Origin: an uncultured virus (IMG/VR IMGVR_UViG_3300023180_000040)
Lineage: Duplodnaviria; Heunggongvirae; Uroviricota; Caudoviricetes
Length of the DNA stretch: 64,000 nucleotides
Reading direction: 5' to 3' (one strand)
IMG/VR virus record: IMGVR_UViG_3300023180_000040
Coordinates: 1 to 64,000 of that record
The notes beneath the pieces are model-generated. The model had not been told where the DNA came from and searched no databases. It worked only from the letters and a program-made list of their open reading frames with translations. Position 1 is the stretch's first letter, and every line of letters starts with the position of its first letter. The position numbers and the translations under genes were made by a program. Below are positions 1 through 64,000 of this stretch, one piece after another.

Positions 1-1
1 G

Positions 2-1141
2 CTAAAGAACAGATTTAAAACAAAAAAGAATAAGTATTGGAAAAGTCAGATTAACCCAGACAAGTTTGCTGTTGAAGCGCTTTACTTTGATGTGAGTCAG
101 GCAGGGGAGTCTGTTGCAATAGATGAAATCTTTATTGATCCTCTCACTCCCGGGTGTATAATGCATTTTTATTATTCAACTGATGACTCTTTAACTAGTT
201 GGGAAAACAAATTATGGAATCCCATTCCTCGTCATTATGTTTTATCAAAAGAGAGTTATCAATTACCTAATACTATTTATGCAAAATATATAAAAATTGA
301 ATTTTCTAAACTCGCAACAACTCCGTACAATTTTCCAAATACTCAAGAAAAAATAAAATATCGGTTATTTCCCACTTGGGTTGAAGAACTAGCAAAAGAC
401 TTTATCTCAGTTGTTAACACTCCAACAACGGACTCTAATCAATATTCTGAAGTAAAAACTACTTTTATTAATACCGGAATTGTAACTCCAGAGTCTGATA
501 AATTAACTTCTGAAATTTCAAAAAGTGTTGTTGATTTTATTAAAGAAAACGTAAAAAGCACAGTACTTGATGAATATCAGGTCTGGAAAAACCCAGAACA
601 AGAAACTAGTCGTAGTTCTCAAATATCTGATGTTAATTTTTATCCAAATACTGTTGATAACTTATATCACAATAGTCTTTTACAAACAGTAACAAATCGC
701 GTTTCTGATTCAAAGTTTCAAACATTGTTGCAATCTTTAGACACAAATTCTTGGAAAACAGAGAATTACATACTGCCAAAAACATTAGTTAATGTTTCTT
801 CTAAATCAAATAGAGTTCCTATTGAAGAAGAAAAAAATTGGCCCGATATGTGGTTTATGAAAAAATGTCGTCATGCTTATAAAATTGTCGAATCTCCAAG
901 AAATGCACAAGTTGGTTATTATGTAGGAATTAAAGATATTAAATTTTATAAAAGAGATAAAACTAAAACTTTTGATGATAGAAATTATATAATTACATTA
1001 AATGACGAAAGTTTTATTGAAAAAAATGAATTTTCTGCAAACGATTGGAGATGGACATTAAGCGCAGATTCTTTAATTTCTACAGGAGAAAATGTGATGC
1101 CTGAGTTTGCATCTGAAAATTTTGATGGGGTGGCGTTTTAA
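2..1141 (+). CDS. Baseplate-wedge-like virion protein, 5' partial
   Basis: Frame is open back to the window edge (LKNRF...YWKSQINPDKFAVEALYFDV). Beta-rich 'AKYIKIEFSKL' segment; heads a structural operon. Confidence 0.55.
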   Translation, partial: LKNRFKTKKNKYWKSQINPDKFAVEALYFDVSQAGESVAIDEIFIDPLTPGCIMHFYYSTDDSLTSWENKLWNPIPRHYVLSKESYQLPNTIYAKYIKIEFSKLATTPYNFPNTQEKIKYRLFPTWVEELAKDFISVVNTPTTDSNQYSEVKTTFINTGIVTPESDKLTSEISKSVVDFIKENVKSTVLDEYQVWKNPEQETSRSSQISDVNFYPNTVDNLYHNSLLQTVTNRVSDSKFQTLLQSLDTNSWKTENYILPKTLVNVSSKSNRVPIEEEKNWPDMWFMKKCRHAYKIVESPRNAQVGYYVGIKDIKFYKRDKTKTFDDRNYIITLNDESFIEKNEFSANDWRWTLSADSLISTGENVMPEFASENFDGVAF

Positions 1142-4100
1142 ATGGCATATTTAGAATATGGATTAGTCTCAGATGGTAGTGGAACTGTAGAATTATTTTC
1201 TGATCCTTCTTATACAGTTAGAGCATGTAATCTTTTTATAAAAGAAGTTTCAATTTCTAACTATGATCAGCAGTACCATACTTATTACCAACAAAAAGTA
1301 GATGGAAAATGGGCAATTAGTAACGAATATTATTTTACTAATGGGTCTGTCCCAACAATAGGAACTGTTTTAACAAAAAACCAAGAAAATTGGGTGTATG
1401 CTGGAATAAATCAGGGAACTTTAAATGACTATACTCAGTTTATAGCAAACTCTCAAAATCAATTTCAATTAGAAACTGGAGTCCCTATCAATAATAATGC
1501 TAATGGAAATTATGACGACGGAATTGCTGTTCCAGTTAATGGAACAGTTGAGTTTGAAACTATTTATGATGATAATTTATTAGAAGGTTCTTTTAGTACA
1601 GGAACTCATTACCTTCAAATGGCATTATGGGACTTACCGGGTACAGCAGATCCTACAACAATAGACTTAAGCGCTAGTACTGTCACTTTTAGTTCTTCTT
1701 TAAATCTAGACCCTGCAAATACTGTTACAATACCATTTGATTCAAGCGAATTAGAGATACCAATAATTGACGCTGGGACCGCAGACCATTTATGGAAAAT
1801 TAATAGAAATGTTTTGACAAATCAATCAATTCCTGATTCTGGAGTCGTTGATCTTTCATCTTTAAAAAGAATTAAATTTAATATAGTTAGCAATGGTGGG
1901 TCTTTTGTATTTAGAACTGGTCAACTAAAAATGGTTCCAACCACATATTCACACTCTTATGCTAATGTAAATAATAAAACTGGAGTTTTGAGTAGAGAAA
2001 CTTGGCCCACTGTATCTCAAAATGATATGCCTGTTTTAATACAAAATGGTTTAAAAGTTAAAGATTTTACATATGTTGCAAAAATTAGTTTGCAGACTGC
2101 GCCGAGTTCTGGAACAACAGAATTTTCCATGTTTGGGAGAGTAAATCCTGATTTTATTTTTGGAACAGCGGCTATTAGTGGTGGTAGTGTTACTTATCCA
2201 AGTACCAGCGGTGTATATCCCGGGACTGCTTTTTATCCTACGATTGCAGCAGACGCTAATTCATATTTACGTTCTAAATTGTTAATTACATCAAATAATA
2301 TAGAAATTAAAATGTATGAAGACCATTTAGGTAATTTAGATAATGAAGTTTTTAATATTATCCACGACGAACCCATAACGCAAGGAGATTATTTTTTTGT
2401 AACAAACTTTGTTGGAAATAAATGGGAATCAATATTATTTTCAAGTGAAGATGGCTCTGGTTTTGTAAAAGAAAGAATTATTGAAACAGGAAAACAAAAT
2501 ATTTCTAATCCTTGGCTTAGAGGCAAAGTCTTAGATATAGATTTAGATGATTATGGTAAAGGGTATGCAGGATATCAATTTAAACCTTCTGAAGTAGGTG
2601 GATTTAATGTAGATTACATTTATTCAAAAGAAGCAGTTCTTGCAGAATATGAATCTAAAACTTTTAATTCTTATAGTCCTGTAAAAGCAGTCAGTTTATT
2701 TTCAAGTTCTGTTCCAGATATTGAATTACTATCTGGAAATATTGAAGATTTTGAAAGAGTACAAAATACTAACAATTTTAATTTTTCAGGAAAAACAGAA
2801 TGCGGCTTTATTGCAAATCCACAAAATGCAGATATTGATGATGTTGTTGTAGAAGAAGATACAAATATATTTTATAGATCAAAATCTCTTAAAATTATTA
2901 AAAAAGAAGATGCAAAAATTGCTGCTGTTCAATATAAGTCAAAATTAAAAATTAATGATTTTTCAAAACTTATATTTAAAACAAAAATAAGATTTAATGA
3001 TTTATTAAATGTTGGAGATTTTAGAATTGTATTTTGGAACGAAAATAAAACAAGAGTTCTTTATCTTCAAGATTTGCCCGATCTTGTACCAAACGAATGG
3101 AATGAAGTTGATATTCCATTATCAACTAATGTGCTTTATAATAATCAATTTGTTTTAGAAATTGGTCATTATGGAGAAATAGAACCTATCCCACCCATTA
3201 CAGATCCCTATGGATATTTTTGGATTGAAGATGTTCAACTAACGCTAGAGGCAGTAGAATGGGAAGCATCAAATAACGACGGAAGAACTTATGTTCCATT
3301 TTTAGATGCAATCAATGGAGAATACAAATCTATCAATTTTGCATCTCAAAATTACTATACATCAATCATTAATAAAAATCCTTATATACTTTGGGAATTT
3401 AATACAGGGGATGCTGGATATGTGCTGCCAAAAGACGACGTTAGTTATACGGTTGGAGAATTTATAACAACAAGTATTGGTAGCCTAAATGACTATCTTG
3501 TGAATACTCCCGGCTGGTTATCTCCAACAGGAGAGTCAATTGCAATTTCTGGAGTAGGTTCTGTTGGAGCAAATGATTATTATATTCCTGAAAGTGTTAA
3601 AAAGTTTAAAAATAACAAAGCAATTGCAATTTATGGAGGTACTGAAAGTTATTTAGAAACAAGAGGAACTGTAACTTTAGGAGAAATATTTGGAATTGGA
3701 GTGGGTTCTGCAACAAATATAACTGGTTCAATAAGATTTTATACAGACACAATTAATAATGATATTACAATTCTTTCTTGTCAAGATGCTCTTGCTTCTG
3801 ATACAAATAGTTGGTCTTTCTCAATTCAAAATACAAACAATTTAGTCTTTACTTCTAATAATGTAGGAACAGTAACTGCAACTGTTCCTACTTGGAACGA
3901 TCAAAATTGGCATACAGCATGTTTTACATATGACTATCACGGAAGTATTTTAACTTTATACTGGGATGGAGATTTGATCGCTAATGAAAACTTGTCATCA
4001 GATCTAATTTTTGATTATAAATTAAAAATACCGGGACCAACAGCAACTATTCCTCATAATACTTTTAATAGTTTTAATCCAGACTACCCGTTTATATTCA

Positions 4101-4393
4101 TAGATAATATCTCTATCCATCAAGAAGTTCTTGATCAAAATGAAATAAATAAGGATTATATTGCAGCAATTTCTGAATATAATAAATTAAAAGTTAGAGC
4201 AAGAGCATACACAACAAACGCTTGGATATATGGATATGAAATAATTCCTCATTATGCAAAGATGGGGAGATTAAGAGAATTGTCTAGCAGATCAATTACT
4301 GTTGACGATTCTTTTTCAGCAACAGAAGATACAAATCAAGGAATTATATTCGATCAGGCTATATTTGATGAGTCTACTTTTGGTAATGATTAG
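1142..4393 (+). CDS. Large virion/baseplate protein with C-terminal LamG/ConA-like domain
   Basis: 1083 aa, beta-rich. C-terminal 'WNDQNWHTACFTYD...LTLYWDG...IDNISIHQEVLDQNEI' is the LamG pattern. Confidence 0.6.
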   Translation: MAYLEYGLVSDGSGTVELFSDPSYTVRACNLFIKEVSISNYDQQYHTYYQQKVDGKWAISNEYYFTNGSVPTIGTVLTKNQENWVYAGINQGTLNDYTQFIANSQNQFQLETGVPINNNANGNYDDGIAVPVNGTVEFETIYDDNLLEGSFSTGTHYLQMALWDLPGTADPTTIDLSASTVTFSSSLNLDPANTVTIPFDSSELEIPIIDAGTADHLWKINRNVLTNQSIPDSGVVDLSSLKRIKFNIVSNGGSFVFRTGQLKMVPTTYSHSYANVNNKTGVLSRETWPTVSQNDMPVLIQNGLKVKDFTYVAKISLQTAPSSGTTEFSMFGRVNPDFIFGTAAISGGSVTYPSTSGVYPGTAFYPTIAADANSYLRSKLLITSNNIEIKMYEDHLGNLDNEVFNIIHDEPITQGDYFFVTNFVGNKWESILFSSEDGSGFVKERIIETGKQNISNPWLRGKVLDIDLDDYGKGYAGYQFKPSEVGGFNVDYIYSKEAVLAEYESKTFNSYSPVKAVSLFSSSVPDIELLSGNIEDFERVQNTNNFNFSGKTECGFIANPQNADIDDVVVEEDTNIFYRSKSLKIIKKEDAKIAAVQYKSKLKINDFSKLIFKTKIRFNDLLNVGDFRIVFWNENKTRVLYLQDLPDLVPNEWNEVDIPLSTNVLYNNQFVLEIGHYGEIEPIPPITDPYGYFWIEDVQLTLEAVEWEASNNDGRTYVPFLDAINGEYKSINFASQNYYTSIINKNPYILWEFNTGDAGYVLPKDDVSYTVGEFITTSIGSLNDYLVNTPGWLSPTGESIAISGVGSVGANDYYIPESVKKFKNNKAIAIYGGTESYLETRGTVTLGEIFGIGVGSATNITGSIRFYTDTINNDITILSCQDALASDTNSWSFSIQNTNNLVFTSNNVGTVTATVPTWNDQNWHTACFTYDYHGSILTLYWDGDLIANENLSSDLIFDYKLKIPGPTATIPHNTFNSFNPDYPFIFIDNISIHQEVLDQNEINKDYIAAISEYNKLKVRARAYTTNAWIYGYEIIPHYAKMGRLRELSSRSITVDDSFSATEDTNQGIIFDQAIFDESTFGND

Positions 4394-4414
4394 GATAAAT
4401 ATTAAGGAACAAAA

Positions 4415-5011
4415 ATGAGTTACACAACACCATCTACTGCCGTTGGTAACGGAACTTTAACCGTTACAATGTGGAATACAGAAGTAAGAGACAATTTAAA
4501 CCATTTAAATAGTTACGCTAACCCAGTAGGAGCCGTTTTACCTTATGCGGGAACTTCTGCCCCTAGTGGATACTTATTGTGCGATGGAGCATCTATCGGT
4601 ACAGCAGATTACCCAGATTTATTCGCAGTTGTTCAATACAATTATGGTGGTAGTGGTACTGCCTTTAATGTTCCAGATCTTTCTACTCGTATGCCTATCG
4701 GTACGGGAAATGGAAGGTCAGAAGGAGATGCTGGAGGAACAGAAAATGTTACTCTTGATGTAACACAAATACCTTCTCACTCTCACGTTGCAACAGATTC
4801 TGGTCACACTCATACATACCCAACAAGTGCTGGTGGTGATAGTTTAGGTGGTGGTGATACTGGAGCATTTGATGTTGCCACTTATGGAGCAAACGGGTCG
4901 CTAACAACAAATACTGGATACGCAAATGTGACAATTAATAATACTGGTGGGGGATCTTCTCACACAAATATGCCACCCTATCTAGTAATGAATTATATTA
5001 TTAAAACATGA
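4415..5011 (+). CDS. Tail-collar domain (short fibre) protein
   Basis: 'PVGAVLPYAGTSAPSGYLLCDG...FNVPDL...GGTENVTL..QIPSHSH...HTNMPPYLVMNYIIK'. Confidence 0.85.
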   Translation: MSYTTPSTAVGNGTLTVTMWNTEVRDNLNHLNSYANPVGAVLPYAGTSAPSGYLLCDGASIGTADYPDLFAVVQYNYGGSGTAFNVPDLSTRMPIGTGNGRSEGDAGGTENVTLDVTQIPSHSHVATDSGHTHTYPTSAGGDSLGGGDTGAFDVATYGANGSLTTNTGYANVTINNTGGGSSHTNMPPYLVMNYIIKT

Positions 5012-5017
5012 TATAAT
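5009..5017 (+). promoter_or_regulatory. Extended -10 promoter TGATATAAT, probably leaderless transcript
   Basis: TGnTATAAT ends 7 nt before the GTG at 5024; no Shine-Dalgarno present. Confidence 0.55.
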
Positions 5018-5023
5018 GTAATA

Positions 5024-5494
5024 GTGATTATTAAATATGGTTCTTTTCAAGAAATAGAAGAACAAATACTTAGTATAGAAGATAAAAAAGGTATTTATCT
5101 TATTGAACCAAAGGGTAAGGGCAACTTACTCATCTCTTCTTTTGCTAATAACCAAACAGAAGAAATACGAGCAGATATGCTTGAGGACTTTCTAAAAGAC
5201 AAAGAAGGAACTCATGCATTTTTTATTGGAGTTCGTCCCCCACGCTGTATTAAGAAGGAACTATCTGATCGTTATAATGTTAAAGAGGCAATAGAATGGT
5301 GTAAAAAAATTATGCATCTATCTATTGGAAACCCCTCTTACGACCAGATAGATTTTTCTTTAGAGAATATTTTAGCCATAATGAGAGAGGTAGAGGAAGA
5401 ATCAGAGCAAACTCTTGAACTTCTTATAGCGAAAGAAGATCCCCAACTGGATATAGATCTTTCTGATCAGGATCTTTCTGATAACCCATTCTAG
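5024..5494 (+). CDS. Hypothetical protein
   Basis: 156-aa ORF with a promoter directly upstream. Confidence 0.6.
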   Translation: MIIKYGSFQEIEEQILSIEDKKGIYLIEPKGKGNLLISSFANNQTEEIRADMLEDFLKDKEGTHAFFIGVRPPRCIKKELSDRYNVKEAIEWCKKIMHLSIGNPSYDQIDFSLENILAIMREVEEESEQTLELLIAKEDPQLDIDLSDQDLSDNPF

Positions 5495-5672
5495 ACAAAC
5501 TTTTAATGGCGGTCTTTTTTGATGAAAAATTATGCGTGTTGCCAATTTTTACCCATCCGAGGGGTGAGCGTTGGTAAAAATCAAATGCAAATTCTTTAAA
5601 CATTGTGCGCTCTTCTTCATGGACTCTATATAAAAGAGCCACACTTTCATTATCTCTAATCCATACTTCCAT
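5424..5672 (-). CDS. Hypothetical protein
   Basis: 82-aa ORF, RBS AAGGAAAGGA and TGCTATAAT upstream. Confidence 0.55.
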   Translation of the reverse strand: MEVWIRDNESVALLYRVHEEERTMFKEFAFDFYQRSPLGWVKIGNTHNFSSKKTAIKSLSRMGYQKDPDQKDLYPVGDLLSL

Positions 5673-5693
5673 TATTCATCCTTTCCTTTATGT

Positions 5694-5702
5694 ATTATAG
5701 CA
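5694..5702 (-). promoter_or_regulatory. Extended -10 promoter TGCTATAAT
   Basis: Lies just upstream of the RBS and ATG at 5672. Confidence 0.45.
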
Positions 5703-5828
5703 GCAGCACCATACAGTATGTCAAGCAAAGCGGCGCTATAAATAATAATAAACTGTCCTATCATCTTCTTATATACTACTCCTTTCTTATATAGTAAGTT
5801 TGCAATTAGTGTTACTAACCCAAAAATA

Positions 5829-5851
5829 AAGGCCCGCTTTATGCGGGCCTT
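5829..5851 (-). terminator. Intrinsic terminator after the tmRNA/tRNA-Met
   Basis: Stem AAGGCCCGC/GCGGGCCTT with a 5-nt loop, then TATTTTT on the minus strand. Confidence 0.7.
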
Positions 5852-5879
5852 CTTAATTTTATTTTTGTTATGTAACATA

Positions 5880-5952
5880 TAGCGGGGGAAGGATTCGAAC
5901 CTTCGATCTTCGACGCATGAAGCCGACGAGATAACCACTTCTCCACCCCGCG
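5880..5952 (-). tRNA. tRNA-Met(CAU), initiator-like, no encoded CCA
   Basis: Cloverleaf CGCGGGG...TCGGC-TTCATGC-GTCGA...GAAGG-TTCGAAT-CCTTC-CCCCGCT-A; C1/U72 mismatch and A11-U24. Confidence 0.9.
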
Positions 5953-5957
5953 TTGTA

Positions 5958-6239
5958 TGGAGATGACCGGCTCTGCCCCGGTGTCCCATATAGTTCCCTC
6001 AAATCAACTTATACAGCATATTATACTACATTGTACTTCGGTTTACTACTGTGCTTAGTAGTTGTAGACTAAGCGGCTACTCCAGCAAATTCCTCTACCC
6101 ATGAGGCGGGGAAAGTGTCTGGAACGATGACTTCATTTAAGTTGCCATTTATGTTTATTTGCTTATCCAAGCAGGAGTTATGAGGTAACTAACCGCTGAT
6201 TGATTTGGCTTCTCTATAGGTCGAAACTAATTCATCCCC
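5958..6239 (-). ncRNA. ssrA: tmRNA; tag (A)GNLNEVIVPDTFPASWVEEFAGVAA* at 6146-6069
   Basis: 5' GGGGATGAATTAGTTTCGAC; 3' GACACCGG-GGCAGAG-CCGGTCATCTCC-A. Acceptor stem with G3-U70; ATAAAT before the resume codon; tag ends in VAA-stop. Confidence 0.9.
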
Positions 6240-6252
6240 AAGTAACCACTAT

Positions 6253-7347
6253 TTAATTGTTCGTTTTTTCTTCTTTTTCTAGTTTAGCATATTTCATTGC
6301 TTGTCCAATAACTTGATGCATATCATAGTATTTATAGTTGCCAAGCCTACCTCCAAAAATAACTTTTGGTGCTTTTACCTTAGCCATTTTTCTATATTCA
6401 TTATATAGATCGTTGTTTTTCTTATCGTTTATTGGGTAATAAGGTTCGCCAAACTTTGTAGGAAATTCTCTAGTAATGATTGTTTTGTCTGTTTTTAGTC
6501 CGGGGTAGAAATGCTTATGCTCAACAATTCTCGTATGAGGAATAAACTTTTCTGTATAATTTATTTGGGCACAACCTTGATAATATTCAGACTCATAAAC
6601 TTCATTTACAAGATCTAATGAACGATATTCAAGTTTACCCAGTTCATAATCAAAAAACTCATCAATTGGTCCTGTGTAAACGACTTTATGAGCCAATTCT
6701 TTAAGATGATGAGCATATGGCATATTTGTTAGATATGGAATATCTTTAAGAATATTAGATATCATATCTGTATATCCGTTTACTGGGATACCCTGATAAG
6801 TATCATTAAAATAGTTATCATCAAAAGTCATACGAATAGGAAGACGTTTAATAATATCTGCTGGCAACTCTGACGGAGGTTTGCCCCACTGCTTCTCTGT
6901 ATAGCCTTTAATAAGCGTTTTATAAACTTCTGGACCTACTTGTGATATTGCCCAAGTTTCTAAATTAGATTGTTTGTTTGGTAGTTCGTTCCATTGTTCA
7001 ATCCAACCTTGCAATTGTTTAATACTAGAAGCATTAGCAATTTCATTAAATGTTTTTAAATTGAAAGGTAAAGTATAAAATTTTCTTTTATAGAATGCCT
7101 TAACCCTATGAGTATAATTATTAAACTCTGCATATTTATTTACAAAATCCCAAATATCTTGATTTGATGTATGAAAAATATGAGGACCATATTTATGAAC
7201 ATGAATGCCCTCATGCTTTTCTGTATATACGTTGCCGCCAATATGCTCTCGCTTATCAATTACTAAACAACTTTTTCCAGAATCGGTCATGATGCGAGCA
7301 AACGTTGCTCCAAATAATCCTGCTCCAACCACTAGATAGTCATACAT
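6253..7347 (-). CDS. glf: UDP-galactopyranose mutase
   Basis: 'YDYLVVGAGLFGA', 'HKYGPHIFHT', 'YTEKQWG', 'GRLGNYKYYDMHQVI'. Confidence 0.95.
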   Translation of the reverse strand: MYDYLVVGAGLFGATFARIMTDSGKSCLVIDKREHIGGNVYTEKHEGIHVHKYGPHIFHTSNQDIWDFVNKYAEFNNYTHRVKAFYKRKFYTLPFNLKTFNEIANASSIKQLQGWIEQWNELPNKQSNLETWAISQVGPEVYKTLIKGYTEKQWGKPPSELPADIIKRLPIRMTFDDNYFNDTYQGIPVNGYTDMISNILKDIPYLTNMPYAHHLKELAHKVVYTGPIDEFFDYELGKLEYRSLDLVNEVYESEYYQGCAQINYTEKFIPHTRIVEHKHFYPGLKTDKTIITREFPTKFGEPYYPINDKKNNDLYNEYRKMAKVKAPKVIFGGRLGNYKYYDMHQVIGQAMKYAKLEKEEKTNN

Positions 7348-7776
7348 CTAATTATTACTCCAATCTTCTGCCGTGCGAGCCTTAATCATCTTGATATCAG
7401 GAAAACCATGCCTAAAATCAATCTCGCCATATTCATCATTACTTACAGAATAATAGACCTTACGAATACCCGCATCGTAAAGGTGGGCCATACAAGACTT
7501 ACAGGGCTTGCTATTAGTGCGATTCTTACTCTTGGCAGATAGAGTTACAAGAAAACAATCTGCTCCTTCAAGGAACTTAGGGTTAGCCCTCCAAAGGGCA
7601 TGAATCTCTGCATGAATAGAAATATAACTCTGCAACTTAAGATCGGACATATGCGCCCATCCGGTACTAATCTCTCCATCTCTATGGATAAGGGCACCGA
7701 CCTGAAAGCGCTTAAGTGTAGAGCGCTCTGCCATATTCTCAGTTACAGCAAGAAACTCTTCAATCTTATTAGCCAT
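7348..7776 (-). CDS. Cytidine/dCMP deaminase-family zinc protein
   Basis: HAE...PCKSC motif, 'GIRKVYYS'. Confidence 0.85.
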   Translation of the reverse strand: MANKIEEFLAVTENMAERSTLKRFQVGALIHRDGEISTGWAHMSDLKLQSYISIHAEIHALWRANPKFLEGADCFLVTLSAKSKNRTNSKPCKSCMAHLYDAGIRKVYYSVSNDEYGEIDFRHGFPDIKMIKARTAEDWSNN

Positions 7777-7779
7777 TAA

Positions 7780-7872
7780 TTACTCCTTATCTGGAAGTTT
7801 TTCTACCCACCAGTCGCAAGCCGATGGAGCCGCATCCAGCCGTGCGCGTATCTCTGCGAGGCGGTCACTCAT
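7780..7872 (-). CDS. 30-aa micro-ORF, possible remnant (MSDRLAEIRARLDAAPSACDWWVEKLPDKE)
   Basis: ATGA overlap with the upstream ORF, RBS AAGGA, GC-richer codons. Confidence 0.4.
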   Translation of the reverse strand: MSDRLAEIRARLDAAPSACDWWVEKLPDKE

Positions 7873-8030
7873 ACTGTTTCCTTTAGCAGACGTTCAAGTT
7901 CATTCAACAACCATTCAATATCGCTTTGCATCTTATCTCGCAACTGCGCGTCTAGATCTGCACTCAACCCTGCTGGATAATAATTAGCCTGTGCCAATGT
8001 AGTGCGAATTTCTTTAATTCGATAACTCAT
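7869..8030 (-). CDS. 53-aa small protein (MSYRIKEIRTTLAQA...SDIEWLLNELERLLKETV)
   Basis: GGAGG RBS, fills the gap in the operon; below the ORF-track cutoff. Confidence 0.55.
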   Translation of the reverse strand: MSYRIKEIRTTLAQANYYPAGLSADLDAQLRDKMQSDIEWLLNELERLLKETV

Positions 8031-8032
8031 TA

Positions 8033-8560
8033 TCAACCTCCAAACTGCTGAATATAAGAATACATTGCGATACCGCTAGCCACTCCAACATTAAGAGAGC
8101 GGGTAGATCCAAACTGAGGAATATAAACAACGTCGTCAGCAAGATCCATAGCCTTGTCGGTAACTCCAATGCTTTCCTGCCCAAAAACCATAATAGTCTT
8201 TTCGTTCCAATCATACTCACGGATATCCTGTGCATTATTGTAGTTTTCAAATACTACCACACGATAGTCAGGATGAGCATCTACCGTATTCTGTAGAGAT
8301 GCACCAAACTTAAGATGCTCATAGTGATGAGTACCGACAGCACCGCGACGGTCCCACCTTCGACGCCCAAGAATCCATACTTCTTTTCCAGTAAAAGCAT
8401 TACAATTACGAATGGTAGTGGAAATATTAAAATCCTTGTCAAAGTTTTCGATTGCAACAACAAACGGAAACCTCACCTTATCTAAAGATGCCTTAATAGC
8501 ATCCTCATTCCAATACTTATAGTAATCAATAACATTACGGCTGTCAGTGGCTGTATTCAA
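8033..8560 (-). CDS. SpoU/TrmH-family RNA 2'-O-methyltransferase
   Basis: 'NISTTIRNCNAF', 'MVFGQESIGV', 'YIPQFGSTRSLNVGVASGIAMY'. Confidence 0.9.
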   Translation of the reverse strand: MNTATDSRNVIDYYKYWNEDAIKASLDKVRFPFVVAIENFDKDFNISTTIRNCNAFTGKEVWILGRRRWDRRGAVGTHHYEHLKFGASLQNTVDAHPDYRVVVFENYNNAQDIREYDWNEKTIMVFGQESIGVTDKAMDLADDVVYIPQFGSTRSLNVGVASGIAMYSYIQQFGG

Positions 8561-8747
8561 ATTACAGTCCTTTCTCTATATTATTTTAATAATGGAGAGT
8601 TATCATATAACGGTCCATGCTCATCTTGAACTATAGCATAAGCATGAAAAATGTCTATGTTATAGATATCACATATAACTTCAATTGAAGATATCATATT
8701 ATCAGGATATTTTTCTATTGCATATAATATTTGTTGATTAGTCATAG

Positions 8748-8819
8748 TGGCCCCACTAGGATTCGAACCTAGACCTGAAGGATTAAAAGTCCCCTACGCT
8801 GCCATTACGCCATAGAGCC
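8748..8819 (-). tRNA. tRNA-Lys(UUU), no CCA
   Basis: GGCTCTA...GGGGA-CTTTTAA-TCCTT...CTAGG-TTCGAAT-CCTAG-TGGGGCC-A. Confidence 0.9.
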
Positions 8820-8911
8820 ATATATTAATCTTTAAGTCCCCAATATAAAAACCATAAGAATATTATAACAAGGACTACAAAGAAAAACCAGTCATACCAC
8901 TGCCAATTCAA

Positions 8912-9136
8912 TTAGTTTTCTTTCTGTTTCCATCTTTTATAGTTTATCACATAAATCGTTATGTATCCAACGGTGAGTAAGATAAATCCGTATTGTTTAG
9001 TCATTATACCATAAAAAGTCCAAAGGATTTCTAGGCAACCTAAATAAATCCAAGCCCAAAGTCGGTATTTCCCTACATTCCACATTCCAATTAAACTGAG
9101 TACTGCAAGCACCCAAGAAAGTATATAGATATTCAT
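8912..9136 (-). CDS. Small membrane protein, PnuC-like
   Basis: 74 aa, hydrophobic: 'WAWIYLGCLEILWTFYGIMTKQYGF...NYKRWK'. Confidence 0.6.
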   Translation of the reverse strand: MNIYILSWVLAVLSLIGMWNVGKYRLWAWIYLGCLEILWTFYGIMTKQYGFILLTVGYITIYVINYKRWKQKEN

Positions 9137-9182
9137 AATATTATCCTCTATTACTTATGCTTAGTAATAAAAGATAAATAAA

Positions 9183-9253
9183 ATCCGGGACTAGGATTCG
9201 AACCTAGATTAGAAGGTCCAAAGCCTTCTGTCCTACCATTAGACGATCCCGGA
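9183..9253 (-). tRNA. tRNA-Gln(UUG), no CCA
   Basis: TCCGGGA...GAAGG-CTTTGGA-CCTTC...TTCGAAT...TCCCGGA-T. Confidence 0.9.
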
Positions 9254-9260
9254 GTAAAAC

Positions 9261-9428
9261 TTATTCAGTAACTTGTACTTCTTCTTGTTTAGTGGGTCGC
9301 AACCCAGCCTTTTTAATATTTTTATGCTCTTCTAGCATTTCTTGATGCTTTCGTTGACGTTCAACTTTATTTATTAACGCCCACATTTGATCACGTTGTC
9401 TACGCCACCGATGCTTTGCTCTTGCCAT
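9261..9428 (-). CDS. Small basic hypothetical protein
   Basis: AGGAGG RBS before the ATG of MARAKHRW... Confidence 0.55.
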   Translation of the reverse strand: MARAKHRWRRQRDQMWALINKVERQRKHQEMLEEHKNIKKAGLRPTKQEEVQVTE

Positions 9429-9453
9429 TATTCCTCCTATTTTTAAATAGTGA

Positions 9454-9526
9454 TAGCGCATAGGGGGTTCGAACCCCTGTTGCGGGAATGAAAGTCCCGA
9501 GTCCTAGACCACTAGACGAATGCGCC
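9454..9526 (-). tRNA. tRNA-Glu(UUC), no CCA
   Basis: GGCGCAT...CGGGA-CTTTCAT-TCCCG...TTCGAAC...ATGCGCT-A. Confidence 0.9.
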
Positions 9527-9537
9527 CTATAAGTTTG

Positions 9538-9546
9538 ATTATATCA
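9538..9546 (-). promoter_or_regulatory. Extended -10 promoter TGATATAAT for tRNA-Glu
   Basis: Ends 12 nt upstream of the tRNA 5' end. Confidence 0.55.
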
Positions 9547-9561
9547 AAACCAAAATAGTTT

Positions 9562-9768
9562 TTATAGTTCTAAGTTTGGATCTTTTAAAGCATTTTGTAA
9601 TCTTATCCATGCTTTTTCTTCTGCTTCTAGGTATGATTCAGCAGAAAAATAATTTTTATAAGTTTTACTTATATGAATGTAGTCAGATTTAGCCCTTTGG
9701 AACTCATCAAACGGATCATCCATTGGTCTATAATCTATATCATTAGTCATTGTTTCTTCTTCAACCAT
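9562..9768 (-). CDS. Hypothetical protein
   Basis: 68-aa ORF between tRNAs, RBS AAGGA. Confidence 0.5.
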   Translation of the reverse strand: MVEEETMTNDIDYRPMDDPFDEFQRAKSDYIHISKTYKNYFSAESYLEAEEKAWIRLQNALKDPNLEL

Positions 9769-9828
9769 AGTCGCAATCCTTTGTTATTAGTTTCCGTAAT
9801 AGAAAATAATTATGCACTATTTTTTTAG

Positions 9829-9911
9829 TAGGGGCGGTGGGAGTCGAACCCACAAACCTTACAGGTTAAGGATTTTAAGTCCTCTGCGTATGCCAATTCC
9901 GCCACGCCCCC
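9829..9911 (-). tRNA. tRNA-Leu(UAA), no CCA
   Basis: GAGGA-CTTAAAA-TCCTT, long variable arm, TTCGACT. Confidence 0.9.
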
Positions 9912-9952
9912 TTATTTCTTTTTGTCATGTATGCTCATATTAGTTCTTTTCA

Positions 9953-10024
9953 TCGGCCCACTGGGAATCGAACCCAGATTACGACTTTATAAGAGTCGCG
10001 TCCTAACCGTTGAACGATGGGCCA
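9953..10024 (-). tRNA. tRNA-Ile(UAU), no CCA
   Basis: TGGCCCA...CGACT-CTTATAA-AGTCG...TTCGATT...TGGGCCG-A. Confidence 0.85.
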
Positions 10025-10025
10025 G

Positions 10026-10107
10026 TAGGGAAGGAGGGACTTGAACCCCCACGCCTTGCGGCAACGGATTTTGAGTCCGTCGTGTCTGCCAATTTCACCA
10101 CTTCCCC
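10026..10107 (-). tRNA. tRNA-Leu(CAA), no CCA
   Basis: ACGGA-CTCAAAA-TCCGT, long variable arm. Confidence 0.9.
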
Positions 10108-10110
10108 TCA

Positions 10111-10184
10111 TGGGCAAGGAGGGACTTGAACCCCCGACTTCCTGCGTGTAAAGCAGGCACTCTGACCAACTGAGTTACTCGCCC
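10111..10184 (-). tRNA. tRNA-Val(UAC), no CCA
   Basis: CCTGC-TTTACAC-GCAGG. Confidence 0.9.
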
Positions 10185-10187
10185 AAA

Positions 10188-10260
<73 letters not shown>

Positions 10261-10267
10261 AGGATTA

Positions 10268-10459
10268 TTAACCTGTTAATCCTATACCGCTTGGTCTATC
10301 CTTTTGCATCTGATCTGCCCACTGTTGGGCTTTCTTAACGCGAGGACGCTCTGCCGAAGGCATGCGATCCTGCTCTGACTTATTTGGATGAAGTACTTCG
10401 GGAGTCCCCTTGCGAGGATCTGTGTTCTTCTTACGCTCATTAACCATATCATACTCCAA
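10268..10459 (-). CDS. Small hypothetical protein
   Basis: 63-aa ORF between tRNAs, TGATATAAT upstream. Confidence 0.45.
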   Translation of the reverse strand: MEYDMVNERKKNTDPRKGTPEVLHPNKSEQDRMPSAERPRVKKAQQWADQMQKDRPSGIGLTG

Positions 10460-10471
10460 TCTGTTTTTTAC

Positions 10472-10480
10472 ATTATATCA
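10472..10480 (-). promoter_or_regulatory. Extended -10 promoter TGATATAAT
   Basis: Upstream of the 63-aa ORF and the tRNA run. Confidence 0.5.
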
Positions 10481-10487
10481 TACTGCA

Positions 10488-10558
10488 AGCGGCTAGTCGG
10501 AATCGAACCGACGAATATGGCTTGGAAGGCCAACGTTTTACCCCTAAACTATAGCCGC
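10488..10558 (-). tRNA. tRNA-Gly(UCC), no CCA
   Basis: GCGGCTA...TGGC-CTTCCAA-GCCA...TTCGATT...TAGCCGC-T. Confidence 0.88.
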
Positions 10559-10561
10559 ATA

Positions 10562-10633
10562 CTCGGGAGGCAGGATTCGAACCTGCGACATATCGGTTAA
10601 CAGCCGACTGTTCTACCACTGAACTACTCCCGA
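10562..10633 (-). tRNA. tRNA-Asn(GUU), no CCA
   Basis: GTCGG-CTGTTAA-CCGAT. Confidence 0.9.
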
Positions 10634-10662
10634 ACGTTGCTATTTAATTATAGCAACTAACC

Positions 10663-12471
10663 TTATGCAGCAGCAACTTCTTCTAAATCTGGAATATCGC
10701 AAACCCCACCAACACACTCAAGAGAATTAAGTTCAGCAAAGTTAGATCCTTCAATGACAATACCTTGCTCTTCAATAATCTTTTTAGCCTCTGCTACAGG
10801 AATGTGTTCTAGTGGCTCTTCTCCGCGAGAACCTTGACGATAAATAGTTGTTCCCTTGCATGAATCAAGGTATTGTAACCATAAGTCGCTAAGATTGTCA
10901 AGTGGATACTCTTTTGGAAGATTAATTGTCTTTGATACTGCATTATCAATGTGCTTTTGCACAGTCTTCTGCATTTCAAAATGTGCTTCTACAGGAATGT
11001 CATAAGCACCAACGGCAATCTCACCAAACTCCTTATATTCATCTGTAATAACAAGTTCTTGTTTTTTCTGGTCACGACCTTTTTCATCGCTAACACGATA
11101 ACGACGCCAGTATACGGGAGCAAACAAAGGCTCAATGCCGCTAGTTACACCAGATACCATAGAAGTAGTTCCGGTAGGAGCAATAGTCATAAGGGCACAG
11201 TTGCGAAGACCGTGAGCCTTGATCTTGTTACGAATACCACGCTTAAGCGTCTTAGCAAAACCACCTTGCAAATATTTGTCACGATCAAAACCGGGGAATG
11301 GTCCCTTCTCAGCAGCAAGAGTTGCAGAAGCATCATAGGCTACATTCTTGTAAAACTCAAATAGTTTATTAACGAATTCAAATCCTTCTTCTGAATCGTA
11401 ACGAAGACCCAATTTTAAAAGCATAGTGTGAAGTCCCATAACGCCAGCGCCAAGGCGACGGTTCATGTGGCACTTCTCTTGAATCTCAGGAAGAGGAAAA
11501 TGATTAACATCAAGTACATTATCTAAGAAACGAACAGCAAGACGAATTGAAGCATCAAACTGGTCCCAATCAAATTCTCCGTCCTTAACAAATCTTGGAA
11601 GGACCAAAGAGCCAAGATCACAACAATCATATGCGCCTAACCAAATTTCACCACAAGGATTAGTAGAAATAAGTTCTTCATAGTAGTATATGTTGTTCAT
11701 CTTGTTTGCAAGGTGCCCATTAAGAACACCCGGCTCACCAGAATTCCACGCATTTGTTACAAGAGTCTCCCAAACTTCTTTAGCCTTAAGGATTTCACCA
11801 GTTGGGAGTCCATTGAATTCTAATACAATATCACCATCTTCTTGAACTAATCTTACAAATTCTTCTGTTGGCATATTAAGAACAACAGAAATGTTTGCAT
11901 TTTCAAGTTCTTGACGATCTAGTTTAACGTGAAGAAACTCTTCAAGATCTGGGTGATTAATATTAAGGCACTGCATAAGAGCAGCACGACGCCCACCGCC
12001 TTGACGAAGTTCATTAGCGATACCGTCTTGCATCTTCATAGCAGACACAGCACCTGTTGATACTCCACCAGTTCCCTTAATTGCGAATCCGCGAGGACGG
12101 GGCTTTGAATAGTTTGCTCCAATGCCGCCACCTAAACCTGAAATAACAGTAGTGTCATAAAGCATCTTTCCCCAACCTTCTCGGGAATCGTCTACTGGAA
12201 TAACAAAACAGTTAAGTAACTGTCCCTTTGGACGACCAGCCCCGTACCAAATACGACCACCGGGCATAAACCTATTTGTTACCAATTCCTCATAAAATTT
12301 TTCTGAGTACTTGTTAACTTTTCCATTAGTCTCTGCGTCAGCGATATGACGCGCAACTCTTTCGCAGGCTTCTTCCCAAGTCTCTTCTTCATTTCTAGCG
12401 TATCTCTCTTTAAAAATAATCTCTCCAAGTCCAGACGGACTAAACTTTTGCTGCTTCTCGTTCTCTTCCAT
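10663..12471 (-). CDS. nrdJ: Class II (B12-dependent) ribonucleotide reductase
   Basis: 'FMPGGRI', 'TNPCGEI', 'IAPTGTTS', 'AVSKTINLP', C-terminal CxxxxC. No small-subunit gene adjacent. Start moved to the ATG with AAGGAG. Confidence 0.85.
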   Translation of the reverse strand: MEENEKQQKFSPSGLGEIIFKERYARNEEETWEEACERVARHIADAETNGKVNKYSEKFYEELVTNRFMPGGRIWYGAGRPKGQLLNCFVIPVDDSREGWGKMLYDTTVISGLGGGIGANYSKPRPRGFAIKGTGGVSTGAVSAMKMQDGIANELRQGGGRRAALMQCLNINHPDLEEFLHVKLDRQELENANISVVLNMPTEEFVRLVQEDGDIVLEFNGLPTGEILKAKEVWETLVTNAWNSGEPGVLNGHLANKMNNIYYYEELISTNPCGEIWLGAYDCCDLGSLVLPRFVKDGEFDWDQFDASIRLAVRFLDNVLDVNHFPLPEIQEKCHMNRRLGAGVMGLHTMLLKLGLRYDSEEGFEFVNKLFEFYKNVAYDASATLAAEKGPFPGFDRDKYLQGGFAKTLKRGIRNKIKAHGLRNCALMTIAPTGTTSMVSGVTSGIEPLFAPVYWRRYRVSDEKGRDQKKQELVITDEYKEFGEIAVGAYDIPVEAHFEMQKTVQKHIDNAVSKTINLPKEYPLDNLSDLWLQYLDSCKGTTIYRQGSRGEEPLEHIPVAEAKKIIEEQGIVIEGSNFAELNSLECVGGVCDIPDLEEVAAA

Positions 12472-12535
12472 TCTACGCTCCTTTAAATACAACAAAGTAC
12501 ACTTTACATTACAGTAACTAAAAATAATTTAGATC

Positions 12536-12970
12536 TTACTTTCCAGAAGATCCGAACCCGCCGACACCCCTACCGTCGTGTGAAGGTGGAAGTTCGTTAA
12601 CTTCTTCAAGAGAAACGCGCTCATGTTGAACAATAACTAATTGCGCGATCTTGTCTCCCTTTTTAATCTTATAGATATTGTTAGACAAATTTAAAAGCAT
12701 TACTTTTACTTCTCCACGGTATCCAGAATCAATAAGTCCGGGAGCGTTAGGGATGATAATGCCTTTCTTGCCCATAGAAGAGCGCGGAAGTACTAATCCG
12801 CAATATCCTAATGGAATAGCAATGCCTATCCCGGTACTAACTGAATTTACTTCACCCAAGTATAGAGTATAGTCTTCACAGGCAACCAAGTCAAGACCAG
12901 CATCTCCATTGTGAGCAACTTCTGGGACTACAGCGTTATTATTTGATAAAATAATAGGTAAATGAAACAT
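12536..12970 (-). CDS. dut: dUTPase (trimeric)
   Basis: 'DAGLDL', 'PRSS', 'GLIDSGYRGE', 'RGVGGFGSSG'. Confidence 0.95.
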   Translation of the reverse strand: MFHLPIILSNNNAVVPEVAHNGDAGLDLVACEDYTLYLGEVNSVSTGIGIAIPLGYCGLVLPRSSMGKKGIIIPNAPGLIDSGYRGEVKVMLLNLSNNIYKIKKGDKIAQLVIVQHERVSLEEVNELPPSHDGRGVGGFGSSGK

Positions 12971-13047
12971 TTAAGTAATGACCCCTTTTTCACTAAATAA
13001 GGTTGTTATTCTAAGCCTTAAGATATAGATATCTAAAGAGAATAATT

Positions 13048-14619
13048 ATGCAATATAGATTTATTTGGAATATAGATCAAGATCAAATTCACTTTGTAAA
13101 TAATTTTGATTTTGAAGAACCCCTAGAAGATAATTATATCACAGGAGACTATCTTCCTGCTGATAAATCTATTTCTTTATATAAAGAAGATGTTAAAGTT
13201 CCAATAAATTTAGATTATTTTGTTCGTCTATGGAAAGCGTCTGAACCAGATAAAGAGATTGTTAGAGAAAGAGTAGAGGTAGTGAGTTTAAATAAAGTTT
13301 CAAACGTTAGACTTGCCTCAAGTCAAGAAGAAAAGTTGGTCGCCCAGTTTTTAATTGCTGAACATGGTCAAGATAGTATGTTAAATCTAGATAAACTTTT
13401 TGAAGCAAATCCTACTCCCGATGATGTAAGAAGATACTTTATTCCTTTTATAAAGAAGTTTAATCAAAACACTTTTAAGCAATTCCCTGACAACCTTCCT
13501 AGAAACGCAAAGCAATGGAGAGCCTTATCAGAAGAAGAAGTTTTTGCTTATGTAGAATATTTTGCAAATAATATATCAAGAGGCGATCAACAACTTGCTA
13601 ATTCTTTAACTCAAGCAATGATGGATAAATGGGAAATGGATGGAGTTCCATTTGATCCTGCGGAATATATCATAGATGAGGGAATGATAAACTGGAATGA
13701 AGTTCGATCTTTACTATTAAGAGAATTTGGCAATTCATTTAATTTGTTTTCTAAATGGGAAAAAGTTTCTGACTATGGAGGCTGGACAAACTGGGAAACG
13801 TTTTTGACAAATAACATTATGGAAAACGAATTTAATATATATAAATATTTTTTAGATTTAGCAAAAAAAGCCATTAGTAAATACCCAAGTGAAACTTTTT
13901 TTGAATTAAAAGAAGTTTGGCGTGAAAAAATTGAAGAAATGGTTATTGATGTACATAACAGAACCTGTGACGAAACAGAACGAATTGATGATATTCTGAA
14001 AGTAGACTTTGATGAAATTTTAGGTCATTGGTTTGAAAAAGTAAACGAAGAATTAGGTTACGATGAAGTTTATTCTTTACAAAGAAAAAATCAAATTCTA
14101 GATAAGTGGGAACCCGAAAGTTGGTGGAAAGGGTCTAAATGGAATAAAATCTCAGATCATAATGGCTGGACAAACTGGGAAACTTGGAACGTTAATCTTA
14201 TGATGGAAAACGATTATGATGACTATTTGTATTTTACGGATTTAGCAAAGAAAAATATTTCTGTTGATGACTTTGCTATGGCAGCAATCGAAAGAGTAAT
14301 TGGTCCATATAATGAACAACTTAGAAACGATTTTGCTGAATATACCGATGAAGAAGAAATTTTAATGCAATTAGAAAATGATGATCAAAAATGGCGAAGC
14401 GATGCTGAAAGAAGATATCCAGACGATCCAGAGGCTCAAGAAGATTATATTAGAAAAATGCGAGAGATTGTTTATGGCCTAATGGGAATTCCTGAACCGA
14501 CAGATATAGCAAATCATTGGCTAGATGAGTCCAAAGTGAACTGGCAAGAAATTTACGAACATTGGATTAACAATACAAAAGAATCAAGTTGGAAGGTATT
14601 GAAGTGGAAGAGAATTTAA
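13048..14619 (+). CDS. Modular acidic protein with repeated GWTNWET...[IV]NWxE[IV] domains
   Basis: Two GWTNWET copies, each preceded by SKWxK[VI]S; ends KWKRI. Confidence 0.7.
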   Translation: MQYRFIWNIDQDQIHFVNNFDFEEPLEDNYITGDYLPADKSISLYKEDVKVPINLDYFVRLWKASEPDKEIVRERVEVVSLNKVSNVRLASSQEEKLVAQFLIAEHGQDSMLNLDKLFEANPTPDDVRRYFIPFIKKFNQNTFKQFPDNLPRNAKQWRALSEEEVFAYVEYFANNISRGDQQLANSLTQAMMDKWEMDGVPFDPAEYIIDEGMINWNEVRSLLLREFGNSFNLFSKWEKVSDYGGWTNWETFLTNNIMENEFNIYKYFLDLAKKAISKYPSETFFELKEVWREKIEEMVIDVHNRTCDETERIDDILKVDFDEILGHWFEKVNEELGYDEVYSLQRKNQILDKWEPESWWKGSKWNKISDHNGWTNWETWNVNLMMENDYDDYLYFTDLAKKNISVDDFAMAAIERVIGPYNEQLRNDFAEYTDEEEILMQLENDDQKWRSDAERRYPDDPEAQEDYIRKMREIVYGLMGIPEPTDIANHWLDESKVNWQEIYEHWINNTKESSWKVLKWKRI

Positions 14620-17600
14620 TCCATAAAAAGTCTAACATTCTAGATCCGATTCACGATACTTTAGATCAAGATGTATTTAACGGGATGACTCCCAAAAGTG
14701 CTTTTTTTGAATATCACTTAGATCACGTTAGAGAAGTTTTTAGACAAAACAACTTTAACCCATATGCTTTTGATTTCTATTTAACAGGTTCTCTTTGTAC
14801 ATATCAATATTCGGAAAAATCAGATGTAGACATTTCTATTGTTTGTAACGCCGACGAGTTTGATGAAGAAGATCGTGCAGATCTTATTGCTATTGTGATT
14901 GAATCTTTAGACGGCACCTTCTTTCCTAGAACTAAACACCAATATCAACATTTTGTTCAACCAATTGGTGTAGACATTGAAGACCTTTTTATTCTCGGTC
15001 TTAGAAGCGCGTGGGATTTTCAAAAAAACGAATGGGTTCTTAAACCAAAAAGACCAACTACAGATATTAAAAAAGAAAAGCCTGATTGGATTCTAATGGG
15101 GGTTCAGGTATCTGACAAAATTAATACTTTGATTGATAATCATAAATATGAAGATGCTAAGGCAATGTATAAAAAAGTGCATCAAAAAAGAAAAGAAGAT
15201 CAGATTGACTATGGCGATTACAGCGAAGGTAATGTTATTTATAAATTTTTAGATAATAACGGAACATTTGATCGCCTAAAAAATGTTGGACAAAGAATTG
15301 CTTTTCAAAAAGAAGCATTTACAAAAGACGATTTTGTAAATTATTATTATGAATCTACTTTTTATAATAGATCTTTTCGTCAAAAAACACATCTAAACTC
15401 TAAAGGGTATCCTTGCGACTGCACCTTTGGCAAAAAAGACCTAAAAGCAGTTGCTCAATATTATAATAATATAAATAAAACCGATAGTGAAGATTTTAAA
15501 TTCAGTTTTAATAAAAATAGCAACGAGGGTGAAGAATCCAAGATAAAGCAAATCGCTCAAAAAATCCTTGATAAGCAGATCAGTGAAGAATCAAAATGGA
15601 ATAAAAGATACCCCGTTTGGAAAGAGCGTTTACAATCTATTGTTGATATGGGCGTTTTAACGGAAGAAAGCATTAAATTTTGGGGAGGAATTATTTCTTT
15701 GTACAAAAAAGCAGTACAAAGAAATGATGTGATGATCAATAATAATGCATATAGAATGTATCTTTTTAGTGGACCAACTGATCCTTTATATAGAGATAAA
15801 GATTATTTACAATCTTATAAAGAAGATTTTAGAAAACTTTGGACGGGAAACTTTGGTAAAAATACAAAAGTTGGAGATTTTATTAATAGTGAAAACTATG
15901 AGTTTCTTGGCGAATCATATGACTGGAGCGCCGAATCAGAGTTTATTGGGACAATAGATCGCTTACTTTACACAGATATTTCTTTAGATGAAGAAATAGA
16001 TTTTAGTTGGCGCTGGTGGTTTAGTTTACAAAACTCAGACAATAATCAATTAAACAATAAATTGCAAAAAATTGAAAATCTTTTTAATCAAAAAATTAAA
16101 GAAATGAAAAAAGATAATCATTTAGATTTTGGGTTTTTGACTACCTTAAATAAAGTTTCTATGCTATTAACCGATAGATATGGAAACTATGTAGAAAATT
16201 TTGAAAATATATTAGATATGATTTTAGACGGATCAATATTTAAAATGCGTCCAGAAGAAGTTTTAGATTTCTATGTACAAAACAGGTCTAACTATCCGGC
16301 TAGAAATACTATATTTGAAGGTGCCGTAAATGCAATTCAATATATGAACAGTATAAGGCTTCAATATCTCTTAAATGAATATAAAGACTTAAGATTTCCT
16401 ACAAATTTAGAAGGAATGGATAGTTTTAATGAACTAAGCCTTTCTCTTCGTCAGATAGAAACAGAAACAAAAGAAAGAGAAGAATATAAAGAATTATTAA
16501 GACAATTTAAAGAAGGAGAAGTCGCATACGAATCAGATAGTCCTGTTTTTACTTTTGAAGTTAAAAAAGGTAATCCCGAAAAAGCAAAACCGGGAGTTTG
16601 GGGAGTATACCGACTTGAAAGTACAGACGATTTAGAATTAGAAGGAAGGATATGTAACCACTGTATTGGAAGTTGGGAACAGCCTCATATTAGAAGAAGG
16701 GATGAAGATCTTAATACTGTTTATTCTGTGCGCGACCCGGATGGAGTTCCTTGGACAACTTTGGAATTAGATAAAGAAGGGGTGATTCTGGGACAAGCGT
16801 TTGGTCGTCAGGATCATGCCGTAAGACAAAATGAACAAAAGATTTTAAATGCTTTCTTCGGACAAGAAAGTTTTCAAAGACAAAGCAAAAATCCAAATAA
16901 ATATATAGTCAGAACAAGAAATGGTAAAGAGTATGTTTATAACGCATCAAGCACAGAAGATGCAGTCGAACAACACAAAGAGGCAATAAAAAGCATACCA
17001 CTTCCATTTGATTACCCCCGATGGGCTTATGAAGAAGAAATAAAAGGACTCAAAGCAGTTGCGGCATATGGTGCTGGTCACGATTGGTTTGATAAACCAG
17101 AAGGACAAAGAAGTGGTCTTTATTATGAGAGCGATTTGCCCGTTGCAGAAGAAGATATAGAAACAACTGAATATCATATGGAACCAGATGTTTTTTGGGG
17201 ACTTTCAAATATACCCGAAATATCTAGTGGTGATGAATTAGAAACGCTCTGGCAATGGGTAGAAGGTGACTATGGCGAGAGCGCTTATTTGTTTGATATG
17301 ATGAATTATTATTATCCAGATGAAGACACCCCGGTAGAGGAACTAGAAAGAGATGACTATGGATATGCTCTCGTTAGAATAGTAGAGCCATATACTTTTG
17401 ACGGGTCATATTCAAATGTTTTTAATTTTATAAATTCTATTGTAGAAAAATACGAAAATTTGCTTTTTGATGAAGAAAATAATATTTCAGATGAAATATG
17501 GGATTTTTATGAATCAGTAAAAGGACTTGGAACATATATTATTTTAACCTCTATTTCTACAGGACAAATTGAAAAAATTATTAATACCTATGTAAATGCT

Positions 17601-18551
17601 TTTGATTTTTATGTACAAAAACAAACATCTATGTTTTACAAAGAAAACAAAAAAAACAAAATTGCAATTTTAAATGGAATTAGAATAGTTTTAAAAGATT
17701 TAATTTCAAGTGTTGATTATACAACTTCGGTAAATGATATATACCATTTGTTTGATGATTCAGAAATTTCTAAAAGTCTAGAAAGTGAATATGGAAGTTG
17801 GAACTATAATTACGACTTTGAAAATTCTTACGTTGAATTTCAAATAGAGCCAAAATCAATGCCTAAAGAAGAAATTAATCAATCAAGAACATATTTAATA
17901 AATTATGTTCAATATGCAATTAATTTGTCTGAAGAAATAAAAGAATTGACGAGAAATTTTTTTGAAAGAAATTTAAACTCTCCTATTCAAAGAACAATTT
18001 GGTTTAATCAAAATGAAAATACATTAACTGGACCTCCTTTAGAACTTGAAGAAAAACAAATTCAGCCGGGAGATAGTGATTCGGATAAAGAAAGAAAATT
18101 GATACAACAAGACCTTCTGCGAAAAGAAGTTGATGATTCTGGTCTGTATGAAACAAAACTTAGAGAACTAAGAGATATTGTATACTACATTGCTAAAGAA
18201 ACAGGATTAAATGCAATTGTAAATCCAATAAATAAAATGTTCAATGACAGATTTCAACTTGGATCATATAATTCTAGATTTTTGGAAAGAAGCATGAATG
18301 AATTAATTAATTTATTAGAATATGCAAAAAATACTATTTATATGAATGAAAATCCAGACGCTGGAGCAGGAGGAATTGCTGGTGGGCAAATAAACTTTTA
18401 TATGATGCCGCCAGAACCTAGCACAGAAGAATTCGAAAGATGGGAAAGGGTACAAGAAGGTTTATTAGCGACTACAGAACCTTATAAGGGAGAAGATAGT
18501 TGGGGTTCTGAAGGATTTGCCCCAGATACAAGTAGGCGAAGAGGAATTTAA
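14589..18551 (+). CDS. Large multidomain protein: Pol-beta-type nucleotidyltransferase plus PcfJ-like domain
   Basis: 'LTGSLCTYQYSEKSDVDISIV' (GS...DxD); 'LELEGRICNHCIG...YSVRDPDGVPWTTLE'. Confidence 0.75.
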   Translation: MEGIEVEENLIHKKSNILDPIHDTLDQDVFNGMTPKSAFFEYHLDHVREVFRQNNFNPYAFDFYLTGSLCTYQYSEKSDVDISIVCNADEFDEEDRADLIAIVIESLDGTFFPRTKHQYQHFVQPIGVDIEDLFILGLRSAWDFQKNEWVLKPKRPTTDIKKEKPDWILMGVQVSDKINTLIDNHKYEDAKAMYKKVHQKRKEDQIDYGDYSEGNVIYKFLDNNGTFDRLKNVGQRIAFQKEAFTKDDFVNYYYESTFYNRSFRQKTHLNSKGYPCDCTFGKKDLKAVAQYYNNINKTDSEDFKFSFNKNSNEGEESKIKQIAQKILDKQISEESKWNKRYPVWKERLQSIVDMGVLTEESIKFWGGIISLYKKAVQRNDVMINNNAYRMYLFSGPTDPLYRDKDYLQSYKEDFRKLWTGNFGKNTKVGDFINSENYEFLGESYDWSAESEFIGTIDRLLYTDISLDEEIDFSWRWWFSLQNSDNNQLNNKLQKIENLFNQKIKEMKKDNHLDFGFLTTLNKVSMLLTDRYGNYVENFENILDMILDGSIFKMRPEEVLDFYVQNRSNYPARNTIFEGAVNAIQYMNSIRLQYLLNEYKDLRFPTNLEGMDSFNELSLSLRQIETETKEREEYKELLRQFKEGEVAYESDSPVFTFEVKKGNPEKAKPGVWGVYRLESTDDLELEGRICNHCIGSWEQPHIRRRDEDLNTVYSVRDPDGVPWTTLELDKEGVILGQAFGRQDHAVRQNEQKILNAFFGQESFQRQSKNPNKYIVRTRNGKEYVYNASSTEDAVEQHKEAIKSIPLPFDYPRWAYEEEIKGLKAVAAYGAGHDWFDKPEGQRSGLYYESDLPVAEEDIETTEYHMEPDVFWGLSNIPEISSGDELETLWQWVEGDYGESAYLFDMMNYYYPDEDTPVEELERDDYGYALVRIVEPYTFDGSYSNVFNFINSIVEKYENLLFDEENNISDEIWDFYESVKGLGTYIILTSISTGQIEKIINTYVNAFDFYVQKQTSMFYKENKKNKIAILNGIRIVLKDLISSVDYTTSVNDIYHLFDDSEISKSLESEYGSWNYNYDFENSYVEFQIEPKSMPKEEINQSRTYLINYVQYAINLSEEIKELTRNFFERNLNSPIQRTIWFNQNENTLTGPPLELEEKQIQPGDSDSDKERKLIQQDLLRKEVDDSGLYETKLRELRDIVYYIAKETGLNAIVNPINKMFNDRFQLGSYNSRFLERSMNELINLLEYAKNTIYMNENPDAGAGGIAGGQINFYMMPPEPSTEEFERWERVQEGLLATTEPYKGEDSWGSEGFAPDTSRRRGI

Positions 18552-20534
18552 ATGGATAATCTAAGTGAATATATACTAAGATTAGTAAGAAATAATCCTG
18601 CGGCAAAAACAGTTGTTGAACTATTATCTCCATTTGGAGAAGTTTATGTAGTTGGTGGAGCGGTTAGAGATGTTCTTCTTCAAAAGAAACCAAAAGACAT
18701 AGATTTGGTAGCAAGAGTAGACGAAGATACAATTAAGTCTGTATTAAGTAATTTCCCAAATGCAACATTAAATAAAACTGGAAAACAGTTTCCAGTATAT
18801 AGGTTTAGATATCAAAACGAAGAAGTAGAAATTGCTTTACCAAGAATAGAAACTAAGGTTGGAGAAGAAAGTAAAGATTGGGAATTTAAAAGTGATCCGT
18901 CTATTCGAATTGAAAGAGATTTAGAAAGAAGAGATTTTACTGCAAACGCAATTGCCGTAAACGCTCAAACCGGAGAGATTGTAGATCCTTTAAATGGAAT
19001 TGATGATATTGAAAAGGGATTGTTAAGAGTTATCAATGAAAACTCTTTTAGAGATGATCCTTCAAGAACGCTTAGAGCATTAACTGCAATAAGCAAGCAC
19101 GGTTTACAACCAGATGAAAAAACTAAAGAACAAATGCGTAAATATGGCCCGTACTTGGCTAAAATCGCTCCAGAGATTATGGGCATGGAATTAGATAAAA
19201 TACTCAGCGGAGAACATCCTCATCAAGCAATACAAATTGGTCAACAAACCGGAGTATTAGAACACTTCTTGCCAGAAGTTCATACAACATTTGGTTACGA
19301 TCAAAAAAACAAACATCATAATTATGATCTAGGGACTCACCTGATGGAAGTTGTCAAAAATATGGCTCGCAGATCTGATGATACAGATATGAGACTCGCG
19401 GCTTTGTTTCACGATATTGGCAAACCAGATTCTGTTTGGTACGACGAAGAGGGAAATGGTCACTATTATAAAAATGATTCTGGTCAAGGACAAGACCATG
19501 AAACTGTTGGCGCACAAATGGCTGAAGATATTTTAAGAAGATTAAGATATCCTGCAAACAGAATAGCAAGAATTAAACAATTAATTCAAAATCATATGTT
19601 CCCCATTTTTAATTCATCAAAGGGAGCAAGAAAGTTTCTTAATCAAGCCGGTTCTTACGAAATTGCTCATAATTTACTTGATCTTAAAGAGTCAGATTAT
19701 TTAGGTAAAGGCAATGATAGTGCTACAAGAGAAATGTCTGATTTAATGAGGCAATTAATTGATGCTGAATATGAAGCACAAAATGCTTTTACTCCCAAAG
19801 ATTTAGCAATTAATGGCAACGAAGTTATGCAACTTTTAGGCATTGATAGTGGCCCTCAAGTGGGAGAAATACTGAAATCTTTGATGGATATTGTTGTTGA
19901 CAATCCTGAAATGAATACAAAAGATAACTTGTCTTCATTTATTAATAACTTCTATAAAAGTTCATCAAATGTAGAGTCAGCAATTCTTGAAATATCAAAG
20001 CAAATTAGAAGAGAAGCCGCTTGGCGCGACGTTGAAATGAAAGCAAAACGTCTAAAAGATGGCGGTCAAGTAGTAATAAACACCAATGCTGAAAATGCAG
20101 TTGAAGGAGTAGTACAGGGTGATAATGGTATTTACGAATGCATAATATATAGAGAAGACCCTAGCAGTCAAAGAATTACGCATTGGAACTGTGAGTGTAA
20201 ATGGGGTCAGTATGCATACGGAAGAACAAGAAAATATAAGAAATTTGAAGGTCGGCCATGTTCTCACGTTATGGCAATGTTTTGGGAGTCAAGATCCTTA
20301 CCAGTAGGGTATTTTGGAGCAGAGTTTGATCCTAATCAAACTTACAGTTTTGAACCAGATGCTCCAAACTATCAAGTTGTTCAACAAGATGTTTCTCAAG
20401 CAGGTAATCCGTTAGAGTTAGAAAATCAAAATTCTGAGTTTCCTCCTATGCCGCAAGGACAATCTCCTGCTCCACCTAATTTTGAAGAGGGGGAAAGAAG
20501 ATCGTCAATTAAAAATAAATGGAAAAGGATTTAA
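18552..20534 (+). CDS. CCA-adding tRNA nucleotidyltransferase (with HD domain) fused to a C-terminal SWIM zinc-finger module
   Basis: 'YVVGGAVRD..DIDL', 'DLERRDFTANAIA', 'FRDDPSRTLR', 'LFHDIGKP'; SWIM 'CECKW...PCSH'. Confidence 0.9.
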   Translation: MDNLSEYILRLVRNNPAAKTVVELLSPFGEVYVVGGAVRDVLLQKKPKDIDLVARVDEDTIKSVLSNFPNATLNKTGKQFPVYRFRYQNEEVEIALPRIETKVGEESKDWEFKSDPSIRIERDLERRDFTANAIAVNAQTGEIVDPLNGIDDIEKGLLRVINENSFRDDPSRTLRALTAISKHGLQPDEKTKEQMRKYGPYLAKIAPEIMGMELDKILSGEHPHQAIQIGQQTGVLEHFLPEVHTTFGYDQKNKHHNYDLGTHLMEVVKNMARRSDDTDMRLAALFHDIGKPDSVWYDEEGNGHYYKNDSGQGQDHETVGAQMAEDILRRLRYPANRIARIKQLIQNHMFPIFNSSKGARKFLNQAGSYEIAHNLLDLKESDYLGKGNDSATREMSDLMRQLIDAEYEAQNAFTPKDLAINGNEVMQLLGIDSGPQVGEILKSLMDIVVDNPEMNTKDNLSSFINNFYKSSSNVESAILEISKQIRREAAWRDVEMKAKRLKDGGQVVINTNAENAVEGVVQGDNGIYECIIYREDPSSQRITHWNCECKWGQYAYGRTRKYKKFEGRPCSHVMAMFWESRSLPVGYFGAEFDPNQTYSFEPDAPNYQVVQQDVSQAGNPLELENQNSEFPPMPQGQSPAPPNFEEGERRSSIKNKWKRI

Positions 20535-20536
20535 AA

Positions 20537-20893
20537 ATGTCAAGCAGTTTTCCCGAAATGAATGGTCAACCTTCTTATGTTAACTATAGAGAATTTGAAG
20601 ATTTTAGACAGGAAAGCAGAGATGCGTTTGATAGTTTGACAATAGCACTAGATGAAAAGTTTTCAGGGTTGGGGGAACAAATCGAAAGTATAAAAAATGA
20701 AATTCAAGCATTACAGATTGATCAACTTAAGTATCAACTAAATCAAACTGAAAAGAAAATGTTTGAAGAAAAAACAGAAACAACAGAAGATAGAAATTAT
20801 AGAAGAACCTTGACAGTTGCAATTATTGCTGCTATGATAGGTCCATTAGTAGGTGCTGTCTTAGGACTAGTACTAGGCTATATGATTCCATAA
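20537..20893 (+). CDS. Coiled-coil membrane protein in the lysis region
   Basis: C-terminal TM 'LTVAIIAAMIGPLVGAVLGLVLGY'; directly upstream of the endolysin. Confidence 0.6.
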   Translation: MSSSFPEMNGQPSYVNYREFEDFRQESRDAFDSLTIALDEKFSGLGEQIESIKNEIQALQIDQLKYQLNQTEKKMFEEKTETTEDRNYRRTLTVAIIAAMIGPLVGAVLGLVLGYMIP

Positions 20894-20902
20894 AGGTGTA
20901 AA

Positions 20903-21661
20903 ATGACAAAAGGTGAAAAAGTAGTAAAAAAAGCATTTCAATATTTAGGAGTCAGAGAAGTACCCTATGGCTCAAACCGTGGAAAAGATATTGACCGCTG
21001 GGAAGCCAGATGGGGCATGAAAGGCGAACCTTGGTGCGGAATGTTTTCAGACGCAATGTTTTCAGAAGCAGGAGTTGATGATGCAGGAATCAATCACCCT
21101 TCTACTGCTGTTATTTGCCAAAAAGGTAAAAAATATAAGTGGAATGGAAAAGGGAAGATCCCGCCCGGATCTTTGTGGGTAAATTGTGGTACTCACGTTG
21201 CTATTATCACTGCTCACAACAGCGACGGAACAGTATCAACAATAGAAGGTAATAAAAATAATATGGTAGCAACAGGTCGTAGACCGATTGCTGGAGCAAC
21301 AATTATTGTACCTCCTGCTGTAGATGATTATGTTCCAAATCCAGTTCGTCGTAAATATTGGCTAGAAGATTTAGGAGCGCAACAAAAACTTCTTACAGTC
21401 AATGGTAAGATTGCACGCTGGAAGAAAAAAGAATATCGTGATAAGGTACTAAATCAAATTAAGAATAGCCCACTTTATCGTGGAACAACTCTCGCTCCAG
21501 TCAGTCGTGGAGAGGGAAGAAATAAAAGATACTTTATCCGAGTAGGTGACTTGCGTTATTACGGTCCTTGGAATAAGATAGAGTATAGAAATGCGGCGCA
21601 AAAATCTCTAGAGAAGCGCTTAGGTAGAAGATTGCGTCGTTTTAGTAAGAAAGTTAATTAA
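20903..21661 (+). CDS. Endolysin, CHAP-type
   Basis: 'YLGVREVPYGSNRG', 'PWCGMF', 'HVAII', 'TIEGN'. Confidence 0.85.
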   Translation: MTKGEKVVKKAFQYLGVREVPYGSNRGKDIDRWEARWGMKGEPWCGMFSDAMFSEAGVDDAGINHPSTAVICQKGKKYKWNGKGKIPPGSLWVNCGTHVAIITAHNSDGTVSTIEGNKNNMVATGRRPIAGATIIVPPAVDDYVPNPVRRKYWLEDLGAQQKLLTVNGKIARWKKKEYRDKVLNQIKNSPLYRGTTLAPVSRGEGRNKRYFIRVGDLRYYGPWNKIEYRNAAQKSLEKRLGRRLRRFSKKVN

Positions 21662-21675
21662 CTTAGGAGATTAAA

Positions 21676-22047
21676 TTGAACACACCAAACATTAGCGTTG
21701 GTTGGGGTCCAGTAACTATTACTGGTATTATTACCGCAGTAACTGCTGGTTTGCTTTCTGTAGCAACTTTTCTAACAACGCTTACTGGCGCTTTGCCAGC
21801 AGAAGTATCTGATAAGTACGGTTTTTGGTTAGCGACTATCGCAGGTATTGTTTCTGCTCTTTCTCAGGCTATTGTAGCAGCATCACGTTCATACTTTGCT
21901 AATTCAAAGGTGCAACTTGCTAGTGCTGAAGCCTATGCAAATCCTGCATCTTTGACCGCAGATGTTGGCAATGATGTGGAAGTATTTGTTGACGATCCTG
22001 TAGTTTCAGATACAGATCTTAGTCCACCGATTACTCCAGAACAGTAA
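21676..22047 (+). CDS. Putative holin
   Basis: Two TM segments, follows the endolysin, AGGAG RBS. Confidence 0.6.
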   Translation: MNTPNISVGWGPVTITGIITAVTAGLLSVATFLTTLTGALPAEVSDKYGFWLATIAGIVSALSQAIVAASRSYFANSKVQLASAEAYANPASLTADVGNDVEVFVDDPVVSDTDLSPPITPEQ

Positions 22048-22058
22048 TAAATTAAAAG

Positions 22059-22088
22059 AAATGAGCCTCCATTGTGAGGCTCATTTTT
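22059..22088 (+). terminator. Intrinsic terminator
   Basis: AAATGAGCCTC-CATTGT-GAGGCTCATTT followed by T-rich sequence. Confidence 0.75.
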
Positions 22089-22116
22089 ATTGTATGACTT
22101 TGACTTAATATAAGAG

Positions 22117-22494
22117 ATGAGTGCATTTAAAAGCGGGGAATACGTTAAAAATTTAGTTGAGATTGAGGGTACTGTAGTTGAGTATCGTCCACAGGATCAT
22201 CCAACAGATCCTACAGTTAATCCCGGTAAAAGCGGGCCAACTCCAGATACTCAAATTAATCAAAAAGTTAGGATACGAGAAGGTCAAGTCGGAACAGTTA
22301 TGTATTCTGACGATATAACTACTATTGTTACTTACGATTTACATACAACGGGACCACTTGAACCTCATCTTATTAAAGCAGAAAGTTTTACTTCTAATTT
22401 TAAAAGAGTTGTTAGAGGGACTAGACCCTCTAGAGGACCAAGTTATTTCCCAGATCGTAGACCTCCAAGAACAAATCCAACAGGAATGAATTAA
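22117..22494 (+). CDS. Hypothetical SH3/KOW-like protein
   Basis: 'FKSGEYVK...IREGQVGTVMY'. Confidence 0.5.
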   Translation: MSAFKSGEYVKNLVEIEGTVVEYRPQDHPTDPTVNPGKSGPTPDTQINQKVRIREGQVGTVMYSDDITTIVTYDLHTTGPLEPHLIKAESFTSNFKRVVRGTRPSRGPSYFPDRRPPRTNPTGMN

Positions 22495-22495
22495 T

Positions 22496-23371
22496 ATGTG
22501 GAAAAAATCTATGCCAAGGGGACTTGGGCCTTCAATTGAAGAAGGTGCAAATATAATTAGACAATTTGCGCTAACAAGAAACCATGCTAATGGCGAATTT
22601 GGTTTTTCAACTGAAGACTTATGGCAAAGTGAAAATTGGCGCAACTATTGGTATGGGTTTGAACAACCAAATTATCAACAAATTAATGCTAGAATTGCAA
22701 GAGCAAAACAAAACAACTACATAGCGTCAGTCGGTGGCCTTTTTTGGTGGAAAGAAAACAGTAAGTATACGATATTTGAATTTGCAAAAGTTATGAATAC
22801 TTATTCAATTGATTTACCAAAATATGTTCATGACTTGTTTTATAACAGAATTTCACAAGAAATATTTAAAACTGATAAAAAACTTAATGATTCTCTTTAT
22901 TATCTTCAACTTCTACAAGAACGTTTACAAAATCAAAATAGAAACTTAACTTTCGACGAATATTTAAATATTAATAATCAATATAATAAATTTTATATGG
23001 AAAATATTGAAGCAAAAAAAACTTTTATTGATAATAAATACTATAAAGTGCTAAAAGAAATTGAACAGGCACAAGAAAAAGAAGTAGAAAATTTTAAAAA
23101 AAGTTCAACTCCACAAGAATGGCTCAAAACAAACTTTTCTAAAAATACTAGTCTTTATCTTCAACAAATAGTTGAAATGTTCTTAAAAGTTCCAGAAGAA
23201 ACCTTAGAAGAATACAATAAAACTTTTTCTGCACAAAATCAAACACCACAAAATATACAATCATTAGAAGAAAGTCCTGTTCTTGATATAGTAAGTCCTA
23301 AAAAACAACATGAACAATATTGGATGAATTATTTTAACACTACATCAAAAAGCAAATGGAGAATTATTTAA
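22496..23371 (+). CDS. Hypothetical protein (starts MWKKS, ends KWRII)
   Basis: 291-aa ORF tightly coupled to its neighbours. Confidence 0.65.
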   Translation: MWKKSMPRGLGPSIEEGANIIRQFALTRNHANGEFGFSTEDLWQSENWRNYWYGFEQPNYQQINARIARAKQNNYIASVGGLFWWKENSKYTIFEFAKVMNTYSIDLPKYVHDLFYNRISQEIFKTDKKLNDSLYYLQLLQERLQNQNRNLTFDEYLNINNQYNKFYMENIEAKKTFIDNKYYKVLKEIEQAQEKEVENFKKSSTPQEWLKTNFSKNTSLYLQQIVEMFLKVPEETLEEYNKTFSAQNQTPQNIQSLEESPVLDIVSPKKQHEQYWMNYFNTTSKSKWRII

Positions 23372-23767
23372 ATGAGTAATTCAAAAGTACCAAAAAGCAG
23401 ATTAGGCCCTCTAAATATAGAAGATGCAGATATCGGCACTGCTGGTTTAAGCGTTTCTAACCTATCTGCTGGTTCAGCAACTTCTGGTCAAGCGTTGATT
23501 TTTAACGGAACAGCATATGTGCCAACAGCATTACCAACATCAACTACTTTTGTTGATAACGAAGTTCCTTCAGGAACTAAAAATAACGTAAATGTGACCT
23601 TTACGCTTGCGGGAACTCCAACTCCCCCAGAAAGTCTAAGACTTTATGTAGGAGGACTTTTGATGACTTCAGGAACGGCTGGAGATTATACACTAGGAAC
23701 GTCTACTATTACAATGGCAACCGCTCCGGGTGTAAACGATTCAATAATTGCTTATTATAGGAAATAA
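23372..23767 (+). CDS. Virion structural/decoration protein
   Basis: 'NEVPSGTKNNVNVTFTL...LYVGGL...DYTL...TAP...YRK'. Confidence 0.6.
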   Translation: MSNSKVPKSRLGPLNIEDADIGTAGLSVSNLSAGSATSGQALIFNGTAYVPTALPTSTTFVDNEVPSGTKNNVNVTFTLAGTPTPPESLRLYVGGLLMTSGTAGDYTLGTSTITMATAPGVNDSIIAYYRK

Positions 23768-23768
23768 A

Positions 23769-24320
23769 ATGTCAGATTCTTTTAAGTGGAAAGTTAATTG
23801 GGAAGTTAATAAATATAAAGCAGATTCTATTGAGATAGTTAAAAAACAATTAATAGAACCTTATGAAACTGTTAAAAGACAAGGAAATCTATTGCTACAC
23901 GGTGGAGCATCTGCTATGTGGGAATTCATGCTAGGAAATGGAATTAGTGGTGGAGGTTCTGCTTTATCATACTTTGATGCAAATAATGCCTATATTGGAA
24001 TTGGAACATCTATTCTTCCGGCAACTGCTAATCAAACAGATTTAGACACTGGGGCTTTAGGAACAACAGACACCTATAGAGCATATGGTACGATGGAAAC
24101 AGGGTATCCACTTCATTCAGACGGAACGGGTTCTGCTAATTCAACGATATCTTTTAGAAGTTCTTTTGGAAGTGCCGCTGCCGTGTTTCCTTGGAATGAG
24201 TGGGGAATATTGAATGGAACAGTTGCAACAAGTCGTGTATTGAATAGAAAAGTTGATTACATCGGGACAAAGCAAGTTGGCGAAACTTGGGAAATTACTA
24301 TCAATATTACATTGAGTTAA
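23769..24320 (+). CDS. Virion structural protein, paralog of 28239-28811
   Basis: 'GNLLLHGGAS..W..GNG..YFD..NA.IG.G...WNEWG..NG...LNRK'. Confidence 0.65.
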   Translation: MSDSFKWKVNWEVNKYKADSIEIVKKQLIEPYETVKRQGNLLLHGGASAMWEFMLGNGISGGGSALSYFDANNAYIGIGTSILPATANQTDLDTGALGTTDTYRAYGTMETGYPLHSDGTGSANSTISFRSSFGSAAAVFPWNEWGILNGTVATSRVLNRKVDYIGTKQVGETWEITINITLS

Positions 24321-24324
24321 AAAT

Positions 24325-24861
24325 ATGAGTTACGATTCTTTAAGAACACCAATAACTAGAAAAGTATTAGATTTAAATGGTAACGCTATTGAGGGGGCCA
24401 CTGCAAACATTACCACCGTCCCCGGCGCTAGCGTAGCGACTGTTTATGATGCTGAAACTGGTTCGGGCACAGTCACTCAACCACTTATTTCTAATGCTGA
24501 CGGATCGTTTGATGGTTGGCTCACAATTGGTGTATATGATATAGAAATATCTTCTTCTTTTGGAACTGCAACTTCTCGTTATTATGTAGATCATCCACAA
24601 CAATCATTACTTCAAGGAACTGCTCTTGATGATAATAATTTCCAGATAAAAGACGATGATGATAGTAATCCTCGTTTAACAATTGATGCTGGTGGTACGG
24701 TTGAGTGGGGTTCAGGTTCTGCGACAGAAGATACAAAATTATATCGTTCAGGTTCTGCTGAATTAACAACAGATGGAACATTTGTTGTTGGCACGAATCT
24801 TAATGTAGGAGGGGATGATTTAGCCCTCTTAGTCAAACTTAACAAAGAGGTATTCGGATAA
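24325..24861 (+). CDS. Virion/tail protein with a carboxypeptidase-regulatory-like beta sandwich
   Basis: 'VLDLNGNAIEGATANI...SNADGSF...GVYDIEIS'; 'DTKLYRSG'. Confidence 0.55.
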   Translation: MSYDSLRTPITRKVLDLNGNAIEGATANITTVPGASVATVYDAETGSGTVTQPLISNADGSFDGWLTIGVYDIEISSSFGTATSRYYVDHPQQSLLQGTALDDNNFQIKDDDDSNPRLTIDAGGTVEWGSGSATEDTKLYRSGSAELTTDGTFVVGTNLNVGGDDLALLVKLNKEVFG

Positions 24862-25214
24862 TGGCATCTATTAGCAAACTTTTACTATCTGGATCTACTA
24901 ATGGTAGGTTTATTCAAATAACAGGAACATCAACTGCTGGGGCTAATACAATCCATACTGCCGTATCCGGCACCGATGACATTGATGAACTTCACATTTT
25001 TGCAACCAATTATCACACTAGCGATGCAACTCTAACAATTGAGTACGGTGGAACTGGTGCAAATAATGAAGTTTCATTCACACTTCCTCCAGATGTGGGT
25101 CTTATTGAAATTATCCCGTCTTTTGTTTTACAAAATGGACTTGTTGTGAAAGCATATGCCGACGTTGGATCAGTTGTTAATGTCGGTGGATTCGTGAATA
25201 GGATTACAGCATAA
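24861..25214 (+). CDS. Small virion structural protein
   Basis: 117 aa, beta-rich, translationally coupled. Confidence 0.55.
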   Translation: MASISKLLLSGSTNGRFIQITGTSTAGANTIHTAVSGTDDIDELHIFATNYHTSDATLTIEYGGTGANNEVSFTLPPDVGLIEIIPSFVLQNGLVVKAYADVGSVVNVGGFVNRITA

Positions 25215-26098
25215 TGGGCGCTCCAATTGTAGTAAATACCGTTAAGGTTCAAGGTACAGTAACTGCTGATCCGTCAACAACGGTTCCTGTGCTTGGTACG
25301 GTTTATCAAAACGCAACATGGAATGTAAATGCTATTCAATCTGGAGTGTGGAATGTAGGTGGAACCGTCAATCAAGGTGGCGCTTGGACTGTAACTGCTG
25401 ATGTTGGTTCTGGAACTTGGCCCGTCACTGCAATCCAATCAGGTAACTGGTTTGTTGGCGGAACTGTTGAGGCAACCAATGCTGATACTGGCGCACTTTA
25501 TGTGCAAGGAACAACAACTGCAACGATACCAAACACAGCCCCTGCTTATGTTGCAGGAACAACAACTGCAACTAATGCTGATACTGGCGCTTTGTATATA
25601 CAAGGTACTACAACAGTTACAAATCCATCAACTGACGCACTTTATGTACAGGGGACTACTACTGCAACAATACCAAACACTGCTCCCGGATATATTGCTG
25701 GTACAGTAACTATTCCAGCCTCTGCTCCCGCTTATGTCGCTGGAACAACTACCGTTACTAACGCAGACACAGGCGCTATATACACTCAGGGTACAGTTTC
25801 TGTTGCGGGAACTGCAAATGTTATTGAACGTGGTTCGACAATTGATCAAGGATCTGCTAGTATTACTACTAGTATGGGAACAGTATTAACAGCAGATGCA
25901 AACAGAAGAACAATTTTACTCCAAAATCTTGGGAGTGACTATGTATGGATTGGCGGATCAACTGCAATTGTTGTCAATACAGGCGCCAGACTTGCTCCCA
26001 GTCAATCATTAGTAATTGATAAGGCTCCAACCTCTGCAATATATGCTATAGCGTCTAGCGGAAGTCAAGTTATTAGTTATTTTACGGAGGCTGACTGA
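25214..26098 (+). CDS. Fibre-like protein with ~15-aa GTT/TGALY repeats
   Basis: Repeats 'ATNADTGALYVQGTT' and 'ATIPNTAPAYVAGTT'; C-terminal 'ANRRTILLQNLGSDYVWIG'. Confidence 0.65.
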   Translation: MGAPIVVNTVKVQGTVTADPSTTVPVLGTVYQNATWNVNAIQSGVWNVGGTVNQGGAWTVTADVGSGTWPVTAIQSGNWFVGGTVEATNADTGALYVQGTTTATIPNTAPAYVAGTTTATNADTGALYIQGTTTVTNPSTDALYVQGTTTATIPNTAPGYIAGTVTIPASAPAYVAGTTTVTNADTGAIYTQGTVSVAGTANVIERGSTIDQGSASITTSMGTVLTADANRRTILLQNLGSDYVWIGGSTAIVVNTGARLAPSQSLVIDKAPTSAIYAIASSGSQVISYFTEAD

Positions 26099-27129
26099 TG
26101 GCGAACCTGTCAGCGTTCGGCGGGGCGCAGCCCATCACTCCGGGTGGACTGGTGGAGTTGGGGTACTCGGAGAACGATAACGCCGTCACCCTCACTGCTA
26201 CATCGTCTGCGTCACCCGACTGGCTTACGCCGGAAATGACGTTGGTTTGCGACGGCTCACCAGTTCTTGTCGAATACTACGCGCCAATCGCTAGGGCAAC
26301 GCAGGACGCTGCGGGAACCGGCGACCAACTCAACTTCTCTCTTGTCTATGACGGTTCTGTGCAAGAGGACAGTTGGGGAAGGGTCGCCAACCGCACGAAC
26401 GCTATTGGGCATCTTGTCCCTGTGGCGCTGCAATACCGCATGACCCCGGCTGTTGGTTCGCACACTTTTAGGGTTGGCGGCTACGTCAGCAACGCATCAA
26501 GGAACGGATACGTTGGAGCAGGTTCGCCATACCCTCCGCAGTTTCTCCGCGTCAGCAAGATCGTCCAGCAGAACGACGGCCTCAAGCCCTTCTGGACCCC
26601 GCCTATTGTGACGCAGTTGCCTTCGAATCCAGAAAACGGCGACGTTGTTCACTACAGGCACTCTGCTGCGGGGAACATTGGCGCGGTGCTTCCAATGCAG
26701 TACGACGGCACCAAGTGGCTACCGCTTGGACAGGCGACTCTTTGCCGATGGTCATCCGGCTCTAACAGAATGACCTTGACCACATCCAGCATCGTCCAGC
26801 AGACAGGTGGTGACTACAACAGTCTGACCTTTACTCCGCCGTGGGACGGATGGTACGAGATTTCTCAAAGGTCGGGGATGATTGAACTGAACACCGGCAT
26901 TGGCATCTACATTCACTTTGGAGCAACTGACGGTTCTCAGTACATCCAGTTGAACTACTGCCAAGACTTCAACGGCTACTACTACCACACGCGGTTTAGC
27001 ACTCCGAACCCAATGACCGCGTACCTGTACGCAAGCAAGTCGTATCGCTTCTACGTTCAGTTGAGTTATCCGAATACTGCGTACCTCAACACCTTTGGAA
27101 ACGCATACGTCAAGGCGGTGTCCGCATGA
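26098..27129 (+). CDS. High-GC putative tail fibre/receptor-binding protein A
   Basis: GC-rich codons; N-domain 'GGLVELGY...VCDGSPVLVE...RVSKIVQ'. Confidence 0.65.
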   Translation: MANLSAFGGAQPITPGGLVELGYSENDNAVTLTATSSASPDWLTPEMTLVCDGSPVLVEYYAPIARATQDAAGTGDQLNFSLVYDGSVQEDSWGRVANRTNAIGHLVPVALQYRMTPAVGSHTFRVGGYVSNASRNGYVGAGSPYPPQFLRVSKIVQQNDGLKPFWTPPIVTQLPSNPENGDVVHYRHSAAGNIGAVLPMQYDGTKWLPLGQATLCRWSSGSNRMTLTTSSIVQQTGGDYNSLTFTPPWDGWYEISQRSGMIELNTGIGIYIHFGATDGSQYIQLNYCQDFNGYYYHTRFSTPNPMTAYLYASKSYRFYVQLSYPNTAYLNTFGNAYVKAVSA

Positions 27130-27547
27130 CCTCACTCACAGACACACAGGTAGTGACGGCGAGCGGCGGGCTGGTGGAGTTGGCCCATCTTGACCTGACA
27201 AGCGCGGTTGTCGTTACGTCAACAACTGGTCAGAACGTGGGCGGTTCCGTAACGGCGGTGTGCGATGGCTCGCCAATCATTGTAGAAATGTTCTGCCCTT
27301 ATTCCGTTATCGGTAACTACTACTTGGTGTCGTCCCTTTACGTTGACGGCTCATTTCAGCAGCGTGTCGGTGTGCAGGTCAACGACACAACGCCGTTCTA
27401 CGCGAAGGTTCGCCTCACACCACCAGCCGGTTCGCACACTTTCCAGTGGAGCGCACTTGTCAACGCTAGTTCTGGAACATTCCAGTTTGACACCGCCCCC
27501 ACGACAAACGGCGGTCCCGGTTTTATCCGCGTCAGCAAGATCGTCCA
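26546..27547 (+). repeat. 22-bp identical direct repeat TCCGCGTCAGCAAGATCGTCCA (26546-26567 and 27526-27547)
   Basis: Read directly; encodes RVSKIVQ at the end of the shared N-domain. Confidence 0.85.
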
Positions 27548-28103
27548 AGCAACCCAGTGGCCCGCCGTCACCACAAGCACCATCATCTGCACTTCCTCCA
27601 CGCGGCCCGCGAGTCCGTTTGAGGGGCAGAAGATTTACCAGACTGACAACGACCGCGAGTTGACTTACGACTCAAGCGCGTGGGTGCAGACCAACTCTCT
27701 TGGCGGCTGGTCAACGTGGACGCCGCAGTTGTACCAAAACGGCAACCTGACCAGCACCACCCCTCACGCCCGCTACACCCGCATCGGTGACACTGCAATC
27801 GTGCAGGCGAAGGTCAGCGCGACTCAGGCAGGAGTTGCTGGGCAGCAGATAGAGATTCGCAACCTCCCCTACTCGGCAGAAGCCGCTGGCGACTACACCG
27901 TGATTGGCAACGCCGTTTACTGGGACGGAACGCTCCGCTGGCAACTCAATGTAGAAACGCTGCCAACTGCAACCTCAATCGCTTTCGGCTATGACTCTGC
28001 ACCGTTTGCTGCCTATGGCGGCGGTCGGTTTGGTGCAAGCCCAAGTAAGGCCGTCGCGTCTGGCGACTTTATCTCGTTTACCACGACATACGAGATTGCC
28101 TAG
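27126..28103 (+). CDS. High-GC putative tail fibre/receptor-binding protein B
   Basis: Paralogous N-domain; 'SSTRPASPFEGQKIYQTD', 'WSTWTP', 'ARYTRIGD', 'NLPY'. Confidence 0.7.
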   Translation: MTSLTDTQVVTASGGLVELAHLDLTSAVVVTSTTGQNVGGSVTAVCDGSPIIVEMFCPYSVIGNYYLVSSLYVDGSFQQRVGVQVNDTTPFYAKVRLTPPAGSHTFQWSALVNASSGTFQFDTAPTTNGGPGFIRVSKIVQATQWPAVTTSTIICTSSTRPASPFEGQKIYQTDNDRELTYDSSAWVQTNSLGGWSTWTPQLYQNGNLTSTTPHARYTRIGDTAIVQAKVSATQAGVAGQQIEIRNLPYSAEAAGDYTVIGNAVYWDGTLRWQLNVETLPTATSIAFGYDSAPFAAYGGGRFGASPSKAVASGDFISFTTTYEIA

Positions 28104-28238
28104 CGCATAAGCATCCTGTTCCTATTCGCCGGTTTTTGTTCTTGTATTTTTATCCCTTTATTACAAACTTTTCCTTATTCTAATATAAGAAAGGTTTAAA
28201 CTCTTTTTATGCGCGTAAAAAGAAAGGAATTATTTAAA

Positions 28239-28811
28239 ATGAATGAATCAGCAAAAATGGGTGAGGCTAGCGTAATTGGCGCTAATTATGAGACTCACCA
28301 ACCTGTTCAATGGAAAGCCCGTTGGAAGGTCGAAAAGTATCATGGCAACGATTTATCTGAGCCTTATGAAGTTGTTGAAAAAGAGGGCAATCTTCTTATG
28401 AATGGTGGGGCTTCTTGCATTTGGCAAACTCTTATTGGAAATGGCGATGCATCAAGTGGTCAAAATCTAACTTACTTTGACAATACTAATGCTCACATTG
28501 GAGTAGGAAATGGTACAATTGCCGCTGCTGCTACTCAAAATGATTTACAAGCGTCAGCCGGAACTGCTAATCAAATTCGTGTAGGAATGGATGCAACATA
28601 TCCACAACACTCAGACGGAACTGGTGCAGGAGCCGGTACGATTACTTTCCGTTCTACGTTTGGAACCGCAGATGCAAACTTCACTTGGTATGAGTGGGGT
28701 GTATTTAATGGCTCATCTGGTGGAAGAATGCTCAATCGCAAGCAAGAAGATCTTGGTTCAAAAACTTCTGCTTCAACATGGACATTTTCTGTATCACTTT
28801 CATTGGCTTAA
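28239..28811 (+). CDS. Virion structural protein, paralog of 23769-24320
   Basis: Same motif series; GAAAGGA RBS. Confidence 0.65.
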   Translation: MNESAKMGEASVIGANYETHQPVQWKARWKVEKYHGNDLSEPYEVVEKEGNLLMNGGASCIWQTLIGNGDASSGQNLTYFDNTNAHIGVGNGTIAAAATQNDLQASAGTANQIRVGMDATYPQHSDGTGAGAGTITFRSTFGTADANFTWYEWGVFNGSSGGRMLNRKQEDLGSKTSASTWTFSVSLSLA

Positions 28812-28839
28812 GTCAAACTAAATAAATTTAATATCAGTT

Positions 28840-28866
28840 ACCCGCTACGGCGGGTTTCTGTGTTTT
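28840..28866 (+). terminator. Intrinsic terminator
   Basis: ACCCGC-TACG-GCGGGT then TTCTGTGTTTT. Confidence 0.6.
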
Positions 28867-28903
28867 CCGACAATTTAATTAATAGGAATTCCAAGGAGAA
28901 AAA

Positions 28904-29782
28904 ATGGCATATAGTAGAACTACATGGGAAGATTCACCAAGCACAAATACTCCCATTTCATCGGCCAATCTTAATAATATAGAAGAAGGCATTCTTGATG
29001 TTGAAAGCGAATTAAATTATGTAGCAGGGACAGTTACAACAGTATCTAATTCAGTTACTGCTATTGCTGGAAGCGTAACTAACGCTCAAGGGTCTGTAAC
29101 TGCAACTCAAGGGTCTGTAACTGCAACTCAAGGGTCTGTAATTACTCATAACGCTGCTACAACATCCGTTCATGGGATTACAGACACAAGCAACTTAGTC
29201 TACACTGATAATGCCACGCTTGGCTCAGTTTCTTCAATTGCAGGTTCAGTTTCAAACTTATCTACTGATGAAAGATTTAATCCAACAGGAGCAGTTTTGT
29301 CTTTTGCGGGTACAGTTGCCCCATCTGGTTATTTATTATGTGATGGAACAAGTTATGGAACGGCAGATTATCCCGGGCTTTTTGGTGTAATTGGATATAC
29401 TTATAGTGGTACTGCTAGTGGTACTGCCTTTAATGTCCCAGATCTTTCAACTAGGATGCCAATTGGCACAGGAAATGGAAGAACAGAAGGTGATTCAGGT
29501 GGAACAGAAAATGTTACCTTATCAACTAGTCAACTTCCCTCCCACAGCCACCCAATTACCGATCCCGGTCATGGTCATACAATGACTATAAATTATACAA
29601 CTAGTAACAGTCCCGGTGGCGCGACTTCTCTCCAAGGTGCTGGTCAATCACCAAATAGTAGTTTTCCCGGTCAAGTAGTTGATAGTAATACAACTGGTAT
29701 ATCTGTTGGAAATACTGGTGGGAACTCACCGCATACAAATATGCAGCCCTATCTTGTAATGAATTACATTATTAAAACTTAA
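28904..29782 (+). CDS. Tail-collar domain protein, paralog of 4415-5011
   Basis: 'ISSANLNNIEEGI', 'PTGAVLSFAGTVAPSGYLLCDG', 'HTNMQPYLVMNYIIKT'. Confidence 0.85.
   Translation: MAYSRTTWEDSPSTNTPISSANLNNIEEGILDVESELNYVAGTVTTVSNSVTAIAGSVTNAQGSVTATQGSVTATQGSVITHNAATTSVHGITDTSNLVYTDNATLGSVSSIAGSVSNLSTDERFNPTGAVLSFAGTVAPSGYLLCDGTSYGTADYPGLFGVIGYTYSGTASGTAFNVPDLSTRMPIGTGNGRTEGDSGGTENVTLSTSQLPSHSHPITDPGHGHTMTINYTTSNSPGGATSLQGAGQSPNSSFPGQVVDSNTTGISVGNTGGNSPHTNMQPYLVMNYIIKT
29085..29141 (+). repeat. 21-bp tandem repeat CTCAAGGGTCTGTAACTGCAA, ~2.7 copies (heptad QGSVTAT)
   Basis: Read directly. Confidence 0.85.
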
Positions 29783-29792
29783 TTAAATAAAC

Positions 29793-31208
29793 ATGACTAC
29801 TAATTTTACATTTATTGATGATGTAATTACTATTCCATATAAAACAGTTACATCTTCAGATTCTGCTGTATTAATAGATAATGTTTCATCAATCTTTTTA
29901 GATTCTGTTGTTGATTCTTTATCTTTAACAGATATTTTACTTACACTTTCTGTTTCAGTTGCAAACATAGATAGTGTAACTTTTAATGAATTCATTGATA
30001 TAAGACTATCTTCTAGCGATAGTTTATCGTTGTCAGATTCAAACGGTGGCTTGTTTCTTACAAATCAAGATAGCATAGCCCTTTCTGAATCTATTGCAGC
30101 ATCATTGAGTTCTAGTGATAGTTCTCTATTAGTAGAAATAACTCAAATATTATTAGACAATATACAAGATTTTTCTACATTATCTGAGTTTGTCAACACA
30201 ATAGATCTAAATGCTCTTGACTCAGGAATTGAATCTGAAAACGTTCAAGTCTTTACAGATCTAGTAGCCTCTGATTCAGATGGTTTTCTACTAGAATCAA
30301 GCAATTTTGTTGCAGCAGAAGCGCCCGGAACTGATAATATTTCTACAACGGATATTCCTTTAATATCTGCTGAATTGTCATCTGATGACCTTTCAAATCT
30401 TTTTGAAGATACTTCTAACATCGGGTTTAGATCGCAAGATCAGTCAAATCTTGCAGAGTTTGTTGAAATAGCCCCTGAAATCAGCGACGATGCACAACTT
30501 TCAGAATCTACTTTGTCAAATGTAAATGCTGAAAGTTCAGATTCTTCATCTTTAATAGAAACACCTAATATATCTAATGATATTGGAAGTTCAGATACCT
30601 CGTCAGCATCAGATCAATTTGATTCATTAGAAGCCGATGCTATTGGGTTGGAGCAAATTCAACTATCTGAAAATGTATCAATTGAAGTTTATGTAATTGA
30701 AAATATTACACTATTTGAAGCAGTTTCTAATTCTTTATCATCTTTAGATGAATCAAATCTTACAGACACTCCAATAATTGGAGCGATTGCTTCTGATATC
30801 AGCACATTGCAAGATTTTGTCGGAGTCGAAGTATCCGCATCAACAGATGATGTTGGACAATTGACAGAAATTAATAATGGATTGTTATTAAACGTTAAAG
30901 AAACAGCAACATTAATAGAAATCCCATATTATGATGCAAATTATTCAAGATTAGACTATTTTTTCTTAATATCTGAAATTGCTCGGGCAACAATTCTTAA
31001 AGAAGATTTTGATATTTTTGTAGTCACTGATTTTAATATAAGTATAAGCCCAAACACTATCCAATTGATTACATTTAAAGAAAAAACTGCAATTGGAACA
31101 GCCGCTCCTATTGTATTAAATGTTAATGACACTCCAACTGTTCATGGCAGCGTAACGGGTGATATAATTGATATATCTGTTGGTGGTACGGAACCTGTAT
31201 TGTTGTAG
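29793..31208 (+). CDS. Ser/Asp-rich repetitive virion protein
   Basis: Recurrent 'SSDS.SLSE'-like units, almost no basic residues. Confidence 0.6.
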   Translation: MTTNFTFIDDVITIPYKTVTSSDSAVLIDNVSSIFLDSVVDSLSLTDILLTLSVSVANIDSVTFNEFIDIRLSSSDSLSLSDSNGGLFLTNQDSIALSESIAASLSSSDSSLLVEITQILLDNIQDFSTLSEFVNTIDLNALDSGIESENVQVFTDLVASDSDGFLLESSNFVAAEAPGTDNISTTDIPLISAELSSDDLSNLFEDTSNIGFRSQDQSNLAEFVEIAPEISDDAQLSESTLSNVNAESSDSSSLIETPNISNDIGSSDTSSASDQFDSLEADAIGLEQIQLSENVSIEVYVIENITLFEAVSNSLSSLDESNLTDTPIIGAIASDISTLQDFVGVEVSASTDDVGQLTEINNGLLLNVKETATLIEIPYYDANYSRLDYFFLISEIARATILKEDFDIFVVTDFNISISPNTIQLITFKEKTAIGTAAPIVLNVNDTPTVHGSVTGDIIDISVGGTEPVLL

Positions 31209-31251
31209 TTTCCTGATAATAAAGGGTAGATCTTCATAACAAGGAGTTAAA

Positions 31252-34200
31252 GTGTCTGATTTCGCGTTTAAAATGTCCAAGAAAGATAGAAAATTAGCAA
31301 TGGGTGAAAAAGTAAGTCCAGCCGATGAAAATTATGATCCAGAGGGAGAGGAATGGCCCGACCCCCTAAGTGAGCCAGATAGTTTTGTTCAGCAACTTTT
31401 ACAGAATGTAAACTCTCTTCGTAGAAAAGAAGAGTTTAAGACTGAAGATGTTGATGAATTTGAGGGCTATCTTATGGACTTCTTAACTACTTGTTCAGAC
31501 CCAGAATTGGGAGAAGAAGATCTACCCGGAACTGGTTTTATTATTGAAGTGATGAATACGCAAGATAAAAATTATAACGGAATTAGTTCTGTTTCTAATT
31601 ATCAAAAAGAGTCTGCTCTACCCCTAGCGGCTGCTGCCGCCGTATTTGGCCCACAATTGGTTAAATCTGGTTTGCCCAAAATTATGCCATATGTAAAAAA
31701 GGGTCTTTCAGCAGTAGGTCTTAGTAATGCTCTTCGTAACGTTCCAATTGTTGGTAATTTGTTTGGTGGTGGTGGACAAGAGGAAGCCGTTCAACCAATT
31801 CAAATGATGAATACAACAGCCCCGGGTATGGCTCCACAAGCATCAGTAAGCCGTTCTGATATGCCATTTGATCACATCTCAGATAATTTAATGTTTGAAG
31901 CCGCTTCAGGAATTAAGAAGAAGGATTCAGATATTGAATCATTAAGAGCGCAAGTTAATTCTGCGTTAACTCAATGGGCAAAATCTGGTGAAGTTACAGA
32001 GAACCGCGCTGTCTGGTGGGCACTTTATAGTTATGCTCACGAAGCGGAAACAATTGCTGAACTTTCTTCTATTTTAACTGCTGTTCCAGAACAATATCAC
32101 AATTCTGTTTTGAATACCCCTGTTGGGTTAGAGGAAGAGGCTCCCCCAGAAGGAAATACTGGATTGCCAGAACCATCATCTCCCACAGATGCTATGTCTC
32201 CAACAAATACAAATATGAGTCCTATTCCGATTGATGGAGTAGGAACGCCACCTAAGATGCCTCAAAACCAACAAACTCTTATTCCCGGAGCAGTAGCGGC
32301 ATCTCACGATTCTCTTAGAGTAAAGCCAGTTTTTGCTTCTCTTGATGAATCAAAATTTGATGGTTATGTAGAAGAAGACCGTCCAGTTCTCGCAAGAGTA
32401 GCGGCTTTTATGGAAGCGGGAACTCACGAAAGCGATATTATTAATACTCTTTATCCATCATATGGGCACGAATATACTATTTGGGCGCTTGAACAGGTAA
32501 AGAGAGTAGCCAGCAATGATCCGCTAGTAGATCCTTCAATTGTTAATATGGGAATTGAATGGAAAGAAGCAGGGAATGACCCGCATGATTTACCAGAAGG
32601 TATGCATCAGATGGATATCATGGAAGTGCTTGAAGATGTTGAAAAAGAGAAAAAAGAAAAAGCAAAGAAAGAAAGAACTAATAACAAATTCCCCTCAAAA
32701 GGAGAAAATGTAGGAGCAAATTCTGAAGAAAAGATTAATCAGCAAGAAACTTCTGGAATGATTACTCCGCAACAAGAAAAAGTTGCTGCTGCTGATTATC
32801 TTCTTATGAATCAAGAATTGCAACATGATGAAGATGCATTGCAATTAATGCCTCAAGCGTATTTAGAAAAAAAATTGTTCTATCCTTACCATTTTCTTGC
32901 ACAAGAAGTCGTAAATACTGGAGATTCAAGAAAGGCTATGGCCGATCTAGAAAATATTGAAGCATTTATTGAAGATTATGCTGAAAACTATCTTGAAACT
33001 GCAATAAATAATGTTTATTCAGATGAAGTAGTTGAAGAATCTATCGAACAAAGTGGAAGAGATATAGACCCTATGGAAGCAAAAGAGTTAGTTGAAGAAG
33101 TTTTTGTGTTAGCCATTAGAAGTCTTCAGGCACAAAATGAAAGAATAAAACAAGGACTTCAAATGCTTGCTGAAGTTATGCCTCCAGAGATAATGGGTAA
33201 TACAGACGCTATGATGCAACAGTTAGACTCATTAGGCATGGGTGTAGAAGAGTTTAATGCTGGAATAAAAGCAATAATTGATGAAATTCAAGGAGTTTCT
33301 GGAATGTTTAAAGACAACATTGGTCCAGAAATTGGTTTTCTTCCTGAAGATATCGAAAAGTCAGAAAGACTGCAAGAAGAGCAAGGTGTTTTTGCAGATC
33401 CCAGAACAATTATTAAAGACCCAGAAGATTTTCAAATGGATGAAAGAGACAGAAGAGCGTTAGGGCAGTTTGGAATAGATTTACCAAGAGAATCTAAAAA
33501 AAAAGAATCTGATTTCACATCATTACCCAACAATACGTTAGCACAAACTCCATCTCCTTACGATCAATCGTATAATCAGACAATGGGGATTGCTCAACAA
33601 ACATCTCAAATGGGCGATGCTGTTATGACACAGCAAGCCTATCAAGCAGGTTCTGATGCGACTCCAGATCCCGGCGTTCTTGGGCAACTTCAACAGCAAC
33701 AAGAAGAAGAGGCGCAATTGCAAGAAATGTATCCAAACGTGCCAACTGATATGACAAGACAGTGGTTGCAAAGACAACAACAGCAACAACAGTCATCGGG
33801 GCACCCAATGCAAACTGCTGAACAACAGTCTTCTGCCGGTCAAACAGCCACTAACGCTGGTCAAGGGCTTTCTTCAGCAACAACTTCAAAAGTTGCTGCA
33901 TGGAAAGACGTAAGAGGAAATGTTTTAGTTAAAGATAAATTGTATAAGATGACTTCATCTGATTATGAAATTCCTGACTATGTTAGAATAGTAAACAATG
34001 GAACTCGTTTGGATCTATATATCCCAAGAGGCGACTTAGATGTAAGTCTTAGTGAATCAGAAATAAGGCAATCAAATTATAGTTTTGAGCCAATTGAAAA
34101 AGATTCTCAAAAAACTTCTTTCCTATCTGAGTCCACCTTAAGTACAAACGAGCAAAGGGCGCTTATTGAAGAACAAGGTATTGCTCGCAATATGGATCGC

Positions 34201-34320
34201 TTAAATTTAGAAGGTACGCATTATCCAACATTGATGCAAACAAGCAAAAATGATAAAATAGATCTAGAAGAAATTCCTCTAAAAGATTTTTTTATAGAAG
34301 ATTTTGATTTATTTATCTAA
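31252..34320 (+). CDS. Large acidic modular protein, putative internal head protein
   Basis: 1022 aa; many [KR]x[AS] boundaries; C-terminal 'EQRALIEEQGIARNMDRLNLEGTHY'; AAGGAG RBS. Confidence 0.7.
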   Translation: MSDFAFKMSKKDRKLAMGEKVSPADENYDPEGEEWPDPLSEPDSFVQQLLQNVNSLRRKEEFKTEDVDEFEGYLMDFLTTCSDPELGEEDLPGTGFIIEVMNTQDKNYNGISSVSNYQKESALPLAAAAAVFGPQLVKSGLPKIMPYVKKGLSAVGLSNALRNVPIVGNLFGGGGQEEAVQPIQMMNTTAPGMAPQASVSRSDMPFDHISDNLMFEAASGIKKKDSDIESLRAQVNSALTQWAKSGEVTENRAVWWALYSYAHEAETIAELSSILTAVPEQYHNSVLNTPVGLEEEAPPEGNTGLPEPSSPTDAMSPTNTNMSPIPIDGVGTPPKMPQNQQTLIPGAVAASHDSLRVKPVFASLDESKFDGYVEEDRPVLARVAAFMEAGTHESDIINTLYPSYGHEYTIWALEQVKRVASNDPLVDPSIVNMGIEWKEAGNDPHDLPEGMHQMDIMEVLEDVEKEKKEKAKKERTNNKFPSKGENVGANSEEKINQQETSGMITPQQEKVAAADYLLMNQELQHDEDALQLMPQAYLEKKLFYPYHFLAQEVVNTGDSRKAMADLENIEAFIEDYAENYLETAINNVYSDEVVEESIEQSGRDIDPMEAKELVEEVFVLAIRSLQAQNERIKQGLQMLAEVMPPEIMGNTDAMMQQLDSLGMGVEEFNAGIKAIIDEIQGVSGMFKDNIGPEIGFLPEDIEKSERLQEEQGVFADPRTIIKDPEDFQMDERDRRALGQFGIDLPRESKKKESDFTSLPNNTLAQTPSPYDQSYNQTMGIAQQTSQMGDAVMTQQAYQAGSDATPDPGVLGQLQQQQEEEAQLQEMYPNVPTDMTRQWLQRQQQQQQSSGHPMQTAEQQSSAGQTATNAGQGLSSATTSKVAAWKDVRGNVLVKDKLYKMTSSDYEIPDYVRIVNNGTRLDLYIPRGDLDVSLSESEIRQSNYSFEPIEKDSQKTSFLSESTLSTNEQRALIEEQGIARNMDRLNLEGTHYPTLMQTSKNDKIDLEEIPLKDFFIEDFDLFI

Positions 34321-34328
34321 GGATTTTT

Positions 34329-34616
34329 ATGTCTGAAGAAGACCATAATGAAGATTGTGGTATTAAAAAATTTTCTCCATCAAAAGGAGATGTTTTATTA
34401 GAACTCAAAGGTCAAAAAACACAAGAGTTTGGTAAAACATTTGTGTGGAGAATGATTGCAACCGACTCTAATTTAAAAAAAATTTGGCCTAACGATGAAA
34501 CAGAAAAGTGTTCTCATGACGATGTTCTTTGGGCTATAGATTCTAAAAATAGATTTATTTCTTTATGCGAAGAGTGTGGAGAATTTGCATTCGGACATAA
34601 AACGGAGGAAAAATAA
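34329..34616 (+). CDS. Hypothetical protein with a CxH...CxxC motif
   Basis: 'KCSH...LCEECG'. Confidence 0.55.
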   Translation: MSEEDHNEDCGIKKFSPSKGDVLLELKGQKTQEFGKTFVWRMIATDSNLKKIWPNDETEKCSHDDVLWAIDSKNRFISLCEECGEFAFGHKTEEK

Positions 34617-34617
34617 A

Positions 34618-34728
34618 ATGAACGATCAAAACAGTATTGTTTGCTCCAAGTGTAATGAATTAAATCCAATGTACTGTGGCAATACAGACTGTCCATTTGA
34701 AGACCTTTTTTGGGAAGAAGATGAGTGA
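34618..34728 (+). CDS. 36-aa Cys4 micro-protein (MNDQNSIVCSKCNELNPMYCGNTDCPF...)
   Basis: GGAGG RBS; fills the gap; CxxC...CxxxxC. Confidence 0.5.
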   Translation: MNDQNSIVCSKCNELNPMYCGNTDCPFEDLFWEEDE

Positions 34729-35098
34729 AATAATAGAACAAAAAACTTTATTTGAAATTTCAAAAAAAACTCTCACTACGTTAGAAAACTTGTTGAACTC
34801 TAAACAAATAGACCTTCCAGTTAAATTTAATGTGCTTTTAGATATTGCTGTTGGGGCTTTGTTTGAATCTGAAATTATAGAACAAGTAAATTTACTTGAT
34901 GTTGTTGTAGAAGATAAAGATATGATGTATGATATAGTTGAATTTGAACAAGGTGGAAAATATAATTTACATGATATTGTTAGTCAAATTATAACTTTCA
35001 GATTAATTACGCTTATGCAAGAATATTTAAAACATATTAATGTAAAATACGAATCTTATAAAGAGACTGTACTTGAATCAAAAACCGAAAATAATTGA
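34721..35098 (+). CDS. Hypothetical protein
   Basis: ORF coupled to its neighbours. Confidence 0.55.
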   Translation: MSEIIEQKTLFEISKKTLTTLENLLNSKQIDLPVKFNVLLDIAVGALFESEIIEQVNLLDVVVEDKDMMYDIVEFEQGGKYNLHDIVSQIITFRLITLMQEYLKHINVKYESYKETVLESKTENN

Positions 35099-35261
35099 AG
35101 ATTATCCAAATGAAGTAAAAGTCGTTTCTCCAAGAGGAAACGTATATACAGTTGTAGGTATAGGCTACCCCTTGTGCGATCCTTTTTGTGATTGCCGGGG
35201 GTTTCGCTTTAATGGAACTTGTTCTCATGTTAAAAAAATTTTGGAGGAAGATTATGAGTGA
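35073..35261 (+). CDS. Small SWIM zinc-finger protein
   Basis: 'VYTV...CDCRGFRFNGTCSHVK'. Confidence 0.75.
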   Translation: MNQKPKIIEDYPNEVKVVSPRGNVYTVVGIGYPLCDPFCDCRGFRFNGTCSHVKKILEEDYE

Positions 35262-35784
35262 ACAAAATGATATTTACGAAAAAATCAAAGAACTTCAAGA
35301 TAAAAAATCTGAAATTGATAAAGAAATAAAAACATTTAAAAAAGAACTTGAAGAATTGGTAGATTCAGCAAGAGATGCTGAAATTAAAGTTGTTTTTATT
35401 CCAGAGTTTGTAGAAAATACAAATTCATATCTTGAAGGAAGATTTCCTTCATATGAAATTGTAAAAATTAATGAAGACAATAGAACTGCTACAATAAAAG
35501 AGAAAGATGAGTTTGTTCCTAAAAAGATGGAATTTTCAGATGGAGGGCAGGCTTATCGAAGAATATCAAAAGGAAAGGTTAGGGTAGACCTTTGGGAATT
35601 ACAAAAAGGCTATCCAGAAATCTTTTCAGATATTGTAATGATGGTTCCTGAAATAAACGAAGAAAAAATCAATCAAAGATTGGAAGAAAATCCAGAATTT
35701 CTTAATGTGTTAGAAGAAACTATTAAAATGGATAAGCCTTCTGTTTCTTTTGTTGTTTCTAAATCAAGGAAAAAAGAAGACTAA
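35254..35784 (+). CDS. Hypothetical protein with N-terminal coiled coil
   Basis: GGAGG RBS before MSEQND. Confidence 0.6.
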   Translation: MSEQNDIYEKIKELQDKKSEIDKEIKTFKKELEELVDSARDAEIKVVFIPEFVENTNSYLEGRFPSYEIVKINEDNRTATIKEKDEFVPKKMEFSDGGQAYRRISKGKVRVDLWELQKGYPEIFSDIVMMVPEINEEKINQRLEENPEFLNVLEETIKMDKPSVSFVVSKSRKKED

Positions 35785-36260
35785 TGAAGATTTTAATGTT
35801 AGGTGCGCCCGGAAGCGGGAAAAGTAAGATGGCTAAAAAAATAAGTCAAGAAAGAAATTTAAAAATCTTAGATCGGCTTCCTCAAAAATTTGTAAAAAAG
35901 ACTGATCTTGCATTAGGTCAATTTAGTGATTATAGAACAGATTTTATATTCGCTGGAGATGTTCTTCTTAAGGAATATAAATATGAAAAAGAAGATTATA
36001 TAATAACAGCCGGGCCACTATATACATATTGTCATTTTGCATATAAAGCAACTCTTATAGAAGATACAGAGAAAAAATTTGATATTTTATGGCATATGAT
36101 GGCGATGGGTAGAATAGCACTAGACTCTTTGTGGTATGATAAGATATATTATCTGCCTTATAAAAAAGAAGAGGATACTTTTTCTTTCTATATGGACAGA
36201 TGTATTAAGAATGCAATTAAAGAGTTTTATCTTAAGGAGAAGATAATAACAATTGACTAA
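35784..36260 (+). CDS. P-loop NTPase / nucleotide-kinase-like protein
   Basis: 'MKILMLGAPGSGKS'. Confidence 0.7.
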   Translation: MKILMLGAPGSGKSKMAKKISQERNLKILDRLPQKFVKKTDLALGQFSDYRTDFIFAGDVLLKEYKYEKEDYIITAGPLYTYCHFAYKATLIEDTEKKFDILWHMMAMGRIALDSLWYDKIYYLPYKKEEDTFSFYMDRCIKNAIKEFYLKEKIITID

Positions 36261-37029
36261 TATAGTATGGAGAAATATTTCAAACAGTGAATATGAGAAT
36301 CTTTGGGAAAGATTCCCCACTTTAAGAGCGACAGCAAATGTTTGCCCAACTTGTAATGATAATGAAAAGTATGTTTTCGAAGGTGAAGAACATATATGTG
36401 ATTGTGATGTTCAGAGGGGCCTAAGAAGACATTATCTTTATGCAAATATCGGGATCAGATATCATTCTCTTTCTTTTGATGATCTATATGAAGAAAAAGA
36501 TGATCTTAGACTCTTCTTGGAAGAGTACATAGAAAACTTTGATTCTAATGCAAGATATGGCCGTGGTGTAACTTTTTATGGACCACTAGGAACAGGCAAA
36601 ACGTTTGCTCAAATACTTATACTCAAGTCTCTTATCAAAGAAGGTTATAAGGCTTGGTTTGATTCCTTTACAAACGTTGTTACCCAATACTCTGAAGTGG
36701 ATAGTAAGAAGTATTTAATGAACAACGTTCGTTCTGCTGAAATTTTTGCACTTGATGAGGTTATTGAACCTATGTCTTCTCGTCAGCACGAATATTTTTC
36801 TGAAGTATACGAAAGTGTGATAAGATACAGAGTAGAAAACTCTTTGCCAACGCTTATTGGCACGAACTTGGATACAGAACAGCATGAAAAATGGTATCCT
36901 AGAGTATGGAGTCTACTGAATATGGTTCAGATTCCGATACAAGTTTCTGGTTCAGATGTTAGAGCATCACAAGCAAAAGATATAGTTGATATGTTAATTA
37001 CAAACAAAGAGGTAAGGCCCATTCGATGA
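36253..37029 (+). CDS. DnaC/IstB-like helicase loader
   Basis: CxxC...CxC, 'GPLGTGKT', 'FALDEV', 'TLIGTN'; upstream of the helicase. Confidence 0.85.
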   Translation: MTNIVWRNISNSEYENLWERFPTLRATANVCPTCNDNEKYVFEGEEHICDCDVQRGLRRHYLYANIGIRYHSLSFDDLYEEKDDLRLFLEEYIENFDSNARYGRGVTFYGPLGTGKTFAQILILKSLIKEGYKAWFDSFTNVVTQYSEVDSKKYLMNNVRSAEIFALDEVIEPMSSRQHEYFSEVYESVIRYRVENSLPTLIGTNLDTEQHEKWYPRVWSLLNMVQIPIQVSGSDVRASQAKDIVDMLITNKEVRPIR

Positions 37030-38267
37030 GTGATAGAATTGATCTTGATAACGAACTTGTTCAACAAATTCTAGTTCCAGAAAACCTTATTGAACTTAAG
37101 AATGCTGGTGTTGGTCCTCATATGGTTAGAGATACCAACCTGAAACCATTTGTACAATTCATCTTTAACTATCTAACAGAGTATGGAACTCCACCTAATG
37201 AAAAGGTTATTGATTACGAGTTTGAGAATATCCAAAAGACAGGCCCAAGCGTAGAGCCTGCTTTTCTTGCGGATAAACTTAAGGAGAGGTTTATCCGTTC
37301 TCGTCATAAGTCTATTCTTAATGACTTGGCAGACGCTAGAGAGCCAGAGCATTTTGTTGAAACTCTAATCTCTAATGCTCACAATATGTGGTCACAAGTA
37401 AGCAGTAAGAAGCATATTCTTTCTTCTGAAGACTATAAAGAGGTTATTGAAGAGTTTAAGCAGTCTGCTGAAAATAGCGAGCAAGGCGCTACATATGGAT
37501 TCCCGGATGTTGATGAGCATACAGGTGGCGCAGGCCCGGGCCATCTAACATTCTTTGTGGCTCGTCCTAAAAGATTTAAGTCTTGGTTTTTACTAAATGC
37601 TTTTGTTGAACAGAGAAGACAAGGGCTTGTGCCGATCTTATTTACTCTAGAACTCACTGAAAAAGATATGTATAAGCGTTTGATGTGCATGGTAAGTGGA
37701 GTAAGTTATAGCAGGATGGTAAAGAATTCATTGATGCCTTCAGAATGGAAAAAGATTGAAACAGCAATGGAAGAGTTCAATGCTCTTGGTCCCGCTTATA
37801 TTGTTCACCCCGGATTTGAAGAGCGTAAGGTTTCGAATTTTGTTCTTGAATCAACTAAGGTAGATGCCGATGTTGTTCTAGTTGATCAACTTTCTTTTGT
37901 CCATCCAGAAAATAACTCTGGCAGAACAGACGAGAATACCAAGTCAATTGTTCATGCAATGAAGGTTGCTGCTACAAAACAAGAAATTCCATATATTTGT
38001 GTTTGTCAGTTTAATCGTGAAGCCGCTCAAGTAGAAGATCTTGCTGGCGCAGATAAGATCGGTTTGTCTCGTTCAATTGAAGAAACAGCAGATCTTCTTA
38101 TTGCTCTTCATAGAAATGAGGACGAAGCAGATTTGAATATGGTAAGAATGAGAATCCTTGAAGGAAGATACTGTAAAAGTAACGCTATGTGGGGTATAAA
38201 GATAAACTTGCAAAACAAAACAGAATTTACATTCAATGGCCCGGTTGTTTCAAGAGCATCGGAATAA
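37026..38267 (+). CDS. dnaB: DnaB-like replicative helicase
   Basis: 'FTLEL', 'VLVDQL', 'QFNRE', 'SIEETADLLIAL'; variant Walker A ARPKRFKS. Confidence 0.85.
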   Translation: MSDRIDLDNELVQQILVPENLIELKNAGVGPHMVRDTNLKPFVQFIFNYLTEYGTPPNEKVIDYEFENIQKTGPSVEPAFLADKLKERFIRSRHKSILNDLADAREPEHFVETLISNAHNMWSQVSSKKHILSSEDYKEVIEEFKQSAENSEQGATYGFPDVDEHTGGAGPGHLTFFVARPKRFKSWFLLNAFVEQRRQGLVPILFTLELTEKDMYKRLMCMVSGVSYSRMVKNSLMPSEWKKIETAMEEFNALGPAYIVHPGFEERKVSNFVLESTKVDADVVLVDQLSFVHPENNSGRTDENTKSIVHAMKVAATKQEIPYICVCQFNREAAQVEDLAGADKIGLSRSIEETADLLIALHRNEDEADLNMVRMRILEGRYCKSNAMWGIKINLQNKTEFTFNGPVVSRASE

Positions 38268-39213
38268 AATCCCGGTAGAAAATATTGTTAAAGATATCCT
38301 TCCTGACGAAGAGTTTTATGAAGACTCTCGCGGCGAACTATGGTGCCGTTGTCCTTTTCATGATGATAGTAATCCAAGTTTTAGTATAAACATTAATCCA
38401 ACTTCTAATAAGTATGGTTTGTACCACTGTTTTGCATGTGGCGGTGGAAACATTGTTAATATGGTTTATCAAATCAAAGGATTCGATTCTTATGATGAAT
38501 CGGAAAAATGGATTGAATCTAATTATTTTAATATACTTGATGATGATTGGGATAAAGAAGAACTTCTTGCTAGAGTTTTAGAAGAAGAGCCTCCAAGAAA
38601 AACTATTGGGAAAAGAGAACTTCCTTTTTATAAAATATCACACGAAAATAAAAAGCATCCGTGGATGTATACCCAAGGTTTAACAGACGAGGCAATAGAG
38701 CATTTTATGATTACCTATGATGAAAAGCAAGACGGTGTTATTTTCCCTCATATGGTTAATAATCAAATTGTCGGTTGGCAAACGAGAGATTTGAGCGGAA
38801 CAAAAAGAGCAAAGTATATAAATACTCTTGATTTTCCAAAGGCAACTACCCTTTATCATAAAGATTGTAAATGCAATAATGATACAGATTATATAATTGT
38901 TGTTGAGTCACCAAAGACGGCTGCAATAATGTGGGGTGTTGGTTATCATAATGTTGTAGCCACTTTTGGGGCTTCAATAACAGAAGAGCAAATGTCTTTG
39001 TTGTGGGACTATAAGAATATATTTTTATGGTTTGATAACGATGAAGCAGGAGCAAAAGCCACTTTAACGGCACTTAATTATCTGAAGGACTATTGCGAAG
39101 TTTATATAGTCCCTCCTGTTGAAGTACCGAAGGGCGACCCTGCTGATATCCCCTACGATGAGTGGGAGAAGTATTTGAACAAAGCAGAATATTACGTCCA
39201 CTGGAGGAAATAA
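38236..39213 (+). CDS. dnaG: DNA primase (CHC2 zinc finger + TOPRIM)
   Basis: 'CPFHDDSNPSF...HCFAC', 'VVESP', 'FDNDEAG'. Confidence 0.9.
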   Translation: MARLFQEHRNKIPVENIVKDILPDEEFYEDSRGELWCRCPFHDDSNPSFSININPTSNKYGLYHCFACGGGNIVNMVYQIKGFDSYDESEKWIESNYFNILDDDWDKEELLARVLEEEPPRKTIGKRELPFYKISHENKKHPWMYTQGLTDEAIEHFMITYDEKQDGVIFPHMVNNQIVGWQTRDLSGTKRAKYINTLDFPKATTLYHKDCKCNNDTDYIIVVESPKTAAIMWGVGYHNVVATFGASITEEQMSLLWDYKNIFLWFDNDEAGAKATLTALNYLKDYCEVYIVPPVEVPKGDPADIPYDEWEKYLNKAEYYVHWRK

Positions 39214-39368
39214 TGGCTTTTACAAAGTTTACAAATTCTGAATCTCTTACAGTCAAAACTGAAAAAGTTCAAAATTACTTTAGAAGAGTTGGTAAAGTAA
39301 ATTATGATCAATTGACTAAGGAAGAAAAAGAAGAACTTAATAAAGAATTAAATGAAAATAAAGAATAA
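39213..39368 (+). CDS. Small hypothetical protein
   Basis: GGAGG RBS before MAFTKF. Confidence 0.55.
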   Translation: MAFTKFTNSESLTVKTEKVQNYFRRVGKVNYDQLTKEEKEELNKELNENKE

Positions 39369-39371
39369 ATT

Positions 39372-39380
39372 TGATATAAT
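39372..39380 (+). promoter_or_regulatory. Extended -10 promoter TGATATAAT for the SSB gene
   Basis: Intergenic, about 45 nt before the start codon. Confidence 0.55.
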
Positions 39381-39423
39381 ATGTTTTATGGCAAGTCAAA
39401 AACACGAAAGAAAGTGAGACATA

Positions 39424-40275
39424 ATGCCGACATTTAAAACAGGTAGTGATTTGATTAAGCAGAAGAGTCAAGGTGGCGGTGGTGCAAGAACCCATCGTGC
39501 AACTGACTTTGTTCCCTTCCTTTCCCTTAAGGATGGAGAAGAGGCTTTCCTTCAATTTTTTACTGATATTGATGAAGTGCCTCTAGTGAGCCTTCACCGT
39601 TATGTGAAGGTTTCTTGGGAACAGAATGGAGAAACAAAGACGGGTTATCGTGATTTTGCCTGTCGCAAGATGGATGCTTGGGATGATGGAGATGGTTCCT
39701 GTATTCTTTGTGACAAGATTGGTCACGTTCCGAAGGAAAATTTTGCTGCTGTAGCGGTATTGCTTGATCCTGTATACGATTCATCTGCGTCAACTAAAAG
39801 AATTTCAGATATTGCTTCTTTTAACATTCGTGGAAATGAGTATACTACTAAGGATGGTACAGAAATCTTTTTCCCTGAGTACGTCGTTGTATTTCAGGCT
39901 GCTCAAAACTTCTGGCAGCAGTTCACTAGCCACAGTGATCAGATTGGCCCTATTACTGCCAATCCTTGGAAGATCATTCGTGAAGGAGCAGATCAGTCAA
40001 CAACTTATCATGGGTATGAAGTTGATAAGGCAGAATTGATTGACTATCGTGATATAAACATTCCCTCAATTAATGAGATTCTTGAAGGACTTGGTTCTAA
40101 GGAGAGGTATGAGATGTATCTTGGAAACGAAGACCTTTGGCAAACTCAAAAGCAAATGTATGTAAACAAGGAAGAGAATAATAGTGGTCCAATCCGCAAG
40201 AAGGAAAACGCAGAAGCAGAAGAGGATGCAGAATCTGCTTTCGAACGGATTAAGCGACAAGCAGCAGCAAAGTAA
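39424..40275 (+). CDS. Single-stranded DNA-binding protein (gp32-like)
   Basis: 'FLSLKDGEE..LQF', H...C...CxxC zinc set, 'WKIIREG...TTY'; sits between primase and polymerase. Confidence 0.65.
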   Translation: MPTFKTGSDLIKQKSQGGGGARTHRATDFVPFLSLKDGEEAFLQFFTDIDEVPLVSLHRYVKVSWEQNGETKTGYRDFACRKMDAWDDGDGSCILCDKIGHVPKENFAAVAVLLDPVYDSSASTKRISDIASFNIRGNEYTTKDGTEIFFPEYVVVFQAAQNFWQQFTSHSDQIGPITANPWKIIREGADQSTTYHGYEVDKAELIDYRDINIPSINEILEGLGSKERYEMYLGNEDLWQTQKQMYVNKEENNSGPIRKKENAEAEEDAESAFERIKRQAAAK

Positions 40276-40768
40276 AAACAAAAAGAGGGGGAGGCAAGAC
40301 CTCCCCCTCTACTATTTATATACAGACGGTTCTTCTTCGCATGTTACCAATGAAGGTGGTTGGGCTTATATTATTTTAGGCGAAGAAGGCTTTATTAACC
40401 AAAACTATGGCTATGAGATTGGTGCTACAAATAACAGCATGGAACTTAAAGCAGCAATTGAGGGCATAAAGTCTCTTGTAAATCAAAAGTGTCAAATAGA
40501 ACTTTACTCTGATTCTGCTTATATGATTAACACCCTTAAAAATTCTTGGTGGAAAGACTGGGAAAAAAATAATTGGGTTAAAAGAAATGGATTGGCTACA
40601 CCAAATGCCGTTCTTTGGAAAGAGTTAATTTATTTGTTGAATATAAACGATGTTGAGTTTATAAAAGTAAAAGCCCATAGTGGTGATAAGTTAAACGATT
40701 ATTGTGATAAACTTGCTAAAGAGGCTCGCAAGAGTCAAGGTGATCCAATCCCAATAACTAATATCTAG
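40226..40768 (+). CDS. rnhA: Ribonuclease HI (start uncertain)
   Basis: 'YTDGS', 'TNNSMELKA', 'YSDSAY', 'VKAHSG..N..CDKLA'. Confidence 0.85.
   Translation: MQNLLSNGLSDKQQQSKNKKRGRQDLPLYYLYTDGSSSHVTNEGGWAYIILGEEGFINQNYGYEIGATNNSMELKAAIEGIKSLVNQKCQIELYSDSAYMINTLKNSWWKDWEKNNWVKRNGLATPNAVLWKELIYLLNINDVEFIKVKAHSGDKLNDYCDKLAKEARKSQGDPIPITNI
40284..40310. terminator. Strong 11-bp hairpin after SSB, inside the RNase H frame
   Basis: AGAGGGGGAGG-CAAGA-CCTCCCCCTCT. Confidence 0.55.
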
Positions 40769-40776
40769 GAGAAAAC

Positions 40777-43700
40777 TTGGCCGTACCACTTCATCAACAC
40801 AGCCATTATTCTATTTTTGATGGTTATGCAACAGTAGAAGAAATTCTTGATCGTGTTCAAGAGATTGGTTCTAACGCTGTTGCATTAACTGATCATGGAA
40901 CTGTGGCTGGGCATGTGGAGTTTTATAGAAAAGCAACAGAGCGTGGAATAAAGCCAATCCTCGGTATTGAGTCGTATCAGGCTAGAGATAGCAGATTAAA
41001 TCATCACAAATCTGATCTTAAAGGTAATCGTCCAAAAAATGATAGAAGTCATTTGATTATTCTTGCTTATAATCAAGAAGGCGTTAATAATCTTTGGACA
41101 CTATCAACTCGCGCATACCTTGAGGGGTTTTATCATAAGCCTCGCGTTGACTGGGAGATTCTTGAACAACACAAAGAGGGGCTTATTCTGACTTCTGCTT
41201 GTATGGGCGGTAAAGTATCTTCTGCCATTCTTGAAGAAGCAAATGCAGAGTCAATATTAGATCAATATTTAAATATTTTTGATGATAAATTTTACATAGA
41301 ACTTCATACATATGACAGTGATAATCAAAGAGAAGTAAATACTGAATTAGTACGTCTTGGACAAAAGAAGGGGATTCCTTTTGTCTATGCTACTGATGCT
41401 CATTATGCTTGTGGTGATCAATATCATAATCACGAAGCATTTGTCAATATGTCAATGAGAAAGAAGATTTCAGAAGTAGATAGAAATCACCCACCTTGCA
41501 TGTGGATCATGGATGAAGATGGGATTCGTGAATCTTTAAACTACCTTCCAAAAAGTGTGGTTGAAGAGTCAATTAATAATACTCATATTATTGCTGAAAT
41601 GAGTGAAGTTGAACTTCCAATGAAAAGAAAAAGAATTCCAACTTGGGGGCAAGACGGTCCTTCAAAACTGGTTGGTCTTGTAGAAGAAGGTTATTATCAG
41701 AAGGTGTCAGAATTAGATACTGAAAGTATTTACATGCAAAGAGTTGAAAAAGAACTTGACGCTATTTTTGAAGCAGAACTGTCTGATTTCTTTTTGATTG
41801 AACATCTTGTTAATGAATATGCTGAAAATAGCGATGTTCTTAGAGGTCCGGGTCGTGGTTCTGTAGGCGGCAGCCTTGTCGCATATCTTCTTGGGATTAC
41901 AGATATTGATCCAATTAAGTATGGACTTATCTTTGAGCGCTTTTATAATAAAGGTCGTGAAAAGGGTGGTCTGCCTGATATTGATACAGATTTTGCTATT
42001 GAAGATCGTGACAAGATCAAGCAATTTATGCGTGATACCTTTGGCGAAGATTGTGTAACTCATATCGGCACTGTTATGAAGTTGCATGGTAAGTCTGCCC
42101 TAGAAAGGGTTGGTAAATTTCTAGAAATACCTATTAGAGATATTGAAGAAATTAAAAACATTGTTGATACAACTACAGATGCTGGCCTTATGGCTGATTG
42201 GGATGATATTGTAGAAGTTGGCGAACTACAAGGCTGGATTGCAAAGTATCCAGATCTATTTAATCTCGCAGGAGACTTGCATGGTCGAATATTTGCCAGC
42301 AGTGTTCATGCTAGTGGTTTTGTTGTTGGCGATGAACCTCTTGCTGCTATTTGTCCTCTTAGATTAGATAAAAGCGCGGGTCGCAAAGATGGCGAAATTG
42401 CAACTCAATTCGATATGCATGAAATTGAAAGTCTTGGGTTTATGAAATTAGATTTTCTTGCCCTTAAGAATCTTTCTGTTCTTAAAGAAGCACAGATGTT
42501 AATTAAAAGAAATCATGATGTTGATTGGGATTTCAAGAAGTTACATCATAACGAAGATCTAGAGAATAAAAAGTTTTGGGATCTTCTAGATCGTGGTCTA
42601 ACTATTGGAGTTTTCCAAGTAGAAGATGGAGGTATTGCAAAAAGGATTGCTTCTCATATGAAGTGTCGAAATATTGAAGACCTCGCTGTGCTTGTTGCAC
42701 TTAACCGACCCGGCCCCCTTAGAGCCGGATATGTTGATATGTATATAGACAGAAGAGGGGGAACTGATTATGAAGTTCTTCATCCCTTTATTGCAGACAT
42801 TGTTGAAGATACATACGGCGTTTTTGTATATCAAGAGCAGGTAATCTCTTTGTTTACAAAGATGGGTTTTACTCTTGAAGAGGCAGATGATGTGCGTCGA
42901 ATTATGGGTAAAAAGAAAGTAAAAGAAATGGAAGAGTTCTATCCTCGTTACATGGAAAAGGCCATCCAAAACATGGATGAAAAGTCTGCAAACGAGTTGT
43001 GGAACGAACTTCTTGGGTTTTCTAAGTATGCCTTTAATAAAGCACATTCTGTTGCGTATGGAATTATCACTCTTTGGACTCTTTGGACTAAATATATGTA
43101 TCCTGCTGAATATTTACTTGCATGTATTCGAAAGGAAGATACAAGAGATGATGTTCCTCGCTTCATCGCGGAAGCACAACGTATGGGTATTAAAGTAAAC
43201 CCACCAGATGTTAATAAGTCTATGTTTCAGACGGATATTATTGACGGAGAGATTTATCTTGGTTTAAAAGATATTAAGGGAGTATCAAAGGGCGCAGAAT
43301 GGGTAATTGAGAATCGTCCATTTGAATCTTATGACCAAATGCTTGCTTTGTTAGAAAGTCAAAACAAAGAGTTTCTTTCTAAAAAGAAGAACGGTGAAGT
43401 AGATGGTCCTTCTCCTAAGCAGCGTCTTGGCGCAAATAAAGCAAAAGCATTGTTTAATGCTGGAGCGTTTGATTTTCTTGAAACAAGACAACTTTCAAAA
43501 AGAGAAAGAAGAGAATTTGAAAAAGAGTTACTTGGTATCATTTTAACTAATGATGCACCTAAAGTCTTGGATAAATATAAAGAAGTTATTCAGCAAGAAT
43601 GTGTTATTGATTTTGGTGAGTTAAAAACTCCGGGCAATTATATTGTTGCGGGTGAGATTAAATCAATAAGAGAATTAAAAACAAAAAAGGGGCAAGATAT

Positions 43701-43866
43701 GGCTTTCGTTACTCTAGAATATGGTGATCAGACTCTGGAGTTTGCGGTATTTGAGCAACATCTATTGGCATTTTCTGATATACTACAGGAGTGTACTCCG
43801 GTAATTGCAAGCGTTAAATCAACCAACCGTGGAGTTAATCTTACTAATTTGGAGGAACTTGTGTGA
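40777..43866 (+). CDS. dnaE: DNA polymerase III alpha subunit
   Basis: PHP 'LHQHSHYSIFDG', 'GRGSVGGSLVAY', 'PDIDTDF', 'YAFNKAHS'. Confidence 0.95.
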   Translation: MAVPLHQHSHYSIFDGYATVEEILDRVQEIGSNAVALTDHGTVAGHVEFYRKATERGIKPILGIESYQARDSRLNHHKSDLKGNRPKNDRSHLIILAYNQEGVNNLWTLSTRAYLEGFYHKPRVDWEILEQHKEGLILTSACMGGKVSSAILEEANAESILDQYLNIFDDKFYIELHTYDSDNQREVNTELVRLGQKKGIPFVYATDAHYACGDQYHNHEAFVNMSMRKKISEVDRNHPPCMWIMDEDGIRESLNYLPKSVVEESINNTHIIAEMSEVELPMKRKRIPTWGQDGPSKLVGLVEEGYYQKVSELDTESIYMQRVEKELDAIFEAELSDFFLIEHLVNEYAENSDVLRGPGRGSVGGSLVAYLLGITDIDPIKYGLIFERFYNKGREKGGLPDIDTDFAIEDRDKIKQFMRDTFGEDCVTHIGTVMKLHGKSALERVGKFLEIPIRDIEEIKNIVDTTTDAGLMADWDDIVEVGELQGWIAKYPDLFNLAGDLHGRIFASSVHASGFVVGDEPLAAICPLRLDKSAGRKDGEIATQFDMHEIESLGFMKLDFLALKNLSVLKEAQMLIKRNHDVDWDFKKLHHNEDLENKKFWDLLDRGLTIGVFQVEDGGIAKRIASHMKCRNIEDLAVLVALNRPGPLRAGYVDMYIDRRGGTDYEVLHPFIADIVEDTYGVFVYQEQVISLFTKMGFTLEEADDVRRIMGKKKVKEMEEFYPRYMEKAIQNMDEKSANELWNELLGFSKYAFNKAHSVAYGIITLWTLWTKYMYPAEYLLACIRKEDTRDDVPRFIAEAQRMGIKVNPPDVNKSMFQTDIIDGEIYLGLKDIKGVSKGAEWVIENRPFESYDQMLALLESQNKEFLSKKKNGEVDGPSPKQRLGANKAKALFNAGAFDFLETRQLSKRERREFEKELLGIILTNDAPKVLDKYKEVIQQECVIDFGELKTPGNYIVAGEIKSIRELKTKKGQDMAFVTLEYGDQTLEFAVFEQHLLAFSDILQECTPVIASVKSTNRGVNLTNLEELV

Positions 43867-44861
43867 GTGCTGTTGAAGAATTATTGAAGAAAGCAACGAA
43901 AGAGTTTGGAACAGACTATGTTAGAATTGCGAGTCAAAAAGTGGACATAGAAGCCTCTTCAAGTGGTATCCCTTCTCTTGATTATGCATTAGGAATTGGT
44001 GGATACCCTAAAGGTGGTATTACGATGGTATTTGGCCCAGAAAGTGTGGGTAAATCCGTAATGGCATGTATGGCTATTGCTGAAGTTCACAAGAAGGGTG
44101 GCTATGCTGGCTATGTAGATCTTGAAGGCTCTTTTGATCCTGTGTTTGCTAGACATTTTGGAGTAGATACTGACAGATTAATTGTTAGCACCCCCAAGTC
44201 AGCAGAAGATACTGCAAAGCAAGCGGTTTACTTTGCAAACGAGCCTGCATTAGACATAGTTGTAGTAGACTCCATTGGAGCAATGGCTTCAGAAAGAGAA
44301 TTAGATGAAGATGGGAAAAAGCAGGCTTATGGACAATCTGGGTTGATTACTCAGATGGTCAAGCAATTACTTCCTCGCGTTGCTGAAACTAAAAAAGTAT
44401 GTCTATTATTAAACCAAGTTAGAGATACTGCAAATCGTCAAGGACTTCCAATTGTACACGCTCCGGGTGGTCACGCCCTTCATCATGCTTGCGCTGTAAT
44501 TATTCAAGTTAAGAAGGGGAAGAGCGAGGGAATCAAGAAGGCAAAAGTTCCCGGCGAAACTGAACCAGTTGAGATTGGGTTTAGGCCAGTTGCTACTGTG
44601 ACAAAATCAAAAGTAAGTCCTCCAAAGAGAAACGCTGAATGGGATTTATATCATACTAAAACAGAAGATAACGAAGTTGGCATAGATATAATTGAATCTA
44701 TTGTTAGTGTTGGTCTTAGATCTGGAGTTATTAATCAGCGTGGTGCTTGGTATGACATTGCAGACAAATCTTTTCAGGGCAGAAATGCAGTTGTTGAGTT
44801 TTTTAAGGAAAACCCAGATCAGGTAGATAAACTAAAAGAAGAAATCTTTTTAGAAAAATGA
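43863..44861 (+). CDS. recA: RecA recombinase
   Basis: 'SLDYALGIGGYPKG', 'GPESVGKS', 'VVDSIGA', 'LNQVR', 'PGGHAL'. Confidence 0.92.
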   Translation: MSAVEELLKKATKEFGTDYVRIASQKVDIEASSSGIPSLDYALGIGGYPKGGITMVFGPESVGKSVMACMAIAEVHKKGGYAGYVDLEGSFDPVFARHFGVDTDRLIVSTPKSAEDTAKQAVYFANEPALDIVVVDSIGAMASERELDEDGKKQAYGQSGLITQMVKQLLPRVAETKKVCLLLNQVRDTANRQGLPIVHAPGGHALHHACAVIIQVKKGKSEGIKKAKVPGETEPVEIGFRPVATVTKSKVSPPKRNAEWDLYHTKTEDNEVGIDIIESIVSVGLRSGVINQRGAWYDIADKSFQGRNAVVEFFKENPDQVDKLKEEIFLEK

Positions 44862-45026
44862 TTTATTATTATGACTCTAGCCAGATAAAAGAAATAAATA
44901 AAAATACTTTAAAATTTTTTAAAAACTTAACAAAAAACTCAAATTATGATAATATGTTAATAGAATATAAAAAAGAAAACAAGTATTGGACAGAAGATTA
45001 TCCAACCCAACTATTAAATTGGGCAG

Positions 45027-45386
45027 ATGATGGGGGACAAAATCTTGAGTAAAACAAAAACGCTTAGAGCGCAAAATCATGAAAACTATATAGCAAAAAT
45101 GTATAAAGGAAAGCGCTCTCCATCATCCGGGGCTTCTTGGGTAGATCGGGGAGATGTTCGTTTTGAAATAGAAACGTATAATTATACTGCTGAATGTAAA
45201 ACAACTGAAAAGAAATCTTTTTCTATTAAAAAAGAGACTTGGAATAAAATTGTTGAAGAAGCGCAAGAACAAGGCAGGAGGCCATGTATGTTTATACGGT
45301 TTGAAGATGAGTCTGGCAAAATGATTGATTTAGTAGTTAGATCAATTCACGATGACTTAGAAATGGTGGAAGATGTTAGACACTAA
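45027..45386 (+). CDS. PD-(D/E)xK nuclease / Holliday junction resolvase-like protein
   Basis: 'SGASWVDRGDV...AECKTT'. Confidence 0.75.
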   Translation: MMGDKILSKTKTLRAQNHENYIAKMYKGKRSPSSGASWVDRGDVRFEIETYNYTAECKTTEKKSFSIKKETWNKIVEEAQEQGRRPCMFIRFEDESGKMIDLVVRSIHDDLEMVEDVRH

Positions 45387-46065
45387 ACTCATGAAAAAAT
45401 TGTCAGATGGAAGTATCTTAGCCTCTAGAATTGAGATGTATCAGAATAAGGGGGAATTCCCTGACAAATGGATCATTGAAATAGAAAATGATCGTCGCAA
45501 AGAACCAGATCAATGTTTTCACCCTTCTGGTGATTGCTTTGCTTCAGAGGAAGAATTATACAAAAGGCTTACAGGAAAAGAGTCTAAAAGAATATCAGCA
45601 GGATTAAGAAGAGTCTTTGATTGTGGTCATTTCTGGCACGCTTACTATCAAAATATTATTGTTGATATGGGTTATGCAAAACCAGAAAATGTAGAAAGAA
45701 CATATACATATCATCATGAATCTGGATGGACAGGGAAGGGCACTGTAGATACCATTGCAGAATTCCCAAACAAAGGAACGTTTATAGTGGATATGAAAAC
45801 TATGAACGATATTGAATTTGATACTGGCCCCTATCCTCCAACATTAGCAAAATGGACAGCCCAATTAAATTGCTATATGCATTGGACAGGAATAGATCAG
45901 GCTTTTATTCTTGCTATTAGGAAAGGTGGAACTCCCGGTAAAGGTGGTTTACCTGCTCACGATATCAGAGAAATAAGCATTCAATATGATCAGTCTCTTT
46001 TGGATGACATATATGCAAAATGGACTAGAGTTTGGGAACGAATAATTACAGAGGGGAGCCAATGA
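45373..46065 (+). CDS. Cas4-like PD-(D/E)xK exonuclease
   Basis: 'FHPSG', 'GHFWH', 'GTVD', 'VDMKT', 'QLNCYM'. Confidence 0.75.
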   Translation: MLDTKLMKKLSDGSILASRIEMYQNKGEFPDKWIIEIENDRRKEPDQCFHPSGDCFASEEELYKRLTGKESKRISAGLRRVFDCGHFWHAYYQNIIVDMGYAKPENVERTYTYHHESGWTGKGTVDTIAEFPNKGTFIVDMKTMNDIEFDTGPYPPTLAKWTAQLNCYMHWTGIDQAFILAIRKGGTPGKGGLPAHDIREISIQYDQSLLDDIYAKWTRVWERIITEGSQ

Positions 46066-46607
46066 GACTACTTTCGATTGACCCCGGATTTAAAAGATTC
46101 GGGTATTGTATCTTTGATGAAGGTACTGTTATTAAAAAACATGGAGTCTACTCAACTAGAGAGAGAAAGAAAGAAGAAAAGTATCAAGAGTATTTAAATT
46201 CTGGTATATATGATATGTACCACTGGTTTGGAGACTTGTTAGAAGAAAATAATATAACAAGAGTGATATCTGAAATTGTTCCTCCAATTTCAAATAAAGG
46301 GAATTTTGGTGTTTCTCCACAAGTCCCATTAGTTCTATCTGTTATGGCAGTTTGTAAGGTGATGGCATATGAAGATGAATTAGAGTGGATAGATATATCT
46401 GCCAGATCAGTTAAAAATGTTTTAACTGGAGATTCTTCAGTAAGTAAAGCAATTATCAGACGATTAGTTATAGATCAATACCCTGAAATAGTGCAGGGGC
46501 GGAAGTTAACTGATATACCCTTTGACGAAACAGACGCTATTGCTGTTGGCATGAGTTACTTTCCTAGATTTCATTTTGAGGTAAAGGAGAGTAATGAAAA
46601 AGTCTAA
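46062..46607 (+). CDS. RuvC-like resolvase
   Basis: 'LSIDPGFKRFGY', 'VISE', 'DETDAIAVG'. Confidence 0.85.
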   Translation: MRLLSIDPGFKRFGYCIFDEGTVIKKHGVYSTRERKKEEKYQEYLNSGIYDMYHWFGDLLEENNITRVISEIVPPISNKGNFGVSPQVPLVLSVMAVCKVMAYEDELEWIDISARSVKNVLTGDSSVSKAIIRRLVIDQYPEIVQGRKLTDIPFDETDAIAVGMSYFPRFHFEVKESNEKV

Positions 46608-46932
46608 AAAAAGAAAAATAGAACCAGTTAGTAAGCATAAAGTTATGAGAGAATTGTATAGAAACTATATGCAATTTAGAGAGTATGTTAGGTCAACTGG
46701 GGAAACAGTAATTGAACATCAAAATGTTGCAATTTCTTTTTATGACTTAGGAATGGGTCTTAATGAATTGAGTCCAAGAAAGAAACAGGCTTTTTATTTA
46801 AATGTTATTTTAGATAAAAAACAAAAAGATGTTGCTGAAATTATGGGTATAACTACAGTGTCTGTCGGGCAGTATGTTGAAGCGGCATCAAAGCAGTTAG
46901 CGGATATATACTTTGGAGAGTCTGATGAGTGA
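46594..46932 (+). CDS. Sigma-70 region-4-like HTH protein
   Basis: 'LSPRKKQAFYL...QKDVAEIMGITTVSVGQY'. Confidence 0.75.
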   Translation: MKKSKKRKIEPVSKHKVMRELYRNYMQFREYVRSTGETVIEHQNVAISFYDLGMGLNELSPRKKQAFYLNVILDKKQKDVAEIMGITTVSVGQYVEAASKQLADIYFGESDE

Positions 46933-47263
46933 AGAAGTTAATAATAAATTTGAAGATTTAACTTTTGAAGAAGAATATTATGAATTTGATATTAATGATC
47001 CTACTCTAACTCCTGCTCAATTAGATTACATTACCGATATGATCTTAAAAGCAGATGTAAGAGCAGGTAACAGAATTCATCATAAGAATCCTATTCTTTT
47101 TAAAGAACATATGAGAACTAGGTATAGGAGAGAAATCTATCCTAATAGTGGGGTGCCAGATCCTTCTGTAGAACAAGGAATGTATAATAGAACTCATCCT
47201 GAAGGTCGCAAAGTTAACAGCGAACATCAGCGTAAAGTTAATGGTGCAAGTTTTTATAGGTAA
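46925..47263 (+). CDS. Hypothetical protein
   Basis: GGAG RBS, coupled ORF. Confidence 0.6.
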   Translation: MSEEVNNKFEDLTFEEEYYEFDINDPTLTPAQLDYITDMILKADVRAGNRIHHKNPILFKEHMRTRYRREIYPNSGVPDPSVEQGMYNRTHPEGRKVNSEHQRKVNGASFYR

Positions 47264-47269
47264 TTAATT

Positions 47270-47995
47270 ATGCCAAAGATTCCAAATAATAAGCCAGAAA
47301 AAAAGAATAATAAAGATGGAGGAAAACTACCAGCAGCAGGAGATAATGAACTCTTTGATGTTTTCACATCTAGTCGTTGTAAAGTATGTCAATCTAAATG
47401 GCGCGTTAATGTTGATATGATGTTAATTCGTGGATTTAGTGTTCGCAAAATTGCTGAGTCTTTGCAATCAGCAGGAGAAGATATTAGTTATCGTTCTGTG
47501 CAACGGCATAAAGAATCTCATCTTAATTTAGAAAAGTCTGCTTATCGTGCGATTATTGATAAACATGCAGAAGAATATGAAAAGGCAAATGCCGAAAATG
47601 ATATTCGAATTATTTCTGGGAAGGCTTACTTAGATGTTTTTATTCAAAAAGGATGGGATCAATTAATATATGAAGACTTTCATGTAGAACCTAAAGATAT
47701 TATTAAAGCAATTGAATTGCGTGAAGAATTAATGAGTGGAGGGTATTCTGTTCTTGAAGAAAAGATGATGCTTCAAGTTAAGTCAATGGTTCAAGCAATT
47801 AGGGAAATAGTCCCTCCAGAACTACATGCTGAAGTAGCGGCAAGAGCAAAAGAAATTGCTCAAGGAGAGACTTTAGCCATTGAAGCAGAGAATACTAAGG
47901 CTTCCATAGGAGAGCCAGAAATGCCACAAGATTTGGGTGACTATAAAGAAATAGTCACAGTAGAACAGGAAGAGGTTGATGATGGAACAGAGTAG
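47270..47995 (+). CDS. Putative terminase small subunit
   Basis: 'CKVC', HTH and 'VQRHKESH'; two genes upstream of TerL. Confidence 0.55.
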   Translation: MPKIPNNKPEKKNNKDGGKLPAAGDNELFDVFTSSRCKVCQSKWRVNVDMMLIRGFSVRKIAESLQSAGEDISYRSVQRHKESHLNLEKSAYRAIIDKHAEEYEKANAENDIRIISGKAYLDVFIQKGWDQLIYEDFHVEPKDIIKAIELREELMSGGYSVLEEKMMLQVKSMVQAIREIVPPELHAEVAARAKEIAQGETLAIEAENTKASIGEPEMPQDLGDYKEIVTVEQEEVDDGTE

Positions 47996-48308
47996 TGCGA
48001 TTAATCTTTATGATGAAGAGATTATAAAAATCAAAGATGTGGTTGGCAGAATTGAATATAAATATAAAGATGCCACTGGTAACTTTGAAAATATGTGGAA
48101 TATGATTGTTGAGTTAGAAGGTAAACTTCATGACGCCGGGTTTGAAGCAGACGCAGATTGGCACCTTGAAGAAGGAGATGACTACCCGAAACTTATTGTT
48201 AATATAATTGATCGGGTTGATCCTATATCTGGCTTTGATTTCGATAAAAAGCAGTATGAAGTCAAGAAAGCAAAAGAATTAAATGAAGACATTGAGGAAA
48301 TTGAATAA
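47976..48308 (+). CDS. Hypothetical protein
   Basis: 110-aa coupled ORF. Confidence 0.55.
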   Translation: MMMEQSSAINLYDEEIIKIKDVVGRIEYKYKDATGNFENMWNMIVELEGKLHDAGFEADADWHLEEGDDYPKLIVNIIDRVDPISGFDFDKKQYEVKKAKELNEDIEEIE

Positions 48309-50242
48309 TGGGAACTGATCTTATTGATTTCTTTTCTTTAAATCTTAAAGACAAGAAAGTTTCAATTGTAGAATTTGCTGAATCAGATGAGTACTGTAAT
48401 AAACCTCTTTATCCAAGACAAAGAGTTTTATTAAAATTAATCTTTTTAGAAGAACTTACTCCTTTTGAGGAAGATATCCTTGACGAATGGGTTTATAATA
48501 AGTCTGGCGAAGTTATGCTTTCTCCGCAGATAAGAGAAAGAGTTGGAATTCTAAGGGACCGTGGATATAATCATTTTAGAGAAGTGATGTTGATTGGAGG
48601 GCGTCGTTCTTCTAAGGGCCACATAACAGGTCTTGCCGTTGCTAAAAAGATTTATGATTTAATTAACATGGACAATCCTCAAGATAAGTATGGTATTGAC
48701 CGAGATAAAGCAATTTGGGTAACAACGATTGCTGCATCAGAAGACCAAGCAAAAAGATATCAGTTTGCAGATATCACAGGATCTATCACATCATGCGATG
48801 CATTAAAACCTTATTGGTCTAAATTTCTTGAAAAAGAAATTAGTCTCATGACTCCCGCAGATATTGAAAAAGCAAATCAATTAAAAGCAAGAAGTGCTTT
48901 TAAAAGTGAACGCGATTTGGCTTCGATTAGAATAAAACCATCGGCTGCTAACGCTTCTACTATTCGTGGAGAGGCTACAATGGTTCTTATTATGGATGAG
49001 ATGGCTCACATGATGGAAGGAATTAATAGTAAATCGGGAGCAGATGAAATCATAGAAGCAGCGCGACCCGCTCTTGACCAGTTTAAAGAAGATGCTCTTA
49101 TCTTTGAAAATTCTTCTCCATATACAAAAGTCGGTAAGTTTTATAATAATTATCTTGTTGCAATGGATATTTTGCCTGAACAAGAACAAAAGTCTTCTGA
49201 AATTTTGGACTATAGAATGATGGGTTTTCAATTTCCTTCTTGGGAATTGTATAAAGATTGGGACAAAGATCCCGAAAGAAGATTTAAAAATGCAATCGTG
49301 CTTTCTCCAGTAGAGGATGAGGCAATGGCTCTTGAAGAAGAGCGTAACCCAGAAAAGTTTTCAGTTGAACGTCGTTCCAAGTTTGCAGAAGTTGTAGATG
49401 GATTCTTAGATCCTAATAAAGTTGACGATGTGTTTAAGACTTGGAATGGAAGAACATTAAAGACAAAGCAAGATCGTTCTGGTTATGGTCCAGAAGTTCT
49501 TTTTAAGGGACATTGTGACCCTTCAACAACTACTGCTAATTTTGGTCTTGCTATTGGGCATGTTGAACATCATTTAGATGATCAGGGAAGAAATGTACCT
49601 CATGTATTTTTTGATTATATCCATGCGTGGATTCCTGCTGACTTTCCAGATCATACTATTAACTATTTGGATGTTCAAGATGAAATTCTTGAAAATATTA
49701 TTAATTTTAGACCAAAAGATTTTAGTTTCGACCAATTCCAATCAAAAGGTTTAATTCAATGGTTAAGAAAGCAGACTCGTAGAAACCAAGTTGGCGATAC
49801 TATGATTAGAGAGGTTGTCGCTACTGAAAAACTTAATTATGCTAGAGCGGAAAGATTTAAAACTGCTATCAATTTAGGTCTTGTACATGCTCCTGCTGAC
49901 TTTCCTCTTCTAGAACTTACTAAAAATGAATTAAAGTTCTTGCAGCAAAAGGGAAATCGTGTCGTAAAACAAAATGTTGGTCCTGTTACCACAAAGGATA
50001 TCGCAGACTGTTTAATGGAAGTTGTAGACTACCTAGTAGGTGATTTTATTAATCTAGAAGGTCTATCTTCGGGGATGGCGATGGGTGCTATGGGAGGTTA
50101 TACTAAAAACGCAATCGGTGCTGAAACTCCCGAATCTTTTGCTCATTTTTATTCAAAAAAGCCTAAACCTATGAGAACAAGAAGTGCAAAACAAACTCCT
50201 AGTAGGTTCGGTTACAGTAAAACCCGTCGTCCGACACTATAA
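48308..50242 (+). CDS. Terminase large subunit
   Basis: Walker A 'GGRRSSKG', Walker B 'LIMDEMAH', 'SSP', nuclease 'HCDPS', 'FDQFQS', 'KDIADC'. Confidence 0.88.
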   Translation: MGTDLIDFFSLNLKDKKVSIVEFAESDEYCNKPLYPRQRVLLKLIFLEELTPFEEDILDEWVYNKSGEVMLSPQIRERVGILRDRGYNHFREVMLIGGRRSSKGHITGLAVAKKIYDLINMDNPQDKYGIDRDKAIWVTTIAASEDQAKRYQFADITGSITSCDALKPYWSKFLEKEISLMTPADIEKANQLKARSAFKSERDLASIRIKPSAANASTIRGEATMVLIMDEMAHMMEGINSKSGADEIIEAARPALDQFKEDALIFENSSPYTKVGKFYNNYLVAMDILPEQEQKSSEILDYRMMGFQFPSWELYKDWDKDPERRFKNAIVLSPVEDEAMALEEERNPEKFSVERRSKFAEVVDGFLDPNKVDDVFKTWNGRTLKTKQDRSGYGPEVLFKGHCDPSTTTANFGLAIGHVEHHLDDQGRNVPHVFFDYIHAWIPADFPDHTINYLDVQDEILENIINFRPKDFSFDQFQSKGLIQWLRKQTRRNQVGDTMIREVVATEKLNYARAERFKTAINLGLVHAPADFPLLELTKNELKFLQQKGNRVVKQNVGPVTTKDIADCLMEVVDYLVGDFINLEGLSSGMAMGAMGGYTKNAIGAETPESFAHFYSKKPKPMRTRSAKQTPSRFGYSKTRRPTL

Positions 50243-50275
50243 TTGGTAGTAAATGCATTTATTTAAGGATTCTTA

Positions 50276-53116
50276 ATGGCTAAATACGATTTATCTAGCG
50301 CAATAAATTATGCTAGTCAATTGCCCGAAATTAGATATAGTAATATTGGTAACATTTCAAATGAAATGGTAGCAGCAGGTTTTGATCCCAAAATAGCAAA
50401 AATGGCTATAATGCTTGTATTTAAAGAAAATCCTCATATTAAAGAAAACTTAAAGTCTTCTGGGGTAAACGCACTACAAGCAGCCAAAGCCATGTATGAG
50501 GCTAATATAGATATGGGAGAAATCTTAGATAAATTACTTGAAATAGGATATCTAAGAGATGAGGCCGTAGATGCTATTAAAAATATTAATCTTGATGAAG
50601 GTGATCAAGATGTAAATAAGTTTACAGAAAAACCTCATGAAGATAATGCTTATGCTGATTATGCTGATCCCGGTTATAAATATGACGATATTCCTCCAGA
50701 GGCAATTAAAGAATTAATCAATTCTGCTGAAGAAGACAAGGCTAATATGAATCCTGAAACTTTAAGAAATATCCTTGAAAAGTTTGATGTTTCTCAAAAC
50801 TCCATATCACAACTCAATAAAGAACTTTTTGCTAAAGAAGCCGCCTCAAATGATAGTACAGAGATGATCAAAGATCTTATTATGGGCAAAGGGGACGCCT
50901 TAAACCCAGATGTTGAGGCTATTATGATGGGTGGAATGAACGGCGGCTCTCGCCCCTATGATGTTTTATTTGCTATGATCACTAATCATATGATTAGAAA
51001 CCCAGAAGATTTTGTAAAAGAAGTAATGCATATGGCGGTAGAGCCATATAATCAATCTGTTGAAGAAACACACCCTCAACATGCTATTCAAGAAAATATG
51101 ATTAATTGGCAAGAAATCTGGGAATGGATGATTGATCATGTTCAAAGATATTGGGCTTCACAAAAACAAAAGTTTGAAAATCGTCTTGTAGAGCCAGAAT
51201 TTGACGAAGAGGGTAATAAAAAACAATTTTTGTATATGGGGGCAGACCCAGAATTTTATGATCGTTACTATGAAGAGCCTTGGAGATTTTCAAGTGTAAA
51301 AACTTCAGTTGATCTATCATGGAGAGAAATTGGTTTAGCCCTACAAGATTCTGGAGTTGATAAAGATCAAATTATTACAATTCTAAAAGAAAATGGGGCT
51401 TCTGATGAAGAGGCTCATGCTGCTGCTATTCCAAGAGATGGAGCAGAAGGTGCGGGTGAAGAAGAAATGTCAGGCGCTCCAAGCGATGCCCCAGAAGATT
51501 TAGATTTGGGTGCAAGTGGAGATTTCCCATATAGTGCTGGTATGGATATAGATGGTCCGGGTGGTCTGAATGATAGTTTAGAGGGCGCTCCCGGTCCAAA
51601 CGATTTTAGCGGAACTGGTGGCGGATATATGAGTGCCCCGGGTGACACTGCTGATGGAGACTTTTTTGCTGAATCTGATTCGGATGGATTCTTTGAAGAT
51701 ATGGCAAAAGATTATGTTGCAAAAGATCCTCAAATGACTAGAGGGGATATTGTAGAAATATTAAAAAATGAAGGCGCTGATAAACAGGAGGCAGATGAAG
51801 TGGCTGACAAACTAAAGTTGGAAGATGATCCTTCCATCAGACCGGGAGTATTTGTCAGATCCAACGTCGGAGTCGGCAAGGTTTCAAATGTTTGGGAAAC
51901 CCTGTATGGCAAAATGGCAAGTGTTGTATCTGAAAATGGTTCCGAATATGAATTTATGCTTGAAGATGTAGAAGTTGTAGAGGATCAAAAAGTATCTTCT
52001 GCAAACGAAGATTTATTTATTAAGATAACCTCTCATCTAGATGGAGAGTGGTTTGATTCTTTGCAGAATTCTAAGAACCGTAATACTTACTCAGATAGAA
52101 TTAAGGAATCACGCGCTTTACTTAGCGAAATCAATAATAAACTTGCCATTACTAAAAATGTTGGCGAAGTAGGAATGCTTGTTGAAGCAAGAGATGCTAT
52201 TAATAATGAAATCCTATTTTGTCAAGCAAGCCTTTCTAATGATCAATTTATGGGCGAGCAAGAATATGTAGACTCTTTGCCGAAATACGAATTTGCCAGA
52301 GAAGCCTCCCTCGGCAGTCAAGTCGGTCCCGGTGGTGGAGAATCTATGGTTATTATTGCTGATGAGATGGAAAAAGAAGCCGCTTCAATTGATTGGAATC
52401 AGGTAGTAATTACAGATTCAATTGGGTTTGTTAATAATCTATCTACATCAATTCTTAGCGATGCTCAAGAAGTTGCTAAGATGGCATTTAATGAATTTTC
52501 ACAAAAGGTTGCTTTTGTAGAAGATGGTAAGAGACAAGATCTTATATCTGAATTTATGAAAAATGTAGAAAATGTCAGAAGAAAAGTTGTTGCAGATGTT
52601 AAGACTGCCTCTCGGGGGCCTGAAGAAGTTGCATTTATGCTTATTAATGGAATTATTAAAAGAGGAAAAGAAGTGGGATTAAATCAAGAAGAAGCCATTC
52701 AAAATGCTGTACTAAAAATTCAGTCCTTAAATCCTAAGTATAATAATATAACTTCTATTCAAGAACTTGAAAACCTTTTGCCCGGTATTAATAATTTTGC
52801 AATTGAGTCTTACGCAGGAGAAAAAAGTTTGATGGATCTTTTGAATGAATATCTTGGAGAACTTTCAGATAGTGAAATAACTCCAGAAATGGAAGCCGCA
52901 AATAGGGCTTGGGATGAAGAACACGAAAGACGACTTGAAGAAGATCCTTTATATAGAGCAGAACATGAAGAAATGGAAGAACAGTGGCGAAAAGATGATG
53001 AATTTAGAGACAGTCCAGAAGGTAAATATAAAGACTATTGGGATTCATACGAAAGATTAAATAATTCTGATTTTTATAAAAATGATGATGAAGAAGACGA
53101 AGGATGGTTACTATAA
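50276..53116 (+). CDS. Large acidic modular protein, putative internal head protein
   Basis: 946 aa between TerL and portal; [KR]x[AS] boundaries, helical repeats, SH3-like segment. Confidence 0.65.
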   Translation: MAKYDLSSAINYASQLPEIRYSNIGNISNEMVAAGFDPKIAKMAIMLVFKENPHIKENLKSSGVNALQAAKAMYEANIDMGEILDKLLEIGYLRDEAVDAIKNINLDEGDQDVNKFTEKPHEDNAYADYADPGYKYDDIPPEAIKELINSAEEDKANMNPETLRNILEKFDVSQNSISQLNKELFAKEAASNDSTEMIKDLIMGKGDALNPDVEAIMMGGMNGGSRPYDVLFAMITNHMIRNPEDFVKEVMHMAVEPYNQSVEETHPQHAIQENMINWQEIWEWMIDHVQRYWASQKQKFENRLVEPEFDEEGNKKQFLYMGADPEFYDRYYEEPWRFSSVKTSVDLSWREIGLALQDSGVDKDQIITILKENGASDEEAHAAAIPRDGAEGAGEEEMSGAPSDAPEDLDLGASGDFPYSAGMDIDGPGGLNDSLEGAPGPNDFSGTGGGYMSAPGDTADGDFFAESDSDGFFEDMAKDYVAKDPQMTRGDIVEILKNEGADKQEADEVADKLKLEDDPSIRPGVFVRSNVGVGKVSNVWETLYGKMASVVSENGSEYEFMLEDVEVVEDQKVSSANEDLFIKITSHLDGEWFDSLQNSKNRNTYSDRIKESRALLSEINNKLAITKNVGEVGMLVEARDAINNEILFCQASLSNDQFMGEQEYVDSLPKYEFAREASLGSQVGPGGGESMVIIADEMEKEAASIDWNQVVITDSIGFVNNLSTSILSDAQEVAKMAFNEFSQKVAFVEDGKRQDLISEFMKNVENVRRKVVADVKTASRGPEEVAFMLINGIIKRGKEVGLNQEEAIQNAVLKIQSLNPKYNNITSIQELENLLPGINNFAIESYAGEKSLMDLLNEYLGELSDSEITPEMEAANRAWDEEHERRLEEDPLYRAEHEEMEEQWRKDDEFRDSPEGKYKDYWDSYERLNNSDFYKNDDEEDEGWLL

Positions 53117-55530
53117 TGAGCGATTTATTTGAAAATATAGAATTGCAAATGCAAGCAGACGCAAAAGAGAAAAATCCTCGTAGTGCTATCCTTGCATCTC
53201 AGATGGAAACAGAAAAAAGGTTTGGCAACTTTATTGATGAAAATGTTAACAGAGTTAGTATTATTGAAAAGGAAATTAAAGACGTTACTGATAAGTTTGC
53301 TTATCAATATGATGTAGATCCTAAAATGGTTTACGAAGCCACTGTTTCTTACTTAACTAAAAATGCAGAGAACTTTATGCCCGAAGAAAATGAAGGACCA
53401 GTTATTGCCCCGGGTATTGAAGATTATCTTAAAGTAATGAAAGAAGCAGGATTTGAAGAGTTAGCAACAGACTGGGAACAAAAGTTATCTTCACTAGATA
53501 TGCAAAATCAAGTAGATCTTTATGGAGAGATAGTTGATTCTTTTGTTGAGGCTGTAGAATCTCGCCCTGTAACTGATATGTGGGAAAACGATCCTAATCA
53601 ATACGAAGAATGGGACAGAACTGCTTCTGCTCATAAAGATCTTTCTGATGAAGAATTGCTGAATAAAATTAAAAACCTTGTTCAACAATTAAAGAGACTT
53701 GAAGAGCCTATGGGTGAAGATCTAGAAGAACTCCATCAAGAACTTTGGGACCGCTCGGGTCACGGAGATAAGTGGAGAAATCGCAACAAGTCTTCTGAAG
53801 AAACTGATGAAGAAAATAAGGAAGAGAAGACCGCTGGTGCAGGTAATTATGCTGCTTATCAGATCAAAGGTAACGATCACTTCCTCTGTCCTCATTGCGC
53901 TCAAGAAATGACAGGAGATAATTTAGAATGGGAAGATTCTTTATCTCCAATAAGTCAAATGGAAATGTCAGACATTTCTAAATACACAGGACATTCAGGC
54001 AAGTGTGATCAATGTGGCATGGATTTGATTGATAAACAAAGAGAAGCGAGTGTAGAAAACTCGCTTCTTCCTATCGGTCAAAAATTAATTTCTATGGCAG
54101 AACAGTCTGGTCACTCTAAACTTGCAGACAAATGGGTTGAAGATTGGATGAACCCTGAAACAAGCGCAGAAGGCGCTCATGAAAAAATTGCAAGTGCTGC
54201 TAGACAACTCTGGGAAGTTCTTAAAGGAGATAGGCGTCCTGAAGTTAGAGAATTTTATAGCAATAATAAAAATGAACTAGTAGATTTAATGACAGAAGCA
54301 AACTTAATTGCTTATGAAATTAATCCTCAAAGAATCTCAACTAGAGAAGCGTCTGTTTCAAAGTTTATTGGAATTGAAGACGAGTTTATCAAAAAAGAAG
54401 CAATGCAGTTATACAGTGGTCCTATTTGGGATGAACTCAAAAGAAGATGGCAATCATATCCAGTAGGTCCAGACGGGCGCCAACCTCTTCAAGAAGTTGA
54501 AAAGTCCGTTGGTAGACCAGACCCATATCCTGCTGGAGCCAATAAGAGACAACAGTATGAAATTCCTAATCAAACATGGCATGACTATATTATGAGAAGT
54601 AATCTTTATGGACAAAAAGGTTATCCTTTGCGTTCAAAGGGAGTTGATGCAGATAGAGGGCCACTTCCTCCAAATATGAATAATAACCCAAATGTAAACA
54701 ATAATAATCCAGACGATCAAATAACACAAGATATGTCTGGTGCTGGAGGACAAGGTGACGGTAGAAATAATGATCAAATGGTAAAAGGTCTACAAGGAAA
54801 CCCGCCACCAAATCAAACAATGAATCCTAAAAGAAGAAAGAAGATGATGGAAGGTTTAACTGCCACATCCTCACTCACTCCAATTGAAGAGAAATTAATA
54901 GAGGTTTACATGAATAAAGGCTTAAATGAAAAATACGCTTCAATTATTGTAGAATCAGTAGGCGAAATGGCTCAACTTCAAGTAAGTGCGCCCGGCCTGC
55001 CTGTTGCTTCTGAAGATTCAGATAGCGTAAACATTGATAAGGAAATCGGTGGCAAAGAAGGAGATAAGTATCGCAACATTAATGTTGAAGAAACTTCAAA
55101 GGCTATCGGTGTAGAACATCAAGACCCCGGCCCTGAGTATGAAGATGTTCGTGAGTTTGTACAGCCGGGTGGCGAAGCCCCATACGCTGACAACGATGAA
55201 CGTACTGAAAAGAATAAAGATAAGTACAAGGGTGAAGCCGACCGTTCAAAGATGGATGGTAAAGGTGTTAAGCAAGAGGATAATGTCCCAAAGCAATCTT
55301 CTAGAAAAATATCAGATTCTAGCGAAGAATGGATGGACTACTACAACGAAAGATATCCAGAACTTATAGAAGAGGGGCATGGGGAAGATGATGCTCATGA
55401 TCTTGCAATAGAATATGCAGATTATATGATAGATAAGAAGCAAGGTGTCGAAGACGATTACTTCCTTGATCACCAATCTCCACAGGAAGTATACGATGAG
55501 GTCTATCGCTCTCCTTATGAAGAGCGTTAG
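53116..55530 (+). CDS. Large acidic modular protein with a zinc ribbon, putative internal head protein
   Basis: ~804 aa; 'CPHC...CDQC'; many [KR]x[AS] motifs. Confidence 0.65.
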   Translation: MSDLFENIELQMQADAKEKNPRSAILASQMETEKRFGNFIDENVNRVSIIEKEIKDVTDKFAYQYDVDPKMVYEATVSYLTKNAENFMPEENEGPVIAPGIEDYLKVMKEAGFEELATDWEQKLSSLDMQNQVDLYGEIVDSFVEAVESRPVTDMWENDPNQYEEWDRTASAHKDLSDEELLNKIKNLVQQLKRLEEPMGEDLEELHQELWDRSGHGDKWRNRNKSSEETDEENKEEKTAGAGNYAAYQIKGNDHFLCPHCAQEMTGDNLEWEDSLSPISQMEMSDISKYTGHSGKCDQCGMDLIDKQREASVENSLLPIGQKLISMAEQSGHSKLADKWVEDWMNPETSAEGAHEKIASAARQLWEVLKGDRRPEVREFYSNNKNELVDLMTEANLIAYEINPQRISTREASVSKFIGIEDEFIKKEAMQLYSGPIWDELKRRWQSYPVGPDGRQPLQEVEKSVGRPDPYPAGANKRQQYEIPNQTWHDYIMRSNLYGQKGYPLRSKGVDADRGPLPPNMNNNPNVNNNNPDDQITQDMSGAGGQGDGRNNDQMVKGLQGNPPPNQTMNPKRRKKMMEGLTATSSLTPIEEKLIEVYMNKGLNEKYASIIVESVGEMAQLQVSAPGLPVASEDSDSVNIDKEIGGKEGDKYRNINVEETSKAIGVEHQDPGPEYEDVREFVQPGGEAPYADNDERTEKNKDKYKGEADRSKMDGKGVKQEDNVPKQSSRKISDSSEEWMDYYNERYPELIEEGHGEDDAHDLAIEYADYMIDKKQGVEDDYFLDHQSPQEVYDEVYRSPYEER

Positions 55531-55556
55531 ACAAAAACTATTATATCTGATATAAT
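55528..55556 (+). promoter_or_regulatory. Sigma70/SigA-type promoter upstream of the portal gene
   Basis: TAGACA-17 bp-TATAAT with TG extension. Confidence 0.65.
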
Positions 55557-55589
55557 AAATTTGTAAACTACAGTTTGGATATAAGATAG

Positions 55590-57710
55590 ATGCCAGAATT
55601 CCCTAAATTAACTCCAGAAGAGCAAGCAAGAGTAATTAAAGAATTAGGTGGTACGCTTCCCAAGCATGATATTCGTAAGAAAATGGCTGCTTGGGAGGCT
55701 TATAACCTTGCAGGAAGTGACCCAAACGGCCCAGATGGACTCCAAGCAACAATTGGAGATATGAGGGCTAATAGAGCGCTTGCCTCTGAATTTGCTCGCA
55801 ATCGAAGAGTATCTTCTGTTCAAAAGACAGCAGCCGGTGGTGGTGATTATATTGCTGCTATCCCTCGTTTCTATGATCCTGTAGAGTATTGGGAACTTTC
55901 TGGGATTCCGTGGAATATTCAAAACGATACTCACCGTCGTAAATTGTATCAGTGGTTGCGTCTGTATTATATGACACACTACTTAGTTCCTATTCTTATT
56001 GATATTTTTACTAGATTCCCCCTAGTAGGAATTGAACTAACATCAAAAGATCCAAAACTTACTCAATGGTATGAAGATCTTTTCTTTGACCGTCTTGATT
56101 ACCAAGAGTTTCTTGTACGAATGGGTCGTGAATACTGGACCGTAGGACAGGCTTTCCCGCTAGGATCTTTTAATGATACTTTAGGTATTTGGGAAAGGGA
56201 AGAACTGATTAACCCAGAAGATGTTGTTCTTAAACAATATCCGCTTCTTGGTACTCAACAGTTTGAGATTAAGCCTCCTGAATTCTTAAGAGAACTAGCA
56301 ACAAAGAAAAGCCCTACTCAAGATTATACTACTCTTGAAAGAGATTGGCCGGAACTAATCCCTTATCTTACTAAGAATGAAAACATTCCTGTTTCTAATA
56401 TTCTTATGAAGCAAGTAGCATTTAAAATTAATGATTGGGATGTTCATGGCACTCCGCTTCTGTTAAGAGGATTGCGTACACTTATCCATGAAGAGAAGTT
56501 AATGGCTTCACAGGATGCTATTGCTGAACGTCTTTATTCTCCGCTGATTCTTGCTAAGTTGGGTGTTCAAGATATCGGTGATGGTGTGCCGTGGATGCCC
56601 GGTCCAGATGAGTGTGAAGCATTCCGTGATGATATTGATATCGCTCTTGCTTCTGATTTCCGAGTTCTTGTTCACCACTTTGGAGTAGATATTCAAAACG
56701 TATTTGGTCGTGAACAAATGCCAAATCTAGGCGAGGATTTTGATCGTATTGAGCGTAGATTGATGCAGTTGTTTGGAGTTAATCCAAGTCTACTATCTGC
56801 TGGTTCTAATTCTCAACCATACGCATCTTCAGCATTGCAGGCTGAGTTCTTAAATCAAATTCTCCGCACATACCAAAACTTCCTAAAAAGACATTTTATG
56901 GAAAGAGCAAGAGTTGTTGCTGAAGCAAATGAACATTATGACTATGAACAACGCGGAGATACTAGAGTCCCAATAATGGAAGAGCATGTTGAATATGATG
57001 AAGAAGGAAACATCATGGTTGTTGAAAGACACAAATTGCTCATTCCAGAGATTAATATGAAAGTTCTTGATCTTCGTGATGAAGCAACTCAACGTCAATT
57101 CCTTGCACAACTCAAGTCTTCTGGTGTTCCAATATCAGATCAAACATTCATGGTTGGCTTGCCCTATACATTCAAAGAAGAACTTGCTAAATTTGAAGAA
57201 GAAGCAATTGAAAAGACAGTTGCACAACAAGAAGCCAAAGTTAAGATTTACAGATTACTTAAGGCTAAGAACCTACCTATCCCTGCGGATCTATTACAAG
57301 AAATTATGGCAGCAGGACTTGATCCAAATGCTGGATTAGATCCAAATGAATTCCCCGCAATGGATCAGGGCTTGAATCAAATGGGAATGGATGCTATGAT
57401 GGGTGATATGGGTCAGGCTGGTCCTGTCTCTGGTCCTATGGGTATTGAGATGCCTCCAGAGCCGGGTGGATTACCTCCAGCAGCAGCACCTATGTCAACA
57501 ACTCCGGGTGGAATGCCAGAAATTTCTAATGAAAGAACTCCGATTCAACCTCCCGGTGGTAGATCTAGTATGAGTAAAGTCGTTGAAGAAAAAGAAGGAA
57601 GATTGGTAGAGAAGTTAAATCTACCTAAGAATTCTAAGAAAATTTCTTTAATTAGAGAAGATATAAAACCCGAAAAACCTCAAGAAGAAACTAATAACAC
57701 AAACGAGTAA
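55590..57710 (+). CDS. Portal protein
   Basis: 'LVPILIDIFTRFPL', 'EYWTVGQAF', 'GTPLLLRGLRTL', 'AIAERLYSPL'; Pro/Gly/Met-rich tail; downstream of TerL. Confidence 0.75.
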   Translation: MPEFPKLTPEEQARVIKELGGTLPKHDIRKKMAAWEAYNLAGSDPNGPDGLQATIGDMRANRALASEFARNRRVSSVQKTAAGGGDYIAAIPRFYDPVEYWELSGIPWNIQNDTHRRKLYQWLRLYYMTHYLVPILIDIFTRFPLVGIELTSKDPKLTQWYEDLFFDRLDYQEFLVRMGREYWTVGQAFPLGSFNDTLGIWEREELINPEDVVLKQYPLLGTQQFEIKPPEFLRELATKKSPTQDYTTLERDWPELIPYLTKNENIPVSNILMKQVAFKINDWDVHGTPLLLRGLRTLIHEEKLMASQDAIAERLYSPLILAKLGVQDIGDGVPWMPGPDECEAFRDDIDIALASDFRVLVHHFGVDIQNVFGREQMPNLGEDFDRIERRLMQLFGVNPSLLSAGSNSQPYASSALQAEFLNQILRTYQNFLKRHFMERARVVAEANEHYDYEQRGDTRVPIMEEHVEYDEEGNIMVVERHKLLIPEINMKVLDLRDEATQRQFLAQLKSSGVPISDQTFMVGLPYTFKEELAKFEEEAIEKTVAQQEAKVKIYRLLKAKNLPIPADLLQEIMAAGLDPNAGLDPNEFPAMDQGLNQMGMDAMMGDMGQAGPVSGPMGIEMPPEPGGLPPAAAPMSTTPGGMPEISNERTPIQPPGGRSSMSKVVEEKEGRLVEKLNLPKNSKKISLIREDIKPEKPQEETNNTNE

Positions 57711-57719
57711 GGAGTTTTA

Positions 57720-59018
57720 ATGGGTACTAATGAACCTTCAGGTGTGTCAGGTTCGCCTCTTGATGATTTCAAAGATATCATCATAGATGCTCACCTAGCC
57801 GGAATGGGAATGACTGCTATTGCGCGGCTTCTTGTTGATCGTTATGGCATTTCAACGTCAGAGCGTTCTGTTCGCAGGGCTATTGATCGTTGGGATAGTG
57901 AGATTTATACATTTGATGTAAATAAGTCTCCTATTGCTTCTGCTAATAGGCGTCTTAATAATGAAGATACAGAACAAGATCGTTTGCGTCGTGAGTTAGT
58001 TGAAGCAAACCGTGAACTGCTTAGACAGTCAACTGACATAAAGCGTTCTGTTAAACTTATTAAAGATTATGAATCAGTCTTAGATGCAGATGATCGTGTC
58101 GCTCAAAAGATAATCGGTGCTATGGAAACTAATCCTTATGAACCAATCTTTAGAGCCGGTCCTTCTCCAACAGAAGGTGATGACCCACACACGATGGTTG
58201 CGCTTATCTCCGATGCTCATTACGGAGAGACTGTAGATATGTATGACATTAGATATAACATGGATGTTTGTGAGCGTCGTATAGAGTTTCTTACTCAGAA
58301 AATTATACGTTTTCGTCAACTTAACAGTCAAGATCATCCAATCAATAAGATTGTCGCTGTGTTTCTTGGCGATATGATTAGTGGTAATATTCATGAAGAG
58401 TTGGCTGAATCAAATGAGTCTCCTGTTTCAGATCAACTAGTTCGCATGGCGCATCTGATGGTTGATGTTATTGGTTCGCTTTCTGAGAACTTTCCAGAGG
58501 TTGAGGTTATTGTTATGCCCGGTAATCACCCACGCTTAACAAAGAAGCCACGCCATAAGCGAAAGTATGATAACCTAGAATATATCATGGGTGAAATGGT
58601 TAAGGCCATTGTCCGTGATATTGATAATGTAAAAGTTATCGTACCAAAGGATTTGATTTATGTTCACGACATTGAGGGACACAAGGTTGGGTTCACTCAT
58701 GGCGATGGATATAAGTCTACAAGTTTCGCAGGCATTCCGTTTTACGGTCTTGCGAGAAAGCGGGCGGCATTCCAAGAAGGTCTTAAGAGTCTTGGAATGC
58801 CTCCCGTAGATATGCTCATGATGGGGCATTTCCACCAATTGCTTTGGTGGCCCGGTCGTGGGTGTGATCTTATTGTCAATGGTTCTATTAAGGGGCCAGA
58901 TGAGTATGCATTCGATACAATGCATGCTGGCGATGAGGCACAACAGGCGCTTATTACTATTAATCGGCGTCATGGTATTACATCTTTCGAACGTATTAAT
59001 CTCGGTTCAATTAGTTAG
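57720..59018 (+). CDS. HTH + calcineurin-like metallophosphoesterase
   Basis: 'SDAHYG', 'GDMISG', 'PGNH', 'THGD', 'GHFH'. Confidence 0.85.
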   Translation: MGTNEPSGVSGSPLDDFKDIIIDAHLAGMGMTAIARLLVDRYGISTSERSVRRAIDRWDSEIYTFDVNKSPIASANRRLNNEDTEQDRLRRELVEANRELLRQSTDIKRSVKLIKDYESVLDADDRVAQKIIGAMETNPYEPIFRAGPSPTEGDDPHTMVALISDAHYGETVDMYDIRYNMDVCERRIEFLTQKIIRFRQLNSQDHPINKIVAVFLGDMISGNIHEELAESNESPVSDQLVRMAHLMVDVIGSLSENFPEVEVIVMPGNHPRLTKKPRHKRKYDNLEYIMGEMVKAIVRDIDNVKVIVPKDLIYVHDIEGHKVGFTHGDGYKSTSFAGIPFYGLARKRAAFQEGLKSLGMPPVDMLMMGHFHQLLWWPGRGCDLIVNGSIKGPDEYAFDTMHAGDEAQQALITINRRHGITSFERINLGSIS

Positions 59019-59026
59019 GAGTTATA

Positions 59027-59236
59027 GTGAGTAATAATAACAATAATCGTAAGCGTCGTAAGAACGAAGGTTGGACAGCATACAAACAGTACCCTCGTTC
59101 TGTCTGTATTACAGTTTACGATATGCAAGGGAATCCAATTTCAGATGATATTGTAAAAAAGATTGTTTCCCACGCAGAAGATTCAATTAAGTCAGATAAT
59201 TTTAATAGTCTTGCTATTGCTGTAAACAAAGGATAA
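59027..59236 (+). CDS. Hypothetical protein
   Basis: AGGAG RBS, GTG start. Confidence 0.55.
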   Translation: MSNNNNNRKRRKNEGWTAYKQYPRSVCITVYDMQGNPISDDIVKKIVSHAEDSIKSDNFNSLAIAVNKG

Positions 59237-59242
59237 GTAAAA

Positions 59243-59515
59243 ATGACAGTTATTAAAGTTAGTGTTGGGTTAACTTCAAAGGTTACAAATCCTCGTAATC
59301 AGTATGAGAATGTTGTTTTTTCAAGGACATTTGGGCACGAAGAGCCTTTGGCTCCTAGACCTGATGATCCAGAGGATCAAGTAACTTATGATGAGTATGT
59401 TCGTGTTCGTCGTGCAGAGATTGAAGAAGAACTTAGGGTTCATGCTGAACAATCTATTCAGAATGAAATTGATGACTTTTATGAGAACATGACTGCGGGT
59501 GAGAGCGAAGAATGA
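59243..59515 (+). CDS. Hypothetical protein
   Basis: 90-aa coupled ORF. Confidence 0.6.
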   Translation: MTVIKVSVGLTSKVTNPRNQYENVVFSRTFGHEEPLAPRPDDPEDQVTYDEYVRVRRAEIEEELRVHAEQSIQNEIDDFYENMTAGESEE

Positions 59516-60078
59516 TAATCGGATTGCATGGGGTGCAAAGAGCAGGAAAAGATACTGTGTATAATTTAATACAGTCAGAGTATCCTGATGCAATTAGATT
59601 TGCTTTTGCAGATAAGATTAAAGAAAGTCTAGCGGCTCTGTTTGGAATTTCAGTTAGAGAAATTGATATTCTAAAAAGAGAAGGCGCAATGTTTAAAGTT
59701 GAAAGTGAAAACTACGAACATTCATATACTTGGAGAAGTTTTGCTCAAAGATATGGAACCGAAGCACATAGAGAAATCTTTGGTGAAGATTTTTGGGTAG
59801 ATAAAGTTTTGCCTCGCCCTAATAAAAGAGGAATAAAATCTCATAATAATAAATTGTGGATCATTACTGATGTTCGTTTTTCTAATGAAGCGTTAAGAAT
59901 TAGAGAACTAGGTGGGAAGATAGTTAGTTTAAAAAGACCTGATCTACAAAATATTGACAATCATGTTTCAGAGAACAGTTTAAATAACTACTTTGTTGAT
60001 TATGAATTGGTAAACGATGGTTCTTTGGAGCAGTTAAAAGAAAGGGCAATTAAAATAGTTGAGGATATTATGGATTGA
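59512..60078 (+). CDS. Deoxynucleoside monophosphate kinase
   Basis: 'IIGLHGVQRAGKDT', 'FADKIK', 'QRYGTE', 'ITDVRFSNE', 'HVSE'. Confidence 0.88.
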   Translation: MIIGLHGVQRAGKDTVYNLIQSEYPDAIRFAFADKIKESLAALFGISVREIDILKREGAMFKVESENYEHSYTWRSFAQRYGTEAHREIFGEDFWVDKVLPRPNKRGIKSHNNKLWIITDVRFSNEALRIRELGGKIVSLKRPDLQNIDNHVSENSLNNYFVDYELVNDGSLEQLKERAIKIVEDIMD

Positions 60079-60104
60079 TTCAATTATTTATCTAGGTACT
60101 TACA

Positions 60105-60491
60105 ATGTCTATAGATGGAAATGAATTCGATAAAATGTTTGATCCAGAAATGGTTCATGAGTTTAGAAGTCAATTTAATGAATTACAACTAGAAAGACAA
60201 AAAGAGATTTATGAAAACAATCCTGAAGAAAAATGGTTTGTAGATTTTGCTTCTGCACTAGGTACTCAGGGTGTTGTTTTTCATAGGACAGAAGAACAAG
60301 AAGATATTATCTTTGTTCAACTCTTGACAAGAATAAAAGATAAAGAATCAGTAGAACAAATTAGTATAAATGAAATTGAAGAATATATGTCAATTGGTGT
60401 GCCAGCCGAAGCAGTTGCCGCTGCTATTCGCGCTGGCCTTTTAAGTTCGGTATTCCAATTTTGGAGAAATGTTGGAGAGGATTATGCGTAG
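60105..60491 (+). CDS. Hypothetical protein
   Basis: 128-aa ORF. Confidence 0.55.
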   Translation: MSIDGNEFDKMFDPEMVHEFRSQFNELQLERQKEIYENNPEEKWFVDFASALGTQGVVFHRTEEQEDIIFVQLLTRIKDKESVEQISINEIEEYMSIGVPAEAVAAAIRAGLLSSVFQFWRNVGEDYA

Positions 60492-60708
60492 AATAAATAT
60501 TGTTGTTGATAATCAATTAGATGATGAACTACCTCATCACTTGACTGTAGATGCCACAGACCGTATTGAAGTTATTATAGATGAATATGGTGTAAGAGCA
60601 AGGTCAGATGGTGAAAAATTTGATACAATAAAAGAAGAGGCTGTTTATCCAGATGTTGTTTTTGACAATCAGTTGGAATTGTTTTCAAGCAAGCCTTGGC
60701 AGATATAA
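60484..60708 (+). CDS. Hypothetical protein
   Basis: GGAGAGG RBS. Confidence 0.55.
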   Translation: MRRINIVVDNQLDDELPHHLTVDATDRIEVIIDEYGVRARSDGEKFDTIKEEAVYPDVVFDNQLELFSSKPWQI

Positions 60709-60720
60709 AGAAAGGTAAAT

Positions 60721-60981
60721 ATGTCAGAAGAAGAGAACAAGGAAGAGTTAGGCGGTAAAAACGTTTCCGTAGGCATTACAGAACATCCTCTGTACGGATT
60801 AGGTGTAAGGCTTATGGTTACAGATATAAATAATAATAAGAGCGAAGTATTTCTTACTGTTGATGAAGCAATAAACCTTGCTGGAAGATTTTCAAGTGTT
60901 GCAAATCTTTCATTTGTGTTAAGTCAAATTGCTTCATTGATGCAAGGAGTAGGCGCAGACCCTAAAATTATTTCACCATAA
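60721..60981 (+). CDS. Hypothetical protein
   Basis: GAAAGG RBS. Confidence 0.55.
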   Translation: MSEEENKEELGGKNVSVGITEHPLYGLGVRLMVTDINNNKSEVFLTVDEAINLAGRFSSVANLSFVLSQIASLMQGVGADPKIISP

Positions 60982-60990
60982 GGAATTAAG

Positions 60991-61263
60991 ATGAGTGATA
61001 AAGAGATTAGAGTAAGAGACATAGATCCTGTTAGGGATGGTATTCCAGAAGGAACTACTAATGGTCCTTTGAAATATCTTGGAACAGATATGCATTCTCG
61101 CAAGATTATGGAAGGTAAATTCTTTTCTAATGTTGCTCCCCGTAATTTTGGTAAAGATGCTCTACCTAAAGAAGAATGGTTTTGTAACAGAGAGGACTGT
61201 GCTGGACCACACAGACATTATTTAACTCGTTGTTCTAAATGTGGCGATAGGAGGCCATTTTGA
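60991..61263 (+). CDS. Small zinc-finger protein (RanBP2-like pattern)
   Basis: 'WFCNREDC...RCSKCGDRRP'. Confidence 0.6.
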   Translation: MSDKEIRVRDIDPVRDGIPEGTTNGPLKYLGTDMHSRKIMEGKFFSNVAPRNFGKDALPKEEWFCNREDCAGPHRHYLTRCSKCGDRRPF

Positions 61264-62114
61264 TTTGGGATAAGTTCATTAATAATAAAAAACTGAATTA
61301 TTCTAAACATATTGAATCAGATATTTATTCAGATACAAGTCCTATAACATATAGAACTGTTATTGAAGGAAAATATTCTAGAATCTTTATGGGGCATCCT
61401 AGAATTGTTCCTATTCAAACTTCAAGACCTTATTGGGATCTAAATGAAATCCCTTCATCTTTTAAACAGTTGTCGGCAGAGTTTGATCATAGCATTGAAT
61501 ATGATGCCACTCTAGAAGAGCAGGTTCCTGTATTTGCCGGAAGGGTTTGTTATCAATCCTTTGGGGACAAGGCAGGACGCAAAAGTGCTTCTGAATATCT
61601 AGAGCATATTATGGAAGTTGGTCATTACTCTATTCTAGAGCATTCAAGTGTTACATTATATTTTGATCGTGTTCCTAGATTTTGGAGCCATGAACAAGTA
61701 AGGCATCGTCATTTCAATTATTCTCAGTTGTCTCAAAGGTTTTATGTTCCAGACAAGGTTGAGTTAGTTATCCCTCCTGCTTTGTGGGAAGAAAAAGATA
61801 TTGAACAGGAGTTTCATGAATATGGGGAAAGTTTGGGCAAGAAGTATTTTGGTAAACTTAATGATCTTTATAACCTTATTGGTACGGAGTCTTTTTCTCT
61901 CAAAAAGAAGAGTAGAGAAGCAGCCAGAGCAATATTACCAGAATGTACAGAAACTAAAATCGTGGTCACAGGAAACTTCCGATCATGGTACGAGTATCTA
62001 CAAAAAAGAAATACACCGGAAGCAGACGCAACCTTCCAAGAAGTCGCAAGAATTGTACAATCGCGCCTCGCAAGAATTGCGCCTCACATATTTAAGGAGG
62101 AAGAACGTGGGTAA
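61260..62114 (+). CDS. thyX: Flavin-dependent thymidylate synthase
   Basis: 'AGRVCYQS', 'GHYSILEH', 'RHRHFNYSQLSQR', 'REAARAILP', 'GNFRSW'. Confidence 0.93.
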   Translation: MIWDKFINNKKLNYSKHIESDIYSDTSPITYRTVIEGKYSRIFMGHPRIVPIQTSRPYWDLNEIPSSFKQLSAEFDHSIEYDATLEEQVPVFAGRVCYQSFGDKAGRKSASEYLEHIMEVGHYSILEHSSVTLYFDRVPRFWSHEQVRHRHFNYSQLSQRFYVPDKVELVIPPALWEEKDIEQEFHEYGESLGKKYFGKLNDLYNLIGTESFSLKKKSREAARAILPECTETKIVVTGNFRSWYEYLQKRNTPEADATFQEVARIVQSRLARIAPHIFKEEERG

Positions 62115-62379
62115 TATGATGGAACCTATGGGAGAAGGTAGGAACCCAGAAGAAGAGTTAAAGGGATGGATGAACAGAAGTGCTTGGCAGGCAGACGAAA
62201 GGCATATCCCCGGTAAGTGTCATATCAAGGGAGATAAACTTCATGTAATCGCCAAGACAAAGAAGAAGGGTCTTTCTATTTGGGCTTCCGAAAAGTCAGA
62301 TGGTGATTTATATAAACTTGCTTCTCGTTCTGATCAAGAAAAACAACATTGGAATGAGAATAACGAATTCTTAAAGTAA
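62107..62379 (+). CDS. Hypothetical protein
   Basis: AAGGAGG RBS before the GTG at 62107. Confidence 0.6.
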   Translation: MGNMMEPMGEGRNPEEELKGWMNRSAWQADERHIPGKCHIKGDKLHVIAKTKKKGLSIWASEKSDGDLYKLASRSDQEKQHWNENNEFLK

Positions 62380-62658
62380 ATGTCAGAAGATAATCCTTGG
62401 CGGTTCTATACTGCTGAACATCTTTGGAATAGATTGATAGAAGTTTCAGAAAAAAAAGAAATTATTGAGAACAAGTTGTTCATATATTCTCAACTAATCA
62501 ATCTATTTATCCAAAGGGATGAAGCCATGAGAAGGCTTGCAACAGCAGAAACAGAAAGAATAAAAGAAGTTATACTTGACAATGTTGGGATAATAAATCA
62601 ACAAATAGAAAGTCTAATGGTTAATTTAGAAATAAGTGAGGAACAGAATTATGAATGA
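62380..62658 (+). CDS. Hypothetical protein
   Basis: 92-aa coupled ORF. Confidence 0.55.
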   Translation: MSEDNPWRFYTAEHLWNRLIEVSEKKEIIENKLFIYSQLINLFIQRDEAMRRLATAETERIKEVILDNVGIINQQIESLMVNLEISEEQNYE

Positions 62659-63106
62659 TGATTTTCAAAACGAAGATAGTGAACCACAAATTGGCCCACT
62701 AAATCAAGAACAGTTTATGATGTTTGTCAAGGCTAATTCAGATGAAGCGAAAACTATGTCTATGGAAAAGACAAGTGCTGTTGTTGCTGAAGGCATCTAT
62801 CGCCTCTGCATGAGCGTTGGAGAAGAGATAGACTCATTTATTATGCAAGTTGATGCTGAAGAAATGTCTGAAATAGCCAAGACAAAGCCGGGCAGCGAAA
62901 TGATGCGCCTTGTTTCTATCTTTGGAGACTCAATAGTAATGATTATTGAATCTATAAATCATCTAAAAGAAAACTTTGATGAATTCGATCAGTTCGTTAA
63001 AGAGTTCAGAACAAATGTCAAACAAAGACTACATGAACAGGAAGAAAGTTTTATACAAGAATTCGTAGACTCTATTCCTGATTCTCCTGATGAATTATTA
63101 AGTTAA
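62651..63106 (+). CDS. Hypothetical protein
   Basis: GAGG RBS, acidic helical ORF. Confidence 0.55.
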   Translation: MNDDFQNEDSEPQIGPLNQEQFMMFVKANSDEAKTMSMEKTSAVVAEGIYRLCMSVGEEIDSFIMQVDAEEMSEIAKTKPGSEMMRLVSIFGDSIVMIIESINHLKENFDEFDQFVKEFRTNVKQRLHEQEESFIQEFVDSIPDSPDELLS

Positions 63107-63355
63107 TTATGCTCGTCTAATTACTTGCACGTTGGGAATCATACCATCTGCCACGCAATAAAAGTTATTATATCTATCAATTGAATCTTCTTTTAAAGAC
63201 TTGCAAGCAAGAGTTCCACTTATTTTAACTTCCCGATTTTTTGGGTTAAAAGATTCTGTGGTCTTTTTATTTGTCACAAAATACTTTATCTCTTCACTAA
63301 AACCCTTATAGATAATTGTATCTCCAGCATTAATGTTTCTAATTGACTCACTCAT
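63107..63355 (-). CDS. Hypothetical protein
   Basis: AAGGAGG RBS before MSESIRN. Confidence 0.6.
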   Translation of the reverse strand: MSESIRNINAGDTIIYKGFSEEIKYFVTNKKTTESFNPKNREVKISGTLACKSLKEDSIDRYNNFYCVADGMIPNVQVIRRA

Positions 63356-63642
63356 TTCTTTTCCTCCTTTTTGAGTTCTATCCATATCTTAAATGCATTA
63401 TCTCTAGTATTCTCTAGTGTTTTATATCGTGTTTTGTAAAAACGTAGACGCTGATTTAGTTTGCTGTATATCTGATATTGGACAGCAATAATATTATTAT
63501 CAACGGTCGGGTCATTGAAAGATGGTTTCTTTACAAGACTAACAATGTCAGATGCAACAACGTAATCAGCATAAGCCGAGTCTGTTAGTTCTACAAACTT
63601 TTCCCATGCTTTATAGAAGTGATTTGCTTTACTTGAATTCAT
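63352..63642 (-). CDS. Hypothetical protein
   Basis: 96-aa ORF, RBS GAAGGA. Confidence 0.55.
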   Translation of the reverse strand: MNSSKANHFYKAWEKFVELTDSAYADYVVASDIVSLVKKPSFNDPTVDNNIIAVQYQIYSKLNQRLRFYKTRYKTLENTRDNAFKIWIELKKEEKK

Positions 63643-63673
63643 ATAAAGTCCTTCTCAATTAAAATGACATAAA

Positions 63674-63695
63674 AGAGGGGGATTGCTCCCCCTCT
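63674..63695 (-). terminator. Intrinsic terminator
   Basis: AGAGGGGGA-GCAA-TCCCCCTCT-TTT on the minus strand after 63712. Confidence 0.7.
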
Positions 63696-63711
63696 CATTT
63701 TATACTTTTAT

Positions 63712-63999
63712 TTACTCGCCGTATGTGCGTCCAGCAACGCGATAATTGGTTCCCCTCTTCTTGCCAGCCTTAATGATCTTGTGGCCTCCGATAACCTTCT
63801 TCATAACAAGAGAATAGGTAGTGGGGTTCATCTTGACAGAATTAACAATATCGTTCTTATACATAGGCTTGTCTGACTTCTCAATCAGTTCTGTCACGGC
63901 CTTGACAAGTTCTGAGACTTCTTGTGCGCGGTTAGGCTCCATGCGGGCCACCTTACCCTTGCCGTTAGAACGCTTCTGAGAGGCTTCTGCCTTGGCCTC
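63712..63999 (-). CDS. Basic winged-helix-like DNA-binding protein, probably 5' partial
   Basis: Frame open to the window edge; 'MYKNDIVNSV...IIKAGKKRGTNYRV'. Confidence 0.5.
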   Translation of the reverse strand, partial: EAKAEASQKRSNGKGKVARMEPNRAQEVSELVKAVTELIEKSDKPMYKNDIVNSVKMNPTTYSLVMKKVIGGHKIIKAGKKRGTNYRVAGRTYGE

Positions 64000-64000
64000 C

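Follow-up and report, generated by a model that had tools for sequence, protein, structure and literature searches.

The 64,000-nucleotide stretch of uncultured phage DNA analysed here, referred to as the window, carries a gene in which a CCA-type class II tRNA nucleotidyltransferase with an HD domain continues in frame into a SWIM module, and this gene is best read as one product of a wider modular system. A Myrna/Bxz1-like myovirus would keep a cassette of swappable protein modules separated by K/R-x-A/S joints, one of these modules being a predicted active CCA-adding enzyme with an HD domain that heals 3′ ends. The main task of the enzyme would be to finish the CCA-less tRNAs and tmRNA of the phage itself, and damaged ends could also be restored. 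In the window lineage an in-frame join appears to have tied the enzyme to the next gene, a conserved SWIM head-region module; the chain would probably be cut at its joints by the phage head maturation protease, and the products may ride in the head, so that the enzyme would be on hand when infection starts. Taken as a whole, from the cassette and the maturation of own tRNAs to protease cutting and possible carriage in the head, this explanation is given a probability of about 0.5.

The 660-amino acid open reading frame is a genuine gene in both of its parts, and is organised as follows:

18552..20534, plus strand: fusion gene, 660 aa; CCA-type nucleotidyltransferase, HD domain, SWIM module and Pro/Gln/Glu-rich tail
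18552..19961, plus strand: class II tRNA nucleotidyltransferase and HD domain, aa 1-470 (PHROG 2244, E 1.2e-71)
18696..18704, plus strand: motif A, catalytic DxD, present as D49-I-D51
18927..18935, plus strand: motif B, RRD, present at 126-128
19053..19067, plus strand: motif D, amino-acid template DDxxR, present as DDPSR 168-172
19335..19697, plus strand: HD phosphohydrolase domain with H263, H287-D288 and D382 intact
19950..19964, plus strand: linker 1, FYKSS, aa 467-471, at the junction of the CCA and SWIM genes of sister phages
20004..20018, plus strand: linker 2, IRREA, aa 485-489, a K/R-x-A/S motif directly before the SWIM module
20022..20309, plus strand: SWIM module, aa 491-586, with C547, C549, C570 and H572; homologue of the inner module of Myrna gp96/Finch gp16
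20310..20531, plus strand: low-complexity tail derived from the SWIM gene, ending in KWKRI (656-660)

Pfam recognises PolyA_pol at residues 31-159, RNAbd at 184-244, HD at 262-360, NucTran2_2 at 324-463 and SWIM at 535-578, and reading frame, domain matches and motifs together bear out the original prediction of a class II nucleotidyltransferase and HD domain running via FYKSS and IRREA into a SWIM module and ending in KWKRI. Both parts occur at 100% protein identity in four other assemblies (DNA identity 99.86-99.98%), and 11 further clusters, defined at 90% identity, have the same domains and fall in the same length class; together these rule out an assembly artefact or a frameshift as the source of the fusion.

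The Pfam match to the SWIM module (E 0.0014, 18.6 bits) falls slightly below the cut-off of 19.6, which many homologues exceed. The four putative zinc ligands are conserved in 92-100% of 144 SWIM homologues, AlphaFold2 models the module with a pLDDT of 91, and the best matches of the model among solved structures are ZSWIM8 (Z 7.2, rmsd 3.6, 86 aligned) and Shu2 (Z 4.7). As modelled, the module is a SWIM zinc finger both in its CxC...CxH residues and in its fold. It shares with ZSWIM8 and Shu2/SWS1 the helix, beta-sheet and CxC...CxH finger, yet identity to these proteins is 16%, and a common fold shows no function. In 224 phage records the module occurs as a single copy; in Myrna and Finch it is located inside gp96 and gp16, respectively, between the portal and the head protease/capsid genes. 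To these head-region proteins and their Bxz1-like counterparts (PHROG 2940, 30974) it is related by 35-40% identity and Foldseek TM scores of 0.71-0.79, and Myrna gp96 and Finch gp16 have an R/K-x-A joint before the module as the window protein does. Unlike the window protein, they are large low-complexity proteins, encoded between portal and protease, that hold the module without an enzyme; Finch has no CCA enzyme and no tRNAs. Across 47 independent SWIM loci, a portal gene lies within 10 kb in 21 and a CCA gene within 10 kb in 20.

The joining of the two parts can be followed in sister phages, in two of which (loci L027 and L033) CCA and SWIM are separate genes that abut. Compared with these, the window protein consists of a CCA part, residues 1-470 (with 64% identity to the L027 gene, which is unfused), followed by the entire SWIM gene, which in L027 likewise terminates in KWKRI; at a third locus (L041) the two genes stand in different frames. 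Fused proteins form a single clade in the tree (SH-aLRT 96), sister to the unfused ones. The fusion thus arose once, evidently by an in-frame join to the next gene, and because it is confined to one clade whose sister phages keep both parts as abutting genes, it is judged an incidental and recent accident of gene order. An intact CCA module occurs in 1 of 149 SWIM representatives, one of the 99 polyprotein-borne CCA modules among the matches listed shares a chain with SWIM, and none of the 47 independent viral loci has the fusion, so that SWIM is ruled out as an obligatory carrier of the enzyme. The SWIM module without a CCA part, which the original prediction had proposed to look for in relatives, is indeed found there, for example in Myrna gp96 and Finch gp16; the suggestion that the SWIM fusion makes the enzyme special is not supported, given its single origin, the separate genes of sister phages and the one case in 99.

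What recurs is the modular setting. Sequence comparison places the window enzyme in a large clade of CCA and HD modules that are intact and lie inside linker-delimited polyproteins, and a near-full CCA module, nearly always with intact motifs, is present in 99 of 120 long homologues (>1155 aa) among the matches listed. Several neighbours of the fusion gene are of the same kind:

13048..14619, plus strand: cargo-like gene ending in KWKRI, the N-terminus of which resembles by eye, without BLAST confirmation, the module preceding CCA in relatives
14589..18551, plus strand: upstream 1320-aa polyprotein with a second Pol-beta-type nucleotidyltransferase at aa 14-238 and a PcfJ-like module further on
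22117..22494, plus strand: small homologue of the module found at the C-terminus of SWIM-bearing polyproteins (18 BLAST matches among 149 representatives)

Relatives of the second nucleotidyltransferase are fused to CCA or to SWIM. The neighbours, taken earlier for putative cargo genes, are modular and cargo-like, and the SWIM module of isolated relatives is part of a head-region protein. The linkers singled out in the original prediction are genuine boundary motifs: at the linker 2 positions K/R is found in 107 and A/S in 118 of 144 homologues, and 64 of the 81 anchored clade members have strict K/R-x-A/S just ahead of the CCA module, compared with a mean of 9.5 of 81 and a maximum of 45 in control windows of the same size inside the module. 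The C-terminal boundary, with K/R-x-A/S at 11 of 23 internal CCA modules, counts against the view of these motifs as joints. In head and cargo proteins this short motif is enriched 1.2- to 1.9-fold over shuffles, in patterns that were chosen after inspection of the data, and with the strict pattern replication proteins are enriched too (1.3-fold, z 2.2); the joint motif at the portal N-terminus in 8 of 12 loci (6 of 10 distinct) has no control and is given no weight.

In chaining unrelated effector domains, they resemble the polyvalent proteins of Iyer et al. 2017 (PMC5512222), which are encoded near late genes and predicted to be packaged and processed; GNAT, ART, NUDIX and Pol-beta NTase are among the domain types that the two have in common. 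They differ in that embedded zincin peptidases process the polyvalent proteins and MuF often anchors them, whereas here there are K/R-x-A/S joints and the candidate cutter is the head protease; at E 1e-4, Pfam gives no match to a zincin peptidase or to MuF, either for the window protein or among the 149 SWIM representatives. The family as a whole combines disparate enzymatic domains on single chains, and the window protein, with its two modules, does so weakly. The available main text of PMC5512222 mentions no CCA, Myrna or PcfJ, and names SWIM for SWI2/SNF2 ATPases alone. A literature search found phage CCA enzymes and polyvalent virion proteins, each known, and no combination of both.

Two further genes bear on the phage group and on the question of the virion:

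31252..34320, plus strand: protein with the C-terminal motif of Myrna gp96 (57% over 30 aa, E 0.001)
55590..57710, plus strand: Myrna/Finch-type portal protein, 41% identical, which places the phage in the Bxz1/Myrna-like group

By these sequence matches the phage is a Bxz1/Myrna-like myovirus, and the gp96 motif suggests that the modules of gp96 are spread over several genes in it. An overlapping contig of the same phage encodes a capsid protein of the Myrna type (56%) together with a head maturation protease (PHROG 18299, E 5.6e-26). T4 internal proteins exemplify head cargo that is processed by a protease. With a head protease encoded and the joint motif at module borders, cutting of the motif by this protease followed by packaging is plausible, at roughly even odds, and the enzyme may travel inside the virus particle. 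A literature search found no virion proteomics or cleavage data for any gp96-type protein; mass spectrometry is reported for Rosebush by Podgorski 2020, the available main text of which does not name gp96, gp97 or gp87.

Alternatively, the protein could be an ordinary tRNA maturation enzyme made during infection and absent from the virion, the joints being flexible, recombination-prone linkers and SWIM acting in the cell. Gene position is in keeping with this, as the portal gene is about 35 kb and the capsid gene 43 kb away from the fusion gene, which has lysis and tail-fibre genes as neighbours, and the CCA enzyme of Myrna (gp28) is a free gene among small non-structural genes, 31 kb from gp96, in a phage whose tRNAs are likewise CCA-less (2 of 29 with CCA). 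A sigma-70-like site 280 bp ahead of the fusion gene, the best in the region, points the same way, although the number of sites is at chance level (46 vs 38 ± 7). CCA-enzyme matches are moreover widespread, in 707 GenBank phage records, all of them below 60% identity and none spanning 80% of the fusion. However, the boundary motif is kept among proteins that are about 40% identical, it is also frequent in the protease/scaffold protein, and the partners of SWIM elsewhere (Macro, Acb1, ADP-ribosyltransferase, Fic, GNAT, NUDIX) are typical early effectors. A purely intracellular enzyme is considered unlikely, though it retains real weight beside the proposed protease-cut cassette.

The RNA genes that the enzyme would serve lie on the opposite strand:

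5880..5952, minus strand: tRNA-Met(CAU), no CCA
5958..6239, minus strand: tmRNA, ending at discriminator A with no CCA; 7-bp acceptor stem; tag frame ending AA-stop
8748..10633, minus strand: ten tRNA genes (Lys, Gln, Glu, Leu-UAA, Ile-UAU, Leu-CAA, Val, Arg, Gly, Asn), none encoding CCA

ARAGORN and Rfam each find 11 tRNAs on the minus strand; a 98-nt tRNA-Cys call outside the window is without Rfam support. The tmRNA scores 39.1 bits against a gathering score of 47 and matches across the whole model (E 4.9e-13), and ARAGORN misses it, a lowered threshold yielding noise alone. RNA-library contigs, which cover patches of the fusion gene alone and carry no information on level, strand or 3′ ends, cover the tmRNA body in 4 of 4 runs with no differences, which speaks for its presence only. 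The absence of encoded CCA from all 12 RNA genes stands as originally described, with the small correction that in 3 of the 11 tRNAs (Lys, Leu-UAA, Leu-CAA) a C follows the discriminator.

The further claim that enzyme and CCA-less genes are matched was overstated. Encoded CCA is found in 0 of 300 tRNA genes of the family where the enzyme is present and in 11 of 91 where it is absent (six relatives); with 80 of 91 genes CCA-less in relatives that lack the enzyme, tight matching is ruled out, and CCA-less tRNA genes are the norm in the phage group, enzyme or not; the idea that such genes need this enzyme is likewise not supported. What the enzyme follows is tRNA number. Among 13 records at least 90% complete, the six with the enzyme all have 28-47 tRNA genes and the seven without it have 0-24, one of these having a decayed CCA head alone and no tRNA; the genomes were picked by the author and are phylogenetically dependent, and exceptions are three enzyme-bearing records with 0-3 tRNAs (70-87% complete) and two enzyme-less records with 24 and 36. 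This relation favours maturation of the phage's own tRNAs, most likely the main role of the enzyme, over a dedicated counter-defence.

In a dedicated counter-defence, the HD domain would clear away the 3′ or cyclic phosphates that tRNA-tail nucleases leave behind, and the nucleotidyltransferase, with the second nucleotidyltransferase as a helper, would rebuild CCA on host tRNAs as soon as the phage has entered. Removal of 2′,3′-cyclic phosphate by the HD domains of CCA enzymes is known (PMC6961547), and CCA-tail-cutting immunity exists in the form of Cas12a3, which according to its authors phage tRNAs cannot bypass (PMC12851939). The presence of CCA modules on chains with 2H, Fic, GNAT and Arr domains, and the retention of HD and SWIM in two fused relatives (P0010, P0012) that have lost the nucleotidyltransferase motifs, fit as well. 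Against it, the near-complete tRNA-less record has a decayed enzyme alone, and hosts already own a CCA enzyme, with an HD domain in E. coli and mycobacteria (PMC6961547, PMC10673834). Cas12a3 cuts 2-4 nt from the tRNA end, up to the discriminator (PMC12851939), and cuts past C74 would presumably not be rebuilt by CCA addition alone; nor is a tail-cutting defence known for the host. Repair as the dedicated purpose is improbable on this balance, and similarly doubtful is the broader proposal that Bxz1/Myrna-like myoviruses load a two-enzyme tRNA-end kit through K/R-x-A/S-jointed, SWIM-core polyproteins that would be injected against tail-cutting immunity such as Cas12a3.

Maturation of the phage's own tRNAs presupposes an active enzyme, and the motifs predict CCA addition. 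Of the 12 fused proteins, 10 retain DxD, RRD and DDxxR, as does the sister clade, and in all 12 the HD ligands H263, H287, D288 and D382 are invariant. A DDxxR template for CCA/A addition occurs in nature (PMC11784652), and EDxxR and DDxxR are both natural forms (PMC11784652, PMC7947759). The flexible loop, the loss of which marks CC-adding enzymes (PMC7947759), is present at residues 98-120 with the basic/acidic pair R98-x-E100, and among the fused proteins is deleted solely in P0010 and P0012. As in other phage class II CCA enzymes (PHROG 2244; Myrna gp28; jumbo phages, PMC7824862), the motifs and the nucleotidyltransferase and HD domains occur together in tRNA-rich phages, and restoration of tRNA 3′ ends has been suggested in print for such enzymes; the window enzyme differs in forming part of a separate clade within linker-delimited polyproteins and in being joined here to SWIM. 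It resembles bacterial Cca (E. coli Cca, mycobacterial CCA with HDIG) in its intact HD residues and in its best NCBIfam model, TIGR02692 (actinobacterial CCA), followed by PRK10885, but all scores are under the equivalog cut-offs, the C-terminal SWIM module is added, and EIxxxE stands in place of ERxxxE.

This last substitution raises the prospect that the nucleotidyltransferase half is partially active (CC- or A-adding, completed by the upstream second nucleotidyltransferase or the host) or decaying, and that the gene is kept for HD and SWIM. The downstream motif ERxxxE (ERxxxExxxhh) is said to mark CCA-adding enzymes and sRxxxE A-adding ones (PMC10673834); the window enzyme and 9 of 11 fused relatives keep the first Glu and have lost the Arg, and ERxxxE is read in 49 of 83 polyprotein relatives. 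A human E164D variant (DDxxR) performed poorly under full CCA-repair selection (PMC11784652), two of the 11 fused relatives no longer have the nucleotidyltransferase motifs, and decayed CCA heads are seen in two other proteins (P0028, P0088). With the loop present and the three catalytic motifs kept, such impairment is very improbable, and the window protein is inferred to be a CCA-type class II enzyme. Bacterial poly(A) polymerase (PcnB) has an upstream PAP signature and no HD domain; in keeping with the original reading as a CCA enzyme, that identity is ruled out, since the signature is absent from the window enzyme and from all 82 clade members, HD and loop are present, and NCBIfam favours CCA over PcnB by 206 to 110 bits.

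Phage CCA enzymes are common and the fusion alone is accidental, so that the interest lies in the system it exposes. A large, mostly uncultured Myrna-like group appears to string CCA-HD, a second nucleotidyltransferase, Macro, Acb1, Fic, GNAT and ADP-ribosyltransferase domains around a conserved SWIM module, with joints that are short and basic. In cultured members (Myrna, Finch and the cluster C mycobacteriophages on M. smegmatis), cleavage and packaging are open to direct tests. According to PMC12851939 no phage resistance to tail-cutting immunity is known; if injection of a tRNA-end enzyme were borne out, that enzyme would be a candidate answer to such immunity.

The gene under study joins a CCA-type nucleotidyltransferase with an HD domain (aa 1-470) to a SWIM module, and it lies on the strand opposite to that of 11 tRNA genes and a tmRNA gene.

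5958-6239, minus strand: tmRNA (Rfam, under the gathering score at 39.1 vs 47 bits, E 4.9e-13)
18552-20534, plus strand: CCA-SWIM fusion ORF, 660 aa

Pfam places a class II nucleotidyltransferase head at aa 31-159, followed by an RNA-binding part, an HD domain at aa 262-360, a tail at aa 324-463 and, slightly below cut-off, a SWIM finger at aa 535-578; the chain ends in KWKRI, as had been read from the sequence. Both halves are found in four further assemblies at 100% protein identity and 99.86-99.98% DNA identity, and the SWIM half, searched against proteins of 363-1155 aa, retrieved 12 clusters, every one a CCA-SWIM fusion 637-665 aa long. This establishes the fusion, in agreement with the original reading.

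Two sister phages (L027 and L033) are close kin of the window phage, with 64% identity in CCA and the same tRNA cluster and gene order. Here the CCA gene bears an additional 165-aa domain and the SWIM gene begins directly after the CCA stop, so that the window protein corresponds to CCA residues 1-470 plus a whole SWIM gene of this type, including its KWKRI end. The additional domain (L027 8037-9947, aa 470-636) recurs in clusters P0163 and P0041; neither Pfam nor the window's contig has a match to it. A quick IQ-TREE analysis of 77 CCA modules, with SH-aLRT support only and P0004-P0007 left out, groups the nine fused rows in a single clade (SH-aLRT 96). This clade is sister to L027, L033, L036 and P0162 and is nested among polyprotein-borne CCA modules. 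One fused clade, with separate adjoining genes in sister phages, marks the fusion, as read from these sequences, as a single derived join within a cassette whose genes freely split and merge.

The window protein possesses DxD (aa 49-51), the RxE loop (98-100), RRD (126-128), DDxxR (168-172) and the HD residues H263, H287, D288 and D382. DDxxR occurs naturally as a template in CCA- and A-adding enzymes, and CC-adding enzymes are marked by loss of the flexible loop (PMC11784652, PMC7947759). NCBIfam scores, each below cut-off, favour actinobacterial CCA (206 bits) over multifunctional Cca (161) and PcnB (110), and a poly(A) polymerase signature is absent, which speaks against a poly(A) polymerase. 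ERxxxE has been named as a marker of CCA-adding enzymes (PMC10673834); the position reads EIxxxE in the window protein and 9 of 11 fused relatives, and ERxxxE is kept in 49 of 83 polyprotein relatives. DxD, loop, RRD and DDxxR are lost in two of the 11 fused relatives (P0010, P0012), which retain HD and SWIM. Repeated decay of the head is also seen in P0028, P0088 and genome G016 (L050), where a head remnant only is retained. The window enzyme is probably catalytically active, at roughly three chances in four.

The wider setting is a cassette of interchangeable modules separated by K/R-x-A/S joints. With aa 1-468 as query, 166 long proteins matched, and 99 of the best 120 of these align over almost the full length, the motifs being intact in nearly all of them; a shared module precedes CCA in 67 of the 99, 17 also have the second nucleotidyltransferase found at the head of window gene 14589, and only one of the 99 has SWIM. 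Three of the 84 clade members have no anchor; in 64 of the other 81, a strict K/R-x-A/S stands just before the CCA module. Windows of equal size within the module have it in 9.5 of 81 on average and in at most 45, and 11 of 23 internal C-boundaries carry it. Relative to shuffles, the overall frequency of the motif is 1.2-1.9-fold in nine head or cargo proteins, 0.95-1.3 in 16 replication or metabolism proteins and 0.8-1.0 in 11 tail proteins, the patterns having been picked after the data were seen. Among viral contigs, 47 independent loci of the SWIM module were compared over the available DNA of up to 10 kb per side: a CCA gene is nearby in 20, fused to SWIM in none, and a portal gene is nearby in 21; the second nucleotidyltransferase accompanies the cassette in 25, some of them without CCA. 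This undescribed Pol-beta-type domain (window 14628-15302) has GS...DxD, and the Atlas clusters matching it carry NTP_transf_2 in 19-29% of members. A K/S-W-K/R-R/K-I/V motif (KWKRI, KWRII) is located at the end of or within several cassette genes (window 13048-14619, 18552-20534 and 22496-23371; L027 9947-10504 and 12100-13581), possibly as a tag that these genes have in common, separate from the K/R-x-A/S joints.

The SWIM module is present, one copy each, in 224 GenBank phage records, 209 of them from Mycobacterium phages. Myrna and Finch have it inside a large protein (gp96 and gp16, respectively) encoded between the portal and protease-capsid genes. Finch has neither a CCA enzyme nor tRNAs, and the CCA gene of Myrna (gp28) is free-standing, 31 kb from gp96. 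HMMER recovered 841 representative clusters; among the best 149, scanned at full length with the window's own excluded, one (P0082) has an intact CCA module, the majority have SWIM as sole Pfam match, and one or few each carry Macro, Acb1/2H, Fic (2), GNAT (3), NUDIX, ADP-ribosyltransferase, cREC, HNH, PcfJ or YunG domains. Nine of the 149 (P0094, P0098, P0117, P0118, P0119, P0125, P0130, P0132, P0158) contain inteins, most with a LAGLIDADG endonuclease, and in these nine the SWIM match falls into two stretches. Inteins tend to sit at conserved, essential sites, which suggests that the module is essential. Upstream of its first Trp, K/R is found at -4 in 107 and A/S at -2 in 118 of the 144 rows with sufficient upstream sequence. 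An AlphaFold2 model (pLDDT 91) matches ZSWIM8 (Z 7.2) and Shu2 (Z 4.7) as well as the proteins of Finch, Skog and Myrna. A conserved patch of basic and aromatic residues, W-x-R-T-R-x-W-K-K, suggests that the module may bind nucleic acid or peptide.

The window encodes a terminase and a portal of Myrna/Finch type (41% identity). An overlapping contig from this phage, 99.86% identical over the tested 707-bp overlap and 18 kb around the gene, adds a capsid protein with 56% identity to Myrna gp99. It also encodes a protein of gp97 type, in which the N-terminal domain matches a head maturation protease (PHROG 18299, E 5.6e-26). In the head protease/scaffold protein on contig L097 (2471-5218), an insertion of about 70 aa, by eye resembling a HicA-type fold, begins after a KEA motif inside the protease domain. 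Upstream of the phage's head genes, contig L096 encodes a 3236-aa protein without Pfam or PHROG match (3942-13652) and a PcfJ-bearing protein of 1151 aa (13690-17145). Modules like those of Myrna gp96 and gp87 seem dispersed over window genes 31252-34320, 50276-53116 and 53104-55530, where K/R-x-A/S is frequent; of these modules, the C-terminal motif of gp96 is confirmed, the N-terminal beta module by eye only.

Anatomy, motifs, fusion history, boundary motif and the presence of a head protease are established, and the course of events given next is a proposal. The chain would most likely be produced late in infection and cut by the head protease at K/R-x-A/S joints, and the released HD-CCA enzyme would complete the tRNAs and tmRNA of the phage. 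Its HD domain, of a kind that can remove cyclic phosphate ahead of re-addition (PMC6961547), may also clear such ends before CCA is re-added. Cleavage and packaging of the chain is an even bet. Two points speak against packaging: in this phage 35-43 kb separate the gene from the head genes, and the overall K/R-x-A/S enrichment is modest.

Matches to CCA enzymes are common in phages (707 records), and those of jumbo phages have been described as restoring tRNA ends (PMC7824862), in a paper whose accessible text has no mention of SWIM. The cassette is similar to polyvalent virion proteins (PMC5512222); the main text of that work has neither CCA, Myrna nor this phage SWIM module, which its supplement may list. 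A literature search, mostly of open-access papers, found nothing on a CCA-SWIM fusion, K/R-x-A/S processing in Bxz1-like phages or gp96 virion proteomics.

None of the 12 window RNA genes encodes CCA, as originally observed, although three tRNAs carry a lone C after the discriminator. In the tmRNA the acceptor stem is paired and the tag frame terminates in AA-stop, and the body of this RNA is covered with zero differences by RNA-library contigs in 4 of 4 runs (contigs attest presence only). Three overlapping contigs of the phage hold the same 11 tRNAs and no additional ones. T or C follows the discriminator in each of the 11 tRNAs and in the tmRNA (window 5880-10633) and, by eye, in almost every tRNA gene of the relatives that bear the cassette (L080-L088), which may reflect the host 3′-processing nuclease; the lone C is, by eye, mostly kept in Myrna-like records. 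Isoleucine tRNAs with a UAU anticodon are unusual in bacteria; one is located at 9953-10024, and others in L016, L027 and L033. Within the tRNA/tmRNA region (6253-8560), on the same strand, are genes for UDP-galactopyranose mutase, a deaminase-fold protein and a SpoU-type RNA methyltransferase.

Counted over the retrieved tRNA clusters, the 11 sources that have the cassette enzyme, the window among them, encode CCA in 0 of 300 tRNA genes; the count is 11 of 91 for the six records that lack it and 2 of 29 for the main cluster of Myrna. The original matching of CCA-less RNAs to the enzyme overstates the case: with 80 of 91 tRNAs CCA-less where the enzyme is absent, a host enzyme can serve most of these phages, yet enzyme presence does track tRNA load in 22 hand-picked records (11 with CCA near SWIM and 11 long ones without). 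Among the 13 that are at least 90% complete, those with the enzyme (n=6) have 47, 36, 44, 28, 35 and 29 tRNAs, and those without (n=7) have 0, 3, 5, 0, 0, 24 and 0, one of the zeros retaining a decayed CCA head; the separation is complete, 1 in 1716 by arithmetic, in records that are related and hand-picked. Three records that bear the enzyme but are incomplete run counter to the trend, with 0, 0 and 3 tRNAs, as does an incomplete one lacking the enzyme, with 36.

Immunity that cuts tRNA tails exists (PMC12851939), and counter-defence had been proposed as a role for the enzyme, but it is unlikely to be its main purpose; the earlier reading as a whole is partly supported. The gene holds a known enzyme type set in a polyvalent-like cassette, with a fusion that is incidental, and the relation between enzyme presence and tRNA load favours a main selective use in maturing the RNAs that the phage itself encodes.
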